DNA from: Clostridia bacterium
Lineage (GTDB): Bacteria > Bacillota > Clostridia > Oscillospirales > CAG-382
Direction: 5' to 3'
DNA length: 64,000 nucleotides
Assembly: GCA_017456765.1 (NCBI GenBank)
Contig: JAFTIR010000039.1
Location: 93,832-157,831 of the forward strand
The translations under genes and the position numbers were made by a program. Positions 1 to 64,000 of the stretch are shown piece after piece (position 1 is the first letter of the stretch; every line of letters starts with the position of its first letter). The notes below the pieces were generated by a model. The model did not search any database. It saw only the letters and a list, made by a program, of their open reading frames with translations, and was not told the origin of the DNA.

Positions 1-173
1 ACAAAATACTGCCTTATCCGCTTTATCCCGAAAATGGCAAAAATAAGACCGAGCGTTGAAAAATAACTGTTGCCTCCATGCTTTATAAAGGTAAGTGCAA
101 TCATGGCAATACCAAAGATTATATAGAATATACCGAGATATAATCTCGCTTTAAGCTTTTTTTTGAAACCCAT
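1..173 (-). CDS. small hydrophobic membrane protein, truncated by the window edge
   Basis: The ATG at 173..171 overlaps the TAA of the upstream XRE gene (TAATG). My translation [57 protein letters not shown] stays open to position 1 and is mostly hydrophobic. Confidence 0.5.
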   Translation of the reverse strand, partial: MGFKKKLKARLYLGIFYIIFGIAMIALTFIKHGGNSYFSTLGLIFAIFGIKRIRQYF

Positions 174-373
174 TATTCTTCCTCCTCAAAAATAAATATT
201 TCCTCAATGCTCTTGCCGAAATGCCTTGCTATTTTGTAAGCAAGCTGAAGTGAGGCGTTGTACTTTCCATTTTCCAATGAAATTATCGTTTGCCTTGTGA
301 CACCTACGGCATACGCTAACTCGTCCTGAGTTGTTCCTTTTTCTTTTCGTAATTCTCTTATTCTGTTTTCCAA
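173..373 (-). CDS. XRE-family helix-turn-helix transcriptional regulator (66 aa)
   Basis: The sequence [55 protein letters not shown] is a classic Cro/C1-type HTH. A GGAGG lies upstream of the ATG. Confidence 0.9.
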
Positions 374-390
374 ATCATCGCCTCCAATGT

Positions 391-459
391 AATGTCAAGC
401 ACGCTTTACATTTATAATATAACACATACTTTTCAAAATGTCAAGTATATTTTACATTT
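391..459. promoter_or_regulatory. two copies of a 23-bp palindromic candidate operator upstream of the XRE gene
   Basis: AATGTCAAG-N5-TTTACATTT occurs at 391..413 (centre CACGC) and at 437..459 (centre TATAT). The arms are identical in both copies and are inverted repeats of each other with one mismatch. Confidence 0.5.
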
Positions 460-510
460 TTCTCAAAATTTGAACTACACCCAATGAGAGGAGATAAGCC
501 TCCACGGCAA

Positions 511-637
511 AAGAGGGGAAGTCAGCGGAGGTTGAGAGCAGGATGGTTGGTTTGGCAGTATTTGAGCCTTGACCCCATTAGTGGTCAAGGCGAACCAGCT
601 TGTGATTTATAGAGCCTCAACCGAGCCATCCCCTCTT
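511..637. other. 127-nt imperfect inverted repeat forming a rod-like hairpin; candidate small RNA or MITE-like element
   Basis: Nested complementary arms: AAGAGGGGA 511..519 with TCCCCTCTT 629..637; GGTTGAG 530..536 with CTCAACC 616..622; TGGTT 544..548 with AACCA 593..597; CCTTGACC 567..574 with GGTCAAGG 583..590. There is no ORF. It lies between a gene terminator and the XRE promoter. Confidence 0.35.
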
Positions 638-680
638 GTTGAGTGGGCGTTTTTGGTACTTTTGTCGAAACAAAAGTACG

Positions 681-710
681 GAAGAAAAAAGGCGGTCATA
701 TGACCGCCTT
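681..710 (-). terminator. intrinsic terminator of the acyl-CoA synthetase gene
   Basis: GGCGGTC/GACCGCC stem at 691..708, followed on the minus strand by TTTTTTCTTC. Confidence 0.75.
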
Positions 711-728
711 TCAATATGCCTTGTGCAA

Positions 729-2375
729 TTATAGTTTTATTTCGTTCTGCTTTGCAACAACGCTGTCGCCGCTGTACATCTTTCTGAGCTTTGGCTTTTC
801 AATCTTGCCTGTGGGATTTCTCGGAATGTCGGCAAAGATAATCTGCTTTGGTCTCTTGTATCTCGGCATACCCTTGCAGAATTCGTTCATTTCGTCAACT
901 GAACAGTCGACACCATCCTTTAGCTCGATGATGGCTGTAGCCTTTTCGCCGAGTCTCGGGTCGGGTGTACCGATGACCGCAACGTCCTTTACCTTGTCGT
1001 TCTGACGGATGAAGTTTTCAATTTCAACGGGATAAAGGTTTTCACCGCCCGAAATGATAACATCCTTCTTTCTGTCAACGAGGAATATGAAGCCGTCAGC
1101 ATCCTGCATAGCCATGTCGCCTGTCATGAGCCATTCGCCGTAGAGTGTTGCCGCTGTTGCCGCTTCATCTCTATAGTAGCACTTCATAACCGAGGGACCC
1201 TTCACTGCAAGTTCGCCAACTTCTCCCTGCTTCACAGGGTTCTTGTTTTCGTCAAAAATGACCGTTTCCCAATCTGTACCGGGAATACCGATAGCACCAA
1301 CCTTATGTATGTTTTCCATACCGAGATGCACACAGCCGGGGCCGAGGGACTCGGTAAGACCGTAGTTTGTGTCGTAGTCGTGGTGAGGGAAGATAGACTT
1401 CCAACGCTTGATAAGGCTCGGAGGAACAGGCTGTGCACCGATGTGCATGAGTCTCCACTGGTCAAGGTTGTAATCTTCAAGATCAAGAAGTCCTGCGTCG
1501 ATTGCATCGAGGATGTCCTGTGCCCACGGTACAAGAAGCCAACAGATTGTACACTTTTCTTCGCTTATTGTCTGAAGAATCCACTTAGGACTTACACCGC
1601 GAAGAATTATACCCTTTCCGCCTACAATAAATGAACCGAACCAGTGCATCTTTGCACCCGTGTGATAAAGGGGAGGAATGCAGAGGAAAACGTCGTCCTT
1701 TGTCTGGTGGTGGTTGTTGTTTTCGGTGTAGCAGGAAGCGAGAATGCTCTTGTGTGTGTGAAGAACTGCCTTAGGAAAACCTGTTGTACCTGAGGAGAAG
1801 TATATTGCCGCATCGTCATCCTCGGAAATGTTGATTCTGACATTTGTTTCGGGCATGTCGGAAATCAGATTTTCGTAAAATTCAGCATAATCGGGACAAT
1901 CCTTTGCGTTGCCGACAAAGATGAATTCTTTGATTCCTGTAAGAGAGTCCTTAACTGCATCAATTCTTGAAATAAATTCAGGACCGAAGATGAGGACGTC
2001 AGACTGTGAAAGCTCAAGACAGTATTTGATTTCGTCTGCGCTGAAACGGAAATTCATGGGGGCAACTATTGCACCTGTCTTGAGAATACCGAAGTATATG
2101 GGAAGCCAGTCGATGCAGTTCATGAGAAGAAGTGCAACCTTTGAACCCTTCGTAACTCCTTCAGAGAGGAAATAATGACTCAGCTTGTTTGCCTTGCCCT
2201 CAAATTCACCCCATGTGATTTCTTTTCTGTGGGCGGGTTTGGGAACGGATTCAACGAGGTCATATTCTTCCCACGCCTTATCAATTTTTTCTCTTATTTC
2301 GGGGTTTACTTCAACAAGACTTACGTCATTCGGATAAAGTCTTGCATTTTGTGTAAGTACGTCTGTGATAATCAT
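729..2375 (-). CDS. AMP-dependent acyl-CoA synthetase/ligase (fatty-acid-CoA ligase family)
   Basis: AMP-binding signature YFSSGTTGFPKAV. Also TGDMAMQDADGFIFLVDRKKDVIISGGENLYPVEIE and a C-terminal GKIEKPKLR. Confidence 0.9.
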   Translation of the reverse strand: MIITDVLTQNARLYPNDVSLVEVNPEIREKIDKAWEEYDLVESVPKPAHRKEITWGEFEGKANKLSHYFLSEGVTKGSKVALLLMNCIDWLPIYFGILKTGAIVAPMNFRFSADEIKYCLELSQSDVLIFGPEFISRIDAVKDSLTGIKEFIFVGNAKDCPDYAEFYENLISDMPETNVRINISEDDDAAIYFSSGTTGFPKAVLHTHKSILASCYTENNNHHQTKDDVFLCIPPLYHTGAKMHWFGSFIVGGKGIILRGVSPKWILQTISEEKCTICWLLVPWAQDILDAIDAGLLDLEDYNLDQWRLMHIGAQPVPPSLIKRWKSIFPHHDYDTNYGLTESLGPGCVHLGMENIHKVGAIGIPGTDWETVIFDENKNPVKQGEVGELAVKGPSVMKCYYRDEAATAATLYGEWLMTGDMAMQDADGFIFLVDRKKDVIISGGENLYPVEIENFIRQNDKVKDVAVIGTPDPRLGEKATAIIELKDGVDCSVDEMNEFCKGMPRYKRPKQIIFADIPRNPTGKIEKPKLRKMYSGDSVVAKQNEIKL

Positions 2376-2502
2376 TTGTATTTCTCTTTCGTATTTTTTT
2401 AGTTTTTGCCAAATAAAAAACTATTGTATATTATAATACATAAAACTTTCTTTTTCAAGCAAAATTTGCTTTATTTATAAATATTCTTCACATTGTTAAA
2501 AT

Positions 2503-3222
2503 TTAACTCTTATTCTTGCGTAAGGTTGCAATTTCTTCATCGGAAAGAATCCTCCACTCACCCTCGGAGAGAGATTCATCAAGGTGTATTCCTCCGAAAG
2601 TAAGGCGCTTTAAATATAAAACCTCTTTCTGACGGCAGGCATAGCAAAGACGCTTGATTTCGTGGAATTTTCCCTCGGTGAGTGTGATGTGAGCGCATTT
2701 TTGGTCGTTGAGAATCTGAAGAGTCGCCGGTTTTGTCATCTTTCCGTCCATCATAATGCCTTGCTTCATAAGAGCAACGTCATCCTCAGTAAATTCCTTG
2801 TCGCATTCAACATAATATGTTTTTTCTGCGTGATGCTTGGGGGAGAGAAGCCTGTGGGCAAGGGCACCGTCTGTTGTCATTATGAGAAGTCCTACCGTAT
2901 CCTTGTCAAGTCGCCCACATGGGAAAAGCCCTTTGTCGGCATAGCTTTTATCAAAGAGTGAAAGAACTGTTCTTTCACTTTTGTCGTCGGTTGAGCTGAT
3001 AAGCCCCATCGGCTTGTTGAGCATAATATAAATGTTTTCTGCAAAGGTTATTCTTTCTCCGTCAAAAAGCACCTCGTCAAGACTGTCATCAACCTTATCG
3101 TCGGGTTTTATTTTGGGAGAGCCGACAACGCATATTCTTCCAGACTTAATGAGAGAGGTGGCATCCTTTCTGCTTATAACAAGTGTTGACGAAATAAATT
3201 TATCAAGTCTTATTTTTGCCAT
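2503..3222 (-). CDS. RsuA/RluB-family rRNA pseudouridine synthase with N-terminal S4 domain
   Basis: MAKIRLDKFISS is an S4-type N-terminus, and GRLDKDTVGLLIMTTDG contains the catalytic Asp motif. The start is set at the ATG at 3222, preceded by GGAGGTGAAAG. The longer ORF to 3321 has no SD. Confidence 0.85.
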   Translation of the reverse strand: MAKIRLDKFISSTLVISRKDATSLIKSGRICVVGSPKIKPDDKVDDSLDEVLFDGERITFAENIYIMLNKPMGLISSTDDKSERTVLSLFDKSYADKGLFPCGRLDKDTVGLLIMTTDGALAHRLLSPKHHAEKTYYVECDKEFTEDDVALMKQGIMMDGKMTKPATLQILNDQKCAHITLTEGKFHEIKRLCYACRQKEVLYLKRLTFGGIHLDESLSEGEWRILSDEEIATLRKNKS

Positions 3223-3404
3223 ACTTTCACCTCCGAAGCGGAACTGACAACATTTTAACATAAAAAAGCAATATTTACAATACATTTTAACATAAAATGC
3301 ATTCTTTCTCTGTTGACACAACGCTTAAAAAAAAGTATAATTAACTAAATGGTAGGACGATGCATTTTTACAGCACAGGGATTTTTTAATCTTAGATTGG
3401 ATAA

Positions 3405-4469
3405 GTGATGGATAAATTCAACAGAATTGAAATGGCTGATGCTTCAGCTTACAACAGAAAAAAAGCTGTATTTGGCATGTGCCGCGTGTCGGTTTTGCTT
3501 CTGATAATAACCGTTTTGTCGGAATGTGTATCTTTTTCTGTGTTTTTTCTTGTCGGAAAATATTCGCAGGAAATTCAGCGATTGTTGGTTAAAATACTGG
3601 TTTTCTTCAACGCTTCCAAAGGCAGCGCCTATACTGCAGTGAAGCTGGTAATGGGTTCGGAGGCATTTTCAAAGGTTTTGGGAATTGCGGTAACCATTGT
3701 TTCTCTTGTTATTCCCGGTGCTGTTTTTGCAAAGGCAGTGAAACTTTCCGGCAAGGAGACTTTCAACATTAGCGGCAAATGCATAAAAGGTTTAATTCCA
3801 ATGTTTTGTCTTTGTCACTTGTTTACCACACTTGCATCGGTATTTTCAGGTGCAATAAGTGACTTTTTACTTCCCGGCTCTGCCTCGGTGTATGAGGCGT
3901 CAACCGGGGTTGTGGCACACGAATTCAATATATATGAGTTTGTAATAAGCATTTTGTGCACAAGTATTTTTGTTCCGATAGTTGAGGAATACGTTTTCAG
4001 AGGGGTTATTTTTTCATATCTCAGAAGATTTGGTACAGCCTTTGGTATTGTTGCAAGTGCGACAATTTTCGGCGTAGCACACACTTCTCCCGTTCAAAGC
4101 GTATATGCTTTTGTTTTCGGACTCTTTTCGGCAACGATGATAGTTGTTACAGGTAATATAAAGACAAGCATATTGCTTCATGCAGGCAATAATTGTCTGA
4201 CAGTTGTTCTTGGCTATATTCTGGGAGAATTGAATGTAACAGGATTCAATGTTGTCAGCGGTTTGTATATGATAATAATTTCCGGAATAGCAATTTACGG
4301 ACTATATAGCTTTTGTAAAGAGGACGGGTTGTTGCAGAATTTGCGAGATAAAGCAGAAGAACAGGATGGAGAACTTGTTGTAAAGCCGGGGCTTGGGCAA
4401 ATAATGGTGCTTCCTCTTGTAGTATACATTCTGTATTATGCATACAGTGTTTTGATGACGGTGATGTGA
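3405..4469 (+). CDS. CPBP-family (CAAX-type) intramembrane metalloprotease
   Basis: Motifs EEYVFRG, FGVAHT and HAGNN in a polytopic membrane protein. Confidence 0.85.
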   Translation: MMDKFNRIEMADASAYNRKKAVFGMCRVSVLLLIITVLSECVSFSVFFLVGKYSQEIQRLLVKILVFFNASKGSAYTAVKLVMGSEAFSKVLGIAVTIVSLVIPGAVFAKAVKLSGKETFNISGKCIKGLIPMFCLCHLFTTLASVFSGAISDFLLPGSASVYEASTGVVAHEFNIYEFVISILCTSIFVPIVEEYVFRGVIFSYLRRFGTAFGIVASATIFGVAHTSPVQSVYAFVFGLFSATMIVVTGNIKTSILLHAGNNCLTVVLGYILGELNVTGFNVVSGLYMIIISGIAIYGLYSFCKEDGLLQNLRDKAEEQDGELVVKPGLGQIMVLPLVVYILYYAYSVLMTVM

Positions 4470-4963
4470 TGAACGAACATGAAAAGTACATGAAATATGC
4501 CCTCGGAAGAGCCAAAACTGCCGCGAAGCACGGAGAAACACCTGTGGGTGCTGTCATTGTTAAGGATGGCAGGGTGATTTCGGGTGGCAGAAACAGACGT
4601 GAATATGGAAAAAATGCTCTTTTTCATGCAGAAATTTCGGCAATAAATGCGGCGTGCAAAGCTCTTGGCGGCTGGCGGCTTCACGAGTGTGATTTGTATG
4701 TAACTCTTGAGCCTTGTCCCATGTGTGCAGGCGCTATTATAAATTCAAGAATAAAGAATGTATACTTTGGAGCTTATGATAAAAAAGCCGGCTCCTTTGG
4801 AAGTGTAGTAAATCTTGCAGAGTTTCCCTATAATCATAAACCCAATGTTGTGGGCGGAATATGCGAGAAAGAATGTGCGGATATTTTGTCTGAGTTTTTT
4901 AAAACACTCAGAAACAATAAAAAAATTAAAAAGTTAAAAGCTGTGGAGGAAGTAAAGTCATGA
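4466..4963 (+). CDS. tadA: tRNA adenosine(34) deaminase
   Basis: HAEISAI and PCPMCAGA zinc-binding deaminase motifs in a 165-aa protein. It overlaps the preceding gene by 4 nt. Confidence 0.9.
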   Translation: MMNEHEKYMKYALGRAKTAAKHGETPVGAVIVKDGRVISGGRNRREYGKNALFHAEISAINAACKALGGWRLHECDLYVTLEPCPMCAGAIINSRIKNVYFGAYDKKAGSFGSVVNLAEFPYNHKPNVVGGICEKECADILSEFFKTLRNNKKIKKLKAVEEVKS

Positions 4964-5967
4964 AAACAGTAATTATCGGTCTTGGTGCCATATCCGAAAC
5001 ACACATCGCGGCAATTCAGCATGGTGAATTCACAACTATTACTGCGGTATGCGATCTTAAGCAGGAGAGAGTAGACGCTGCAATCCAAAAAATCGGCGAT
5101 GCTAATGTTAAGGGATACACCGACTATAAAGAAATGATTGATAAGGAAAAGCCGGATGTTGTTCATGTTTGCACACCTCACTATCTGCATAGAGATATGG
5201 CGGTGTATGCACTGGAAGCAGGATGTGACGTGTATCTTGAAAAGCCTGCGGCAATGAATGCGGCACAGGCTATGGAAATTGTAGAGGCTTCTGAAAGAAC
5301 AGGTAAAAAGGTCTGTGTTTCTTTCCAGAACAGAGTAATACCCACAAATGCTCTTGCAAAGGAAATTGTCAGTGACGAAAGATACGGCAAGCTCCGCGGT
5401 ATACGAGCAGAAATGACCTGGAGCCGCGGCGGTGCATATTATACTGAAAGCGGCTGGAGAGGTACATGGGAAAAAGAGGGCGGTGGCGTTCTTATGAATC
5501 AGTCAATCCATACCCTTGACCTTATGTATTATCTTGCAGGTCCTGTTCGTGACATGGAAGGCTCTGTTGCTCTCAGACGCAATAAGGGCGTTATAGAGGT
5601 TGAGGATACGGCAGAGGCTACAATTTGGTTTGAAAGTGGAATCGAGGGTATCTTCTATGCTACAAACTGTAACTTTAAGGATTCTTCCGTTCAGATTGAG
5701 CTCTTTTTTGAAAAGGCAACACTTCTTCTTTACAGAAGCGCACTTTATCTTGCAAACGGTAACAATCTTGAAAAGCTCATCGACAACACTGATTATTCCG
5801 CGGCGGCAGGTAAGGCTTGTTGGGGTAACGGTCATGCTATGATGATGAAGCGTTTTTATGATGCACTCTGCGGCTCTGACGACTGGTATTGTGACATCAA
5901 GGATGCAGTTCCTGTACTTGAAATGATTGATAAAATTTACGAAACAAGCAAAAACAAACTGAGATAA
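4960..5967 (+). CDS. Gfo/Idh/MocA-family NAD(P)-dependent oxidoreductase
   Basis: N-terminal Rossmann segment MKTVIIGLGAISETH and an EKP motif (YLEKPAAM). ATGA overlap with tadA. Confidence 0.8.
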   Translation: MKTVIIGLGAISETHIAAIQHGEFTTITAVCDLKQERVDAAIQKIGDANVKGYTDYKEMIDKEKPDVVHVCTPHYLHRDMAVYALEAGCDVYLEKPAAMNAAQAMEIVEASERTGKKVCVSFQNRVIPTNALAKEIVSDERYGKLRGIRAEMTWSRGGAYYTESGWRGTWEKEGGGVLMNQSIHTLDLMYYLAGPVRDMEGSVALRRNKGVIEVEDTAEATIWFESGIEGIFYATNCNFKDSSVQIELFFEKATLLLYRSALYLANGNNLEKLIDNTDYSAAAGKACWGNGHAMMMKRFYDALCGSDDWYCDIKDAVPVLEMIDKIYETSKNKLR

Positions 5968-6028
5968 CTTCTAAAACATATCCGCCTTGCATATGCTGTA
6001 GTAAAAAATACCATGTGGAGGCGGTTTT

Positions 6029-6526
6029 GTGTTTGTTTTTTCTTTCAAAGCATCAAGCTTAAAAATTATAGGTCTTGTATGTGTGTGTCTTGTTGCGGTG
6101 GTTGCCGTAATATCTCTTTTGCCGCAAACGGGGGCATATCTGAATGTTAATAAACTTGATATTTCGAAGACACTCTCGTCTATTGATGTGAAAAAAGAGG
6201 ATGGCAGACAGGAATATCTTTCAACTCTCGGATATACTGCCACAGAGGAACCTGTCAGCAAAACAAGTGAAAAGATACCCGAGGTGTTTGATGCCACAAC
6301 CGAGAAGTATAATGAACTTCAGCGCGTCCAGGGCTTTGACCTTGAACGGTACGGCGGCAAAAAGGTGACGGGCTATACATATGAAATTTCTTCTTTGCCC
6401 GACGGAACAAAACTTTCTGACGATAAATATCTTGCAACCCTTATTGTGTATAAAAACAAGGTTGTTGCGGCAGATTTGTGCTGTCCCGGAAGGCAGGAGT
6501 ATTACCCTCTTGTAAGGGTGTCATAA
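6029..6526 (+). CDS. membrane-anchored protein of unknown function (DUF4830-like by recollection)
   Basis: GTG start 8 nt after GGAGG. N-terminal TM segment IIGLVCVCLVAVVAVISLL followed by a soluble domain. Confidence 0.6.
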   Translation: MFVFSFKASSLKIIGLVCVCLVAVVAVISLLPQTGAYLNVNKLDISKTLSSIDVKKEDGRQEYLSTLGYTATEEPVSKTSEKIPEVFDATTEKYNELQRVQGFDLERYGGKKVTGYTYEISSLPDGTKLSDDKYLATLIVYKNKVVAADLCCPGRQEYYPLVRVS

Positions 6527-6546
6527 ACTATAAAGGATTTGAGAAA

Positions 6547-7110
6547 ATGAACTTTTTTGAATGGATACAGAACGCGGATTTGTCGGCGGTGAGATTTGTA
6601 AGGGAATATATCTCAAACGCATTTTTTGATTTTCTTATGCCGATAGTTACCCTTATCGGCGAGGACGGAATTTTGTGGATAGCGGTAACTCTTATAATGC
6701 TTATGTTTTCAAAAACAAGAAAAGCAGGCTTTGTTATGGGACTTTCTCTTGCTCTCGGATTTGTGCTTGTAAATCTTGGATTGAAGCCCTTGATTGACCG
6801 CCCGAGACCTTATGAAATTGATACGACGGTAAAGATACTTGTTCATTCCCTCGGTGACGGCTCGTTCCCGTCGGGACATACGCTTGCCTGCTTTGAGGCG
6901 GCTACAAGTCTTCTCCTATGCAGATATAAGAGAACGGGAATAATAGCACTTGTCGCGGCAATTGCGGTTGCTTTTTCACGTGTCTACCTGTATGTTCATT
7001 TCCCTACAGACGTTATTGTGGGGGCGATTCTCGGCGTGCTTTTTGCAAATGTTGCATATATTGTTGTGAATAAATTGTATGAAAAAAAGGAAAATTCAAA
7101 AAGTTTGTAA
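6547..7110 (+). CDS. PAP2-family phosphatase (undecaprenyl-diphosphatase-like)
   Basis: Phosphatase motifs KPLIDRPRP, PSGHT and SRVYLYVHFPTD. The start is set at the ATG at 6547 (MNFFEW); the ORF extension to 6478 overlaps the previous gene. Confidence 0.85.
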   Translation: MNFFEWIQNADLSAVRFVREYISNAFFDFLMPIVTLIGEDGILWIAVTLIMLMFSKTRKAGFVMGLSLALGFVLVNLGLKPLIDRPRPYEIDTTVKILVHSLGDGSFPSGHTLACFEAATSLLLCRYKRTGIIALVAAIAVAFSRVYLYVHFPTDVIVGAILGVLFANVAYIVVNKLYEKKENSKSL

Positions 7111-7222
7111 ATTCATGCACTTTATTTGATTAAATCGTGAAAATATGTATTGCAATGATAAAAAAACTGTGATATACTTTAGTTAATTAAAATAGCAAAA
7201 CTTTTGAAGGGAAGTATAAAAA

Positions 7223-8245
7223 ATGTCAGCAAATCTTGATTTTGCAAGCCTCGGCTTTGGTTACATAAAGACCGACTGGCGATATGTTTCAAATTTCAAA
7301 AACGGTGCGTGGGATGATGGTGAGCTTACACAGGATGATAAGGTTGTTATCAGTGAGTGTGCCGGTGTTCTCCAGTATGCACAGACGGTATTTGAAGGTC
7401 TTAAGGCATATACAACACAGGACGGTCATGTTGTTGTATTCCGCCCCGACCTCAATGCAGACAGAATGATTGATTCTGCGAAGAGACTTATTATGCCCGC
7501 ATTCCCCAAGGAAAGATTTATTGATGCGGTGAAGAAGGTTGTGGAAGCTAACCTTGAGTATGTTCCTCCGTTCGGTTCGGGCGCATCTCTTTACCTGAGA
7601 CCCTATATGTTTGGCTCTGACCCCGTAATCGGTGTAAAGCCTGCAAATGAGTATCAGTTCAGAATTTTCTGCACACCCGTTGGCCCTTACTTCAAGGGTG
7701 GCGTAAAGCCTTTAACACTCAATATTTCCGACTTTGACAGAGCAGCACCTCACGGAACAGGTCACATCAAGGCGGGTCTTAACTACGCAATGAGCCTTTA
7801 TGCAATAACATGGGCGCATGACAACGGCTATGACGAAAACATGTATCTTGACTCTGCAACAAGAACAAAGGTTGAGGAAACAGGCGGCGCGAACTTCCTC
7901 TTTGTTACCAAGGACAATAAGGTAGTAACACCTAAGTCCGATACAATTCTTCCTTCTATTACAAGACGCTCACTTCTTCATGTTGCAAAGGAGTATCTCG
8001 GTCTTGAGGTTGAAGAAAGAGAAATTTACAAGGAAGAACTTGCAGACTTTGCGGAATGCGGTCTTTGCGGTACAGCAGCAGTTATTTCTCCTGTTGGCAA
8101 GATTGTTGACCATGGCAAGGAAATCTGCCTTCCCAGCGGAATGAGTGCAATGGGTCCTGTTACACAGAAGCTCTATGACACACTTACAGGTATCCAGATG
8201 GGCAAGATTCCTGCTCCCGAAGGATGGATTGTCAGAATTAAGTAA
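7223..8245 (+). CDS. ilvE: branched-chain amino acid aminotransferase
   Basis: 340-aa class IV aminotransferase. Typical stretches are FEGLKAY, GSGASLYLRPY, GHIKAGLNY and EETGGANFLFV. Confidence 0.9.
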   Translation: MSANLDFASLGFGYIKTDWRYVSNFKNGAWDDGELTQDDKVVISECAGVLQYAQTVFEGLKAYTTQDGHVVVFRPDLNADRMIDSAKRLIMPAFPKERFIDAVKKVVEANLEYVPPFGSGASLYLRPYMFGSDPVIGVKPANEYQFRIFCTPVGPYFKGGVKPLTLNISDFDRAAPHGTGHIKAGLNYAMSLYAITWAHDNGYDENMYLDSATRTKVEETGGANFLFVTKDNKVVTPKSDTILPSITRRSLLHVAKEYLGLEVEEREIYKEELADFAECGLCGTAAVISPVGKIVDHGKEICLPSGMSAMGPVTQKLYDTLTGIQMGKIPAPEGWIVRIK

Positions 8246-8348
8246 CTTACTTTCTCTTTGTTGAGAAGAAAAAGTAAGCAAAGAGAAAAGAGCCACACTC
8301 CGTTCTGTCATAGACCGGAATTGGACACAAGATGCTCGATTGAAACGA

Positions 8349-8386
8349 TTCCCCGATGTCAAACGCCGACATCGGGGAATTTAAAT
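8349..8386 (+). terminator. intrinsic terminator after ilvE
   Basis: TTCCCCGATGTC / GACATCGGGGAA stem followed by TTTAAATTTTT. Confidence 0.75.
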
Positions 8387-8469
8387 TTTTAAATTTTGAA
8401 TTTATTTTTGTAATAGCTATTGCAATAAAGGAAAAACTTGCTATAATAAATTAGGTAGGGGGAACGGCT

Positions 8470-9000
8470 ATGAAGACAATCGTGATATATAAAACCAAAT
8501 ACGGCTCGACAAAGACTTATGCCGAATGGATTGCAGAGGATTTAGGCTGCGAAGCAGTTGATGTTAAAAGTATTAAAGTCGATGACCTTCTCGGATATGA
8601 CACAATCATTTACGGTGGCGGTCTTTACGCCGAAATAATAAATGGCGTGACGCTTATAACAAAGAATATTGAAAAGCTCAAAGATAAAAAGATAATAATT
8701 TACACAACAGGCATAACACCGACAGATGTCCGTGCCTATTATGACGGCGAGGTTATAGAAAAGAACTTCAAAAAAGGTATTCCCGAAAACGTGAAGATTT
8801 TCAATTTCCTCGGAAAAATGGTACAGAGTGAGCTTACAACCGTTCATAGACTTGCCCTTGTTTCTCTTAAAAAGATAATGAGTGCAAAGGAAAATCCATC
8901 TGATATGATAAAGCTGCTTGTGGAGCTTTGTGATGCAGACGGTGATTTTTCTGACAAGGAGTCAATAGCACCACTTGTTGAGTATGCAAAGGAGAAATAA
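8470..9000 (+). CDS. flavodoxin-domain protein
   Basis: MKTIVIYKTKYGSTKTYAEWIAEDLG is a flavodoxin-like N-terminal FMN-phosphate loop. A TTGCAA-N17-TATAAT promoter lies upstream. Confidence 0.7.
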   Translation: MKTIVIYKTKYGSTKTYAEWIAEDLGCEAVDVKSIKVDDLLGYDTIIYGGGLYAEIINGVTLITKNIEKLKDKKIIIYTTGITPTDVRAYYDGEVIEKNFKKGIPENVKIFNFLGKMVQSELTTVHRLALVSLKKIMSAKENPSDMIKLLVELCDADGDFSDKESIAPLVEYAKEK

Positions 9001-9002
9001 AA

Positions 9003-9869
9003 ATGAGCAGAATTACAAACACTATGGCTCTTATTGAATTTCCGCAGGATGCTTCGGAGTATTTCGAGGAAGCTCTTGGAAAAATCCAAGCAGATGAAGC
9101 TCTGGAAAAAGAACTGCGCGAGTTAGAAAAGCTTTACTTTGAAAAATTCACCTGCGAGGAATTGACTGCAAGGCTGCAGAAACTTTCGGAAAATGTGGGT
9201 TTTCATAAGTTTACCATAGATATGATCTTGTTTCTTTGCTGCTGCGAAACTTTGAAAAAAATGTACCTTGAAAAAGGGTACAGCGAAGAGTTTTTTGTCC
9301 ACAACATGAAGGACCTTACATACAAACTCAAAGAGTGTAAAGATACGGAAGGAATTTATGGCACCAAGACATTCCAGTGGTATGATGGCTTTTTCAAAAT
9401 GGAAAGATTTGCCCTCGGTAGACTTCAGTATGAGCACCAGCCAATAGATTTTGATTATAGAGATGTTTTGAAAAAAGGCGATGATGTCATAAACATTCAC
9501 ATTCCCTCAAGCGGACCGCTTTTGAAAGAGGATGTGCAGGAGTCGTTCAAACTGGCATATGAATTTTTTGGTCCGAATTACGGCGACAGAATTATGCTCA
9601 AGTGTGCGACATGGATGCTTTATCCGCCTACTGCAAAGCTTTTGCCTGAGGGCAGTAACATCAGAAAGTTTTACGAGCTTTTTGACGTTGTCCTCGAGAG
9701 AGCACCTGCTGACTGGCATTTGTGGCGTATTTTCGGAGTGGAGGCACAGCCAGAGGATTATAAATCCTTGCCCCAGAACACATCTTTGCAGAAAATTTTC
9801 TATAAGTATCTTAATGAAGGCAACCGAATTGGTGTTGGCTACGGAATTGTTGATTATAAACCTGAATAA
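9003..9869 (+). CDS. protein of unknown function; possibly an N-acyltransferase-like two-domain family (recollection only)
   Basis: 288-aa ORF starting 2 nt after the flavodoxin gene. No catalytic motif that I can name with certainty. Confidence 0.5.
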   Translation: MSRITNTMALIEFPQDASEYFEEALGKIQADEALEKELRELEKLYFEKFTCEELTARLQKLSENVGFHKFTIDMILFLCCCETLKKMYLEKGYSEEFFVHNMKDLTYKLKECKDTEGIYGTKTFQWYDGFFKMERFALGRLQYEHQPIDFDYRDVLKKGDDVINIHIPSSGPLLKEDVQESFKLAYEFFGPNYGDRIMLKCATWMLYPPTAKLLPEGSNIRKFYELFDVVLERAPADWHLWRIFGVEAQPEDYKSLPQNTSLQKIFYKYLNEGNRIGVGYGIVDYKPE

Positions 9870-9870
9870 A

Positions 9871-9900
9871 CAAAGAGCATGGCATAGACCATGCTCTTTG
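9871..9900. terminator. hairpin between convergent genes, possibly a bidirectional terminator
   Basis: CAAAGAGCATGG / CCATGCTCTTTG 12-bp stem with a 6-nt loop. The flanks are only weakly T-rich. Confidence 0.5.
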
Positions 9901-9911
9901 TGTCTGTGCAG

Positions 9912-11171
9912 TTAACCGACGCAGACCCCGTTTTTGCACCTTGCAATACTTGTGTTATCCATTTTTCTGTTTCTGAGTTCGGGAACGGGATGCTCTGCAA
10001 CTTCAAAACGGTAGTCCATGCCCTTTTCTCTGATATACTTGTCAATAACCTGGTGAGAGGGGACACAGGAAACATCGCAGTTGAGTGCCTGCTGGAAGAA
10101 GAAAAACTTCGCGTTGTCGGGTAATGTGTCAATTTCGGGATATTCGTCAAAGTGACTTGTCTTGGTAACTGTATTCTTAAGCACATCTCTGACGTAATCA
10201 ATGTTTTCGTGGAAACATAAAAGCTCAGGAAAATTGCCGTCGGGAATGACTTGCTGCCACTGCTTATTTTCATACTTTGCGAGAAGCTCTGCGGCTTTGT
10301 GGAGGTGTGATACCTCCTGTTCGTAGAACTGTTCCCAAAGCATCTTTGTGCCGTTGTCCTTTTCGTCCATATAGCAGGAATAGTAGAGATAACATTCGCA
10401 ATACTCATGCATAAGCATCATCTCAAGCCATGTGGCATTGGGGTCTGCGAGACTTTCGTACTGGCTTACATGCTGTTCTTCAATAAGACCGATTTCCTGA
10501 TAGAGCCTGCGTCCGATGTCGTTGTGATAGAAGGGAGCGATGTTCATATAGTAATTCATTGTCTGCTGCTCTGCGGCGGTGATGATTGAAACGTTGAGCT
10601 TTGTTATGGGCGCGGCTTTCTTGAAGTCGGTCATGGGTTTTACGTTGTCGTAAGGGTATCTGTGTTCTGCTATTGTAGGACGCCCTGGCATGATTTCCGT
10701 GTATCTTCCGACGAGTTCTTCCGCTCTTATGCCCTTGTCCATTTCAAGGAGATCTGCGTACCTGTAAAGGTGGTCAAAATCCTCTAAGAGTGCAAAATCA
10801 AGGGCCATTTTAACATGATGGTCAGGTTCGCGCTTTGCGAGTATTGCAGTAAGGTCTACTGCAAGCTGTTCGTAGGCAATTGTGGTTTCAAGAGGACTCT
10901 CGTCAATGGGCTTGAGGCAGCTGATTGTCATCTGCTGTTGCTTTTCAACACGGCGAGTTACGGCGATCTCTCGCTTTAGATTCATGTCGGTGCAGTGACG
11001 GGCAAATTGATGACTGAACCAGTTTGCTTCAAACTCTGTACCGTTCATGAGGATAATCCTTGTTTTGGTATACGGATCTGTGCTCATTTTGTTATATGAG
11101 CATGGGTAGATATTGCTCCATGAGGTAAAGGCGGCGTCGACGGGTTTTGCTTTTTGTTCAAAAGGATTCAT
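9912..11171 (-). CDS. ferritin-like (diiron-carboxylate type) protein of unknown function, 419 aa
   Basis: Repeated E...(E/D)xxH patterns: TEFEANW, LEDFDH, TAAEQQT, LIEEQH and YEQEVSH. Confidence 0.6.
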   Translation of the reverse strand: MNPFEQKAKPVDAAFTSWSNIYPCSYNKMSTDPYTKTRIILMNGTEFEANWFSHQFARHCTDMNLKREIAVTRRVEKQQQMTISCLKPIDESPLETTIAYEQLAVDLTAILAKREPDHHVKMALDFALLEDFDHLYRYADLLEMDKGIRAEELVGRYTEIMPGRPTIAEHRYPYDNVKPMTDFKKAAPITKLNVSIITAAEQQTMNYYMNIAPFYHNDIGRRLYQEIGLIEEQHVSQYESLADPNATWLEMMLMHEYCECYLYYSCYMDEKDNGTKMLWEQFYEQEVSHLHKAAELLAKYENKQWQQVIPDGNFPELLCFHENIDYVRDVLKNTVTKTSHFDEYPEIDTLPDNAKFFFFQQALNCDVSCVPSHQVIDKYIREKGMDYRFEVAEHPVPELRNRKMDNTSIARCKNGVCVG

Positions 11172-11265
11172 TTGTTTCTCACCTTTCAGTAGTAATCACA
11201 CAAGTGTGTACAATATATTATTCGAGAAACAATGAAAATAATGCACATTTTCTGCTCAAAATCAT

Positions 11266-11309
11266 AAATAAAAAAAGTTTGCTACCATCGGTGCTTGATA
11301 GTAGCAAAC
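11266..11309 (-). terminator. intrinsic terminator of the 11363..13066 gene
   Basis: GTTTGCTAC / GTAGCAAAC stem, followed on the minus strand by TTTTTTTAT. Confidence 0.65.
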
Positions 11310-11362
11310 TGCTGTCGGTCTTTTGCGAAAATATACTGTGAATTGCCCGCGGTGGCTCACCG

Positions 11363-13066
11363 CTACATGTCGGCAAGCCATACCATGTTGGAACTTTCGC
11401 ACCAGCATGAACCTGCCCAGACAGAGCCAATCCACTTGTCGGTTTCCCAGTCGGACATGTTGACTCTCTCGCAAATAAATCCGCTTCGGAGTTTTTTGTC
11501 GCCCTCCATGTTCCATATGGGACGCTCATCGGTTGCCATGTACTGGCTGACGGTTTCGGTGATTTCTCTGTAAAGAGTCATGTATCTTTCGTCGCCTGTC
11601 CACTCGGAGAGCTTTCGTACACTTGTACCTGAAAGCGTACATATACCCGGCGCTGAGTGCTTGTTCTGGATGTTTGCAATTACTGAGCCGATTGACTTCA
11701 TGCCAAGACGCCCGAATTCGCTCGTCTTCGGGAATTTGAAGTTGTAGGCAACAACCCAGCTTGAGCATATATTTGCAGTGTGCTTCGCATAGGAGAGCCA
11801 CTTTTCGTCTTTCGTTTCGTCATAGAGCCATATGTAGCTTTCAAGAAGTCCGAATGCACTCTCGGAGTCGGGGGCGGAGAGTATTTCTCCGGGACCTCCT
11901 GTTGTGTAGCCCTTTGCGGCAAAGTTTTGGTAGTAGTATTCCCCTAGCTCTTTTGCCGCATCAAGATACTTTTCGTCTTTGAAATATCTGTACGCAAGCA
12001 CAAGACCTGCTGAAACAATTGCCGCACTTGCAGAACCGCCTACATAAATCACCTCGTTGTCTGCTCCTGCAAACTGACCTATCTGACCGTACTTTTTCCA
12101 GAGATTTATAAAACAGTCGGCAGTCCGTCTGATTCCGACTTCAAACTCTTCTGGCACTTTTTCCATGAGTTCAAACTGACGAAGAACATAGTATAGACAG
12201 TCGGCAGATTTTCTGGTAAGTACCCAGTCTTCTGTGCCTGGTGTTCCAAAACCGTCATTTGAAATCTCAAGTTTTTCCGAAACTACGCCGTAAAAGAGTC
12301 CGCTCTTTCCCTGATATTTGAATAAATGACGGATAGTTTTCATAGCACGCTTTTTTTCGAGAGGTGTGCCGAGTTTGAGAAAAGCATAGGTCTGCATAGC
12401 ACCGCCGACCCAGCCGGGCTCCCAGTTGCCGAAGGATTTACCGTTTCCGTATGGGGCATAATACTCTCCGTTTTCCTGCCAACAACAGGAATTAAACTTT
12501 TCCGAGTGAAGCTTCCACTGTTCTTCTTTTGATAAAACAACAGGGAGGGTGTCATCCATGCCCATGATTTTGCGGTTGTCGAAGAATTTCTGATAGAATT
12601 CTTCAATGCTTCTGCAGTCAAACTCAATGAGCTTGTAGGGGATTTCGTCATCAAGTTCCACATACGGCTTTTCGTTTTTGTTCATTCTGAAAAGCTGATA
12701 GAGATATTCACGATTTGCAGGATATGTGAGAATCATCTTGCCGTCCTCGTATGCAATTCCGATGCTTTTGCCGCCAATTTCCTGTACAGTAAAGAGAAGA
12801 TACCCCTTGTTTTCACACCTCTTGTATACACCGATGCAGGGTACGGCAGGGTCTGCGCTTGTAAGCTCTATTTTGCCGCTTCCGTCTTTTTCAAGCCGAG
12901 GGACATCGGTAATGCAGGTCTCCATATCAAGCCTTGCTTCTTCGGGCTTGAACATAGGAGGATAAGGTCTGTCAAGACATCTGAACCTGTTGCCGTCATA
13001 GCAGGCGGCAGGGATAAATATAAAATCGTCCTTGTCAAACTTCACATCTATAACTACTTTTGACAT
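11363..13066 (-). CDS. 567-aa cytoplasmic protein of unknown function, possibly a glycoside-hydrolase-like helical barrel
   Basis: Long clean ORF with no signal peptide. It is W/Y/G-rich (GNWEPGWVGGAMQTYAF, YYYQNFAAKGYTTGGPGE). The fold assignment is a guess. Confidence 0.5.
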   Translation of the reverse strand: MSKVVIDVKFDKDDFIFIPAACYDGNRFRCLDRPYPPMFKPEEARLDMETCITDVPRLEKDGSGKIELTSADPAVPCIGVYKRCENKGYLLFTVQEIGGKSIGIAYEDGKMILTYPANREYLYQLFRMNKNEKPYVELDDEIPYKLIEFDCRSIEEFYQKFFDNRKIMGMDDTLPVVLSKEEQWKLHSEKFNSCCWQENGEYYAPYGNGKSFGNWEPGWVGGAMQTYAFLKLGTPLEKKRAMKTIRHLFKYQGKSGLFYGVVSEKLEISNDGFGTPGTEDWVLTRKSADCLYYVLRQFELMEKVPEEFEVGIRRTADCFINLWKKYGQIGQFAGADNEVIYVGGSASAAIVSAGLVLAYRYFKDEKYLDAAKELGEYYYQNFAAKGYTTGGPGEILSAPDSESAFGLLESYIWLYDETKDEKWLSYAKHTANICSSWVVAYNFKFPKTSEFGRLGMKSIGSVIANIQNKHSAPGICTLSGTSVRKLSEWTGDERYMTLYREITETVSQYMATDERPIWNMEGDKKLRSGFICERVNMSDWETDKWIGSVWAGSCWCESSNMVWLADM

Positions 13067-13159
13067 AAAATTCCTCCGGATTATTATTATACAAATGCAT
13101 TATAGCACTAACAGTGTCGCAAAATCTCGCAAAAACAGAGCCTTATGTGGACAAAATTT

Positions 13160-13191
13160 AACATAAAACGCCTCGGTGTTAACCGAGGCGT
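13160..13191 (-). terminator. intrinsic terminator after the ECF S-component gene
   Basis: ACGCCTCGGT / ACCGAGGCGT stem, followed on the minus strand by TTTATGTT. Confidence 0.7.
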
Positions 13192-13195
13192 AAAA

Positions 13196-13780
13196 TTATT
13201 TGTTCTTTCTGAGATTTATCAGTCTCAAAATTACAGGACTTAAAACAATGTTTGAGATGAGCTCAAATACAAAATTGAGTCCCACAAAGAAAATGATTAT
13301 GTATGCCGCAACGGACATTTTCTCAGCAGAGGCGCCGGCATTTACCGTGTCCATGAAGAACACAAAACAACCGAGAATGAATATTCCTGTGTTAACAACC
13401 GGACAAACGATTGCCGAAACGATAACCGCGAGATAGCGGTTAGCTTTTTCAAGCGCTTTGTAAGCAAGACCTGCAAGATAGCCCGAAAGAACACCCTTTA
13501 CCATGACTGTTATGATTGTTCCGGGAATACTGAGACCGAGCCAGAACACAGAATCTGCAGTAAGGAAAAATACTGCTCCCGCAACGCCGCCGAGGAAGCC
13601 TCCTGCGCCGGGACCGCATAAAGCAGCACCCACAACTACGGGAATGAGTGTCAATGAAATTGATGCAAGTCCGCCAATCTTAATAAAACCGCCAAGATAC
13701 GCGAGAATTGCAACGAGTGCACCGAGCAAAGCTAAAAGTGCAAGTTTTTGTGTCGACATCTTTTTTGCATTTGATGCCAT
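13196..13780 (-). CDS. ECF-transporter substrate-specific (S) component; pantothenate-type is plausible from context
   Basis: About 194 aa with about 6 TM segments that are G/A-rich (GAALCGPGAGGFLGGVAGAVFF). The ATG at 13780 follows GGAGGA. It lies directly downstream of coaX on the same strand. Confidence 0.65.
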   Translation of the reverse strand: MASNAKKMSTQKLALLALLGALVAILAYLGGFIKIGGLASISLTLIPVVVGAALCGPGAGGFLGGVAGAVFFLTADSVFWLGLSIPGTIITVMVKGVLSGYLAGLAYKALEKANRYLAVIVSAIVCPVVNTGIFILGCFVFFMDTVNAGASAEKMSVAAYIIIFFVGLNFVFELISNIVLSPVILRLINLRKNK

Positions 13781-13865
13781 AATAATTCCTCCTTGCTGTC
13801 GTCCTCTTGCGAGGTACAACGCATAAAATTTGTTTATATTAACCCTTTCGGGTAATATACATACC

Positions 13866-14630
13866 TTAAGTGTTTTTTTTGTATATGATGTTCAGCCCTT
13901 TAAGAACCAGATGCTCGTCAACGGTTATTCTGTGCTTGCAGAAAGAGATAATTGTATCGCAAAGACCGCCCGTTGCAATTACACGCAAAGTATCTCCGGT
14001 TTCCTCGCAGAACCTGTCAATCATGCCGTCAATCATGGAAGCGTTTCCGTAAACAACACCTGATTTCATGCTGTCGGCGGTGTTCTTCCCGATTAAGTGA
14101 CTTGGTGCCTCGAGACTTACCTGCGGAAGCTGTGCCGTACCCGAGGACAGAGCCTTGAGTCCCATTATAACACCGGGGATGATTGATACACCGACAAATG
14201 TTCCGTTCTTGTCGATAAGCGACATTTTTGTTGCAGTTCCCATGTCTATGACAAGGCAAGGGCTTTCGTAAAGTTTGTTCGCCGCAACGCAGGAGCAGAT
14301 TATGTCGGAGCCGACAGAGGCAGGATTGTCGCAATGAATTCCAAGACCGGTTTTAATGCCGGGACCTACAAGAAGAGAGTCTATACCGAAAGCAAATTTT
14401 ACTGCCTTTTTTATAACCGAATTGAGAGGAGGAACAACTGACGAAATGATACAGCCGTCAATGCAGCTTCTGTCAACGCTTTTCAGTGACAGTACATCAA
14501 GAATGATGCTTGCATACTCGTCCTCTGTCTTGGCTGTATCTGTGGATATTCTTGAAACAAACGAAAGTTTTTCTTCATCAAATCCGCCAAGCACTATGTT
14601 TGAGTTGCCTATATCAACGCAGAGTACCAT
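13866..14630 (-). CDS. coaX: type III pantothenate kinase
   Basis: MVLCVDIGNSNIVLGG (phosphate-1 motif), VIDMGTATK and ATGGL. The start is set at the ATG at 14630. Confidence 0.9.
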   Translation of the reverse strand: MVLCVDIGNSNIVLGGFDEEKLSFVSRISTDTAKTEDEYASIILDVLSLKSVDRSCIDGCIISSVVPPLNSVIKKAVKFAFGIDSLLVGPGIKTGLGIHCDNPASVGSDIICSCVAANKLYESPCLVIDMGTATKMSLIDKNGTFVGVSIIPGVIMGLKALSSGTAQLPQVSLEAPSHLIGKNTADSMKSGVVYGNASMIDGMIDRFCEETGDTLRVIATGGLCDTIISFCKHRITVDEHLVLKGLNIIYKKNT

Positions 14631-14686
14631 TTGTGCCACCCCTTTCACATTTTATGGCGATATTATATCACCATTTTTCGAAAAAA

Positions 14687-15259
14687 TCAAGCATTTTGCA
14701 ACTGTTTACTTTTTCTGTTTGCAAGCCTTAAAACAATGGGTCTGTTGTATCTTTGTACGATTATAAACTGGGCATCAAAGATCATGGCAGCAAACGCCGA
14801 GATTAAAAATGCCGCAGGACAACCCCATATAAAAACAAAAAATATACTTACAACCGATATTATTTCGTTAATCCAGTGGTCGGTTTCAGATTTTGCCATG
14901 GTGGTTGCGAGCTGTTCAAGGGTTCTTTTTTCGAAATCATACATTTCAGGCTCAAAGGTAAGCACCTTGTCCTTCCATTTACGTACTTTCAAAAATTTGT
15001 AGAGCTGTTTCTCGAATTTTCTCTGCGCAAACCAAGGATGAGTGTATGTAATATTCCATTTTTTTGTGACGTTACCCATGAAAACGCGAAGCCCAAAATG
15101 GTAGAGAATCATAAAGGATACAATGCCCGTCCAGAGAACAATTGCATTTTCAGAAATTCCCGAATAGTGCAGGGCAAAGCATATCGCCGATATTACTATT
15201 GTTAGGACAATAACGCTGTACATGAATATGGCAGGTCCGCTTAGGGACTTGTTTTTCAT
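14687..15259 (-). CDS. integral membrane protein, possibly a CrtO-like acyltransferase family (recollection)
   Basis: 190 aa with 4 TM segments. ATGA overlap with the upstream rlmD. Confidence 0.55.
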   Translation of the reverse strand: MKNKSLSGPAIFMYSVIVLTIVISAICFALHYSGISENAIVLWTGIVSFMILYHFGLRVFMGNVTKKWNITYTHPWFAQRKFEKQLYKFLKVRKWKDKVLTFEPEMYDFEKRTLEQLATTMAKSETDHWINEIISVVSIFFVFIWGCPAAFLISAFAAMIFDAQFIIVQRYNRPIVLRLANRKSKQLQNA

Positions 15260-16626
15260 AGGGAGGTCCTTTCGAGTTTTACTACGGATTCGACATGCCC
15301 TGTCCTCGGAAACATATCAACAGCGCTTGCCCTTACTGCCTTATAACCGAGCGTTTCAAATTCCGCCAAATCCCGCGCAAGCGTGGCAGGGTCGCAGGAA
15401 ATGTAGACAATTCTTTTTGCGCCTAAAGCTGCAATTTTTCCGACAGCTCCCACACAACCTTTTCTGGGTGGGTCAACGGTAATAACATCGGGGCAGAGAT
15501 TTTTTACATATTCGTCGTCAAGGGCGTTTTCTGTCGGGAGCGCCGCAAATTCTGCTTCTATTCCATTGAGGTTTGCATTAAACTCTGCATCCCTTGCCGC
15601 CTGCTCAACAACCTCAACACCATAAAGACGTGTGCCTTTATCTGCGATGCAAAGACCCACAGAGCCTGTGCCGCAGTAAAGGTCAACAAGCTTTTCTCCT
15701 TCTTTAAGAGCGGCATATTCTTTTGCAACAGAATATAAAACTTCTGCCTGCTCTCTGTTTACCTGCCAGAAGGATGCAGGTGTAATCCTGAATTTTCTGC
15801 CGAGAAGCTCATCATAGATGTATCCGTCTCCGAAAAGCGTTCTCCAATCGTCTCCCAAAATGACATTTGTGTTTCTTGTGTTTACATTTATGAGGATGGT
15901 TTTTATTTGAGGAAAACTTTCAAGGATGTAAGCGACAAATTTGCTCTCCACAACTTTTGAAACCAATTCTTTTCCATTAAGCACCAGAGAAAGAGAAATA
16001 TTTCCGTTTTTTGTGCTTCTTAAATGAATGCTTCTCACAAGCCCCTTTCCCGTTTCCTCGTTGTAGACGGAAATTGCGTTTTCATTTATGAAATCAATAA
16101 TCCGGTCGCGGATTTTTACAAAAATCGGGTTTGAAATCAAGCAATTATCGTGCTCAACCAAACGGTGTGACATCTGCGCGTAAAAGCCCGAAATTGCCTT
16201 TCCGTCTTTTGATGTGCCGACAGGGTAGACCGCCTTGTTGCGATAGAAGCACGTGTCTTTTGCACCGTAGAATTTTTCTACCCTTAAATCTAATTTTCCT
16301 ATTCGAGCGAGAGCGTCGTTTACTGTGTTTTCCTTGAACTCACACTCTTTTTCATAGCTTATGTGCTGGAATGTGCAACCGCCGCAGCTTTTTGAAAAAG
16401 GACAGCCGTCCTCATATCTGTATGGTGACGGCTGTATTATTTCAAGTATTTTTGCAACGGCATAGCTTTTTGTCACCTTGATAATGTGTGCTTTTATTAC
16501 ATCTCCCGGTGCGGCAGACGGAACGAATACCACAAACCCGTCCTGCATACGGCAAATTGCATTGCCATTTCCAAGCAAAGTTTCAGCGGTAAGTTCAAGT
16601 GTGTCGTTTTTCTTTAAGCTTGCCAT
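15256..16626 (-). CDS. rlmD: 23S rRNA (uracil-C5)-methyltransferase, RlmD/RumA family
   Basis: N-terminal TRAM domain, Cys cluster CPFSKSCGGCTFQH, SAM motif VDLYCGTGSVG and the catalytic region DPPRKG. Confidence 0.9.
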   Translation of the reverse strand: MASLKKNDTLELTAETLLGNGNAICRMQDGFVVFVPSAAPGDVIKAHIIKVTKSYAVAKILEIIQPSPYRYEDGCPFSKSCGGCTFQHISYEKECEFKENTVNDALARIGKLDLRVEKFYGAKDTCFYRNKAVYPVGTSKDGKAISGFYAQMSHRLVEHDNCLISNPIFVKIRDRIIDFINENAISVYNEETGKGLVRSIHLRSTKNGNISLSLVLNGKELVSKVVESKFVAYILESFPQIKTILINVNTRNTNVILGDDWRTLFGDGYIYDELLGRKFRITPASFWQVNREQAEVLYSVAKEYAALKEGEKLVDLYCGTGSVGLCIADKGTRLYGVEVVEQAARDAEFNANLNGIEAEFAALPTENALDDEYVKNLCPDVITVDPPRKGCVGAVGKIAALGAKRIVYISCDPATLARDLAEFETLGYKAVRASAVDMFPRTGHVESVVKLERTSL

Positions 16627-16655
16627 ATTCTGTTTTCCTTAAAATCGTTAATCAA

Positions 16656-17879
16656 TTATTCGGCTGTTGTTTCTTCTGTGCTTTCAGATTGAGTTTTGGC
16701 CATTAATTCTTCATATTCGACTGCAAAATCAGCAATTCTCGCGTCGCAATTATCTGTGTAGACAACCTCGTAGCTGTCGAGATTTGCTGTAATATCATTA
16801 TACAATGCAGTGCCAAAGTTGTCAAAGAAAATCTGGGAATCGTAAATTGCATCATCGTCAAGAGGGAGTCTGAGAAGAATGTGATAGCCGTAGGGAGTTT
16901 CAACAAGTCCGCTTGTCTTTCCTTCTTCGAGCGCATATGCCGCTTCTTCAAAGGCGGCTACCATTTCACCCTTTGTGAAGTAATATCCGCCGGGATAACT
17001 CTCCATGCCGGGATCTTCGTTGTATTCCTTGACAAGTGCGTCAAACTCGGAAATGTCACCCATTGCATTAACCTTTTCAAGAGCCTCGTTTGCCTTGTCA
17101 AGAGTTGCCTGCTTCTGGGCATCTGTAAGCTCTCCGTTTTCTCCTTCACCCGCAGGGAACTGGATAAGAATATGCTTAGCTCTCACGTAGTCGTTGGCAT
17201 TACAGTATTCAAGTGTTTCTTCGTGAACCTTTTTTGACATATCGGAGTCGTGGTCGAGTCTCATTTCTTCAAAGAGTCTTGAGTAGAGAGACTGGAGAAC
17301 AGATGTCTGGAAATAATAGAAAAATTTAGTGTAAGGGGATTCAGCAAAGGCTGTCTCGTAGTTATCACCAAGCTGGAACTGCATGGATGTAATATTTGCC
17401 TTGATGGAATTGATGTCCTGCTTTGTGAGGCTGATGTTGTTTTTGTATGCGTATTCAATGAGAGCGGCGTTTCCTTTGTAGAAAAGCTCAATTTCGTCTT
17501 TGATTTCTTCTTCTGTGAGTTTACCTTCGTTAGGTGCATCAACAACCATATATGTGTATCTCACGTTTGTGGCGCTGATGGGAAGAACGCCCACTGTTCC
17601 GAGAACTTCTTCGTCAAGGGGGGCTTTGGGTTCGATTTCTGCAAGAACGTTTTCCAAAGATTCGTTATACTTTTCAAGTGAGTCAAAGTTGAGCTCTGCG
17701 ACGATTTCATCACTGTCATCTGCAGCCTTGTCTTCCGAAGCTTCGTCCTTGTTTTCCTGAACTTCTTCTTTCTTTTCTTCTTTTTCCTCTTCTTTGGGAG
17801 CGTCCCCTATCTTACAAGAGGTTAGCGCAACACAAAGAATCATTGTTAATGCAAGAATGATAGCTAATGTTTTTTTCAT
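16656..17879 (-). CDS. PrsA/SurA-like parvulin peptidyl-prolyl isomerase lipoprotein
   Basis: MKKTLAIILALTMILCVALTSC is a signal peptide with lipobox. An acidic linker follows, then a parvulin core (KHILIQF, ETPYGYHILLRL). The alternative upstream ATG at 17900 lacks an SD. Confidence 0.85.
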   Translation of the reverse strand: MKKTLAIILALTMILCVALTSCKIGDAPKEEEKEEKKEEVQENKDEASEDKAADDSDEIVAELNFDSLEKYNESLENVLAEIEPKAPLDEEVLGTVGVLPISATNVRYTYMVVDAPNEGKLTEEEIKDEIELFYKGNAALIEYAYKNNISLTKQDINSIKANITSMQFQLGDNYETAFAESPYTKFFYYFQTSVLQSLYSRLFEEMRLDHDSDMSKKVHEETLEYCNANDYVRAKHILIQFPAGEGENGELTDAQKQATLDKANEALEKVNAMGDISEFDALVKEYNEDPGMESYPGGYYFTKGEMVAAFEEAAYALEEGKTSGLVETPYGYHILLRLPLDDDAIYDSQIFFDNFGTALYNDITANLDSYEVVYTDNCDARIADFAVEYEELMAKTQSESTEETTAE

Positions 17880-18063
17880 AAGTTTAATACTTCCTTTCAT
17901 GTATAGCTATTTACACTAATTAACAGAATACCCCCTTTGTGTGAAAGCCGTGTGAAGTAATTGCAACATTTTACAATTTATACAAACAAACCTGTCTTAT
18001 TTTGGTGTATAATACATACTAGGATAAAATACCACAGGTATGCTGAAATGGAGGTGGGGAATA

Positions 18064-20154
18064 ATGACAACATTGCAAATGCCGGTAACAAGGCTCTTCG
18101 GAGTAAGTACGGCAAGAGAAAAACTGTTCTCAAAACTTGGAATCAAAACGCTGTTTGATCTCGTATGCCATTTTCCTGCCGCCCATGAAAACAGAGGAAA
18201 CACAGTGTGTGTCGATGATGCAGAGAACGGTGAGTATGCCTCGCTTATTTTAGAGGTGATTACTCCCGTTACAAACACCCGTATTCAGTCGAAGGGTAAG
18301 CGCGCCATGACTGTTCAGAAGTTTGTGGCCGGAGATGAAACGGGTTCTGTCAAGATTACCTGTTTTAACAGAGAATTTCTCGGTCAGACGGTGAAGGTGG
18401 GCAAGAAATACCGTTTTTACGGCATAATAAATGGAATCGCGGGACTTTGCAGTATGACAAGTCCGACAATAGAACCTGCAGATAACAGAGAACTTCTGCC
18501 GCTTGTTCCAAAGTATCCTCTCACGGCAGGGCTTACATCAAATATCCTGTCTGCCTGCGTAAAACAGGCGCTTGAGATATGCAAAGACGATATAGATGAC
18601 TATTTGACAGAGGATGAGAGGAAAGAGTTTGACCTTGTCACATATTACGAGGCGCTCTGCGGTATCCATTTTCCCGACAATGAAGAAACACTCGTACGTG
18701 CAAAACGCAGACTTGCATTTGATGAACTGTATGCTTTTCAGTTAAATTCCATTCTCCTTGGAGAGAACGTAAAAAGCGGTTTGGCTTACAGAATTGATTA
18801 TCCCGAAATGTCGGAGTTTCTCTCGGCACTTCCTTTTGAAATGACAAGGGCGCAGAAAAAAACGCTCCATGAAATTCTTGTTGATATGAGCGGCGCAAGG
18901 AATCCTGATGAAAACACAAACCAAGAGTTTCTGCCTCCCGCAAGACGGCTTGTTCAAGGGGATGTGGGAAGCGGAAAAACCATAGTTGCGCTTGCGGCGA
19001 TGTACGCCGCCGCAAAGTCCGGTTATCAGTCCGCCCTTATGGTGCCTACGGGCATTCTTGCAAGACAGCATTATGAAGATGCAGGACGGCTTCTTTCAAA
19101 GTTTGGACTTCATGTGGCACTTCTTACGGGCGGCACAAAGACGGCTGAAAAGAAGCAGATACTTGCCGAGCTTAAATCGGGAGAAATTGACTGTCTTATC
19201 GGTACCCACGCACTCATCGAAGAAAATGTTGAATTCAAGAACATTGCTCTTGCAATCACAGATGAACAGCACCGCTTTGGTGTGGGACAAAGAAAAACAC
19301 TTGAAGAAAAGGGAGAAAACAAGATTTTTCCCCATACACTTGTAATGTCAGCAACACCCATTCCCAGAACCCTTGCCATGATACTCTACTGTGACCTTGA
19401 TATAAGCGTAATTGACGAGCTTCCTGCCGGTAGACAAAAGATTGATACTTTTGCAGTTGGCGAGGATTATCACGAAAGAGTGTATAAATTCATAAAAGAT
19501 AGAGTGGGCGAGGGAAGGCAAGCCTATGTTGTGTGTCCTCTTGCCGAGGAAAAGAACGCTGAGGGCGAGTATATACAAACGGCAAATTACGAAATGAAGT
19601 CGGCGAAAACGTTTTGCGAAAAGCTGAAAGAGGTAGAACTTAAAGGACTTAATGTTGAATATGTTCACGGCAGAATGAAGCAGAGCGAAAAGGACGAAAT
19701 AATGTCAAGGTTTGCCGACGGTGAAATAGATGTACTTGTATCCACAACCGTAATTGAGGTTGGCGTTAATGTGCCGAACAGCGTTGTCATGCTCATAGAA
19801 AACGCGGAACGCTTTGGGCTTTCGCAGCTTCATCAGCTAAGAGGACGTGTGGGAAGAGGAAAATATAAATCCTACTGCATACTTGTTTCTCCACTCATGA
19901 ATAAATCAAAGGACAGTGATTTTGCAAAGAGAGTGAAAATTCTCTGCGATACAAATGACGGCTTTGAAATTGCCAAATGTGACCTTGAGCTTCGCGGTCC
20001 TGGTGAATTTTTTGGCAAGCGTCAGCACGGAGCGCTTTGCTTCAGAATGGCAGATGCCATGTCGGATGTAAAGCTGTTAGAAAAAACAAAACAGTTGGCA
20101 ACACGCCATGCAAAAGAAAAACGCGAATTGGAGATTGGAAAAATTGGGTTATAA
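18064..20154 (+). CDS. recG: ATP-dependent DNA helicase RecG
   Basis: Walker [16 protein letters not shown] box, and [12 protein letters not shown]. The ATG at 18064 follows GGAGGTGGGG. Confidence 0.92.
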
Positions 20155-22969
20155 ATCGCTTAAAATTACCGGTGCAAGAGTCCATAATCTCAAAAATGTG
20201 GATGTTGAAATACCAAGGGACAAGCTTGTGGTTTTAACAGGTCTTTCCGGCTCGGGTAAATCCTCACTTGCCTTTGATACAATCTATGCCGAGGGACACA
20301 GACGTTTTGTAGAGTCACTTTCGTCTTATGCAAGACAGTTCCTTGGGCAGCTTGATAAGCCTGACATTGATGGCATTGAGGGACTTTCTCCCGCTATATC
20401 CATCGACCAGAAAACAACAAGCAAAAACCCGCGTTCAACTGTGGGTACGGTTACAGAAATATATGACTATCTGCGACTTCTCTACGCGAGGGTCGGAACA
20501 CCTCACTGTCCTGTCTGTGGAAAAGTTATCGAGAAACAGTCGATAGATACAATTTTAGAAAAAATCCTGCATCTTCCCGAGGGAACAAAGTTTTATGTGC
20601 TTTCTCCTGTTGTAAGAGGCAAAAAAGGCACGCATGAAAAGCTTCTTTCCGACTGTCAGAAAAACGGTTATGTCAGAGCAAGAATCAACGGGGATATAAT
20701 GTCTCTTTCAGATAATATCGAGCTTGATAAAAACAAGAGACATAACATAGAAGTTGTGGTTGACAGACTTGTTATGAAAGAGGATATACGCTCGCGTCTC
20801 GCGGATTCCGTGGAGAGTGCATTCAAGCTGTCTGACGGACTTTGTATAATTGCCTTGCATGAAGGTGAATTTGAGGGAATGAGCGAAATGATGTTCTCTC
20901 AGAACTTTTCGTGTGCAGAACACGGTATAAGCCTCGGAGAGCTTGAACCGAGAATGTTTTCATTCAACAGTCCTTTTGGTGCGTGCCCTGACTGTGACGG
21001 ACTTGGTGAAAACTTTGTGCTCTCGCCTGATAAACTGTTCCCCGACATGTCAAAATCCTTGTCCGAAGGAGCTTGCGTATGTAATGGCTATAAGAGTGCA
21101 AAGGATGGCACATGGGGTGCAGAGGGGATAAACGCGGCACTTTCCGAGTTCGGATGTGATGTTAACACTCCCCTTGACAGAATGAGCAAAAAGGCAAGGG
21201 AGGTTCTTTTCTACGGAAAAGGCAACGAAAAAATCCGATACGGATACAGAGGATATAACCTCACTTTTATAGGTATAATCCGCGAAATTGAGAGAAGATA
21301 TAATCAAAATTATCAGACGGCGGAAATGAGGGCGTATTACGAACAGTTCATGGATACTGTTCCCTGTAACTCCTGTGAGGGCAGACGGCTCAAAATCGAA
21401 TCCCTGTCGGTTACAGTCGGAGGACTCAATATTTCTGAACTTTGTAATCTTTCGGTAGAAAAAGCGATAACCTTCTTTGAAAACCTCAAATTTGGCAAAA
21501 CAGAACAGGTCATTGCCAAGGAAATCCTAAAAGAAATACTTGCCCGACTCAGATTCCTTGAAAATGTGGGTCTTGGCTATCTTTCACTTTCACGCCGTTC
21601 CGGAACGCTTTCAGGCGGTGAGAGTCAGAGAATAAGACTTGCAACACAGATAGGTTCTTCGCTAATGGGCGTGCTTTATATCCTTGATGAACCGAGTATA
21701 GGACTTCATCAGAGAGACAACTCAAAGCTCATAGCAACACTCAAAAGCCTTCGCGATATAGGAAATACTGTTATTGTTGTCGAACACGATGAAGAAACAA
21801 TGCTTGAATCTGACTATATTGTTGATATCGGACCTGCAGCGGGCATTCACGGCGGACAGATTGTTGCCTGTGGAACGCCCAAACAAATAATGAATAATAA
21901 AAACTCAACAACAGGCGACTTTCTTTCGGGCAGACGCAAAATTTCAGTACCTGTCGAAAGAAGAAAAGGGAACGGAAATTATCTGAAAGTTCTGGGGGCG
22001 CAGGAGCATAACCTTAAGAATATAGATGTTTCATTTCCACTTGGAACCTTCACCTGCGTGACAGGTGTTTCGGGTTCGGGTAAATCCTCCCTTGTGAATT
22101 CCATTCTTCTGAACAGTCTCGCGAAAGAGCTTAACCGAGCATCGACAACGGCGGGAAAACACAGGAAAATAGAGGGAATTGAACACCTTGATAAGGTGAT
22201 CGCCATTGACCAGTCACCCATCGGAAGAACGCCCCGCTCAAACCCTGCAACGTATACAGGTTTATTTACTGATGTGCGCGCTCTTTTTGCTTCAACTCAA
22301 GGTGCAAAAATGAGAGGGTATAAGCAGGATAGATTCTCATTTAATCTTAAGGGCGGCAGATGTGAAGCCTGTGCCGGCGACGGAACACTTCTCGTCGAAA
22401 TGCACTTTTTGCCCGATGTTTATGTTACGTGTGATGTATGTAAGGGTAAGAGATACAATAAGGAAACCCTTGAAGTCAAGTATAAGGGAAAGAGCATATC
22501 CGATATTCTTGAAATGACCTGTGATGAGGGCAGAGAATTCTTTGAAAACATTCCTTCAATGCACAGAAAACTCAAAACGCTTTGTGATGTGGGGCTTGGT
22601 TATATCAAGATTGGTCAGTCCTCGACAACCCTTTCGGGCGGTGAAGCTCAGAGGGTAAAACTTGCAACCGAGCTTTCGCGAAAGAGTACAGGCAAGACAC
22701 TTTATATTCTTGATGAACCCACAACGGGACTTCATACGGCTGACGTTGAAAAACTTATTGATGTGTTGCAGAAGCTTGTGGATGCAGGTAACACAGTGAT
22801 TGTAATTGAACACAACCTTGACATGATAAAGAACGCTGATTTCATCATCGACCTTGGCCCTGAGGGCGGAGACGCAGGTGGAGAAGTTGTGTGTACAGGT
22901 ACACCTGAACAGGTTGCAGAATGTGAAAGCTCATATACAGGTGTGTATCTTAAAAAGACGCTTGAATAA
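20144..22969 (+). CDS. uvrA: excinuclease ABC subunit A
   Basis: [19 protein letters not shown] and [10 protein letters not shown] Walker A motifs. Zn modules CPVCG and CPDCDGLG, and two LSGGE signatures. The start is ambiguous: the TTG at 20144 lies 10 nt after GGAG and gives a canonical N-terminus, whereas the ATG at 20108 would overlap recG by 47 nt. Confidence 0.92.
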
Positions 22970-23007
22970 ACTTCCTTGATGCAAAACACAGGAAAGGAAA
23001 ATGTAAA

Positions 23008-24930
23008 TTGATAATACTCAGTGCCTCTGATGTCAGTCTGTCGTTCGGCACGGATGTTGTGCTTGACAGAATATCTCTCGGCATACAGGAAAATGATAAA
23101 ATCGGAATAGTGGGAGTTAACGGAGCCGGCAAGAGCCTTTTTATGAAGATTCTTGCGGGACGTGTTGCGCAGAGCGAGGGTGATGTTTTTCTCGCAAAGG
23201 GAATGAACATCGGATACCTTGAGCAGAATACGGGACTTGATTCGGATAAAGAAATGTTCGAGGAAATGTGTAATGCTTTTCCAAAGCTCCTTGAGGCGGA
23301 AAAGCGACTTTCCGAGCTCGAACAGCTTATGAATGAATCGCATGATAGCGATAAGCACATGAGCCTTGCAAAGGAGTATACAACCCTTGAGGATGCTTTT
23401 AAACGCGAGGGCGGTTACGAATTCCGAAGCAGGATTTCGAGCATGCTTACGGGGCTCGGCTTTGAGAAGGAAACACATACAAGAACAATAAACACACTTT
23501 CGGGAGGACAGAAAACAAGACTTGCCATTGCAAGACTTCTGTTGTCCGAGCCCGATATACTTATGCTCGATGAGCCTACAAACCATTTGGACATTGAAAC
23601 GGTGGAATGGCTTGAAGAATATCTGAAAAACTATAAAAAGAGCCTTGTTGTTATTTCTCATGACAGATACTTTCTCGATAAGGTAACAAAAAAGACCTTT
23701 GAAATAGAAAACCATGAGGGCAAGCTTTATAATACTTCTTATACGGAATATGTAAAACAAAAGGAAATAGACAGAAAAATTGACCAGAAGCATTATGAGC
23801 TTCAGCAAAAAGAAATCGCAAGACTTGAGGCTTTCATTGAAAACCAACGACGTTGGAACAGGGAAAGAAATATCATTGCCGCCGAAAGCCGCATGAAAGC
23901 AATTGACCGCATGGAAAAGATTGAAAAGCCTAAGAATTTACCGTCAAACATACGCTTTCGTTTCCAGATGAGCGAAAACGGCAGATGCCCGGATAAAATG
24001 CTTGAGGTTACAGGTCTGTCAAAAGGATACCCGGGAAAACAGCTGTTTGAAAATGTGTCTTTCCTGCTTCATGGCAGGGATAAGATGTTCATTCTCGGAC
24101 AGAACGGTGTCGGAAAGTCAACCATGCTCAAGATACTTTGTGGCAAAGTGGGGCAGGATTTTGGTACATTTGAGTACGCAAGCGGTCTTGCTATAGGCTA
24201 CTACGACCAGGAGCATCAGGGACTTGACGGAAACAACACTGTTATCGATGAATTGTGGGATTGCTTCCCGAATAAAACACAGACCGAGATAAGAAGTGTT
24301 CTTGGGGGCTTTCTCTTTACAAGCGAGGATGTATTTAAAAAGATAGATGTGCTGTCGGGCGGAGAAAAGGCAAGGCTTACCTTTGCAAAGCTTATGCTTG
24401 AAAAGAGCGACCTGCTCATTCTCGACGAGCCGACCAACCATCTTGATACACCAAGCAGAGAAGTGCTTGAAAACGCTCTTAGTGAATATGACGGAACAGT
24501 TCTTTGCGTATCCCATGACCGATATTTCGTCAAAAAGCTTGCCAGCCGTATTTTTGAGATGCGCGAGGATGGCACATTTGACTTTAAAGGCGGATATGAG
24601 GACTTTTGTTCATACAAAGATAAGAAAAAGGGCACAGAAAACGAGAAGACGCCGGGGCAGGGAAGTGTAACCAATTCACAAATTGATTACGAGAAATCCA
24701 AAGAATTGAAAAACCGACGCAAGAGTGCCGAGAGAAAACTTGCTGAAACCGAAAAGAAAATATCTGAAACTGAATCAAAAATCGAAGAAAACCAGAAAAA
24801 ACAGGAAGAATGTGCCTCGGATTATGAGCAGATTTCAAAACTGTTTTCTGAGCTCTCTGAACTGAATGATACCCTTGAGCGCTTATATGAAACGTGGGAT
24901 GAGCTTCAGACTATTCTTGATGAAAAATAA
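23008..24930 (+). CDS. ABC-F family ATPase (translation-factor type; no membrane domain)
   Basis: Two NBDs (GVNGAGKS / LSGGQKTRLAIARLL and GQNGVGKST / LSGGEKARLTFAKLM), an inter-domain linker and a charged coiled-coil C-terminus. TTG start after GGAAAGGAAA. Confidence 0.9.
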   Translation: MIILSASDVSLSFGTDVVLDRISLGIQENDKIGIVGVNGAGKSLFMKILAGRVAQSEGDVFLAKGMNIGYLEQNTGLDSDKEMFEEMCNAFPKLLEAEKRLSELEQLMNESHDSDKHMSLAKEYTTLEDAFKREGGYEFRSRISSMLTGLGFEKETHTRTINTLSGGQKTRLAIARLLLSEPDILMLDEPTNHLDIETVEWLEEYLKNYKKSLVVISHDRYFLDKVTKKTFEIENHEGKLYNTSYTEYVKQKEIDRKIDQKHYELQQKEIARLEAFIENQRRWNRERNIIAAESRMKAIDRMEKIEKPKNLPSNIRFRFQMSENGRCPDKMLEVTGLSKGYPGKQLFENVSFLLHGRDKMFILGQNGVGKSTMLKILCGKVGQDFGTFEYASGLAIGYYDQEHQGLDGNNTVIDELWDCFPNKTQTEIRSVLGGFLFTSEDVFKKIDVLSGGEKARLTFAKLMLEKSDLLILDEPTNHLDTPSREVLENALSEYDGTVLCVSHDRYFVKKLASRIFEMREDGTFDFKGGYEDFCSYKDKKKGTENEKTPGQGSVTNSQIDYEKSKELKNRRKSAERKLAETEKKISETESKIEENQKKQEECASDYEQISKLFSELSELNDTLERLYETWDELQTILDEK

Positions 24931-24955
24931 TAAATTAGCGAAAAAACAAAAAAAT

Positions 24956-24998
24956 GACCATAAACGAACAAAAAAACGTTTATGGTCAAATTTTTTTT
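24956..24998 (+). terminator. intrinsic terminator after the ABC-F gene
   Basis: GACCATAAACG / CGTTTATGGTC stem followed by AAATTTTTTTT. Confidence 0.8.
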
Positions 24999-25389
24999 GA
25001 CGTAGAAAAAACGCCGAAGTTTTTGTGCAAAATTGACAATCGGGATTTTAATAAATCAATAAAAATGCCACAAAAACTTAACATTTTGCAAAAAAATCGT
25101 GGATATTATAAATTCAAAGTGATAATTTAACTGGATAATCGAATTGAATTTATCGTGCTGAAATTTGCTATAAAATGTACTGGCTTTACATAAAAAACGA
25201 CGTAAATACGTGGATTTTTGCTGGTTGTGTTTTGCTTGATGGCTGACTGTAAAATAAAGTTAATCTAATGAATTTGTTAAAAATACAAATACGATAAAAT
25301 TTATATGTATCATTGAGCTGCAAAAATAATTGTAAAAATTTTGCATTTCAGCCCCCGCGCCACCCTTTATTTGAAGACTTTGGCAGCTA

Positions 25390-25418
25390 TTGACAAACCT
25401 TTTTTGCGTTGATATACT
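25390..25418 (+). promoter_or_regulatory. sigma-A-type promoter of the seven-gene transporter operon
   Basis: TTGACA (25390..25395), a 17-nt spacer, then TATACT (25413..25418). This leaves a leader of roughly 160 nt before the ATG at 25587. Confidence 0.55.
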
Positions 25419-25586
25419 ATAACCATGTAATTGGGTGCTTTTTGCCCTTTTTTAGTGTTGTCTGTGTGAAATCCCTGTGAGCATACGGTGATAAGTCGGC
25501 TTGCTGTGGATGAAGCATATATAATATGAAGAAAAAAGTGCGGAAAGACCTGTACCGAGCAATTCTCATCAGAGGAGGAAATAGCA

Positions 25587-28500
25587 ATGATGATTGCAAA
25601 AAACAAAAGCAGACTTGTTGTACTTTTACTTGTGACGAGTATGCTTCTCCAGCTTTTTGGTTCGGTCGTGATGTTTGCAGCTCCTGTTTCACAACAAAAG
25701 CTTGAAAACTCAACTACCGCACACTCGCTGGATGCTATGGCAGAGCTCATGGTTTCCACTACATACAGTGAATACCTTGCGCTTAATGATGAAATCCCCG
25801 ATGCCACTGAAAATCTTATGATTTTGGCGACTGACTACTACATCCCCGAGATTGTAGATGAGGAAACAGCCGAAAAAGTCAAGGATTATGCAAATGTATC
25901 TGTTGTTACAGATGAGGAAGCAGGGGAAGTTATTTATACACCCGGTTCGGGCAAGGTTTCCTTTAAGGTAGATGTTCCCGAAACAGCGATGTATACAATC
26001 AAGATAAAGTATCGTCCCCTTGTTGGAAGCTGGGATGACACTCGTACTGACGATGACAGCCACGGCTCCAATATCGAACGTATTCTTCTTATTGATGATA
26101 TAGTTCCTTATAAGGAAGCTCGTACTCTTAATTTCTCCCGTTTTTGGGCAGATAACTACGAGAAGAATTTCAAGGATAAGGGCGTTTTCGGCAAGGACGG
26201 CAGATATAATTTCAGACTTGATGTAAACAACAATGAAATGCGTCCTACAAAGGCCGAGGCTCCCGAGTGGGTTGAAACTTATATCACCGACTCTGAAACC
26301 TTCTACGATGAACCTTTGAAGTTCATGCTTGAAAAGGGCGAACGCGTTATCACGTTTGAGGCGGCTTGTGAGCCTATGGCTATTGCATGGCTTGAAGTCG
26401 GATACGCTGAGGAGATTCTTTCCTATAAAGACTATCTCAAGATGTACGCTGACAAAAAGGCACCTAAGAATGCTGAAGCAATAATGATTCACGCTGAAAC
26501 ACCCTATCAGACAAGTGAGCAGGTTATCTATGCGATGAATGACAGAACCAGCGGTATTACATATCCTCAGGATCCTGCGGCTTCTCTTCTTAACACAATC
26601 GGCGGTAACGGCGGTGACAAGTGGAAGAGCCCCGGACAGTGGATAAAGTACAAGATTACAGTTAAAGAATCCGGCTGGTATGATATTGTTCCCAGATTCA
26701 AGCAGACTATAAACCAGGGTCTTTTCTCATCCCGTTCTTTGAAGATTGACGGTGAGTATCCTTTCCTTGAAGCGAAGAACATTCAGTTTAAGTATGGCGA
26801 TGACTGGCAGGTTCAGAGACTTGGTGACGGTAGTCAGGAATTCAAGTTCTACCTCACAGAAGGTGAACACACTCTTGAATTCAAGGCTGTTCTCGGTGAT
26901 ATGGCGGACGTTCTTGGTGAAATTGAAAGTATCCAGACAACGCTTAACGACTACTACAGACAGATCCTTATGATCACCGGTTCCGAACCTGATGATTATA
27001 CGGACTATGAATTTTCCAAGCTCATTCCCAGTGTAATCACCGGTATGAAGCAGGAAAAGAAAAACCTTGACAAAGTTTCCAAAGAATTGGAAAAGAAGAT
27101 TGGTACAAAGGGTGAAAACACAGTAATCCTTGACAGAATTTCTTTCCTTCTTGACGAAATGAGTAAGGATGAAAATAAAATAGCGGCAAACCTCGGTAAC
27201 CTCAAGAGTTACATCGGTTCTCTCGGTACATGGCTTCTCAGCACAAAATCACAGCCTCTCCAGCTTGACTATATTCTCGTTCAGCCGGCAGGAAGTGAAC
27301 TTCCCAAGGCTAATGCCAACTTCTTTGAATCTATGGGACACGAGTTCAAGTCATTCATTATGTCTTTCTTTACAGACTATAACTCTATAGGTTCTGCAAG
27401 AAAGATTGAAGCGGACGACCCCAATGCGGTTGAAGTTTGGATTACAACAGGCCGTGACCAGGCTACAATCATGAGACAGATGGTTGATGATTCTTTCAAT
27501 AACGAAAACATTGCTGTCAACCTCAAGCTCATCGCGGCAGGTACGCTTCTTCCTGCGACACTTGCCGGTGTTGGTCCTGACGTTTCAATGGACGGTGACC
27601 CTAACGGTTATGGTATCAGAAATGCGGTTATCCCGCTTAACTATTTCCAGGATGAAACCGTTGCCAAGATCAATGAGCGTATAACTCTACCTAATAAGAA
27701 TAAGGTACTCACATATGATGAAGTAAAGAAAACATACTTCAGAGATAACGATGAGCTTTTTGTTCCTCTTACAATTCTTGACCCGGACAGAGTTGAGTAC
27801 GAAAAAGACGGTAAGACATACAAGGTAGTCGACGGTGTCGAAAGAAACGGTAGTGTTTCCTACGGTCTTCCCTATACTATAGACTTCCCGATGCTCTTCT
27901 ACAGAAAAGATATTTTTGTAGACCTCGGACTTGAAGTTCCCGAAACATGGGATGACGTTGAGGCGATCATCAGAGCGCTTTCCGAAAACCAGATGGAAAT
28001 GGGCTTTTCACAGGCAATGACTCAGATTTATATGTACCAGTCAGGTGTTGAATGGTTTGAGTCGGCGGAAAACTATCTTGATTATTATGAAAATCCTGAA
28101 GAAATTACTCGTGACAGCAGAGAGTATCTGAGAACTGTAGGTATTGCATCAAACCTTGACTCCAACGGTGCACTTGATGCATTCCAGAGAATGACAGAAT
28201 GGTTCACACTTTACGGAGAACCTGTTTCGTTCGACTTTGCAAACAGATTCAGAACAGGTGAAATGCCTATTGCTATTGCGGCTTATTCAACATATAATCA
28301 GCTTAAGGTGTTTGCTCCGGAAATCGCAGGTCTCTGGGAATTCGTACAGCTTCCCGGTGTTAAGAGAGTTGATGATGAAGGTAACGAATATATCGACCAT
28401 TCAACCCCCGGTACACCTACTGCGGTTATGATGATGAAGGATGCGGCTGATGATATCGGAAGCGGACAGGATGTTACCGATTCCAAGAAGGCGCAGAACG

Positions 28501-28883
28501 CATGGGCATATCTCCAGTGGTGGGTATCCAAGGATACACAGGAAAGATTCGGTCAGGAGCAGGTAGCCCTCATGGGTACAGCTGCTAAGTATAATACAGC
28601 AAACGTTGATGCTCTTCTCGGTCAGTCCTGGACAGCACAGGAAAAGAAGAACCTCGAGCAGCAGTTTGCATCACTCAAGGGAACTCCGATGTCCCCCGGT
28701 AACTACATTGTTGCAAGATATACAAACTTCGCATTCTATAATGTAATAAATGACGGTGAAGTTCCGGCGGAAGCATTGCGTGGCTATGTTGATGATATTG
28801 ACCACGAGCTTTCGAGAAAGAGAGCAGAGTACGGCTTCCTTACCAAGGAAGAATACTTTGAAGAACTCGGGATAGAGAGATAA
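25587..28883 (+). CDS. secreted 1098-aa chimeric extracellular solute-binding protein with a long N-terminal beta-sandwich/CBM-like and helical extension
   Basis: Signal peptide KSRLVVLLLVTSMLLQLFGSVVMFAAP. Two CBM-like segments (AMYTIKIKYRP and SGWYDIVPRFKQ). The C-terminal ~450 aa has family-1 SBP features (VEVWITTGRDQ, LAGVGPDV, FPMLFYRKDIFVDLGLEVPETWDDV). AGGAGG SD. Confidence 0.8.
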   Translation: MMIAKNKSRLVVLLLVTSMLLQLFGSVVMFAAPVSQQKLENSTTAHSLDAMAELMVSTTYSEYLALNDEIPDATENLMILATDYYIPEIVDEETAEKVKDYANVSVVTDEEAGEVIYTPGSGKVSFKVDVPETAMYTIKIKYRPLVGSWDDTRTDDDSHGSNIERILLIDDIVPYKEARTLNFSRFWADNYEKNFKDKGVFGKDGRYNFRLDVNNNEMRPTKAEAPEWVETYITDSETFYDEPLKFMLEKGERVITFEAACEPMAIAWLEVGYAEEILSYKDYLKMYADKKAPKNAEAIMIHAETPYQTSEQVIYAMNDRTSGITYPQDPAASLLNTIGGNGGDKWKSPGQWIKYKITVKESGWYDIVPRFKQTINQGLFSSRSLKIDGEYPFLEAKNIQFKYGDDWQVQRLGDGSQEFKFYLTEGEHTLEFKAVLGDMADVLGEIESIQTTLNDYYRQILMITGSEPDDYTDYEFSKLIPSVITGMKQEKKNLDKVSKELEKKIGTKGENTVILDRISFLLDEMSKDENKIAANLGNLKSYIGSLGTWLLSTKSQPLQLDYILVQPAGSELPKANANFFESMGHEFKSFIMSFFTDYNSIGSARKIEADDPNAVEVWITTGRDQATIMRQMVDDSFNNENIAVNLKLIAAGTLLPATLAGVGPDVSMDGDPNGYGIRNAVIPLNYFQDETVAKINERITLPNKNKVLTYDEVKKTYFRDNDELFVPLTILDPDRVEYEKDGKTYKVVDGVERNGSVSYGLPYTIDFPMLFYRKDIFVDLGLEVPETWDDVEAIIRALSENQMEMGFSQAMTQIYMYQSGVEWFESAENYLDYYENPEEITRDSREYLRTVGIASNLDSNGALDAFQRMTEWFTLYGEPVSFDFANRFRTGEMPIAIAAYSTYNQLKVFAPEIAGLWEFVQLPGVKRVDDEGNEYIDHSTPGTPTAVMMMKDAADDIGSGQDVTDSKKAQNAWAYLQWWVSKDTQERFGQEQVALMGTAAKYNTANVDALLGQSWTAQEKKNLEQQFASLKGTPMSPGNYIVARYTNFAFYNVINDGEVPAEALRGYVDDIDHELSRKRAEYGFLTKEEYFEELGIER

Positions 28884-28916
28884 TCCCAGCAAAGAAATTA
28901 TTAAGGAGTGAAATAA

Positions 28917-29873
28917 ATGTCAGAAAAAGCTGTAAAGAAGCCCCAGGGCGCACCGAAGCTTAGAAAAGACATGACCAAATGGGAATGGACTCTCCGTGAA
29001 ATGAAAGTAAATAAAGTGGGTTACTTCATGGTAGCTCCCTACTATATAGTATTTATGCTTTTCACAATCGTTCCCGTATTCGTGTCGCTTTTCCTTAGCC
29101 TCACACAGTTTAATATGCTCGAAGCACCTATTTTCGTAGGTGTAGATAACTACATAAGACTTCTTCTTGATGATGACACGTTCCTCTTGGCTGTTGAAAA
29201 TACTTTGGTATTTGCAACAATGACAGGTCCCGTATCATACCTCTTGAGCCTTATGTTCGCATGGTTTATCAACGAACTTACCCCCAGAATCCGTGCGGTT
29301 GTAACACTTATATTCTATGCCCCCAGTATTTCGGGTCAGGTATACCTCATTTGGCAGACTCTGTTCTCCTCTGACCAGTACGGTTGGGTAAACGGTACTT
29401 TGATGAAGCTCGGCATTATCAATAGTCCGATTCTTTGGTTCCAGGATACCAATTATATTATGACACTTGTAATCGTGGTTGCTCTTTGGACATCCCTTGG
29501 TACATCGTTCCTTTCCTTCATCGCCGGCTTCAAGGTAGTTGATAAGTCACTCTACGAAGCAGCCAGCGTTGACGGCGTAAGAAACAGATGGCAGGAGCTC
29601 TGGTATGTAACACTTCCTGTTATGAAGAACCAGATGATGTTCGGTGCTATCATGGCTATTACATCTTCATTCGGTTTCGGTGCAATCGTAACAGCTCTCT
29701 GTGGATTCCCGTCCGTTGACTACTGCGCTCACACTATCATGCATCACCTTGATGACTATGGTGGACAGCGTTGGGAATTAGGTTATGCATCTGCTATTGC
29801 GACAATTCTGTTTGCAGTAATGATTGGTTCTAACCTGCTTGTAAATAAATTATTGTCGAAGGTAGGTAAATGA
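28917..29873 (+). CDS. carbohydrate ABC transporter permease (MalF-like), pair 1
   Basis: Six TM segments and the EAA loop LYEAASVDGVRNRWQELWYVTLPVMK. Confidence 0.88.
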   Translation: MSEKAVKKPQGAPKLRKDMTKWEWTLREMKVNKVGYFMVAPYYIVFMLFTIVPVFVSLFLSLTQFNMLEAPIFVGVDNYIRLLLDDDTFLLAVENTLVFATMTGPVSYLLSLMFAWFINELTPRIRAVVTLIFYAPSISGQVYLIWQTLFSSDQYGWVNGTLMKLGIINSPILWFQDTNYIMTLVIVVALWTSLGTSFLSFIAGFKVVDKSLYEAASVDGVRNRWQELWYVTLPVMKNQMMFGAIMAITSSFGFGAIVTALCGFPSVDYCAHTIMHHLDDYGGQRWELGYASAIATILFAVMIGSNLLVNKLLSKVGK

Positions 29874-30742
29874 TGATGAAACTTCCAAAAATCAAAAGAC
29901 GTTCATTTAACCGTTCCGTCGGCGGTGACGTGGGAATTAACGTAATGCTCATCGTTTTCGGTGCATTCATGTTCCTCCCCATGGTTTATGCAGTATCACA
30001 GTCACTTAAGCCTCTTGATGAACTCTGGATGTTCCCTCCGAGATTCCTTGTTATAAATCCTACTCTCAAGAATTTCGGTGAACTTTTCCGACTCATGAGT
30101 GAATCCTGGGTTCCTTTCTCAAGATATATCTTTAACACAGCACTTGTTTCCGTAGGCGGTACATTCGGACATCTGTTCCTTGCTTCTATGGCGGCATATG
30201 CTATGACAAAAATCAAATTCCCCGGACGTAAGGGAATGTTCAAACTCGTTTACTACTCCCTCATGTTCCACTCTACAGTAACAGGCGTTTCAAACTTTAT
30301 TATAATGTCTGCACTTGGTTGGATTGATACATATTGGTCACTGATTATTCCCGCATTTGGTTATACCCTTGGTTTCTACCTAATGCGTCAGTTTATGGAG
30401 TCCACAGTACCCGATTCAGTTCTTGAATCTGCAAGACTTGACGGTGCCAAGGAACTTACAATTTACTGGAAGATAGTAATGCCGATGGTTAAGCCTGCAT
30501 GGCTCACACTTATCGTTTACTCTTTCCAGGGACTTTGGAATAGCGGTACTTCAATTTATATCTATTCCGAACAGCTCAAAACATTTAACTACGCAATCCA
30601 GCAGATTCTTGCCGGTGGTATTACACGAAGCGGTGCTGCAGCAGCGTCTACAGTTATCATGATGATTGTACCTGTAACAGTATTCGTTATCACACAGAGT
30701 AATATTATTGAAACAATGGCAAGTTCCGGTATGAAAGACTAA
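29870..30742 (+). CDS. carbohydrate ABC transporter permease (MalG-like), pair 1
   Basis: EAA loop VLESARLDGAKELTIYWKIVMPMVKP. It overlaps the previous gene by 4 nt. Confidence 0.88.
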   Translation: MMMKLPKIKRRSFNRSVGGDVGINVMLIVFGAFMFLPMVYAVSQSLKPLDELWMFPPRFLVINPTLKNFGELFRLMSESWVPFSRYIFNTALVSVGGTFGHLFLASMAAYAMTKIKFPGRKGMFKLVYYSLMFHSTVTGVSNFIIMSALGWIDTYWSLIIPAFGYTLGFYLMRQFMESTVPDSVLESARLDGAKELTIYWKIVMPMVKPAWLTLIVYSFQGLWNSGTSIYIYSEQLKTFNYAIQQILAGGITRSGAAAASTVIMMIVPVTVFVITQSNIIETMASSGMKD

Positions 30743-30756
30743 GGAGGAGACAACAA

Positions 30757-33036
30757 ATGAAAAATATAAAACGTATAGTTCTCCTTGCCCTTGTCTTTCT
30801 GATGGTGCTTGGAGCAATGCCCGTAGGTGCAATTATTCCTTATTCTACATATACATATGATATCGATGGTAATTACGTCGAATCACCCCATGCATATGTT
30901 CCTTATGAAGTAATTACATCTGCAACACTCGGTATTGGTGATAATCCCATTACAGACCCGCAGGACTTCTGTACCGGTAGAATTTCAGCGATAGATGAAC
31001 ACGCTCAGAGATATTTCTACTGGGATGGCAGAATTTATATTTCTGATGCAAATTCTGCTGCAGAGAACCCCAGAGTTGTAATTGCTGAGTACAGCTTTGA
31101 AGAATCAGGCTTCAGATATGTGGCTGAAATTACAGAGTTTGTAAATGAATGGGGTATTCCCGATAAAATTACTTCTCCTCGTGGTCTCTATGCCATTGAC
31201 AATCAGCTTTATGTCTGTGATATCGACTCTGCAAGAATCCTCGTTTTTGCAACAGCTGACGTTGAAATCGACGGCGTTCAGTATCAGATGGGTGATTTCA
31301 TCAGAACAATTGCCGAACCTGAAAGTGAAGTAATCAGTGATAACCACGTATACAGACCTCTTGCAGTTGCTGTAAGTTCATCAGGTTACATTTATGTTGT
31401 CGGTGAATCTACTCACCAGGGTGTTATTTCAATAAACAGTGAGGGTGAGTTTGCCGGATTTATCGGTACACAGTCTCAGTCCCTTAGCTTTTTTGATATG
31501 CTTTGGAGAAAGCTCCAGACAGAAGAGCAGAGAAATAAGTCTGTAAAGAACGTATCCACATCTTTCAATAATATCAATATCAATGAAAAGGGCTTCGTTT
31601 ACGCGACAACTCTTTCCATAAATCCCGATGATATTCTTAGTGCTGTCGCTTCAAAATCAATCACAAGCGATGCGTCACCTATAAAGATGCTCAACCCTAA
31701 CGGTCAGGACGTAATGAAAAGATCCGGATTTTTCCCGCCGGTAGGTGAAGTTACATTCCAGACACAGAAAACGGCTGATTACGCTACATACGGTCCTTCT
31801 CAGATTTATGACGTAGGTCTTGGTCCCGAAGGTACATGGTCTATCATAGACTCCGGAACAGAAGGAAGACAGAAGATTTTCACATATGATGAAGACGGAA
31901 ACCTCCTCTTCGCTTTTGGTGATAAGGGTTCTCAGCTCGGAAATGTCTCTCTTGCAAAGGCAATTGACTATGCTTATGGTGATGCAGACGGCAATGATTC
32001 CATGAACTACCTTATGGTTCTTGATGAAACAAACGATGCCATCACAGTTTACAGAAGAACAGAATATGGCGATGTACTTATTCAGGCTCTCCAGAATCAG
32101 AGAGACAGAAAATTCGATAAGTCTGAGGAAGACTGGAGAGAAATTCTTCAGAGAAACTCAAACTTCGACATGTCTTATATAGGCATTGGTAAGAGCCTTG
32201 CAAGACAGGAAAAATATCCAGAAGCTATGGAAATGTTCAAGGCTGCATATGATACGGAAAACTATTCCGAAGCATGGCAGCAGGTAAGAAAAGCATGGGT
32301 TGAAGATTATGTAATCGTAATTCCCATAGTAATTGTAGCATTCTTCATTATTGTTTCTAAAATCTTCAAGTATGCAAACAAGGTTAATGAGGCAGGTCTT
32401 GCCCTCAGAAAGAAGCGTACACTTAAAGAAGAATTTATGTACGGTTTCCATGTAATGTTCCATCCGTTCGACGGATATTGGGATATTAAGCATGAATACC
32501 GAGCATCTACAAAGGGTGCAACACTTATTCTTGCGATTACAGTATTGTCCTTTATATATTATTCAATCGGTCAGTCGTATATAATCAAGCCTACACCTGA
32601 TGATACAGGCGTGCTTATGATGTTTGTATCAGTACTCCTTCCCATACTTCTTTGGGTAATTGCAAACTGGTGTCTCACAACACTGTTTGACGGAGAAGGA
32701 AGCATCAGAGATATTTATATTGCGACCTGTTATGCACTTTTCCCGCTTCCTCCGTTCCTTATTCTTACAACACTTTTGTCGAATATTGTAACAGTTGATG
32801 AAGCAGGTCTTCTCTCACTCGCACTTGGCGTAGCACTTTTCTGGTGCGGCTTCCTGCTCTTCTTTGGTATGCAGGTAATTCACGACTATTCACTTTTCAA
32901 GAACGTTCTTACAACACTTGCTTCAATAGTAGGTATGGCATTTATTATGTTTATCGGCGTGCTCTTCTCGAGCCTTCTCGGTAAAATAGTAACATTTGTT
33001 GTTAATATCGTTGTTGAACTTTCATACAGAGTATAG
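30757..33036 (+). CDS. secreted NHL/beta-propeller-like domain fused to a C-terminal YIP1-like polytopic membrane domain (759 aa)
   Basis: Signal peptide IVLLALVFLMVLGAMPVGA. Repeated propeller-blade-like segments (PRGLYAIDNQLYVCDIDSARILVF, RPLAVAVSSSGYIYVVGES, NEKGFVYATT, DEDGNLLFAFGDKGSQLG, LMVLDETNDAITVY), a TPR-like helix pair, then about 6 TM segments. Confidence 0.75.
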   Translation: MKNIKRIVLLALVFLMVLGAMPVGAIIPYSTYTYDIDGNYVESPHAYVPYEVITSATLGIGDNPITDPQDFCTGRISAIDEHAQRYFYWDGRIYISDANSAAENPRVVIAEYSFEESGFRYVAEITEFVNEWGIPDKITSPRGLYAIDNQLYVCDIDSARILVFATADVEIDGVQYQMGDFIRTIAEPESEVISDNHVYRPLAVAVSSSGYIYVVGESTHQGVISINSEGEFAGFIGTQSQSLSFFDMLWRKLQTEEQRNKSVKNVSTSFNNININEKGFVYATTLSINPDDILSAVASKSITSDASPIKMLNPNGQDVMKRSGFFPPVGEVTFQTQKTADYATYGPSQIYDVGLGPEGTWSIIDSGTEGRQKIFTYDEDGNLLFAFGDKGSQLGNVSLAKAIDYAYGDADGNDSMNYLMVLDETNDAITVYRRTEYGDVLIQALQNQRDRKFDKSEEDWREILQRNSNFDMSYIGIGKSLARQEKYPEAMEMFKAAYDTENYSEAWQQVRKAWVEDYVIVIPIVIVAFFIIVSKIFKYANKVNEAGLALRKKRTLKEEFMYGFHVMFHPFDGYWDIKHEYRASTKGATLILAITVLSFIYYSIGQSYIIKPTPDDTGVLMMFVSVLLPILLWVIANWCLTTLFDGEGSIRDIYIATCYALFPLPPFLILTTLLSNIVTVDEAGLLSLALGVALFWCGFLLFFGMQVIHDYSLFKNVLTTLASIVGMAFIMFIGVLFSSLLGKIVTFVVNIVVELSYRV

Positions 33037-33051
33037 GAAAGGAGAAAGAAA

Positions 33052-35811
33052 ATGAAACACATGAAATTAGCAAGATACATTCTTTCTGTTCTTATGCTCG
33101 TTGCAACGCTTTGCATTTGTTGCGTGGCAGCTGATGAGGAATATACACTCTCAAAGGACTATATAACCTCAACGGGTGATAACGGCGTTATTTACAACAG
33201 CCCCGAAGAAAAGCTCGCAACAATGGGTGTTAAGGACGAAGAAACAGGCAAAAGTAAGCCTAACTTTGAAAATGATGAATATGAAATCTGGGCGCATCCT
33301 GAAACCGGTGAAGTTGGTATCAAGGTGAAGGCAACAGGTCAGATTATTCTCACAAACCCATATAATGTCAGCCAGTCAACCGCGGCTAAAGAGGTAAAAC
33401 AGAAGCTTCTTTCGCAAATAATCATTCAGTATAAGGATAGCTCCGGTGCTATAGTGGAATTCAATTCCTATAAGGACGCTGCCCTTAACGGTAAGGTTGT
33501 TTCGAGAGAAAACGTTGGCCAGATTCAGGTTAAAAACACAAGAAACGGTATCAGAGTGGACTATACACTCGGTAAGGAACAGGCAAAATATGTTGTTCCC
33601 AAGCAGATAGAAAAAGAAAGCTTTGAAAAGAATCTTATCGAGGTTTGGGAAGATAAAACCACAAGAGACTTTGCTCAGTTTATAGCATATTATGACCTTA
33701 AAGACCCCTTTGATAAGTCACTTGCTCCTGCAGTTCTTACATCTATGAAGGCGCAGTTCCCTGCAACCGAGAACTATGCAATTTATGTGCTTGACCCCGG
33801 TGTTTCCAACAGAGAACTTGAGATGCTTTCAGGCTATATCAGCAAGAATACTGAATATGATGCTACACAGATGGCGGCAGACTATGATCTTATCAATTAT
33901 ATTGATACATCTGCAGCACCTGCAATCTTCAGATTTGCAATTGAATATTCAATTGATGAGCATGGTATTATGATTTCAATGCCTGCTAACAGTATTACTT
34001 ATGATTCTTCAAGCTATACGCTTGTAAATGTAAAGCTTCTTCCTTACCTTGGTGCAGGAAGTAATAACAATACCGGATTTACATTGCTTCCTGATGGTTC
34101 AGGTACTATAACAAGATTTGAAGATATTAAAGGTAAGGCTTTCACCCTCACAGGTAAAGTTTACGGTAAGGATTATTCCTATCATTCGATTTCCGGATAC
34201 AACCAGGAAACAATGAGACTACCTGTAATCGGTATTCTTGAAAACAGACCTGCGCCTGTTGTAGAAACAGCAGGAGAGGCAGAAGATGTTGCCGCAGTAC
34301 CTGCAGAAGAAACAGACAATCTTGTAGGACAGGGCTTTGTTGCATACTTTGTTGATGGTGACTCTCTCACAGAGCTTAGCTCTGACCATGGCGGTAGTGT
34401 TCATAACTATAGCTCGGTTTATGCTACTTTCTATCCGAAAGCAACAGATACATATTCACTTACAGGTATTTCTTCCGACGGTGATGCAACTTGGTCTGTT
34501 TCAGGCGACAGAAAGTATGTGGGCGACTATTCAATGAGAGTTTTCCCTGTATACGGTGAAGATGCCGGCTATACGAATATGGCACAGATTGTAAGAAAAT
34601 ATCTTGAGGATACAAAGGTTCTTACAAGAATGGATGCCAAGAAAGATAAGTCAAAAGATGTAGCGATTTATATTGAAAACTTCGGTACAATCAAGACAGA
34701 TGAAAAGATTCTTGGTTTCCCCACAAAGGTACAGACACCTCTTACAACTTTTGAACAGACGCAGGAAATGATTGAGGATCTCAAGTCAAGAGGCGTAAAT
34801 AATATCAATGTAAGACTTACAGGTTGGTATAACGGAGGTCTCGAGCATACTGCTCCTTCATCTTTGAGCGTGCCCGGCAAGATCGGTGGTATGAATGGTC
34901 TTAAGGACCTTGCAGCCTATGCGAAAAAAGCCGGTGTTGGTCTCTATCCCGACCTCGACTATACATACGTTGAACATTTCAAGTGGTTTGACGGAATTTC
35001 GACTAAGGATGATACCGTAAAAACACTTGATGGCAGAGGTGCTGTTCATAGAGTTTATAATGCTCTCTACCAGGGATTTGAAGCGGACGACAAGGCAATC
35101 ATCAGCCCCGGTTCAATTTCTGATTTGTATGAGAAGATTAGTAAGAAATACGAAGCAATCGGTGCAAGTGGTATTTCGGTTGCGTCAATCGGCTATGATT
35201 TAAATTCAGACCATAATGATGAATATGTTCTTAACAGAGACGAATCTCAGGAGCTTGTAGAAGACTTCCTCAATACTCTCAAGAAAAAGAACGGAAGTGT
35301 TATGGTTGACGGTGGTAATGCTTATTCTTTGAAGTATGCGGACCATATTCTCAGCATGCCCCTTGAAAGTAGTATGAACATTAACACAAGCCAGTCAGTT
35401 CCTTTCATGGGAATGGTACTTCATGGTTATGTTGAATTCGCAGGTACACCTATCAACCTTGACGGTGACTTTGATTACAGTGTTCTCAGAGCCATTGAAA
35501 ATGGTGCAAACCTTTACTTTGTGGTATCTAAGGATAATACATCCGAACTCAAATCATTCCCCGAATTCAGCAAGTACTATGCTATCAGCTATGACAACTG
35601 GGTAAATGATATTGAAGCGACATACGCTAAGTTCAATGATGCAATGAAGAAGGTTAAATACTCTCTTATTGATGAGCATGAGTATATCGGAACAAGACTC
35701 GTAAGGGTAAAATATGATAACGGAACAGAGTTTATCCTTAACTATAATACCCACGAAGTTACAACAGAAGACGGAACAACTGTTGAAGCCATGAGCTTCG
35801 CAGTGAGATAA
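33052..35811 (+). CDS. secreted 919-aa protein of unknown function (DUF5696-like by recollection; possible TIM-barrel glycosidase-like C-terminal half)
   Basis: Signal/anchor ILSVLMLVATLCICCVAA. The C-terminal half contains barrel-like strands (NINVRLTGWYNGGLEH and VGLYPDLDYTYV). Confidence 0.7.
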   Translation: MKHMKLARYILSVLMLVATLCICCVAADEEYTLSKDYITSTGDNGVIYNSPEEKLATMGVKDEETGKSKPNFENDEYEIWAHPETGEVGIKVKATGQIILTNPYNVSQSTAAKEVKQKLLSQIIIQYKDSSGAIVEFNSYKDAALNGKVVSRENVGQIQVKNTRNGIRVDYTLGKEQAKYVVPKQIEKESFEKNLIEVWEDKTTRDFAQFIAYYDLKDPFDKSLAPAVLTSMKAQFPATENYAIYVLDPGVSNRELEMLSGYISKNTEYDATQMAADYDLINYIDTSAAPAIFRFAIEYSIDEHGIMISMPANSITYDSSSYTLVNVKLLPYLGAGSNNNTGFTLLPDGSGTITRFEDIKGKAFTLTGKVYGKDYSYHSISGYNQETMRLPVIGILENRPAPVVETAGEAEDVAAVPAEETDNLVGQGFVAYFVDGDSLTELSSDHGGSVHNYSSVYATFYPKATDTYSLTGISSDGDATWSVSGDRKYVGDYSMRVFPVYGEDAGYTNMAQIVRKYLEDTKVLTRMDAKKDKSKDVAIYIENFGTIKTDEKILGFPTKVQTPLTTFEQTQEMIEDLKSRGVNNINVRLTGWYNGGLEHTAPSSLSVPGKIGGMNGLKDLAAYAKKAGVGLYPDLDYTYVEHFKWFDGISTKDDTVKTLDGRGAVHRVYNALYQGFEADDKAIISPGSISDLYEKISKKYEAIGASGISVASIGYDLNSDHNDEYVLNRDESQELVEDFLNTLKKKNGSVMVDGGNAYSLKYADHILSMPLESSMNINTSQSVPFMGMVLHGYVEFAGTPINLDGDFDYSVLRAIENGANLYFVVSKDNTSELKSFPEFSKYYAISYDNWVNDIEATYAKFNDAMKKVKYSLIDEHEYIGTRLVRVKYDNGTEFILNYNTHEVTTEDGTTVEAMSFAVR

Positions 35812-35829
35812 GAAAGGGGTGCAGCTTTT

Positions 35830-36792
35830 ATGAATAACACAGCAAGTGTAGAAGTAGTAAAAAAGAAAAAGCCGGCATCACTTGATGCTAAAAAGGCAAG
35901 AGCTGGTTGGTTTTTTGTACTGCCTTTCTTAATTGGTTTTATAATTCTTTATATTCCGATGCTTATAAGCTCGGTTGAGTTTTCATTCAGTAAGATTCAT
36001 GTTATTCCTAAAGCAGGTTATGAACTTGAATTTATAGGAATTGAAAACTATCGCGAAGCACTGTTCTCTGATGCAAACTTTGTAAGAACACTTACAGAGA
36101 GTATTCAGCAGCTTGTACTTGACGTGCCCGCTATTGTAATATTCTCACTCTTTATGGCAATTGTTCTTAATCAGAAAATGCTTGGTCGTGCAGTGTTCAG
36201 AGCAATTTTCTTCATCCCTGTTATTCTTGCAACAGGTCTTATAGACCAGATTGACCAGAGTAACGCGGCGATGAACTACATGAATAGCGGCGGTATTGAT
36301 ACCGGTGCCGGAGGAGCAGAATCCGAAGGTCTTATCAATACAATGGATATTACCAATCTTCTCGGTAATATGGTAATTGGTACAGAACTTGTTGAATATG
36401 TTGTAGGTATTGTTAATAATATCTTTAACATCGTTAACCGTTCCGGTGTACAGATGCTTATCTTCCTTTCAGGTCTTCAGTCAATTTCTCCTGCAATCTA
36501 TGAATCATGTAAGATGGACGGTGCAACAGGTTGGGAAACCTTCTGGAAGATTACATTCCCCATGATAAGCCCTATGATTCTTGTAAATACAATTTACACG
36601 GTAATCGACTCATTTACATCGGAATCGAATGTTGTAATGACATACATTAACAAGGTATATAACGAAGGAACACTCAGACCTCGTGAACTTAGTAGTGCCA
36701 TGAGCTGGATTTACTTCTTAATTGTACTTGTGCTTATTGGTCTTGTATCGCTCCTTGTATCGGCATTCGTATTCTATCAAAGAAGAGACTAA
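35830..36792 (+). CDS. ABC transporter permease (MalF-like), pair 2
   Basis: EAA loop IYESCKMDGATGWETFWKITFPMISP and six TM segments. Confidence 0.85.
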   Translation: MNNTASVEVVKKKKPASLDAKKARAGWFFVLPFLIGFIILYIPMLISSVEFSFSKIHVIPKAGYELEFIGIENYREALFSDANFVRTLTESIQQLVLDVPAIVIFSLFMAIVLNQKMLGRAVFRAIFFIPVILATGLIDQIDQSNAAMNYMNSGGIDTGAGGAESEGLINTMDITNLLGNMVIGTELVEYVVGIVNNIFNIVNRSGVQMLIFLSGLQSISPAIYESCKMDGATGWETFWKITFPMISPMILVNTIYTVIDSFTSESNVVMTYINKVYNEGTLRPRELSSAMSWIYFLIVLVLIGLVSLLVSAFVFYQRRD

Positions 36793-36810
36793 AGAAGGGA
36801 GGATAAAAAA

Positions 36811-37833
36811 ATGAACAATAACACAACAGATGCTCAGCTCAGAAAAGTTACGAGAAAAGAAATGAAGATTGATTTTGAAGGAAAGCTTTCCTTTAAAGAG
36901 AGACTTCGTCTTAAGTATTTCTCATGGAAATTTGTTGGCGAATTAGTGTATAAGATTTTCAGATTTGTTCTTCTTGTCGGTATTTCGTACATCATTATTT
37001 ATCCTTTCCTTACAAAGATCCTCAACTCATTTATGACAACTGAGGACCTTGTAGATGTAACGGTAAAGCTTATTCCCCGTCATCCCAATCTCAATCAGTG
37101 GAAGTTTATCATTATGGAAAATGATTATTTCCTTGCACTTTTCAATACGGCAAGAATTTCACTTGTATGTGCCTTCTTTCAGACACTTATTTGTGCGATA
37201 ATCGGTTACGGTTTTGCTAAGTTCAAGTTCAAGGGAAGAAATATACTTTTCCTTTGCGTAATCATTACAATGCTTATTCCTCATGATACCCTTCTTCTTG
37301 CTATGTTCATGAAGTTCAGATACTTTGATATATTCGGTATTTTCAGTCTTTTCGGACTTGATATAAACCTAATCAATACCGAAATTCCTCTGTATCTGCT
37401 CTCTCTTACAGGACTTGCGTTTAAGAACGGTCTTTATATCTTTATTTTCAGACAGTTCTATCGCGGCGTACCTGATGAACTTGAAGAAGCGGCTTATATT
37501 GACGGTACAGGCGTATTCAAGACATTCTTCCAGATTATTCTTCCCCTGTCAGTTCCTATGATGACAACAGTATTCCTGTTCTCGTTCTCATGGCAGTGGA
37601 CGGATACATTCTATACAGCGTCCCCCTTCTTTACATCCAATGACATCCATTTGCTTCCCAACATTGTTGAGGTTCCTCAGAGCCTTAAGATGGACTTTGC
37701 GGCAAGCGGTCTTTGGAACTCTATCATTACCAACACTTGTGGTATGCTGGTTATCTTGCCCCTCTTCATTATCTTCCTCTTCGCACAGAGATCCTTTGTT
37801 GAAGGTATTGAACGTTCGGGTATTGTTGGTTAA
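36811..37833 (+). CDS. ABC transporter permease (MalG-like), pair 2
   Basis: EAA loop LEEAAYIDGTGVFKTFFQIILPLSVP, with an N-terminal cytoplasmic extension. Confidence 0.85.
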   Translation: MNNNTTDAQLRKVTRKEMKIDFEGKLSFKERLRLKYFSWKFVGELVYKIFRFVLLVGISYIIIYPFLTKILNSFMTTEDLVDVTVKLIPRHPNLNQWKFIIMENDYFLALFNTARISLVCAFFQTLICAIIGYGFAKFKFKGRNILFLCVIITMLIPHDTLLLAMFMKFRYFDIFGIFSLFGLDINLINTEIPLYLLSLTGLAFKNGLYIFIFRQFYRGVPDELEEAAYIDGTGVFKTFFQIILPLSVPMMTTVFLFSFSWQWTDTFYTASPFFTSNDIHLLPNIVEVPQSLKMDFAASGLWNSIITNTCGMLVILPLFIIFLFAQRSFVEGIERSGIVG

Positions 37834-37843
37834 AATTACAAGG

Positions 37844-37872
37844 AAAAGCGTGTGCTTTGCACACGCTTTTTT
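37844..37872 (+). terminator. intrinsic terminator closing the seven-gene operon
   Basis: AAAAGCGTGTG / CACACGCTTTT stem followed by a T-run. Confidence 0.8.
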
Positions 37873-37907
37873 ATATATTAAAAAATTATGAAAAATCAAA
37901 AAAACAT

Positions 37908-37936
37908 TTGACAAAGGAACAAATGTTTGTTATAAT
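37908..37936 (+). promoter_or_regulatory. lexA promoter with an embedded Cheo-type LexA (SOS) box
   Basis: TTGACA (37908..37913), a 17-nt spacer, then TATAAT (37931..37936). The spacer contains GAACAAATGTTT (37917..37928), close to the Gram-positive GAAC-N4-GTTC consensus. Confidence 0.75.
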
Positions 37937-37967
37937 GTATACATAAAAGGTAGAAAGGGCGGTAAAA

Positions 37968-38576
37968 ATGAAAGACCTTAAACCAAAGGAACTCAGAGTA
38001 TATGAATTTATAAAGGGAAGAATTATTGAAATTGGCTATGCTCCGTCTGTAAGAGAAATATGTGCAGATCTTAATATTAAGTCTACTTCTACAGCACAAA
38101 TGTATATTGATAGACTTATATCGAAGGGCTATCTTGAAAGAGAAAACGGAAAGAGCAGAACCCTTAAACTTACCGCAGGTGACGGTTCTAAGGTTCACAG
38201 CTATAAAGTTCCGATACTCGGTCAGGTTGCGGCAGGACTTCCTATATTGACTGCGGAAAATTTTGACGGATATATCAACTTTGCAACGGAGAAGAAGTAT
38301 GATGAACATCAGCTTTTTGCACTTACTGTTAAGGGCGAAAGTATGCGAGAGGTGGGCATCATGAACGGTGATATAGTTGTTGTGGAGAAATGCGATTATG
38401 CCGATAATGGAAAGATTGTTGTTGCAATGATTGGCGATGAGGCAACGGTTAAACGCTTCTATAAAGAAAACGGAAAATACAGACTTCAGCCGGAAAATCA
38501 TGATATGCAGCCTATAATTGCGGATGAAGTATCGGTACTTGGTCATGTTGTGGCTGATATAAGGTTTTACAAATAA
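37968..38576 (+). CDS. lexA: LexA repressor
   Basis: Winged-helix N-terminus (VREICADLNIKSTSTAQMYIDRLISKGYLE), VAAG cleavage site, GESM catalytic Ser and VKRF catalytic Lys. Confidence 0.93.
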   Translation: MKDLKPKELRVYEFIKGRIIEIGYAPSVREICADLNIKSTSTAQMYIDRLISKGYLERENGKSRTLKLTAGDGSKVHSYKVPILGQVAAGLPILTAENFDGYINFATEKKYDEHQLFALTVKGESMREVGIMNGDIVVVEKCDYADNGKIVVAMIGDEATVKRFYKENGKYRLQPENHDMQPIIADEVSVLGHVVADIRFYK

Positions 38577-39226
38577 TGAAGCTTGTAGATTTGTTGTTTG
38601 ACAGACGATGCTGTATTTGCGATAAGCATATAGATTCAGGTGCTGTTTGTACAGATTGCAATGAGAAAATTGCCGCGCTTGCAGACGTCAGAAAAAGGCG
38701 GCTGAAGATTGGTGAGCGCACTTTTGAAGTGAGTTACCTTTTCGATTATGATAATCCCGTTGTACAAAAACTTCTTTTTAAACTTAAACGTTCGTCAAAT
38801 CGTGATTTGTTCCGGTATGCCGGAAAACTTTATTTCAAGGCTGTTCCCGAACATTTTCGCGGCGTTGTAACAAACTGTCCGAGGGGTGGCAAGGGTATCA
38901 GGAATTATGGCTATGACCAGGTTGCGGTGCCTTGCGGAATTATGTGTAAAGAAAGCGATGGGAGTCTTGAATATCATAGACTTGTAAAAAGAATAGGAAG
39001 GTCCAAAGAGCAGAAAAATCTTTCGCTTGAACAGAGAAAGGAAAACACAAAGAATAAGTTCAGAATAGCAAAAAAGGATATTCCGAAGAATATCCTGATT
39101 GTGGATGATGTTGTTACTACGGGAAGTACAGTTAATGCGTGCATACTTGAAATTTTAAAATGCAGGGAGGATGCCGATATTAAGGTTGCGTGTCTTGCAT
39201 CACGAAACACTTTTTCCGGCAAATGA
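38576..39226 (+). CDS. comFC: ComF-family phosphoribosyltransferase-like protein (ComFC type)
   Basis: N-terminal Cys4 (CCICD...CTDCN) and PRTase motif ILIVDDVVTTGST. The start overlaps the lexA stop (TAATG). Confidence 0.8.
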   Translation: MKLVDLLFDRRCCICDKHIDSGAVCTDCNEKIAALADVRKRRLKIGERTFEVSYLFDYDNPVVQKLLFKLKRSSNRDLFRYAGKLYFKAVPEHFRGVVTNCPRGGKGIRNYGYDQVAVPCGIMCKESDGSLEYHRLVKRIGRSKEQKNLSLEQRKENTKNKFRIAKKDIPKNILIVDDVVTTGSTVNACILEILKCREDADIKVACLASRNTFSGK

Positions 39227-40333
39227 CAATTTAAATATAAGCTCCAGAAGAAGCTCATAGCCGTCTGTGCGTGAGCTTTTTATTTTTTTGTCGTATTCAA
39301 GACACAATTCTGCACAGACGCGAGGGAATGATTCTTTTCCCTTAAAATCTCTGTTTCTGCTTGTGAGATAGGCGGAACTGTTTTTGACAATAAAATCAGC
39401 AATACCCGTTTCTTTTGAAATGGATGCAACGGGAATTCCCCGTTTTATGCAGATGTCGGTTCTGCAAAGGTCGTTAATTGCTTTGGAAATGGTGCCGAGA
39501 ATCAGAATAGGACTTTCGCGCTTGTCCCTTAGAACGTTCAGTGCCCGTGCTGCCTTTGTAAAGTTGCCAGACAGAGCGCCGCTTGAAATATCAAAAATCT
39601 GAGCCGAGGTGCTTTTTATACATATAAAATCTACATCGGAAATTTCAAGCGTATCACGGTTTTCAAAGCGAAGATAACCAATGAGCTTGTCGATTTCGTT
39701 TTTTAAATCTGTCATGCTGTTGCCGACAGTCTGGCATAAATGAACCGCAACGTGTCTGTCAACATTCAGTTTTTCTCTCGAAAAATGACGCAAAACCCAT
39801 GTTACAAGAACACTGCTACCTACAGGTTCTCTCTTGAAATTAACGGTCAGTGCAAATTCGCTTACTTTTTTGTAAAAGCTGCCTTTCAGAACTGTGTCAT
39901 CATCGCCCATGTAAAACCAAAAAATAACAATTGTTTTTTCGGGTAGATTCTGAAGAAATTCGAGAAGATAGTCGGAATCTTTTTTTGAAAGACCCGAAAG
40001 ATCGGGGTAATACAGCTTTATAATTCTGAAAGATGCTTCTTTTTCATCTTGCTTCTCTTCTATTGAAAACATATCAAGGCTTTCTACAGCACTTGTTTCA
40101 CAGGATGCAATGAAATTTTCAAGGCTGAACTCATCTCCGTAAATAGAGGTTACGTTAAGGTTTGAGCCTGCCTGCGAGAGGATAAGATTTGTGTAGTGAT
40201 TCTTTGTGTATTCTTCATCCCCGTAGAAAATGTAACAACCCTCGGTTGTTTTTGCTTTTATTCGTTCTTTCAGAACTTGCAGGTTGTTTGCATGAATGTC
40301 CTGCGGTTTTTCACGAAAAGGTGTCTTTGCCAT
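39200..40333 (-). CDS. holA: DNA polymerase III delta subunit
   Basis: Size and position 4 nt downstream of comEC match the conserved Firmicutes comEC-holA synteny. The N-terminus is typical for delta (YIFYGDEEY). There is no strong motif, so the call rests on context. Confidence 0.65.
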   Translation of the reverse strand: MAKTPFREKPQDIHANNLQVLKERIKAKTTEGCYIFYGDEEYTKNHYTNLILSQAGSNLNVTSIYGDEFSLENFIASCETSAVESLDMFSIEEKQDEKEASFRIIKLYYPDLSGLSKKDSDYLLEFLQNLPEKTIVIFWFYMGDDDTVLKGSFYKKVSEFALTVNFKREPVGSSVLVTWVLRHFSREKLNVDRHVAVHLCQTVGNSMTDLKNEIDKLIGYLRFENRDTLEISDVDFICIKSTSAQIFDISSGALSGNFTKAARALNVLRDKRESPILILGTISKAINDLCRTDICIKRGIPVASISKETGIADFIVKNSSAYLTSRNRDFKGKESFPRVCAELCLEYDKKIKSSRTDGYELLLELIFKLSFAGKSVS

Positions 40334-40337
40334 ATTT

Positions 40338-42545
40338 TCACCCCTTTATAACTACGGTTTTTTCACCATAGGTGTTAATAATGCCGTCTGCTTCTTCACC
40401 CTTTTTGAGTCTGGTAAAGAATTTGCTGCAAACGGGCTTTATGTCTTTGTTTGTATCAAACTGTGTTTTTGTATTTCTCGTAAAGAATGCACAAATATCG
40501 CAGTTTTTGTCAAACAACACCGGGTTGTATTTATCGTCAAATAAAATCCCCGTTTTGGTGTTGCCGTCATCGACGGATAAATAAAAATAATCGTCAGCGG
40601 TATATTTTATAGTTATATCTTCTACAGTGGCTTCCGAAGAAATATAGTTGCACCTGATGCCGTATTTGTCAAGCTCGCTTGCAAGTTCGGCACCTTCCTT
40701 TGATTTTGGAACATAAACGTTCTTCAGTCCAAATCTGTTGTCGAATATTTTTATATTTTGAGAGAGTACCGCTGGAATTATTGCGTCATCGGGGACTATG
40801 AAAAGATAATTGTTTTTGTATTTATAATCAAAAGGTGCGTCATCTTTGTTGCCACAGATACGGTTGTCGGCGTTAACCAGAAGGTGACCTTGAGTACCAA
40901 GCTTTATACATAGTTGACGGTCGTTAACATTTTTGCGATAGTATGTTATCTTGTAAACATTATCATCGGCGACCGAAAACATCAGTGATATGAAAGAGAA
41001 TATAACACCCAGAGTTACGATAGCAGCAATGCAAAAGCGTCTTGCCAAAACAAAATCAAAAGCAATAAATACTGATAAAAGTATCAGTGCACAGACAAAT
41101 AATGCCAAAAATGTTTCGGGGAAAGCTGATGTAATAGTGGCATACCTGAAGTGTGCAAAGAAGTCGGATGCTTTTATTATGCCCAGACATAATAAGTGGC
41201 AGACGTTTCCGATAATATCCAGAATAATGTCAATTGCCGCAAAAAACGACAGCGGAGATAGCAACAAAAGAAAAAGTAAACATAACAGCAAAACTTCAAA
41301 GATAAATGAAACTGCCATTGTTGCTGCAACCGACATGAGCGATATTCCGCCAAAGGATGCAGCACACACCGGCAGAGTAAACATGACTGCACCGAGATTT
41401 GAAAGAATAAGTTGTGTCGTTGCAGTAACGAATTTGCGCAAAGAACCGCCTTCGGTTGGCAGGGGTGCAAATTCAGAAAGGCAGATTATACCGAGAGTTG
41501 CGCAGAACGAAAGTATCAGGGAAATGTCGAGTACGCTGTAAGGTGAGAAAATACATATTACGAGAAGCGAAAAGAACAGTGAAATGTATGCATCTGTTTT
41601 TCGTCCCGACATCATGCCTATATAACTGATTACACACATGATGCATGCTCTGACAGTGGAAAGAGAAAAACCTGTAAAGGCTGTGTAAAAAACGCAAAGT
41701 GTAATAATAATTGCACACTTTAGCTTTTTGTGTACCGAGAACATTGACAAAAAGCAGTAACAGATACCCGAAAGAATTGCAAGGTGCATTCCCGAAACGC
41801 AGAGGATATGTGTAAGTCCGCATTCTGAAAAGGAATCCTTTATATCATTGGGAATTAAATTTCTGTCACCTGCAAACATGGCATAGCTTAGTGCGGCTGT
41901 TTCATAATTGGAGTTCTGCGGAATGTACTTGTACATAGCATAGTACGTATAATCGCGCAGCTTCGATAATAAAGGTGTTTTCTCCGCACCGATGGATTTT
42001 ATTATGGAAGCAGATGGGAAATCTATAAAAATTCTTTTACTGCGCAGATAGCTTGTTGTATCAAAGCCATCGTTTTCAATTTGCCTGACAGAAATGGGTT
42101 TGCCTTGAAAAACGATGGTATCTCCATCGGTAAGCTGAAGTCCTGAATAACAATTAAGCCTCGCACGCAAAGGAATGTCTGCAGTAATACCGTTAACACT
42201 TTGAAGTGTTGCAAAAATCTGAGAATATCCTGAGTAAACCCTGCACTCATCTACTACGGCAGTATATTGAACGTTTTCCTTGTCTTGTAATACGGATATA
42301 AGTCTTTCCGAGGTGTTTTCATACTGTTCATAGGTAAAATATGAAGTTGCGACACAAATGAGAAGTGTTGGCAGGAGAATAAATGGGATTACGAGCTTCT
42401 TTGTTTTTATACAAATCGGCAGACATATTGCAATAAGGGCAATAAACCCCACAAAAATATAAATAATATGCTTTGGAAAAGCAAGAACAAGGTGAATCTG
42501 AATAATTGCAACTATCGTTGCAAGGACGGTTGGACGGCGAAGCAT
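40338..42545 (-). CDS. comEC: ComEC/Rec2-family DNA internalisation channel protein
   Basis: Polytopic protein with the competence-domain signature GLTHILCVSGMHL. The C-terminal domain looks degenerate for the metallo-beta-lactamase motif. Confidence 0.85.
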   Translation of the reverse strand: MLRRPTVLATIVAIIQIHLVLAFPKHIIYIFVGFIALIAICLPICIKTKKLVIPFILLPTLLICVATSYFTYEQYENTSERLISVLQDKENVQYTAVVDECRVYSGYSQIFATLQSVNGITADIPLRARLNCYSGLQLTDGDTIVFQGKPISVRQIENDGFDTTSYLRSKRIFIDFPSASIIKSIGAEKTPLLSKLRDYTYYAMYKYIPQNSNYETAALSYAMFAGDRNLIPNDIKDSFSECGLTHILCVSGMHLAILSGICYCFLSMFSVHKKLKCAIIITLCVFYTAFTGFSLSTVRACIMCVISYIGMMSGRKTDAYISLFFSLLVICIFSPYSVLDISLILSFCATLGIICLSEFAPLPTEGGSLRKFVTATTQLILSNLGAVMFTLPVCAASFGGISLMSVAATMAVSFIFEVLLLCLLFLLLLSPLSFFAAIDIILDIIGNVCHLLCLGIIKASDFFAHFRYATITSAFPETFLALFVCALILLSVFIAFDFVLARRFCIAAIVTLGVIFSFISLMFSVADDNVYKITYYRKNVNDRQLCIKLGTQGHLLVNADNRICGNKDDAPFDYKYKNNYLFIVPDDAIIPAVLSQNIKIFDNRFGLKNVYVPKSKEGAELASELDKYGIRCNYISSEATVEDITIKYTADDYFYLSVDDGNTKTGILFDDKYNPVLFDKNCDICAFFTRNTKTQFDTNKDIKPVCSKFFTRLKKGEEADGIINTYGEKTVVIKG

Positions 42546-42547
42546 AG

Positions 42548-43396
42548 TTATTCGTATACTCTTTCAAACGAGGTGATAACCATGATACTGTCGCTTGTTA
42601 TGATTGAATCATCAAGTGCAACAACGGCGTTTTTTGTGTGACTGCCTTGCTCGGGAATAAAATCATATACGGTGCCGATAACCAGATTTCTCGGATATAC
42701 CTCTCCGAGACCACTTGTAAGAATCTTGTTTCCGAGAGCGACGGTGGTTTCGTTTGAGAGACCTTTTATAATGCATTTGTTTTGCTCAAAAGTCTCAAAT
42801 GAACCCGAGAGAATTCCTGTTTCGCCCGTCTCTTCATCGTATACTCCCACATTTACATCGTATGAAAGAACAGATTTGCAACGGGCAGATGTGGACTCGA
42901 CAGAGTATGTTACGCCTATAAGCGCACCCTCGTCGGAAATAATAGGCATATTTTCGGAAATGCCGTGAAATGAACCCTTGTCAATTGTAAATATCGAGGA
43001 ATAACCCGAGGAAGATTTAGATACAATGTTTGCGTTTGTGAACTTGAAATCGGTTCTTTCTTTTTTTAACTCCAGGAATTTGTAGAGAGAGTCGTTTTCA
43101 TCCTTTACCGCCTGATATGCGGCATTTTCCTCAGTAAGGAGTTTGTTCTGTTTTGCAAGCTGTTTGTTTTGCTCGTGTAGTTTGTTTATGTCAGAAAAAT
43201 AACTGCCTGCCGAGGAGCAAAGATTGTACACGCTTTTGGTAGCGCTTCTCAAAGGGGAGGTGACAACAGAAAGCGCATCGGAAAAAACAGTGCTTGTCCC
43301 GGAAGAATGGGAAGCAAAGCAAATAATACATAGGAGTATCCCTATGGCAAACATTAGCGGCATATGTAAATCTTTTTTTCTGTGCGGGATTTTCAA
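42548..43396 (-). CDS. mreC: rod shape-determining protein MreC
   Basis: TM anchor, coiled coil (KLHEQNKQLAKQNKLLTEENAAYQAVKDEN), then beta-barrel domains with TSGLGEVYPRNLVIGTV. The start is uncertain: the TTG at 43396 lies 8 nt after AAGGAAG, and the ORF itself extends to a TTG at 43435. Confidence 0.8.
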   Translation of the reverse strand: MKIPHRKKDLHMPLMFAIGILLCIICFASHSSGTSTVFSDALSVVTSPLRSATKSVYNLCSSAGSYFSDINKLHEQNKQLAKQNKLLTEENAAYQAVKDENDSLYKFLELKKERTDFKFTNANIVSKSSSGYSSIFTIDKGSFHGISENMPIISDEGALIGVTYSVESTSARCKSVLSYDVNVGVYDEETGETGILSGSFETFEQNKCIIKGLSNETTVALGNKILTSGLGEVYPRNLVIGTVYDFIPEQGSHTKNAVVALDDSIITSDSIMVITSFERVYE

Positions 43397-43522
43397 TTTG
43401 TTCACTTCCTTTGAAAGAGTTTTGTTAAAATTCAAAAAATATAATTTACTTTTTTCTCACTATATATTATAATGTAAAAGAAATATGTTTGCAATACGAA
43501 AATGTAAAAAAGAGGAGAAGAT

Positions 43523-45535
43523 ATGACAAAACCTCTTATTCTTTCGCCTGCGGGTTCTTTTGAATCGTTTGTTGCCGCTGTAAATGCAGGGGCAGACGAG
43601 GTGTACTTCGGTCTTCCCGAATTCAATGCAAGATATAATGCAAAGAATTTTACGGATGAAGAACTGAAAGAGGCACTGAAAATATGCAGGATTCTTGGAG
43701 TAAAATCAAATATCACCGTAAACACACTTCTGACCGACAAGGAAATGCCAAGGGCTCTTGATATGGTTTACAATGCGGCATCGCTTGGCGCTGACGCCTT
43801 TATTGTGCAGGATCTTGGCTTTGCAAGCGAGATAAAGAAGCAGATGCCACAGGTGTGTCTTCATGCAAGTACCCAGTGTGCCTGCCATAGCCTTGAGGGA
43901 GCAAAAAAACTATCACAGCTTGGTTTTTCAAGGGTGGTTCTTGCAAGAGAAATGCCAAAGGACGAAATTGCGAAAGTCGTAAATGCGGGAATTGAAACCG
44001 AAATCTTTGTCCACGGTGCACTTTGCGTTTGCCAGTCGGGTATGTGCCTTATGAGCTCCGTTATTGGCGGCAGAAGCGGCAATCGCGGTCTTTGCGCACA
44101 GCCCTGCAGACTCCCATATACAACGAAGGAGAACAAAAACAAATATCCTCTCAGCCTTAAGGACTTGTCTCTTGGAACGAGAATTGAAGATTTAATTGTG
44201 TCAGGTGTAACAAGTCTTAAAATTGAGGGAAGAATGAAAAGTCCCGAATATGTTTACGGCACAACAAAGATATGGCGAGAGCTTATTGATGGCGAAAAGA
44301 ATGCTACAAAGGAGCAGATGTCAGCGCTTTCGGACATTTTCTCAAGAGGTGGCTTTACGGACAAGTATTTCACGGGTGAGTATACAAAAAACAATAATGA
44401 TATGTACGGCATCAGAAGTGAAAGTGATAAACGGGCTACAAGAGAAAATGGAAAGTGTACTGACTTTTCACAGATTACAAGAAAGAAAAGCATAAGAATT
44501 TCTTGCGTCATTGAAGCTGAAAAAAATGTGCAGGCAAAAGCATCATGCGACGGTACTGTTGTAAGTGTGACATCTGATTTTGTGTGTCAGGCGGCAACCG
44601 GCAGACCTTTGACTGAGGAGGATGTAAGAGGGGCGCTGTCAAAACTCGGAAACACACATTTTGAAGTGCGCGGGAACGATTTGGACATTGAAATAAAGGG
44701 TGACGTGTTCCTTAGTAAATCCATGCTTAATTCTGTGAGACGCTCTCTTGCAGAGGAGCTTGAGAATGTACTTTACAATCCCAAAAATGTTGAAAGAAAA
44801 AAGACGGAAACAATACGTAAAAGACGAAATGCGGCAGAGAAAACGGAAAAAATCCATTCTTGCATGAGTCTTGAAACTGCAAGGTCGCTTGACTTTGCGG
44901 AGTATGTAAGTATTCCCTTGAGCGAAATTGAGAATATAGACGAAAGCATAGTGAAAAAACACTCACATTTCGGTGTGACACTGCCGAGAGTTATATATTC
45001 ATCCGAGATGGCTGAGTGCAGACGTCTTCTTGCACAGGCTGTGGAAAAAGGAGCGGAATTTGCCCTTGTTTCAAATATCGGACAGGTAGATGCCGTAAAA
45101 GACTCGGGACTTTTGTTGTTTGGAAACATCGGTATGAACGTGTTTAATTCCTCGACTGTCGGTGTGCTTGAGGAAATGGGCTTTTCGCTTATCACGGCTT
45201 CGCCCGAGCTTAATGAAGCGCAGGTCCGAGACCTTGAAAAGAAGGAAAGCACAAAGCTCTGTGCGTTTGCAAAGGGATATTTGCCCGTAATGGTGTTGGA
45301 AAGCTGTATTGTGCGGGCGGGCGGAACGTGTAAGATGCAAAACGGATACCCCTGTGGTGTTCTTCACGACAGAATCGGAAAAGATTTTCCCGTGTATGGT
45401 GAAAGAAGACTTTACTCAGACGGTTATCCTTGCAGAAATATAATCTTCAATTCCGTAGAGACGGACATTCTTTCAAAGAAAGAAAAAATGTCAAAAATGA
45501 ATGTTGATGCGGCATTGATTTTACATCTGGAGTAG
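43523..45535 (+). CDS. U32-family peptidase-like protein with a long C-terminal extension
   Basis: U32 signature EIFVHGALCVCQSGMCLMS. AGAGGAG SD. Confidence 0.88.
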   Translation: MTKPLILSPAGSFESFVAAVNAGADEVYFGLPEFNARYNAKNFTDEELKEALKICRILGVKSNITVNTLLTDKEMPRALDMVYNAASLGADAFIVQDLGFASEIKKQMPQVCLHASTQCACHSLEGAKKLSQLGFSRVVLAREMPKDEIAKVVNAGIETEIFVHGALCVCQSGMCLMSSVIGGRSGNRGLCAQPCRLPYTTKENKNKYPLSLKDLSLGTRIEDLIVSGVTSLKIEGRMKSPEYVYGTTKIWRELIDGEKNATKEQMSALSDIFSRGGFTDKYFTGEYTKNNNDMYGIRSESDKRATRENGKCTDFSQITRKKSIRISCVIEAEKNVQAKASCDGTVVSVTSDFVCQAATGRPLTEEDVRGALSKLGNTHFEVRGNDLDIEIKGDVFLSKSMLNSVRRSLAEELENVLYNPKNVERKKTETIRKRRNAAEKTEKIHSCMSLETARSLDFAEYVSIPLSEIENIDESIVKKHSHFGVTLPRVIYSSEMAECRRLLAQAVEKGAEFALVSNIGQVDAVKDSGLLLFGNIGMNVFNSSTVGVLEEMGFSLITASPELNEAQVRDLEKKESTKLCAFAKGYLPVMVLESCIVRAGGTCKMQNGYPCGVLHDRIGKDFPVYGERRLYSDGYPCRNIIFNSVETDILSKKEKMSKMNVDAALILHLE

Positions 45536-45536
45536 T

Positions 45537-46514
45537 ATGAAAATAGGAAATGTAGAAATAAAAAACGGTGTATTTCTTGCACCTATGGCAGGGGTTACCG
45601 ACAGGGCTTTTCGCTATATGTGTAAAAAATACGGTGCAGGTGGCATGACCACCGAAATGGTGTCGGCAAAGGCTATCTGTTACGGAGATAAAAAGACGGC
45701 ACGCCTTGCGTATATTGCGCTCGAGGAAAGACCCTGCGGTCTTCAGCTTTTCGGAAGCGAGCCTGATATTATGGCAAGGGCGGCGGCGAGCGTTTTTGAC
45801 TTGTTTTCCCCTGAATTTATTGATGTAAATATGGGTTGTCCTGCACCTAAAATCGTAAATAACGGCGAGGGAAGTTCACTTATGAAAAATCCACGCCTTT
45901 GCTATGAAATAGTCAAGAGCATGAAAACTGCTCTTGACGGCAGATGCCCCCTGACAGTTAAAATAAGACGCGGATTTGACAAAGACAGTATCAATGCTGT
46001 CGAGGTTGCAAAAATGTGTGAAGAAGCGGGTGCGGATGCAATCTTTGTCCACGCAAGGACGAGAGAGCAGATGTATATGCCTCCGGTTGAGTATTCAACT
46101 ATTGCCGACGTAAAGAATGCAGTAAAAATCCCCGTTATAGGAAACGGGGACATAATGTGCGGACTTGATGCGGTGAATGTCATGAAAGAAACCGGATGTG
46201 ACGGCGTTATGATTGGACGTGCGTCTCAGGGAAATCCTTTTGTGTTTGATGAAATCAACCATTATCTTGAGGGGAAAGCATATACTGCACCTACATCTGA
46301 TGAGAAAAGGAAATGCGTAAAAGAACACATTTCACTTCTTGTCGAGGATAAGGGCGAATATGTCGGAGTGAGAGAGGCGAGAAAGCATGTTGCGTGGTAT
46401 ATAAAGGGACTTCCCGGTTCTGCCTCAATGAGAAACCGGGTGAATCTCTGTGAAAGCACAAAGGAAATGATGTCGCTTATTGATGAAGCCTTTTCTACCG
46501 GAGAATCATTTTAA
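45537..46514 (+). CDS. dusB: tRNA dihydrouridine synthase
   Basis: LAPMAGVTD, DVNMGCP and GADAIFVHARTR motifs. Confidence 0.9.
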   Translation: MKIGNVEIKNGVFLAPMAGVTDRAFRYMCKKYGAGGMTTEMVSAKAICYGDKKTARLAYIALEERPCGLQLFGSEPDIMARAAASVFDLFSPEFIDVNMGCPAPKIVNNGEGSSLMKNPRLCYEIVKSMKTALDGRCPLTVKIRRGFDKDSINAVEVAKMCEEAGADAIFVHARTREQMYMPPVEYSTIADVKNAVKIPVIGNGDIMCGLDAVNVMKETGCDGVMIGRASQGNPFVFDEINHYLEGKAYTAPTSDEKRKCVKEHISLLVEDKGEYVGVREARKHVAWYIKGLPGSASMRNRVNLCESTKEMMSLIDEAFSTGESF

Positions 46515-47601
46515 AATAATCATTTGATATTTTTTCTACCGTCTTGTAATCTGTATACTGACGGTAGATTTTTTCTAATTCCATGTGAATCTCTCCTGCA
46601 TTTTTCAGACATTCAAGCGCTTGCTTTTCCATATTTTCGGAAATACGGCAGTAGAATTTTCTTAGAGGCTTAAGGGGTGAAAGTGCCTTTGTGTCAAGAA
46701 ATCTTGCACAGTTTATGATTCTGCATTTTTTGGAATTTCTGTCGCATTCGGAAACAAGCTTTTCGTCATAGAATGAAACCGAAACTCCTATATCCGGATA
46801 GTACAGGGCGTTGATTTCGTCTTTTTTTTCGGGGTTGTAGCTCACGTAAGTATAGGCACCCATGTTTTTCATATACTCATATACTGCCCGTAAAAACAGA
46901 GAGGGAAGGCGGCTTGACGAAAAAGGCTCTTTTACGAAAACACAGAAATCTGCACTGTCTTCAAAGGTTGAAAATCTTATTTTACCCAAAGAGGAAAATG
47001 CGCAGGTTAGTCTTGTTTTTGAAAGGTGATTTTCTTTTTTTTGAGTGCACTTCAACAGACTTTTTGAAAGACGTGATGCGCTTCTGTCGAGTTTGTCAAA
47101 CAGTATGTGGGGAAAAATCAGGTTATACACGAGTTCGTCCATAACACTTTTGCTGTAAAGAAAATTGTAGCAATCGTTATAGTGGCGGCTCTTTTTTTGT
47201 GACAGGGCGGAAATTTCATTTTTTCTTTCAAACAGCTTCTCGTTATCCCAGCTTCTTCCGAGGTCTATTATTATTTCCCTTGCACCCGCAATTTTCGGTT
47301 CTACCGCATGAGGACTTGTGCCGTCAATAACAGCAACACGTTTTTCTTTTATAATGATACCGTCAAGGGAGGAAGGGTCGGAAGAGCAGTGAAAATATTC
47401 TGAACTAAGTCCCAACTCGTTTGCCTGTTTTCCAAGACGTTTCATGAATGTGCTTTTTCCGACACCCGGACCGCCTTTGAGAATAAAGACCCTGTCGCAG
47501 TCATTATCGGCGAAAACCTTGTCAAAATAACTGACAAAGCCGTCCTTTGTGTTCGAGGCGGCAAAATATCTTTCGCCGTCTTCTTTATATAAACCGTTCA
47601 T
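46495..47601 (-). CDS. P-loop NTPase of unknown function
   Basis: Walker A ILKGGPGVGKST. The ATG at 47601 follows AGGAG. Convergent 20-nt overlap with dusB. Confidence 0.7.
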   Translation of the reverse strand: MNGLYKEDGERYFAASNTKDGFVSYFDKVFADNDCDRVFILKGGPGVGKSTFMKRLGKQANELGLSSEYFHCSSDPSSLDGIIIKEKRVAVIDGTSPHAVEPKIAGAREIIIDLGRSWDNEKLFERKNEISALSQKKSRHYNDCYNFLYSKSVMDELVYNLIFPHILFDKLDRSASRLSKSLLKCTQKKENHLSKTRLTCAFSSLGKIRFSTFEDSADFCVFVKEPFSSSRLPSLFLRAVYEYMKNMGAYTYVSYNPEKKDEINALYYPDIGVSVSFYDEKLVSECDRNSKKCRIINCARFLDTKALSPLKPLRKFYCRISENMEKQALECLKNAGEIHMELEKIYRQYTDYKTVEKISNDYFKMILR

Positions 47602-47660
47602 GGCTAAAACTCCTTTCAATCTCTTTACTTTATCCTATGCCAAAACTCTTTGCGGTGTGC

Positions 47661-47689
47661 TTGACAAAATGGGAGAAAATATGTATAAT
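47661..47689 (+). promoter_or_regulatory. sigma-A promoter of rnpB
   Basis: TTGACA, a 17-nt spacer, then TATAAT, ending 7 nt before the first P1 nucleotide. Confidence 0.7.
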
Positions 47690-47696
47690 ATCACTT

Positions 47697-48041
47697 GCGA
47701 CCGGGGTGAACAATCGCGCTGGACAGAAATGTCGGTGAGGAAAGTCCGGGCTTCACAGAGCAGGATAACGGATAACGTCCGCCGGAGGCGACTCCCGGGA
47801 TAGTGCAACAGAGATATACCGCCGTGAATTTCACGGTAAGGGTGGAAAGGCGAGGTAAGAGCTCACCGGCGTGGTGGTGACATCACGGCCCTGTAAACCC
47901 TATCCGAAGCAACACCGAATGCAGAGAGCATATGCTACGCTTGCTCGGCGGAATCTGCGAGGTGGCAACAGAGCTTTATGGCAACATAAAGCCAAGATAG
48001 ATGATTGTTCTCGACAGAACCCGGCTTACAGCTCCGGTCGC
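47697..48041 (+). ncRNA. rnpB: RNase P RNA (ribozyme subunit)
   Basis: Universal P4 elements GAGGAAAGTCCGGGC (5' half) and ACAGAACCCGGCTTA (3' half). The P1 stem pairs GCGACCGG at the 5' end with CCGGTCGC at the 3' end. Confidence 0.93.
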
Positions 48042-48174
48042 GCGGCGAGCCGCCGCGGGCATTTTCGCGGGAATACTTTGCGACAAACGAACTGTTTGCA
48101 TCGCGAAACAAAATCTTTGCGGCTATCAAATACCGACAGCCGCAAAGTGAAAAAATAAGAGGAAAAACAAAAAA

Positions 48175-48591
48175 ATGAGAATTTTAGGAATAGACTACGG
48201 TGATGTAAGAGTCGGTCTTGCCATAAGCGACCCTACCGAATTTTTGGCAAGCGGAATAGGCAACGTAGTTATAAAAGGTATGAATGACGCAGTGGAAAAG
48301 GTCTGCGAAAAAATCAAAGAAACGAGTGCTGAAAAAATAGTTCTCGGTCTTCCCGTAAACATGAACGGAACACAGGGGGATAAGGCGGAAAAAATCAAGG
48401 TGTTCTCCGAAAAGCTAAAGGAAGCCTCGGGTCTTGATATAGACTTTATTGATGAGCGAAGAACCACAATTATGGCACACGGTTTCATGAACGAAACCGG
48501 AACTCACGGGAAGAAGAGAAAAGATGCGGTTGATACACTTTCCGCTCAGATTATTCTTCAGACCTATCTTGATATGAAAAGGGGAAAATAA
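48175..48591 (+). CDS. ruvX: Holliday-junction resolvase-like nuclease RuvX (YqgF)
   Basis: MRILGIDYGDVRVGLAISD N-terminus in a 138-aa protein. Confidence 0.9.
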   Translation: MRILGIDYGDVRVGLAISDPTEFLASGIGNVVIKGMNDAVEKVCEKIKETSAEKIVLGLPVNMNGTQGDKAEKIKVFSEKLKEASGLDIDFIDERRTTIMAHGFMNETGTHGKKRKDAVDTLSAQIILQTYLDMKRGK

Positions 48592-49337
48592 TGAGCTTTT
48601 CTACAAAGCAGGCAATACTTGACTATTGCATCCTTAATAACATTGAAATCTCCGAGGATACGGCACAAAAGTTTGAAGCTCTCTCAGATGAACTTGAAAA
48701 ATTCAATGCCCATACGAATGTAACAGCTCTCAAAACACGTGAGGACATTGCAATAAAGCACTTTGCAGATTCACTTGCGGTGCTCAAATATGACCTTATA
48801 AAAAAGAATGCAAATGTAATAGATATAGGATGTGGTGCAGGCTTTCCGGGACTTCCCGTAAAAATGCTCCGCCCCGATATAAAGATTACGTTTGTTGACA
48901 GCACTGCAAAGAAACTGAAATTCACAAGCTCTGTTGCAGAGCTTTTCGAAATGAGCGACGTTGAGGTTTGTCCCGAAAGAGCAGAGGAGTTAGTAAGCAA
49001 AGGAAAGCGCGAAAAATATGATGTTGCACTTTCCCGTGCGGTGGCATCGCTTCCTGTTCTTGTAGAGCTTGTACTGCCGTTCGTAAAGGTGGGCGGATGC
49101 TTTGTCGCATATAAAAGCTCACTTGAGGCAGACACAGCCAACAAGGAAAGCGAGCTTTCAAAAGCAATGGGCGGTATCAAAAAGCTTGGCGGAAAGGTAG
49201 AAGCTGTTCTTGATGCTTCTCTTCCCGGTGCAAATGACGAAACCCAGAAGCATAGCCTAATAGTTATAAGAAAAACTTCCAGAACGCCTGACAGTTTCCC
49301 GAGAAGATATGCGCAAATTGTCAAAAAGCCTCTATAA
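48591..49337 (+). CDS. rsmG: 16S rRNA (guanine527-N7)-methyltransferase
   Basis: SAM motif VIDIGCGAGFPGLP and VDSTAKK, typical of the GidB family. Confidence 0.9.
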   Translation: MSFSTKQAILDYCILNNIEISEDTAQKFEALSDELEKFNAHTNVTALKTREDIAIKHFADSLAVLKYDLIKKNANVIDIGCGAGFPGLPVKMLRPDIKITFVDSTAKKLKFTSSVAELFEMSDVEVCPERAEELVSKGKREKYDVALSRAVASLPVLVELVLPFVKVGGCFVAYKSSLEADTANKESELSKAMGGIKKLGGKVEAVLDASLPGANDETQKHSLIVIRKTSRTPDSFPRRYAQIVKKPL

Positions 49338-49425
49338 AATCAAATATTCAATCGACACGCTTTTAGCCTTTTTTTACATGCGGTTATGTATAATAGCCGT
49401 GTATGTTTTTAAGGAGGTAAAAAGC

Positions 49426-50091
49426 GTGTCGGATTTTTTTTATAAGGAGAGACTGGGACCTGTATTTTCTCCCGTCATAAATGTAAAACACGAAAATATT
49501 TCACAGGCGGTGGTTTCTGCAATAGACAATCTTCTCTCGCCAGCAGGCAATATGTTTACAAGGGCGGAAACGGTAAGAAATCTTATGAAAGTCGAGAAAT
49601 TGAGTCTTGAGCAGGCGGCGAAGGCACTGTCGTTAAAACTTCCGGATGTTGCCAACAAACTGAGACTTTTGGAGTTTTCGCAAAAGGAAAGAAGTGCAAT
49701 TCTGAAGTATGGCTTTTCTGAGGCAAGCGCTCTTGAATTTTTACGTCTTGACAAAATTTCAAGGCTTTATGCCATAGAATATTGCAGAAAAAACAACTTT
49801 GACACCGAGGGGATAAAGGCATATGTTGACAGCTCTATCGAAACAAAAAAGACGAAAAGAGCAGAAACAAAAGAAAAAATCGAGTCTGTCAGAAAATTTG
49901 TGATAAATGATGTGGGTTTTCTTTTTAATTCCATTGAAAATGTAATCAGGCTTGCAAAGAACGCAGGATTTGAAGTTGATGATAAAAAGAGCGAAACCGA
50001 GGACTGCTATGACATACATATCAGCGTAAAAAAACAAGGCAAAAGAATGGCAGAAGTTGACAAAAAAAACAAGGAAGAGTATAATATATAA
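49426..50091 (+). CDS. ParB/Noc-like HTH protein lacking the N-terminal ParB (CTPase) domain
   Basis: The GTG at 49426 lies 7 nt after AAGGAGGT. LSLEQAAKALSLKLPDVANKLRLLEF matches the ParB HTH plus the (N)xLRLL motif. Only about 45 residues precede it and there is no GERR-type box. Confidence 0.6.
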   Translation: MSDFFYKERLGPVFSPVINVKHENISQAVVSAIDNLLSPAGNMFTRAETVRNLMKVEKLSLEQAAKALSLKLPDVANKLRLLEFSQKERSAILKYGFSEASALEFLRLDKISRLYAIEYCRKNNFDTEGIKAYVDSSIETKKTKRAETKEKIESVRKFVINDVGFLFNSIENVIRLAKNAGFEVDDKKSETEDCYDIHISVKKQGKRMAEVDKKNKEEYNI

Positions 50092-50120
50092 AAATCACTT
50101 TGGGGTGAGGTTATACTTTT

Positions 50121-51290
50121 ATGGTTACTTTTTTGTCAAAACTTTTTATAAAGGATTATAAAAACTATGAAAACTCGGTCGTACGCGGAAAATACGGACT
50201 TCTGTGTGCTGTATGGGGCATAGTTCTCAATCTGTTGCTTTTTGCGGCAAAAATGATTGCAGGTGTACTTTCAAACTCGGTATCTGTACTTGCAGATGCT
50301 TTCAATAACCTTTCGGATGCAGGCTCGTCACTCGTTACCCTTTTCGGCTTCAAGGCGGCATCAAAAAAGGCAGACTCCGACCATCCTTTCGGACATGGAA
50401 GATATGAGTATATTGCAGGTCTTGTGGTTTCGGTACTTATAGTTGTAATGGGCGTTGAGTTTATCAAAACCTCTGTCGGGAAGATTGCTTCGGGAGAAAA
50501 TGATACCCACTTTACTGTTATGACAGGAGTCATACTTCTTGCTTCAATTCTTGTAAAGGTATATGTTTGCATATTTAATAAGAGCATAGGAAAGAAAATT
50601 TCCTCACCTGCACTTCTTGCTACAGGCACGGATGCTTTGTCTGACTGCGTTGCCACTTTTGCTATCATAGTGTCGGCGGTGATTTCCAACGTTACTGATT
50701 TTGCGGCGGACGGTTGGTGCGGTCTTATCGTGTCCTTTATGATAATTGTTGCAGGAATAAATGCGGCAAAAGAAACCATCAATCCTCTTCTCGGGCAAAT
50801 GCCGAGCAAGGAGTTTGTCGAAAAGGTGTCGTCTCTTTTGCTTTCACACGAGGAAATAGTCGGTATTCACGACCTTATTGTGCACGACTATGCCCCGGGA
50901 CACATTATGATTTCGGTTCATGCGGAAATCTCGGACAAATCTGACCTTATAGAAGCCCATGAGCTTATTGATAATGTTGAGCGGGAGATTGCCGAAAAAC
51001 TCGACTGTGAGGCGGTAATACATATGGACCCGATTTCTACCGATGATGAGAGAGTACATGAGGTAAAGCAAAAGGTCTGCGAAGTTCTTCTTGCAATACA
51101 TGAGGATGTTACCATTCACGATTTTCGCATGGTTGACGGCAATACACTTACAAATCTCATTTTTGATATAGTTGTTCCGTTTGATGTGAAAATGGAACGG
51201 GATGAAATCAAAAAGGAAGCCGACAGGCTTGTAAAGACGATTGACAAAAAATACAATGCGGTTGTTGATGTTGACAGGAAAATGGTGTGA
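50121..51290 (+). CDS. cation diffusion facilitator (CDF) family metal efflux transporter
   Basis: Six TM segments with LADAFNNLSDAG and ALSD metal-site motifs, plus a C-terminal cytoplasmic domain (IHDLIVHDY). Confidence 0.88.
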   Translation: MVTFLSKLFIKDYKNYENSVVRGKYGLLCAVWGIVLNLLLFAAKMIAGVLSNSVSVLADAFNNLSDAGSSLVTLFGFKAASKKADSDHPFGHGRYEYIAGLVVSVLIVVMGVEFIKTSVGKIASGENDTHFTVMTGVILLASILVKVYVCIFNKSIGKKISSPALLATGTDALSDCVATFAIIVSAVISNVTDFAADGWCGLIVSFMIIVAGINAAKETINPLLGQMPSKEFVEKVSSLLLSHEEIVGIHDLIVHDYAPGHIMISVHAEISDKSDLIEAHELIDNVEREIAEKLDCEAVIHMDPISTDDERVHEVKQKVCEVLLAIHEDVTIHDFRMVDGNTLTNLIFDIVVPFDVKMERDEIKKEADRLVKTIDKKYNAVVDVDRKMV

Positions 51291-51304
51291 GAGGGGATAT
51301 GAAT

Positions 51305-51493
51305 ATGGATAGAAAAGAAACGGGATGTAATTGTGATTTCTGCGTCCATTACGATTGGGACGAGGATGGGGAATACTACGAATGTAATATGAACCTTGAT
51401 GAAGATGAAATGGTGTATTTCCTCAAAGGACAATATAAGAATTGCCCATATTTCCAGAGTTATGATGAGTATAAAATCGCAAGAAAACAGTAG
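51305..51493 (+). CDS. small acidic Cys-rich protein (62 aa)
   Basis: MDRKETGCNCDFCVHYDWDEDGEYYECNMNLDEDEMVYFLKGQYKNCPYFQSY. The ATG at 51305 lies 8 nt after GAGAGGGG and 14 nt after the CDF stop. The ORF could extend to 51287 or 51299. Confidence 0.6.
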   Translation: MDRKETGCNCDFCVHYDWDEDGEYYECNMNLDEDEMVYFLKGQYKNCPYFQSYDEYKIARKQ

Positions 51494-51634
51494 AAAAAGC
51501 AGGAGTTTGTCGTTATAAGTTTTCTCAATGTTTATAATTTTGTTAATTTATGCAAAATACACTTGATATTTGCTTTTGTTTAGTCTATAATTAGATACGG
51601 ATAAAAGTACCCGAGGCGAAAGTGAGTGATATAA

Positions 51635-51895
51635 ATGTTTGAAAACAGAAACGACCAGACAAAGACTTTTTCAATATCCAAACTCAAGGAGCTTGAAACA
51701 AAACAGACTTTGAGACAGGTTTATGATGCATTGGTTGAAAAGGGCTATAATCCCATAAATCAGATTGTCGGCTATATTCTGTCCGAGGACCCGACTTATA
51801 TTACAAGCTATAATAATGCCCGCGGACTTATCAGAAAGCTTGACAGGGATGAACTTATGAAGATTCTTGTCAACAGCTATCTGAAAAACGACTAA
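51635..51895 (+). CDS. ireB: IreB-family regulatory phosphoprotein (UPF0297)
   Basis: [46 protein letters not shown] is the conserved UPF0297 core. Confidence 0.85.
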
Positions 51896-51916
51896 AGCCG
51901 AAAGGAAGATTTTAAA

Positions 51917-52186
51917 ATGGCACAGCCAATGATTTATAAGGGTCGTCCTGTTGTAAGGGACGGAAACAAGCTTTATTTCGGAGAACCTGCCAATCCCTTT
52001 ATTGTGGTTCTCACAGTTCTCCAGAATGTAAATGATGTTCCCTCAAGAATTCTTGTACAGCTCCAGAACACAGACCCCGCACTTGCTTTTTCAAACGAAA
52101 AAATCGTAAAGGAAGCTGAAAGAAAGAACCTTTTTGATGCTTTTGAAATTGGTTCTCTCTGGCTTGAAAAGCAATTGTCTGAATAG
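51917..52186 (+). CDS. 89-aa protein of unknown function
   Basis: AAAGGAAG SD 8 nt upstream. A strong terminator follows. Confidence 0.55.
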   Translation: MAQPMIYKGRPVVRDGNKLYFGEPANPFIVVLTVLQNVNDVPSRILVQLQNTDPALAFSNEKIVKEAERKNLFDAFEIGSLWLEKQLSE

Positions 52187-52193
52187 CCCTCTT

Positions 52194-52222
52194 CGCCCCG
52201 CTTTGTGCGGGGCGCTTTTTTT
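52194..52222 (+). terminator. intrinsic terminator
   Basis: CGCCCCGC / GCGGGGCG stem followed by CTTTTTTT. Confidence 0.85.
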
Positions 52223-52420
52223 AACAAACTTGAAATTCGGTTTTCCTTATAATTGACAAAAATTGTGCAAAACAAACAAAATAGTTCGGATTTTTTTACG
52301 TGTTTACATATAAATAACAAATTATGATAAAAAACTTTTAATATTCTGCTTCCAAATTGTTGATTTAAAAATAGTAATGTGGTATTATATATATAAGAAT
52401 AACTATGGAAAGGTGTAAGT

Positions 52421-54304
52421 ATGGCAGTAAAGAAGGAAAATCTGGCACAGTACTATTTTCATGAAGGCACAAATTATGCCGCATATGACTATATGGGTGC
52501 TCACTTTGATAACAAAAAAAATGCGTACACCTTCAGAACCTGGGCGCCCAATGCAGATGAGGTTTACCTTGCTGCGGACTTTAACGGTTGGAAAAAAACA
52601 CATCCCATGACAAGGGAAAGCGAAGGCGGTGTATGGAGCATTGAGGTCGGGGCGGAGTGCTTTGCTGAGAGCGATATTTATAAATATATAGTTGTGCGCG
52701 GCACGCAGAGCGTGTATAAAGCAGACCCGTATGCTTTTTATGCCGAGCTTCCTCCAAAGACGGCTTCAAGAATTTTTGATATTTCAAAGTATGAATGGAA
52801 TGATTCGGGTTTTCTTAAATACAGAAAGAAGACCATGAAAGAGCCGTACGGCGTGCCGATGAATATTTATGAAGTTCATGCAGGCTCGTGGAAACTTAAG
52901 GAGGATGGCGGTTTTCTAAGTTACAGAGAGCTTGCCCTTGAGCTTGCACCCTATGTTAAAAAAATGGGATATACCCATGTTGAACTAATGCCGATTATGG
53001 AGCATCCCTTTGACGGTTCATGGGGTTATCAGGTGACGGGATATTTTGCACCTACCTCAAGATACGGAAACCCTGATGACTTCAAGTTTTTTGTAGATTA
53101 TATGCACTCGGCAGGAATAGGAGTGATTCTCGATTGGGTGCCTGCCCATTTTCCAAAGGACGGTCATGGACTTTACGAATTTGACGGAGGTCCTTTATAT
53201 GAATATCAGGGCTGGGACAGAATTGAAAGCCGTGGCTGGGGAACAAGACGCTTTGATGTGGGACGAAACGAAATACAATCTTTCCTTGTTTCAAACGCCC
53301 TTTTTTGGCTGAAGGAATACCATGTCGACGGTTTGAGGGTTGATGCCGTCGCATCAATGCTTTATCTTGACTTTGACAGAGAGCCCGGCGAATGGTGTCC
53401 CAATGAGGACGGAAGTAATCATTGTAAAGAGGCGGTTGCATTCTTCCAAAAGCTCTCACGGATAATCCGCGAAAAATTCCCGGATACACTTCTGATTGCC
53501 GAGGAATCCACGAGCTGGAAGGATGTCACAAAACCCGAGGGACTCGGTTTTACGCATAAGTGGAATATGGGCTGGATGAATGATGTTCTCAAATATGTCG
53601 AAACCGACCCCGTGTTCAGAAAATACCATCATGAAAAGCTAACATTCTCCCTTATGTATGCCTTTAATGAGAACTTTATTCTGCCAATATCCCATGACGA
53701 AGTAGTGCATGGAAAAAAATCGCTTTTGGATAAAGCGGTTGGTGATTACTGGCAGAAGTTTGCATCGACAAGAGCTTTTATGACTTATATGATGACTCAT
53801 CCTGGTAAAAAGCTTCACTTCATGGGCAATGAAATCGGACAGTTCCGTGAGTGGGACTATAAGGGCAGCATAGAATGGTTTTTGCTCGATTATGAAATGC
53901 ACAGAAAATTCCAGGAATTCTGCAAGGATTTGAACTTTGTTTATCTTGAAAACAAATCCATGTGGGAGATTGAAAACTCCTGGTCGGGCTTTCAGTGGAT
54001 AGATGCGGATAACAGAGACTGGAGTATTTTATCCTATGTCCGCTATGATTCAAAGGGCAATGCCGATATTGTAATAGTAAACCTTACGCCTGTCGGACGG
54101 TACGGATATATCTGCGGAGTACCGTACGGCGGTGAGTATGAGGAGCTGATAAACAGCGATAACCTGAAGTATGGCGGTACGGGAATGATAAATGCAGATG
54201 CCATAGCTTCAAGGAACGAGGGCTGTCACAATATGCCATATTCCATTCAGCTCGATATAGGCCCTTATGGCTCGGTTGTGCTGAAGAATGTAAGAAAAAA
54301 GTAA
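52421..54304 (+). CDS. glgB: 1,4-alpha-glucan branching enzyme
   Basis: GH13 regions DWVPAHF, DGLRVDAVASMLY, IAEESTSW and SHDEVVHGK. Confidence 0.93.
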   Translation: MAVKKENLAQYYFHEGTNYAAYDYMGAHFDNKKNAYTFRTWAPNADEVYLAADFNGWKKTHPMTRESEGGVWSIEVGAECFAESDIYKYIVVRGTQSVYKADPYAFYAELPPKTASRIFDISKYEWNDSGFLKYRKKTMKEPYGVPMNIYEVHAGSWKLKEDGGFLSYRELALELAPYVKKMGYTHVELMPIMEHPFDGSWGYQVTGYFAPTSRYGNPDDFKFFVDYMHSAGIGVILDWVPAHFPKDGHGLYEFDGGPLYEYQGWDRIESRGWGTRRFDVGRNEIQSFLVSNALFWLKEYHVDGLRVDAVASMLYLDFDREPGEWCPNEDGSNHCKEAVAFFQKLSRIIREKFPDTLLIAEESTSWKDVTKPEGLGFTHKWNMGWMNDVLKYVETDPVFRKYHHEKLTFSLMYAFNENFILPISHDEVVHGKKSLLDKAVGDYWQKFASTRAFMTYMMTHPGKKLHFMGNEIGQFREWDYKGSIEWFLLDYEMHRKFQEFCKDLNFVYLENKSMWEIENSWSGFQWIDADNRDWSILSYVRYDSKGNADIVIVNLTPVGRYGYICGVPYGGEYEELINSDNLKYGGTGMINADAIASRNEGCHNMPYSIQLDIGPYGSVVLKNVRKK

Positions 54305-54343
54305 ATTAAAACGAGAATAAAACGTTCAGGAGGTTTTATATAA

Positions 54344-55549
54344 ATGTTTAAGAAAAAAGAGTGTATTGCAATGTTGCTTGCAGGTGGACAGGGCTCAAGA
54401 CTCTATGCACTGACTGAATTTACGGCAAAGCCTGCCGTATCCTTTGGTTCAAAATACCGCATTATCGACTTTCCGCTTTCAAATTGTATCAACTCAAATA
54501 TTGATACCGTGGGTGTTCTTACCCAATATCAGCCCTTACAGCTGAATGAATATATCGGAAACGGTCAGCCTTGGGATCTTGACAGAACCTTCGGCGGAGT
54601 TACCGTGCTTCCTCCTTATCAGGGCAAGAACGGTGCTGACTGGTATAAGGGTACTGCAAATGCCATTTATCAGAACCTCAAGTATATCGAAAGATATGAC
54701 CCGGAATATGTACTCATTCTTTCGGGAGACCATATTTACAAAATGGACTATGCAAAGATGCTTGCGTTCCATAAGAAGACAGGCGCTGCTTGTACAATAA
54801 GCGTACTCAATGTTCCCATTGAAGAGGCAAGCAGATTTGGTATTCTGTCTTCTGACGAAAACAATAAAATATTCAAGTTTGAGGAAAAGCCGCCTCATCC
54901 TCAAAGCACAAAGGCGTCCATGGGTATTTACATATTCAATAAGGACGTGCTTTTCAAGTACCTTGAAGAGGATGAACACACAGAAGGCTCTTCCAATGAC
55001 TTTGGTAAAAATATTATCCCCACAATGCTTCAGAGGGGTGAACCCATGTATGCCTATGAATTTGACGGCTACTGGAAGGACGTCGGAACAATCAAGAGTC
55101 TTTGGGAAGCAAATATGGATTTGCTTGGAGAAAATCCCGAGTTTGACATTGATGACGATAAGTGGAGATTCCGTTCGAGAAATGCGGCGGCAGCGCCTCA
55201 GTTTATCGGAGAAAATGCCGTTGTTGAAAACTCTATTATCACAGAGGGCTGTGTAATAAACGGGACTGTTATCAACTCTGTTCTCTCGGCAAATGTTACG
55301 GTTGAAGAGGGCGCAGTTGTAAAGGATTCTGTAATAATGCAGGGTACAATCGTGAAGAAGAACGCGTCGGTTCTTTATTCAATCATTGATGAAGAAGCGA
55401 TAGTCGGCGAGGATGCCGTTGTCGGCAATGATAAGGAAAACGCGAAAGAAGTAACCGTTCTTGGCATGGGCGCGGATTTACCCAAGGGCGCAAAGATTGA
55501 AGAAGGAAAAATTCTTTCGGCAGAAGACGTGAAGGGAGGCAAAAACTGA
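54344..55549 (+). CDS. glgC: glucose-1-phosphate adenylyltransferase
   Basis: [10 protein letters not shown] nucleotide-binding loop, [11 protein letters not shown], and a C-terminal left-handed beta-helix. Confidence 0.92.
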
Positions 55550-56685
55550 TGGTAACGGCAGCAGGACTTATTTTTTCAAATATACACGATAAAAACGTTC
55601 CCGAGCTTACTCAGAAGAGAAGTATGGCATCGGTTCCCTTCGGTGGAAGATACAGACTTGTAGACTTTGCTCTTTCCAATATGGTAAATGCAGATATTAC
55701 AAAAGTCGGTATAATCACTCACTATAATTATCAGTCGCTTGTTGACCATCTTGGTACAGGTAAGGATTGGGACCTTGCAAGAAGCACAGGGGGTCTTAAA
55801 ATTCTTCCTCCTCAGATTACAACATTTGATAATGCAGGAGCAAAGACTGTATTTTCCTCTCGCCTTGAAGCACTTATGAACGCATATAACTTCGTTTCGA
55901 AGAGTACAGAGGAATATATTGTTCTTTCTGACTGTGACATTGTATGTAACATAGACCTTCGCGATGTTATAAAAGCTCATGTCGATAACGGTGTGGATAT
56001 TACCATTGTAACAAAGAATGTATATCTCAGCCATGAAATGGCAAAAAACTGTACAATAGTTGAGTCTGACAAGGATGGCAGAGTAACAAATCTTATTGAT
56101 AATCCTGCATCCATGGAAGGTCTTATGGATTTATGCCTTAATATTTTTGTACTTAAGAGGGAGTATCTCAATAACATAATTCTCGATACACTTTCCCGCG
56201 GCTATAAGAGCTTCACAAGAGATGTAATTGCCGCAAACAAGGACACAATGAAGTTCATGAAGTACGAGTATGAGGGTTATTTTGCAACAATCAATACTCT
56301 TGACGGATATTTTAAGAGTAGTATGGATTTCCTCAGTAAGGACGTAAGAGATTGCATTTTCGGCGTAAAATCAAGACCTGTTTATACAAAGGTTAAAAAC
56401 TCTGCGCCTGCGAAGTATATGGGAGATGCTGTTGTTAAAAACTCCCTTATTGCCGATGGCTGTGTTATTGAGGGTGAGGTTGAAAACTCCATTCTGTTCA
56501 GGGGTGTTCATGTAGGTAAGGGTACGGTTATAAAGAACTGTATCATTATGCAGGATTCTACGATTGGAAGAGATGTAAATCTCAACTGTGTAATTGCGGA
56601 TAAGAATGTTGTTATCAAGGACGGAAGAAACCTTTCCGGACATGAAACACATCCATTCCCGATTGCAAAAGGTACTACCATTTGA
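55549..56685 (+). CDS. glgD: glucose-1-phosphate adenylyltransferase regulatory subunit GlgD
   Basis: A paralogue of GlgC that lacks the GGxGxRL loop (MASVPFGGRYRLVDFALSN). ATGA overlap with glgC. Confidence 0.85.
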   Translation: MVTAAGLIFSNIHDKNVPELTQKRSMASVPFGGRYRLVDFALSNMVNADITKVGIITHYNYQSLVDHLGTGKDWDLARSTGGLKILPPQITTFDNAGAKTVFSSRLEALMNAYNFVSKSTEEYIVLSDCDIVCNIDLRDVIKAHVDNGVDITIVTKNVYLSHEMAKNCTIVESDKDGRVTNLIDNPASMEGLMDLCLNIFVLKREYLNNIILDTLSRGYKSFTRDVIAANKDTMKFMKYEYEGYFATINTLDGYFKSSMDFLSKDVRDCIFGVKSRPVYTKVKNSAPAKYMGDAVVKNSLIADGCVIEGEVENSILFRGVHVGKGTVIKNCIIMQDSTIGRDVNLNCVIADKNVVIKDGRNLSGHETHPFPIAKGTTI

Positions 56686-56731
56686 TGCAAAGTGCCGAGT
56701 ATGGAATGAAGAATTAGGACAGGTGAAAGAT

Positions 56732-58186
56732 ATGGCAACAAAGAAGAAAAAGAAAATACTTATGGTCGGCGGAGAAGCAATGCCCTTTGCTGCAACAGGC
56801 GGTCTTGGTGATGTTTTGGGCTCTTTGCCTTCATCGGTGAAGGCAGAAATGAAGGATGCGGATGTACGTCTTGTTATGCCGCTTTACAGTGCCATGAAGG
56901 ATGAATACAGAAAGCTGCTTCAGGTAGAATGTGTTTTTGAAGTTTCTCTTGCGTGGCGTAATCAGTATTGCGGAGTTCTCAGCCTTGAAAAAGACGGTGT
57001 GATATATTATTTTATTGATAATGAATATTACTTCAAACGCCCCGATATGTACGGCAACTTTGATGACGGCGAAAGATATGCTTTTTTCTGTAAGGCAGTA
57101 ATGCAGATGATGCCGCGTCTTGGCTTCTATCCTGACATTCTTCATGCCCATGACTGGCAGAGTGCACTTACTATGGTGTATCTCAAAACAGAATACAGGG
57201 ATGTGCCGGAGTATAAGAACATGAAGGGTATTTACACCATTCATAATATTGCATATCAGGGAAAATACGATATGGGTATACTTTGGGATATTTTCGGCAT
57301 AGACTATAAATATGCTTCTATTCTGAGCTATGACGGATGTATCAATCTTATGAAGGGTGCAATTGTGTGTGCCGACAGGGTTACAACTGTAAGCCCTACC
57401 TACTCAAAGGAAATAAAATATCCCGAGCATTCCGAGGGACTTCATTATATTCTCAGAGAGAATAACTATAAACTGTCGGGAATTCTCAATGGTATTGACT
57501 ATGATTACTATAATCCCGAAACAGATGGGGCTATAAAGGCGACGTTTACAGCTGATGACCTTTCGGGTAAGGCGAAATGTAAGAAGGCACTCCAAAAGGA
57601 ATGCGGACTTCCGGAGAAAAAGAATGTTCCTCTTATTGCAATTATTACCCGTCTTGCAGGTCATAAGGGTCTTGACCTTGTGGAACGCATAATGGAGGGC
57701 GTCGTTGCAAATAATGATGTCCAACTTGTAATACTTGGTAAGGGCGAAGAAAGATACGAAAACTATTTTAAGTATCTCGATGCAAAATATCCCGATAAGG
57801 TAAAAGCACTTATAACATACGACAGAGACCTGTCAAAGAGGATTTATGCAGCTGCCGACATTTTTGTGATGCCCTCAAAGAGCGAGCCTTGCGGTCTTGC
57901 ACAGATGATTGCATCCCGCTATGGTGCTGTCCCCGTAACAAGAGAAACAGGCGGTCTTTACGACTCCATTAAGGGATATTATGAGCTTGACGGAGAAATA
58001 TATGGCAACGGATTTACCTTTGCCAATTATTCGGAAGCCGAGCTCAAGGACCGTATTGAAGCGGCACTCGGGCTGTATGCTGACTGCGAAAAGTGGACCC
58101 GTTTGACAAAAAAGATAATGAATATAGACTTCAGTTGGAATATTTCAGCTAAAAAGTATATTGAAATGTACGAAAATTTGTGTTAG
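56732..58186 (+). CDS. glgA: glycogen synthase (ADP-glucose type)
   Basis: ILMVGGEAMPFAATGGLGDV N-terminal motif and C-terminal SEPCGLAQM. The start is set at the ATG at 56732 (MATKKKKK); the ORF extension overlaps glgD. Confidence 0.92.
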   Translation: MATKKKKKILMVGGEAMPFAATGGLGDVLGSLPSSVKAEMKDADVRLVMPLYSAMKDEYRKLLQVECVFEVSLAWRNQYCGVLSLEKDGVIYYFIDNEYYFKRPDMYGNFDDGERYAFFCKAVMQMMPRLGFYPDILHAHDWQSALTMVYLKTEYRDVPEYKNMKGIYTIHNIAYQGKYDMGILWDIFGIDYKYASILSYDGCINLMKGAIVCADRVTTVSPTYSKEIKYPEHSEGLHYILRENNYKLSGILNGIDYDYYNPETDGAIKATFTADDLSGKAKCKKALQKECGLPEKKNVPLIAIITRLAGHKGLDLVERIMEGVVANNDVQLVILGKGEERYENYFKYLDAKYPDKVKALITYDRDLSKRIYAAADIFVMPSKSEPCGLAQMIASRYGAVPVTRETGGLYDSIKGYYELDGEIYGNGFTFANYSEAELKDRIEAALGLYADCEKWTRLTKKIMNIDFSWNISAKKYIEMYENLC

Positions 58187-58213
58187 AATTATTCTAAGGT
58201 AATTTTATTCTTC

Positions 58214-58240
58214 GGGGTGATATTATTCACCCCTTTTAAT
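58214..58240 (+). terminator. intrinsic terminator between glgA and glgP
   Basis: GGGGTGA / TCACCCC stem followed by TTTTAATT. Confidence 0.75.
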
Positions 58241-58302
58241 TGTTTTATATGGGTAAAATTATCCCCATTTATCCGCAATAAACTGAAAGGTTGATATAAT
58301 AA

Positions 58303-60738
58303 ATGCAGAACACAGATTTGAATGTAAAACAGAGTATTCTTACAAAGCTTTCACGTCATTTCGGAGTATCTCCCGAAGAGGCAACGAGAGAGCAGATGTA
58401 TAAGGCGTGTGCCATGACTGTGAGAGATATTCTGTCCGAAAAGAGAAATGATTATAAAAAGCTCGTAAATGCAAAGGGCGGAAAAAGAGTGTACTATATG
58501 TGCATGGAGTTTCTTCTTGGAAGATCCTTTAAGACAAACCTTTGCAACCTTGGTCTCGAAAAGCAGTACGAAACAGCTCTTTCCGAATTCGGCTTTAACT
58601 TGAATGATTTGTATGAGGAAGAACCCGATGCGGGTCTCGGAAACGGCGGTCTTGGCAGACTTGCGGCTTGTTTTATGGATTCGCTTTCTTCTTTGGACTA
58701 TCCTGCAACCGGCTTTTCTATTCTCTATGAATACGGACTTTTCAAACAGAAGCTCGTTGACGGTCTTCAGGTAGAGCTTCCCGATGTATGGCTTCCCGGG
58801 GGAGAAGTGTGGCTTGTTCCCAGAACAGACAGAACCTTTAAGGTGCGCTTTGACGGACGTGTCAGGGAAGAGTGGAAAGACGGCAGATGCGAAATCGTTT
58901 ATGAGGATGCCGAAGAAATTGAAGCATGCGCATACGACATGATGATTTCGGGAGCCGGAAGCGAGGCGGTGTCTCTCTTAAGACTCTGGAAGGCAAGAGA
59001 TATTACAAGTTTTGATATGAAGGCGTTTACTCAGGGACAGTACATGAAGGCTGTTGAGAAGAATACAAATGCTGAGGCTATATGTAAGGTGCTTTACCCA
59101 TCGGATAATCATATTGAGGGTAAGATGTTAAGACTCACACAGCAGTATTTTCTTACTTCTGCTTCCTGTCAGAGTATTATCCGCGACCATATGGCGGTAT
59201 ACGGAACACTCGAAAACCTTGCCGAAAAGGTTGCAATTCATATAAATGATACACATCCTGCACTCTGTATCCCTGAACTTATGAGAATATTCCTCGATGA
59301 TTATTGCTTCTCTTGGGAAAAGTCGTGGGATTTGGTTACAAAGATTGTTTCCTATACCAACCATACCGTTATGCCGGAGGCGCTTGAAACCTGGAACGAA
59401 GACCTGTTCCGCTTGAAATTGCCGAGAATTTATAATATTCTTTGCGAAATCAACAGACGCTTTTGTGTCGAGGCGTGGGATAAGGTGGGCAACTTTGATA
59501 AGATAAGTGCAATGTCTATTATTGCTTATAATCAGATAAGAATGGCGAACCTTTCCGTAATTGCATCCCATACCGTAAACGGTGTATCTGCACTTCACTC
59601 GGAAATCTTAAAGAACTCCTGCTTTAAGGATTTGTATAAGATGTATCCCGAAAAGTTTACTAATGTCACAAACGGTATTGCCCACAGAAGATGGCTTTGT
59701 TATTCAAATCCTTCTCTTGCAGCGCTTCTTGATGAATGTATCGGAACGGAATACAGAACCAAACCCGAAAGCCTTCGTGAGTTTGAAAAGTTTGCCGACG
59801 ACAAGAACGTTCTTGAAAGACTTTCGCAGATAAAGCACTCAAATAAGGCGGCGTTCTCTGACCTTGTGTTCAAAAAGACGGGTGTTAAAATCAACCCCGA
59901 TTCTGTGTTTGACGTACAGGCAAAGAGACTTCATGAGTATAAGAGACAGCTTCTCAATGCCATGAGAATTGTTGACAGATACCTTGCACTAAAGGAGAAT
60001 CCTGACCTTGATGTGACTCCGCAGACCTTTATCTTCGGCGCAAAAGCGGCACCCGGCTATGATATGGCAAAGCAGATTATAAAGCTCATATGCTCAATTT
60101 CTGCCGATATAAACAAGAACCCGAAGATTTCTGAAAAACTTCAGGTTGTGTTCCTTGAAAACTATTGCGTAAGCCTTGCCGAAAGCCTTATGCCGGCTGC
60201 TGACATCAGTGAGCAGATAAGCCTTGCAGGTAAGGAAGCATCAGGTACAGGTAATATGAAGTTCATGATTAACGGTGCACTTACTGTCGGTACTCTTGAC
60301 GGAGCAAACGTTGAAATGCTTGAAGAGGTGGGCAAGGATAATATCTATATCTTCGGTCTTACAACACCCGAGGTTGATGATTTGTGGCTCAAGGGCTATA
60401 ATGCGGCAAGCTATTATCATCATAACGCAAGACTCAAGAAGGTTGTTGATGCTTTCAATGTGGGTTTTAATGGAGAGAGCTTTGCGAATATTTATGATTA
60501 TCTTCTCGTTGGCAGAGGAGGTATTTCCGACCCGTATATGTGCCTTGCCGATTTTGATTCCTATATGCTCTGTAAGGATGGAGTAATGAGGGATTACCTT
60601 GATAAGAATAAATGGCAGAGAATGTCGCTTATGAATATCGCAGGTGCGGGCAAATTTGCGTCCGACAGAAGTATTGAGGACTATGCAAAGAATATCTGGC
60701 ACTTAAATAAAATAACATCGGAGAATAAGAAAAAGTAA
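58303..60738 (+). CDS. glgP: glycogen/maltodextrin phosphorylase
   Basis: PLP-lysine region EASGTGNMKFMINGA, plus GLGNGGLGRLAACF. Confidence 0.95.
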   Translation: MQNTDLNVKQSILTKLSRHFGVSPEEATREQMYKACAMTVRDILSEKRNDYKKLVNAKGGKRVYYMCMEFLLGRSFKTNLCNLGLEKQYETALSEFGFNLNDLYEEEPDAGLGNGGLGRLAACFMDSLSSLDYPATGFSILYEYGLFKQKLVDGLQVELPDVWLPGGEVWLVPRTDRTFKVRFDGRVREEWKDGRCEIVYEDAEEIEACAYDMMISGAGSEAVSLLRLWKARDITSFDMKAFTQGQYMKAVEKNTNAEAICKVLYPSDNHIEGKMLRLTQQYFLTSASCQSIIRDHMAVYGTLENLAEKVAIHINDTHPALCIPELMRIFLDDYCFSWEKSWDLVTKIVSYTNHTVMPEALETWNEDLFRLKLPRIYNILCEINRRFCVEAWDKVGNFDKISAMSIIAYNQIRMANLSVIASHTVNGVSALHSEILKNSCFKDLYKMYPEKFTNVTNGIAHRRWLCYSNPSLAALLDECIGTEYRTKPESLREFEKFADDKNVLERLSQIKHSNKAAFSDLVFKKTGVKINPDSVFDVQAKRLHEYKRQLLNAMRIVDRYLALKENPDLDVTPQTFIFGAKAAPGYDMAKQIIKLICSISADINKNPKISEKLQVVFLENYCVSLAESLMPAADISEQISLAGKEASGTGNMKFMINGALTVGTLDGANVEMLEEVGKDNIYIFGLTTPEVDDLWLKGYNAASYYHHNARLKKVVDAFNVGFNGESFANIYDYLLVGRGGISDPYMCLADFDSYMLCKDGVMRDYLDKNKWQRMSLMNIAGAGKFASDRSIEDYAKNIWHLNKITSENKKK

Positions 60739-62627
60739 TGTTACCGCATCTTTTGGACAGTAACGAAATTCAAAAATATATAAAGATAAAAAAAACTGCC
60801 AAAGGCAAATGTGCCTCCCGACGAGGTGCATTTGCAGGCAATGAGAAGCTTAGAATAGAACTCGAAATATCGAGAAAACTTGGGATAACCAAGGCTTATT
60901 TGTGCCTTGAAAACGATAATAATGCAACGTACTCTGAAACAGAAATCCCGTTTGAGAATACTCTCGCAGGTGTTGATTTCTATTCTATCACTCTTGACTT
61001 TGAAAAAATGTGTACTGACGGCGACGGCTTGTTTTTCTGGAAAATAAAACTCCTCGTAGGAAGCAGATGCTTTTTCAGCCATTCCATAAATAATGTTGAT
61101 TATTGCTTCTCGGACCTTGATTCTTCAAAGGCTTTCAGACTTCTTGTGTATAACAAGGATTTCTCGACACCCGAGTGGGCAAAGGGCGCTGTCATGTACC
61201 AGATTTTTGTTGACAGATTTTGCAAGGGAAATAAGAAAGTGCCCATAAGGAACGATAGCAAAATCAATAATGACTGGTATGATGGAATTCCTGAATTTGC
61301 CGCAAAAAACGGAGACCCGCTTGAAAACAATATGTTCTTTGGCGGAACACTTTGGGGTGTTGTTGAAAAGCTCGACTATCTGAAAGGACTTGGTGTCAAC
61401 ATAATATATCTGTGTCCCATATTCAAAGCGTTTTCAAATCATAAATATGATACAGGCGACTATGAAACGGTGGACGAAATGTTTGGTGGGGAAGAGGCAT
61501 TCCATGAGCTTGTAAAACAGGCAAAGAAAAGGGGAATGCACATAATTCTCGACGGTGTTTTCAATCATACGGGCGATGACAGTAAATATTTCAACCGATA
61601 TGGAAAGTACGAAAGCGTCGGCGCATATCAGTCGGAGGATAGCGAATATTCTGATTGGTATAATTTTGAGGAATTTCCCGATAAATACGAGGCTTGGTGG
61701 GGCATCGAAATCCTGCCGAGACTTATGGGAGATAACCCAAAGGTCATGGACTATTTTCTGTCCGACAACGGAATTGTAAGAAAATGGATAAAAATGGGCA
61801 TTTCGGGTTGGAGGCTTGATGTGGCTGATGAGCTTTCGGAAAATTTTCTTGAGGAGCTGAATAGGGCGGCAAAGCAGGAAAAGAAAGATGCGCTTATAAT
61901 CGGTGAAGTGTGGGAAAACGCGGCCGATAAAGTGTCCTACGGTAAACGTAGAAAGTATTTTCGTGGCGGACAGCTCGATTCTGTTATGAATTATCCCGTA
62001 AAATACGCAATTATCGACTTTGTCAAGGACAAAAACGCCGAAAAGTTCTATAATTCCGTTACGGATATATATTCAAGCTATCCGCAGTGCTGCTCGGATG
62101 TTCTCATGAATCTTGTGGGAAGCCACGACACCGAAAGAATACTTACAATTCTCGGCGGCGAAAGCCCCGAGGGAAAAACAAATGCCGAGCTCTCGACAAA
62201 GAAAATGACGCCCGAACAGTTGTCGGATGGCATAAGAAAACTCAAGGTTGCGTCTGTTTTGCAGTTTACGCTTCCCGGTATTCCTATGATATACTATGGC
62301 GATGAGGCGGGTCTTGAGGGGTATCATGACCCGTTTTGCCGAAAGCCTTATCCATGGGGCAGGGAAAACACAGAGCTTGTAAACCACTACACAAGGCTTT
62401 CTCATATAAAGAGAGAAGAGGCATCGCTTTGTAATTCTCCCTTGGAGTTTGTGATTCATAACGATGGACTTGTTGTTTATAAAAGAGGAGATATTACCGT
62501 TGCGGTCAACACCTCGGACAGTGAAAAGTGCCTTGAATTAAAAGGAAAATACACAGAGCTTCTTTGCGGAAAGGCAGAAAAGAATGAAATTTCACTTTCT
62601 CCCATGTCAGCAAAAATATTAAAGTAA
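60738..62627 (+). CDS. GH13 alpha-glycosidase (neopullulanase/cyclomaltodextrinase-like)
   Basis: GH13 conserved regions DGVFNHTG, GWRLDVADE, GEVWE and GSHDTER. TAATG overlap with glgP. Confidence 0.88.
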   Translation: MLPHLLDSNEIQKYIKIKKTAKGKCASRRGAFAGNEKLRIELEISRKLGITKAYLCLENDNNATYSETEIPFENTLAGVDFYSITLDFEKMCTDGDGLFFWKIKLLVGSRCFFSHSINNVDYCFSDLDSSKAFRLLVYNKDFSTPEWAKGAVMYQIFVDRFCKGNKKVPIRNDSKINNDWYDGIPEFAAKNGDPLENNMFFGGTLWGVVEKLDYLKGLGVNIIYLCPIFKAFSNHKYDTGDYETVDEMFGGEEAFHELVKQAKKRGMHIILDGVFNHTGDDSKYFNRYGKYESVGAYQSEDSEYSDWYNFEEFPDKYEAWWGIEILPRLMGDNPKVMDYFLSDNGIVRKWIKMGISGWRLDVADELSENFLEELNRAAKQEKKDALIIGEVWENAADKVSYGKRRKYFRGGQLDSVMNYPVKYAIIDFVKDKNAEKFYNSVTDIYSSYPQCCSDVLMNLVGSHDTERILTILGGESPEGKTNAELSTKKMTPEQLSDGIRKLKVASVLQFTLPGIPMIYYGDEAGLEGYHDPFCRKPYPWGRENTELVNHYTRLSHIKREEASLCNSPLEFVIHNDGLVVYKRGDITVAVNTSDSEKCLELKGKYTELLCGKAEKNEISLSPMSAKILK

Positions 62628-62634
62628 AAAATAT

Positions 62635-62662
62635 GGCACTCCCTTTGCGGAGTGCCTCTTTT
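62635..62662 (+). terminator. intrinsic terminator after the GH13 gene
   Basis: GGCACTCC / GGAGTGCC stem followed by TCTTTT. Confidence 0.8.
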
Positions 62663-62666
62663 CGAC

Positions 62667-62694
62667 TTGACAAACAAACAATTTTGTGTATAAT
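62667..62694 (+). promoter_or_regulatory. sigma-A promoter of tRNA-Arg
   Basis: TTGACA, a 16-nt spacer, then TATAAT, ending 16 nt before the tRNA 5' end. Confidence 0.65.
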
Positions 62695-62710
62695 ATTTAT
62701 AGTAAAATAT

Positions 62711-62785
62711 GCCTGCATAGTTAAATGGATATAACAAGCCCCTCCTAAGGGCTAGTTATGGGTTCGATTCCCGTTGCGGGTGCCA
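62711..62785 (+). tRNA. tRNA-Arg (anticodon CCT, reads AGG), with encoded CCA
   Basis: Folded by hand. 7-bp acceptor stem (GCCTGCA/TGCGGGT, including G-T pairs), D stem GTTA/TAAC, anticodon stem AGCCC/GGGCT with loop CTCCTAA, T arm ATGGG-TTCGATT-CCCGT, discriminator G, then CCA. Confidence 0.85.
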
Positions 62786-62787
62786 GA

Positions 62788-62824
62788 AAAAGCGAAGCAC
62801 AATTTTATGTACTTCGCTTTTTTG
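62788..62824 (+). terminator. intrinsic terminator after tRNA-Arg
   Basis: AAGCGAAGCAC / GTACTTCGCTT stem with one mismatch, followed by TTTTG. Confidence 0.7.
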
Positions 62825-62964
62825 TTAACAAACCGGAACGTGAATCTAATTCGAGAGTTTTTTCTGGAGAAAAAGTTGCCCGACGGCAAGTTTTAAGCAA
62901 AAAGGGCAAGGATGCTTGTCTGCTGAGTAGATAGTATGCGAAGCAGATTGAATTCCCGCTTAAT

Positions 62965-63843
62965 GTGTTTGAAAGCACACTACCGATACGTTTTGAGGTG
63001 AGAATTATTTACACAGAAATTATTTGTTTTGCTATTATGATTGTTTTTGTATTGGTCATATCTGCTGTAGTTGCTATATACAAGAAGATGAAAAAAAACA
63101 CGTTGGAGAAAAGTGAGTTTATTAAAGAACTGGTAAGTGTAAATGAAAAAGTTAAGTATAAAAATGTAAAACCATTATACACATTTGAATATTTATGTTC
63201 ATCAAGAAGAGAATTTAATAGATATACTCTTGAAGAATATCTTGTCGACTTAATAACAGATGATACATATTTATTCGAAAAAATAATAAATGGTGTTGCA
63301 TATAATAAGAAAAGGTATGGTAGGTATGTTGATCAAGTTGAAAGAATAAGACAAAGTGCCGCAGAAGCAGTTGAATCATCAACCTTGTTTGATAAAGTGT
63401 ACAAAAAATGTGAGGATGGTTTGCTAAAAAAAACAGTCTTAAAAAAGCCTACGGTTGATACGATGATTGATTGTAGAATCACTTATATTACACCAACGGG
63501 TCGTTCAAAAAGTTGGTGTGAAAATCGCTTTTCTTATAATGAATTAAAAAAAGCATATGAAAAGACAATTAAATTAAAGGAATCGAAGGAAAAACAGCAA
63601 AGGCAAATTGAATATGAACGTTCAAAAATGACGAGCTCGTTGAGATATGATATACTGAGAAGAGATGGTTTCAGATGTCAGCTTTGTGGTAGTACGGCAG
63701 ACGATGGTGTGAAATTACACATAGATCATATTGTTCCTGTGTCAAAGGGAGGACGAACTGAAAAATCAAATTTAAGAGTCTTATGTGATAGATGTAATTT
63801 TGGGAAAAGGGATAAAATTGAGGAGACGAATGGTGAAATTTAG
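62965..63843 (+). CDS. membrane-anchored HNH endonuclease with an uncharacterised central domain
   Basis: The C-terminal segment DGFRCQLCGSTADDGVKLHIDHIVPVSKGGRTEKSNLRVLCDRCNFGK is a complete HNH motif (CxxC...HxDH...N...CxxCN). The N-terminal TM is ICFAIMIVFVLVISAVVAIY. The start is uncertain (GTG at 62965, GTG at 62998 or ATG at 63037). The composition is markedly AT-rich. Confidence 0.8.
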   Translation: MFESTLPIRFEVRIIYTEIICFAIMIVFVLVISAVVAIYKKMKKNTLEKSEFIKELVSVNEKVKYKNVKPLYTFEYLCSSRREFNRYTLEEYLVDLITDDTYLFEKIINGVAYNKKRYGRYVDQVERIRQSAAEAVESSTLFDKVYKKCEDGLLKKTVLKKPTVDTMIDCRITYITPTGRSKSWCENRFSYNELKKAYEKTIKLKESKEKQQRQIEYERSKMTSSLRYDILRRDGFRCQLCGSTADDGVKLHIDHIVPVSKGGRTEKSNLRVLCDRCNFGKRDKIEETNGEI

Positions 63844-64000
63844 AAATGTAAATAACAGAATTTTGATTGTGATATTTTTATTATATTTTTGTATCCTTCT
63901 CCGCCTCACGGTTTTCCGTACCCGCACATACCCCATAGACTCCTCGGTAAACCTTTCACTTTTCACCGATCTTGTTGCTACCTACCACGAAAATGGCTTG
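63830..64000 (+). CDS. membrane protein, N-terminal fragment (VanZ-like by weak resemblance), running off the window
   Basis: My translation from the ATG at 63830 (after AGGAG) is MVKFRNVNNRILIVIFLLYFCILLRLTVFRTRTYPIDSSVNLSLFTDLVATYHENGL, open to position 64000. It is absent from the ORF track because no stop lies within the window. It overlaps the HNH gene by 14 nt. Confidence 0.4.
   Translation, partial: MVKFRNVNNRILIVIFLLYFCILLRLTVFRTRTYPIDSSVNLSLFTDLVATYHENGL

Follow-up and report, generated by a model that had tools for sequence, protein, structure and literature searches.

A conserved seven-gene operon of Firmicutes joins two CUT1-type permease pairs with a giant binding protein, an NHL-Yip1 protein and a DUF5696 protein of predicted glycosidase fold

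The analyzed window, a 64-kb stretch of DNA from a bacterium of the order Oscillospirales, contains seven genes on the forward strand: g1 (25587-28883, 1098 aa), g2 (28917-29873, 318 aa), g3 (29870-30742, 290 aa), g4 (30757-33036, 759 aa), g5 (33052-35811, 919 aa), g6 (35830-36792, 320 aa) and g7 (36811-37833, 340 aa). From g1 to g7, the intergenic distances are 33, -4, 14, 15, 18 and 18 nt, the negative value corresponding to the 4-nt overlap of g2 and g3. A sigma-70-type promoter on the same strand (25390..25418; TTGACA, 17 nt, TATACT, with an extended -10 TG and 11/12 matching positions) is the top-scoring site of the 656-nt gap between the preceding ABC-F gene and g1. Since promoter-like matches overall occur at chance level (38 found vs. 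37.4 expected), this assignment relies on the position and quality of the site and not on enrichment. The terminator scan placed an intrinsic terminator behind g7 (37844..37872, forward strand; GC-rich hairpin at 37844-37870 having a 12-bp stem with 6 GC pairs, and a T-run), which scores strongest in the region and, being flanked by an A-tract and a T-tract, can function in either direction. The initial annotation had described such an arrangement, i.e., tightly spaced co-directional ORFs with a single promoter in front, a strong terminator behind and a signal or anchor sequence at the start of the three large proteins, and it is confirmed by the ORF coordinates, the two sites and one N-terminal hydrophobic segment detected in each large protein. 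The same scan revealed a short GC stem-loop with a T-run in the 5' leader (25433..25456, forward strand), also visible in the sequence, which is possibly a leader hairpin or attenuator; it matched no Rfam family, and no cre box was found in the g1 leader. The flanking genes have housekeeping functions (recG, uvrA-like and ABC-F upstream; lexA, comFC, holA and comEC downstream), with no regulator among them, and composition does not indicate recent transfer.

The four small proteins form two permease pairs. Pair 1 is encoded by g2 (MalF/UgpA-type, EAA loop at aa 214) and g3 (MalG/UgpE-type, EAA-like ESARLDG at aa 186), and pair 2 by g6 (MalF/UgpA-type, EAA-like ESCKMDG at aa 225) and g7 (MalG-type, EAA loop at aa 226, N-terminal extension of ~45 aa). 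The motif check recovered the previously noted EAA loops in all four permeases, and the Pfam search found BPD_transp_1 four times. Identity is as low as 23.5% between g6 and g2 and 22% between g7 and g3; the heterodimers g2/g3 and g6/g7 diverged anciently and are not recent duplicates. As for the energizing component, Walker A and LSGGQ motifs are, as reported earlier, absent from all seven proteins. A MalK probe (an approximate E. coli sequence) matched only the ABC-F gene (23008-24930) and the UvrA-like gene (20108-22969) in the whole window. In turn, a MalK-type ATPase gene (ABC_tran + OB_MalK + TOBE_2) is the first gene, immediately upstream on the same strand, in all three Paenibacillus/Neobacillus loci, with one ATPase gene per two permease pairs. 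Judging from these versions, the operon studied here is presumably served in trans by a MalK/MsmK-type ATPase, which makes the earlier notion of an ATPase borrowed from elsewhere the best explanation.

Scanning of species-representative genomes gave at least 567 stretches that matched. In the best 80 of these, the complete g1-g7 order on one strand was found 70 times, and the remaining 10 loci are interrupted by contig ends only; no exceptions to the order were seen. Even where g5 identity is down to ~26%, the order is the same; this holds for Butyrivibrio fibrisolvens, Paenibacillus cellulosilyticus, P. mucilaginosus, Neobacillus kokaensis, Cohnella luojiensis and another three loci. Oscillospirales, Lachnospiraceae and Paenibacillaceae/Bacillaceae all share this gene order without variation, and the cassette is carried by many gut, rumen and soil Firmicutes. 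It could be argued that the locus unites two ordinary, independent sugar importers and two unrelated surface proteins as chance neighbors, as either permease pair alone constitutes a complete MalF/MalG-type heterodimer and the pairs are not recent duplicates. Yet, order and strand are identical in 70/70 complete species loci while the flanks are not conserved, both are kept in the eight distant loci from two classes of Bacillota, and every DUF5696 gene examined sits between the Yip1 gene and pair 2. The genes of the operon are tightly spaced or overlap. We regard chance proximity as scarcely credible, and it is effectively refuted by synteny. The cassette thus behaves as one conserved functional unit, as had been proposed; its synteny is decisively conserved, and annotations as DUF5696, YIP1, SBP and permease do co-occur in other Firmicutes, as the initial annotation had suggested. 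A literature search found no paper on the cassette, in line with the initial annotation, nor any mentioning DUF5696 or PF18952. Across species, median identity reaches 67% for g2 (75 loci), 68% for g3, 62% for g6 and 54% for g7 vs. 38-46% for the surface proteins, which is expected for a constant membrane core combined with adaptive substrate-facing parts.

The g1 product starts with a hydrophobic helix devoid of a lipobox Cys. According to its AF2 model (pLDDT 85), two beta-sandwich domains (about aa 75-272 and 299-435) are followed by a helical bundle (aa 437-554) and a MalE-type SBP domain (aa 559-1098). The top Foldseek matches are the sugar SBPs 3uor and 5ysb (target-normalized TM-score, TMt, 0.74-0.76), and the family profile matches the Lin1841 SBP among PDB sequences at 1e-11. 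Homologues carry SBP_bac_8 (19/33) or SBP_bac_1 (16/33) and, in fewer cases, CBM_35 (3/33) or Golvesin_C (6/33). Of the Pfam matches anticipated for the operon, those to BPD_transp_1, Yip1 with a weak NHL, and DUF5696 were obtained, while the SBP_bac match was not, g1 itself having no Pfam match. Despite this, profile, fold and homologues agree in identifying g1 as an SBP and corroborate its suspected chimeric nature: it is a membrane-tethered protein in which a helical stalk and two beta-sandwiches, which in some homologues resemble CBMs, are joined to a MalE-type domain.

The g4 protein consists of a signal peptide, an NHL six-bladed beta-propeller, TPR, a TM helix (519-537) and a Yip1 multi-TM domain (564-733), with a conserved cytoplasmic motif FHPFDGYWDIK at ~aa 568-578. 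Yip1 is recognized by Pfam at 6e-15 and NHL weakly; the family profile retrieves NHL propellers from PDB sequences at 1e-35 to 1e-18, and also TPR. Among orthologues, Yip1 occurs in 32/32, NHL in 29/32 and TPR in 17/32. The propeller and TPR are displayed outside the cell on the Yip1 membrane domain; that the propeller may bind glycans we purely infer. A precedent for a Yip1-family protein acting on a transporter is YknW, which modulates the assembly of the YknXYZ ABC transporter (PMC4887032). We favor a similar scaffolding role for g4. Alternatively, g4 could be a transmembrane sensor whose extracellular propeller, by analogy with the PknD sensor domain, signals the presence of glycan to the transporter or to gene expression. 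Consistent with this, the family profile matches the PknD sensor propeller along with designed Pizza derivatives, and HPFDGxWDxK after the first TM helix is strictly conserved in the cytoplasm. However, a kinase, HTH, GGDEF or other output domain is absent, and the propeller and Yip1 domain are encoded as separate proteins in Butyrivibrio, Cohnella and three other loci, which fits complex assembly better than signaling along a single polypeptide chain. We therefore find a sensor very unlikely.

The g5 protein (DUF5696 at 7e-152) comprises a signal/anchor, an N-terminal domain (about aa 30-290), a beta-sandwich (293-502), a (beta/alpha)8 barrel (about aa 507-870) and a C-terminal beta-sandwich. 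Foldseek searches with its AF2 model (pLDDT 87.6, pTM 0.83) returned ZgGH129, a 3,6-anhydro-D-galactosidase of Zobellia, at 6e-32 and NagBb, the GH129 alpha-N-acetylgalactosaminidase of Bifidobacterium bifidum, at 8e-24 (TMt 0.69-0.73), with GH101, GH31 and GH36 ranked lower. A weak but significant sequence match of the family profile to NagBb (E=3e-4) covers the first half of the barrel. On the strength of the model, a GH129/GH101-like glycosidase fold can be confidently predicted for g5, in agreement with the glycoside-hydrolase fold formerly suggested for DUF5696. Residues D348, D374, E542, W592, N594, D720, N756, H791, N802 and E816 are conserved family-wide, and all except D348 and D374 map to the C-terminal ends of predicted barrel strands or follow them; this counts in favor of an enzyme, as active sites of TIM-barrel glycosidases occupy such positions. 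D720 is the candidate nucleophile. No acid/base residue is fixed across the family at the expected distance of 30-45 residues past D720, where D753, D764 and E772 all vary, and the catalytic half has no significant sequence match to GH129. Thus, g5 could be non-catalytic or use different chemistry. The earlier label of "depolymerase" is in any case too strong, since the nearest folds, GH129 and GH101 (the latter endo-alpha-GalNAc-ases), belong to exo-acting or glycan-releasing alpha-glycosidases and the acid/base was not located.

Accordingly, DUF5696 might be a degenerate glycosidase fold without enzymatic function, serving as a membrane-proximal glycan receptor that replaces the SBP for pair 2, with or without the NHL propeller; the cassette would then be a dual importer in which one substrate-delivery protein is classical and the other is not. 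The variable acid/base position and the unmatched catalytic half speak for such a role, as do the single SBP for two permease pairs in the window, a second SBP being absent from the Oscillospirales version, and the constant position of g5 immediately upstream of pair 2, their coding ends often overlapping or nearly abutting. On the other hand, D348, D374, D720, E816, N802 and H791 persist at 22-28% overall identity, as is typical of an active site, and in several lineages a conventional SBP is added beside the cassette that could serve pair 2. To our knowledge, no SBP-independent or GH-fold-dependent type I importer has been described. We consider a receptor rather unlikely and retain an enzymatic g5 as the preferred reading.

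An N-terminal signal or anchor is present in every DUF5696, giant SBP and NHL protein checked. Downstream of the distant versions lie genes for cytoplasmic GH26/GH113, GH43_24, GH10/GH95 or GH35/GH30 enzymes; the adjacent GH43_24-like, GH26 and GH113 enzymes lack such a signal or anchor and are thus cytoplasmic. Since the cassette is associated with different cytoplasmic GH families in different genomes, it is not bound to one complex glycan, contrary to what had been envisaged. These families act on beta-linked backbones (mannan, xylan, galactan), so that an alpha-glycosidase g5 requires the additional assumption of alpha side-chain removal. The reported lack of a regulator holds only for the Oscillospirales version; elsewhere, the cassette adjoins LacI, AraC-type response regulators or a histidine kinase/response regulator pair. 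In Oscillospirales loci, neither regulators nor neighboring CAZymes were found, although linked regulators may have been missed, as most MAG loci showed no more than ~2.5 kb of sequence ahead of g1. With their housekeeping flanks, a constitutive or envelope-related role fits these loci as well as nutrient foraging. Specifically, the Oscillospirales cassette could be a constitutive housekeeping system by which the cell turns over or recycles envelope glycans of its own, be they capsule, secondary cell-wall polymer or exopolysaccharide, and not one that forages for dietary or host glycans. The strong, near-consensus promoter, the leader without a cre box, the lack of compositional signs of recent transfer, the species-variable housekeeping flanks (nifS, mnmA, ribosomal proteins and, in 16 loci, VanY-like D,D-carboxypeptidases) and a ROK kinase flanking the cassette in 11 loci would all suit this purpose. 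Nevertheless, besides the limited upstream view, Lachnospiraceae and Bacilli cassettes reside in typical polysaccharide-utilization contexts with the above regulators and cytoplasmic GH26, GH113, GH10, GH95, GH43_24, GH35 and GH2, and we deem envelope recycling unlikely.

We consider it somewhat probable that the cassette is a generic platform for surface capture, trimming and dual import, of the CUT1 (MalFGK2-type) ABC class and with lineage-specific substrates, that is, a composite carbohydrate-uptake apparatus with more parts than a canonical importer. In the mechanism that we infer, surface capture of a soluble glycan or oligosaccharide would fall to g1, which would feed it to pair 1, while g5, most likely a retaining alpha-glycosidase-type enzyme, would trim or debranch the captured glycan outside the cell. 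Pair 2 would admit a second class of products, received straight from g5 or g4 or, in lineages possessing it, delivered by the extra conventional SBP. The Yip1 domain of g4 may hold the parts together as a membrane scaffold, and a MalK/MsmK-type ATPase homodimer encoded elsewhere in the genome would power both permease pairs. Imported oligosaccharides would be finished by cytoplasmic glycosidases, whose differences between lineages would make substrate specificity lineage-specific.

With CUT1 importers (MalEFGK2 of E. coli; MsmEFGK/RafEFG-type of Firmicutes with shared MsmK/MsmX), the cassette has in common the MalF/MalG-type permeases with EAA loops, the MalE-type domain and, in the operons of Bacilli, the MalK-type ATPase with OB/TOBE regulatory domains; its absence from the operon described here is usual for MsmK-sharing Firmicutes. 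Unlike these importers, the cassette contains two complete, anciently diverged permease pairs (22-24% identity), both served by one ATPase where its gene is present, a single SBP of ~1100 aa that is extended N-terminally by 560 aa and has a TM anchor in place of a lipobox, and two obligatory extra genes (NHL-Yip1 and DUF5696) between the pairs. g5 shares with GH129/GH101 enzymes the three-domain fold of beta-sandwich, (beta/alpha)8 barrel and C-terminal beta-sandwich (Foldseek, TMt ~0.7). Yet, identity is only ~11-13%, g5 belongs to a separate Pfam family, possesses an extra N-terminal domain of ~260 aa and, in contrast to stand-alone GH129 enzymes, is exported and always encoded within an ABC permease operon. 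The cassette resembles YknWXYZ of Bacillus subtilis in that a Yip1-family membrane protein is encoded alongside an ABC transporter and presumably assembled into it. However, YknYZ exports, being of the MacB type and having a membrane-fusion protein, while the cassette encodes an importer of type I. YknW also lacks an extracellular propeller, whereas the Yip1 domain of the cassette carries, or pairs with, an NHL-TPR ectodomain. The logic of surface capture, surface processing, import and cytoplasmic finishing is like that of Gram-positive PULs and Bacteroidota Sus-like complexes, and distant cassettes resemble PULs in their linked regulators and GH genes. The transporter, though, is of the ABC type and not a TonB-dependent SusC/D as in Bacteroidota, and, unlike PULs, the core is a seven-gene module that stays constant while the enzyme sets combined with it differ, and that in its Oscillospirales version stands with neither a regulator nor a further GH nearby.

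We found that the seven genes of the cassette at 25587-37833 lie on the plus strand exactly where the initial annotation had placed them, in the order g1 (giant solute-binding protein, SBP), g2 and g3 (permease pair 1), g4 (NHL-TPR-Yip1 protein), g5 (DUF5696 protein), g6 and g7 (permease pair 2), with intergenic spacings of 33, -4, 14, 15, 18 and 18 nt. The control elements proposed for them were also recovered: an 11/12 match to a sigma-70-type promoter with an extended -10 element is located at 25390-25418, inside the 656-nt gap upstream of g1, and a hairpin with a T-run at 37844-37870, the strongest of the region, lies 3' of g7. As promoter-like matches overall are no more frequent than expected by chance, it is the quality and position of this match that support the promoter call. 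About 15 nt 3' of the -10 box, within the 168-nt leader, a GC stem-loop (GGGTGCTTTTTGCCC) followed by a T-run at 25433-25456 could be a leader hairpin or an attenuator; an Rfam search covering both leader and operon returned nothing above noise, and the stem-loop matches no family. No cre box was detected in the promoter or leader, matches elsewhere being near chance level. With 0.38-0.44 GC, the operon is similar to the rest of the window, and its recent horizontal insertion was rejected as unsupported.

At 50% identity, the DUF5696 family as a whole falls into 5,971 clusters. When one genome per species was scanned, at least 567 stretches encoding a relative of g5 were retrieved. When the seven proteins were mapped onto the best 80 of these loci, the complete g1-g7 order on one strand was found in 70, the other 10 being cut solely by contig ends, and no locus among the best 80 breaks it; the synteny on which the initial annotation had staked its reading is thus intact in all 70 complete loci. 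Every DUF5696 gene whose context was examined lies inside the cassette. The cassette is carried, among others, by Oscillospiraceae and Lachnospiraceae of the gut and rumen and by Paenibacillaceae of soil, and annotated or cultured genomes keep the cassette frame at about 26% g5 identity. Flanking genes are conserved only among close relatives. That the order stays fixed in two classes of Bacillota while the flanks vary shows that the seven genes form one functional unit. Across the best 80 loci, the permeases have median identities of 54-68%, and g1, g4 and g5 have medians of 38-46%. One complete bacterial cassette is carried by a contig deposited as Methanocorpusculum sp., an archaeon (JAGARL010000319.1, locus L044), which is most likely mis-binned. 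In-frame stops or frame breaks were noted in g5 of L017 (9469-10281), g2 of L037 (6065-6965) and g4 of L078 (7853-9981), and these may be pseudogenes or assembly errors.

As for the transport components, g2, g3, g6 and g7 all score above the Pfam BPD_transp_1 gathering threshold and all carry EAA motifs, which gives the four permease domains that the initial annotation had expected. Since g2 and g6 are UgpA/MalF-like and g3 and g7 are UgpE/MalG-like, the operon holds twice over the two EAA-bearing BPD_transp_1 subunits required of a CUT1 importer (TC 3.A.1.1). The two pairs share 22-24% identity, which rules out a recent duplication as the source of the second. The claim that the operon encodes no ATPase likewise stood, neither Walker A nor LSGGQ being present in any of the seven proteins. 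Using a MalK probe, we detected no MalK/MsmK-type nucleotide-binding subunit among the operon products or elsewhere in the 64 kb of the window, and an ABC ATPase within 10 kb in only 2 of the 80 loci, at low identity. In the orthologous cassettes of Paenibacillus cellulosilyticus, P. mucilaginosus and Neobacillus kokaensis, a MalK-type ATPase is the first gene. This in-operon ATPase of Bacilli reveals the motor of the unit, with one ATPase type serving both permease pairs, and its absence from the window is therefore best explained by the usual Firmicute MsmK sharing. The supply of CUT1 ATPases in trans is common in the family.

The SBP_bac match foreseen at the C-terminus of g1 did not appear in Pfam, where the protein has no match, but the assignment is upheld by fold, family profile and homologues. 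The g1 family profile matches sugar SBPs among PDB sequences, with the sophoro-oligosaccharide binder Lin1841 at 1e-11, and 33 homologues include 19 with SBP_bac_8 and 16 with SBP_bac_1, besides a few with CBM_35 or Golvesin_C. In the predicted structure (AF2; pLDDT 85), an N-terminal helix is followed by two beta-sandwiches (near aa 75-272 and 299-435), then by a helical bundle at 437-554 and a MalE-type domain at 559-1098, the last of which matches MalE-type SBPs in Foldseek with a TM-score normalised to the target of 0.74-0.76 and provides the SBP_bac_1/8 (MalE-like) binding protein that a CUT1 system requires. A lipobox cysteine is absent from g1, and the protein is for this reason likely tethered by its N-terminal helix, left uncleaved. 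With permeases and SBP in place and the ATPase presumably in trans, the operon is predicted from its sequence to work like a CUT1 ABC importer and to take up sugars in an ATP- and SBP-dependent manner.

In g4, where NHL and Yip1 domains had been expected, residues 564-733 match Yip1 (PF04893; E 6.4e-15, model positions 1-170 of 173), and the NHL match is weak in g4 alone (E 4e-4) and clear in the family. All 32 orthologues inspected contain Yip1, 29 contain NHL (best 7e-17) and 17 contain TPR, and the family profile matches NHL six-bladed propellers of the PDB (PknD sensor, Pizza derivatives and TRIM71) at 1e-35 to 1e-18 in 3-6 stretches; on the strength of orthologues and profile, g4 classifies as an NHL-repeat six-bladed propeller protein. 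Like g1 and g5, g4 has a single hydrophobic segment at the N-terminus; further ones follow in g4 at 587-742, and the order runs from a signal peptide through the propeller, the TPR part and one TM helix to the motif FHPFDGxWDxK, cytoplasmic and strictly conserved, and the Yip1 membrane domain. Yip1 and the NHL-TPR part, which has a C-terminal TM helix of its own, are encoded by separate genes in five distant loci (L087 9780-11875, L091 7916-9986, L092 7814-9984, L093 7896-9979 and L094 2986-5133), and the two genes overlap in four of them. An extra conventional SBP of 458-536 aa is found near four of these five loci (L092 lacks it), and a regulator adjoins L087, L091, L092 and L093.

The identity of g5 as a DUF5696 protein was borne out over the full length of the Pfam family (PF18952: 507 bits against a cut-off of 25.6, E 7e-152, model positions 14-612 of 612), no other Pfam family matching it at E<=0.01. 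Its AF2 model (pLDDT 87.6, pTM 0.83) is nearest in Foldseek to GH129, namely ZgGH129 (E 6e-32) and NagBb (8e-24), followed by GH101, GH31 and GH36; the matched entries 5opq, 8rzk and 5wzn span E 6e-32 to 8e-24, with target-normalised TM-scores of 0.69-0.73. The model contains the three-domain fold of GH129 and GH101, with a (beta/alpha)8 barrel like the catalytic one of NagBb and ZgGH129. At the sequence level, the family profile matches NagBb weakly (E=3e-4), in a 128-residue stretch of the first barrel half, and for the second half a 37-sequence profile gave only chance interferon-gamma matches among PDB sequences and no GH129. DUF5696 resembles GH129 and GH101 in predicted fold, but a marginal similarity in sequence and catalytic residues that are no more than candidates keep it from being assigned to either. 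Some members (P0371, P0404, P0408 and P0421) reach 1,800-2,500 aa; beyond profile position 876 they add some 900-1,500 residues, in which a Pfam scan found no match and no informative domains.

Across the DUF5696 family, at 22-28% identity, D374 is invariant and D348, D720, E816, N802, N756 and H791 are conserved. Those in the barrel map to the C-terminal end of a predicted strand or to the stretch that follows it. In TIM-barrel glycosidases, the active site is found at the C-terminal strand ends. D720, which follows the fourth barrel strand and is conserved as Asp in 23 of 26 sequences from across the family, is a plausible candidate for the nucleophile in the model, while the candidate acid/base positions D753, D764 and E772 vary across the family. 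A main rival explanation is that DUF5696 is a non-catalytic, receptor-like protein that feeds permease pair 2; from the conserved residues and their placement, we regard catalysis by g5 as likely, the putative activity being that of a retaining alpha-glycosidase.

The surroundings of the cassette in the window are housekeeping in nature, with recG, a UvrA-like and an ABC-F gene upstream and lexA, comFC, holA, comEC and mreC downstream, and no regulator was found within the locus or its flanks. The cassette lies between DNA-repair genes (recG, UvrA-like and ABC-F at 18040-24930, lexA with its promoter at 37908-38576); the UvrA-like gene and the 3' end of recG share 47 nt, and the lexA promoter (37908-37936) is a perfect 12/12 consensus match. 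In P. cellulosilyticus, recG is also located a few genes upstream (L088 1-1552), and this shared neighbourhood may be coincidence or old. With recG and a stage VI sporulation gene next to the cassette, that replicon (NZ_CP054609.1, 'plasmid unnamed1', 509 kb) resembles a chromid or a piece of a chromosome. Elsewhere in the window, two minus-strand ORFs (9912-11171, 419 aa; 46495-47619, 374 aa) have no Pfam match and a 567-aa ORF at 11363-13066 matches GH127 (beta-L-arabinofuranosidase) marginally. The genes that recur in the flanks of the 80 MAG loci, most of which show only some 2.5 kb of sequence before g1, were dismissed as a substrate hint because all have housekeeping roles (NifS-like, ROK kinase, MnmA, RNase H, ribosomal proteins and VanY-like peptidases). 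VanY-like D,D-carboxypeptidase genes adjoin the cassette in 16 of these loci, and a ROK-family kinase gene lies upstream on the opposite strand in 11.

Taking a Gram-positive polysaccharide utilisation locus (gpPUL) as a transporter co-localised with at least one glycoside hydrolase (GH) and a transcriptional regulator, the window locus, with its transporter, one GH-fold protein and no regulator, falls outside the definition; the distant versions of Butyrivibrio, Cohnella, L092 and L093 fall within it. In Butyrivibrio fibrisolvens D1 (L087, NHL and Yip1 separate), a divergent histidine kinase/response regulator pair and a co-oriented GH43 gene, nearest to exo-beta-1,3-galactanases, stand upstream and two extra SBP genes downstream. 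Cohnella luojiensis (L091) has lacI and an extra SBP gene upstream and GH26, GH113 and GH9 genes downstream, while the uncultured L092 combines LacI and an Ig-like surface protein with GH30_2 and GH35, L093 an AraC-type response regulator and extra SBP with GH95, GH10 and an esterase, and L094, bounded upstream by the contig end, an extra SBP and a CBM65 protein downstream; all four have split NHL and Yip1 genes. In turn, NHL and Yip1 are fused in P. cellulosilyticus (L088) and P. mucilaginosus (L089), where the MalK-type ATPase is directly upstream on the same strand and no GH genes are linked, and in N. kokaensis (L090), with an extra SBP and then the ATPase upstream. After the N. kokaensis cassette, two GFO/IDH/MocA oxidoreductases, an AP_endonuc_2 protein (sugar isomerase-type), GH2 and GH38 (14181-22265) are reminiscent of oxidative (3-keto) glycoside catabolism. 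Every DUF5696, giant SBP or NHL protein that was checked has a signal or anchor sequence, which the adjoining GH43, GH26 and GH113 enzymes lack. Because the cytoplasmic GH sets differ, the cassette appears as a reusable uptake platform of evolving specificity, which fits its fast-evolving surface proteins and slow-evolving permeases. The other main rival holds that in Oscillospirales it serves constitutive envelope-glycan recycling, and is favoured by the lack of any regulator or CAZyme linked to the cassette in that order.

The most likely mechanism, in our reading, is a sequence of capture, trimming, dual import and scaffolding. The tethered, CBM-bearing g1 would capture a glycan, the GH129-like g5 would trim it outside the cell, and two product classes would be imported via the two translocators. 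The Yip1-propeller protein g4 may organise these parts, by analogy with YknW, a Yip1 protein modulating assembly of the YknXYZ ABC transporter (PMC4887032). We hold it possible, if rather unlikely, that the seven proteins and a shared MsmK-type ATPase build a single surface-to-cytoplasm supercomplex, in which a Yip1/NHL scaffold would join two ABC translocators, the CBM-bearing tethered SBP and the GH129-like enzyme, one glycan being trimmed and two product classes imported side by side. If true, this would define DUF5696 as a new glycoside hydrolase family and provide the first bacterial Yip1 role in an ABC importer.

The cassette is widespread, strictly conserved and uncharacterised: our literature search found no mention of DUF5696 or PF18952 and no link of Yip1 with sugar ABC importers, and nothing relevant on Yip1 together with ABC, SBP or GH. 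Since cultured carriers exist (B. fibrisolvens D1, P. mucilaginosus, P. cellulosilyticus, C. luojiensis and N. kokaensis), the system is directly testable. Should the model hold, it would assign to a large DUF a function and a place in a CAZy-type classification, implicate bacterial Yip1 proteins in the assembly of importers, and account in part for glycan uptake by abundant, mostly uncultured fibre-degrading Firmicutes. It would also add a new ABC sugar importer architecture, with two translocators and obligatory surface accessories. The cassette differs from every described CUT1 importer in its two permease pairs, its giant TM-anchored SBP and its two obligatory accessory genes, and the supercomplex, if real, would be a Firmicute counterpart of the Bacteroidota utilisome.
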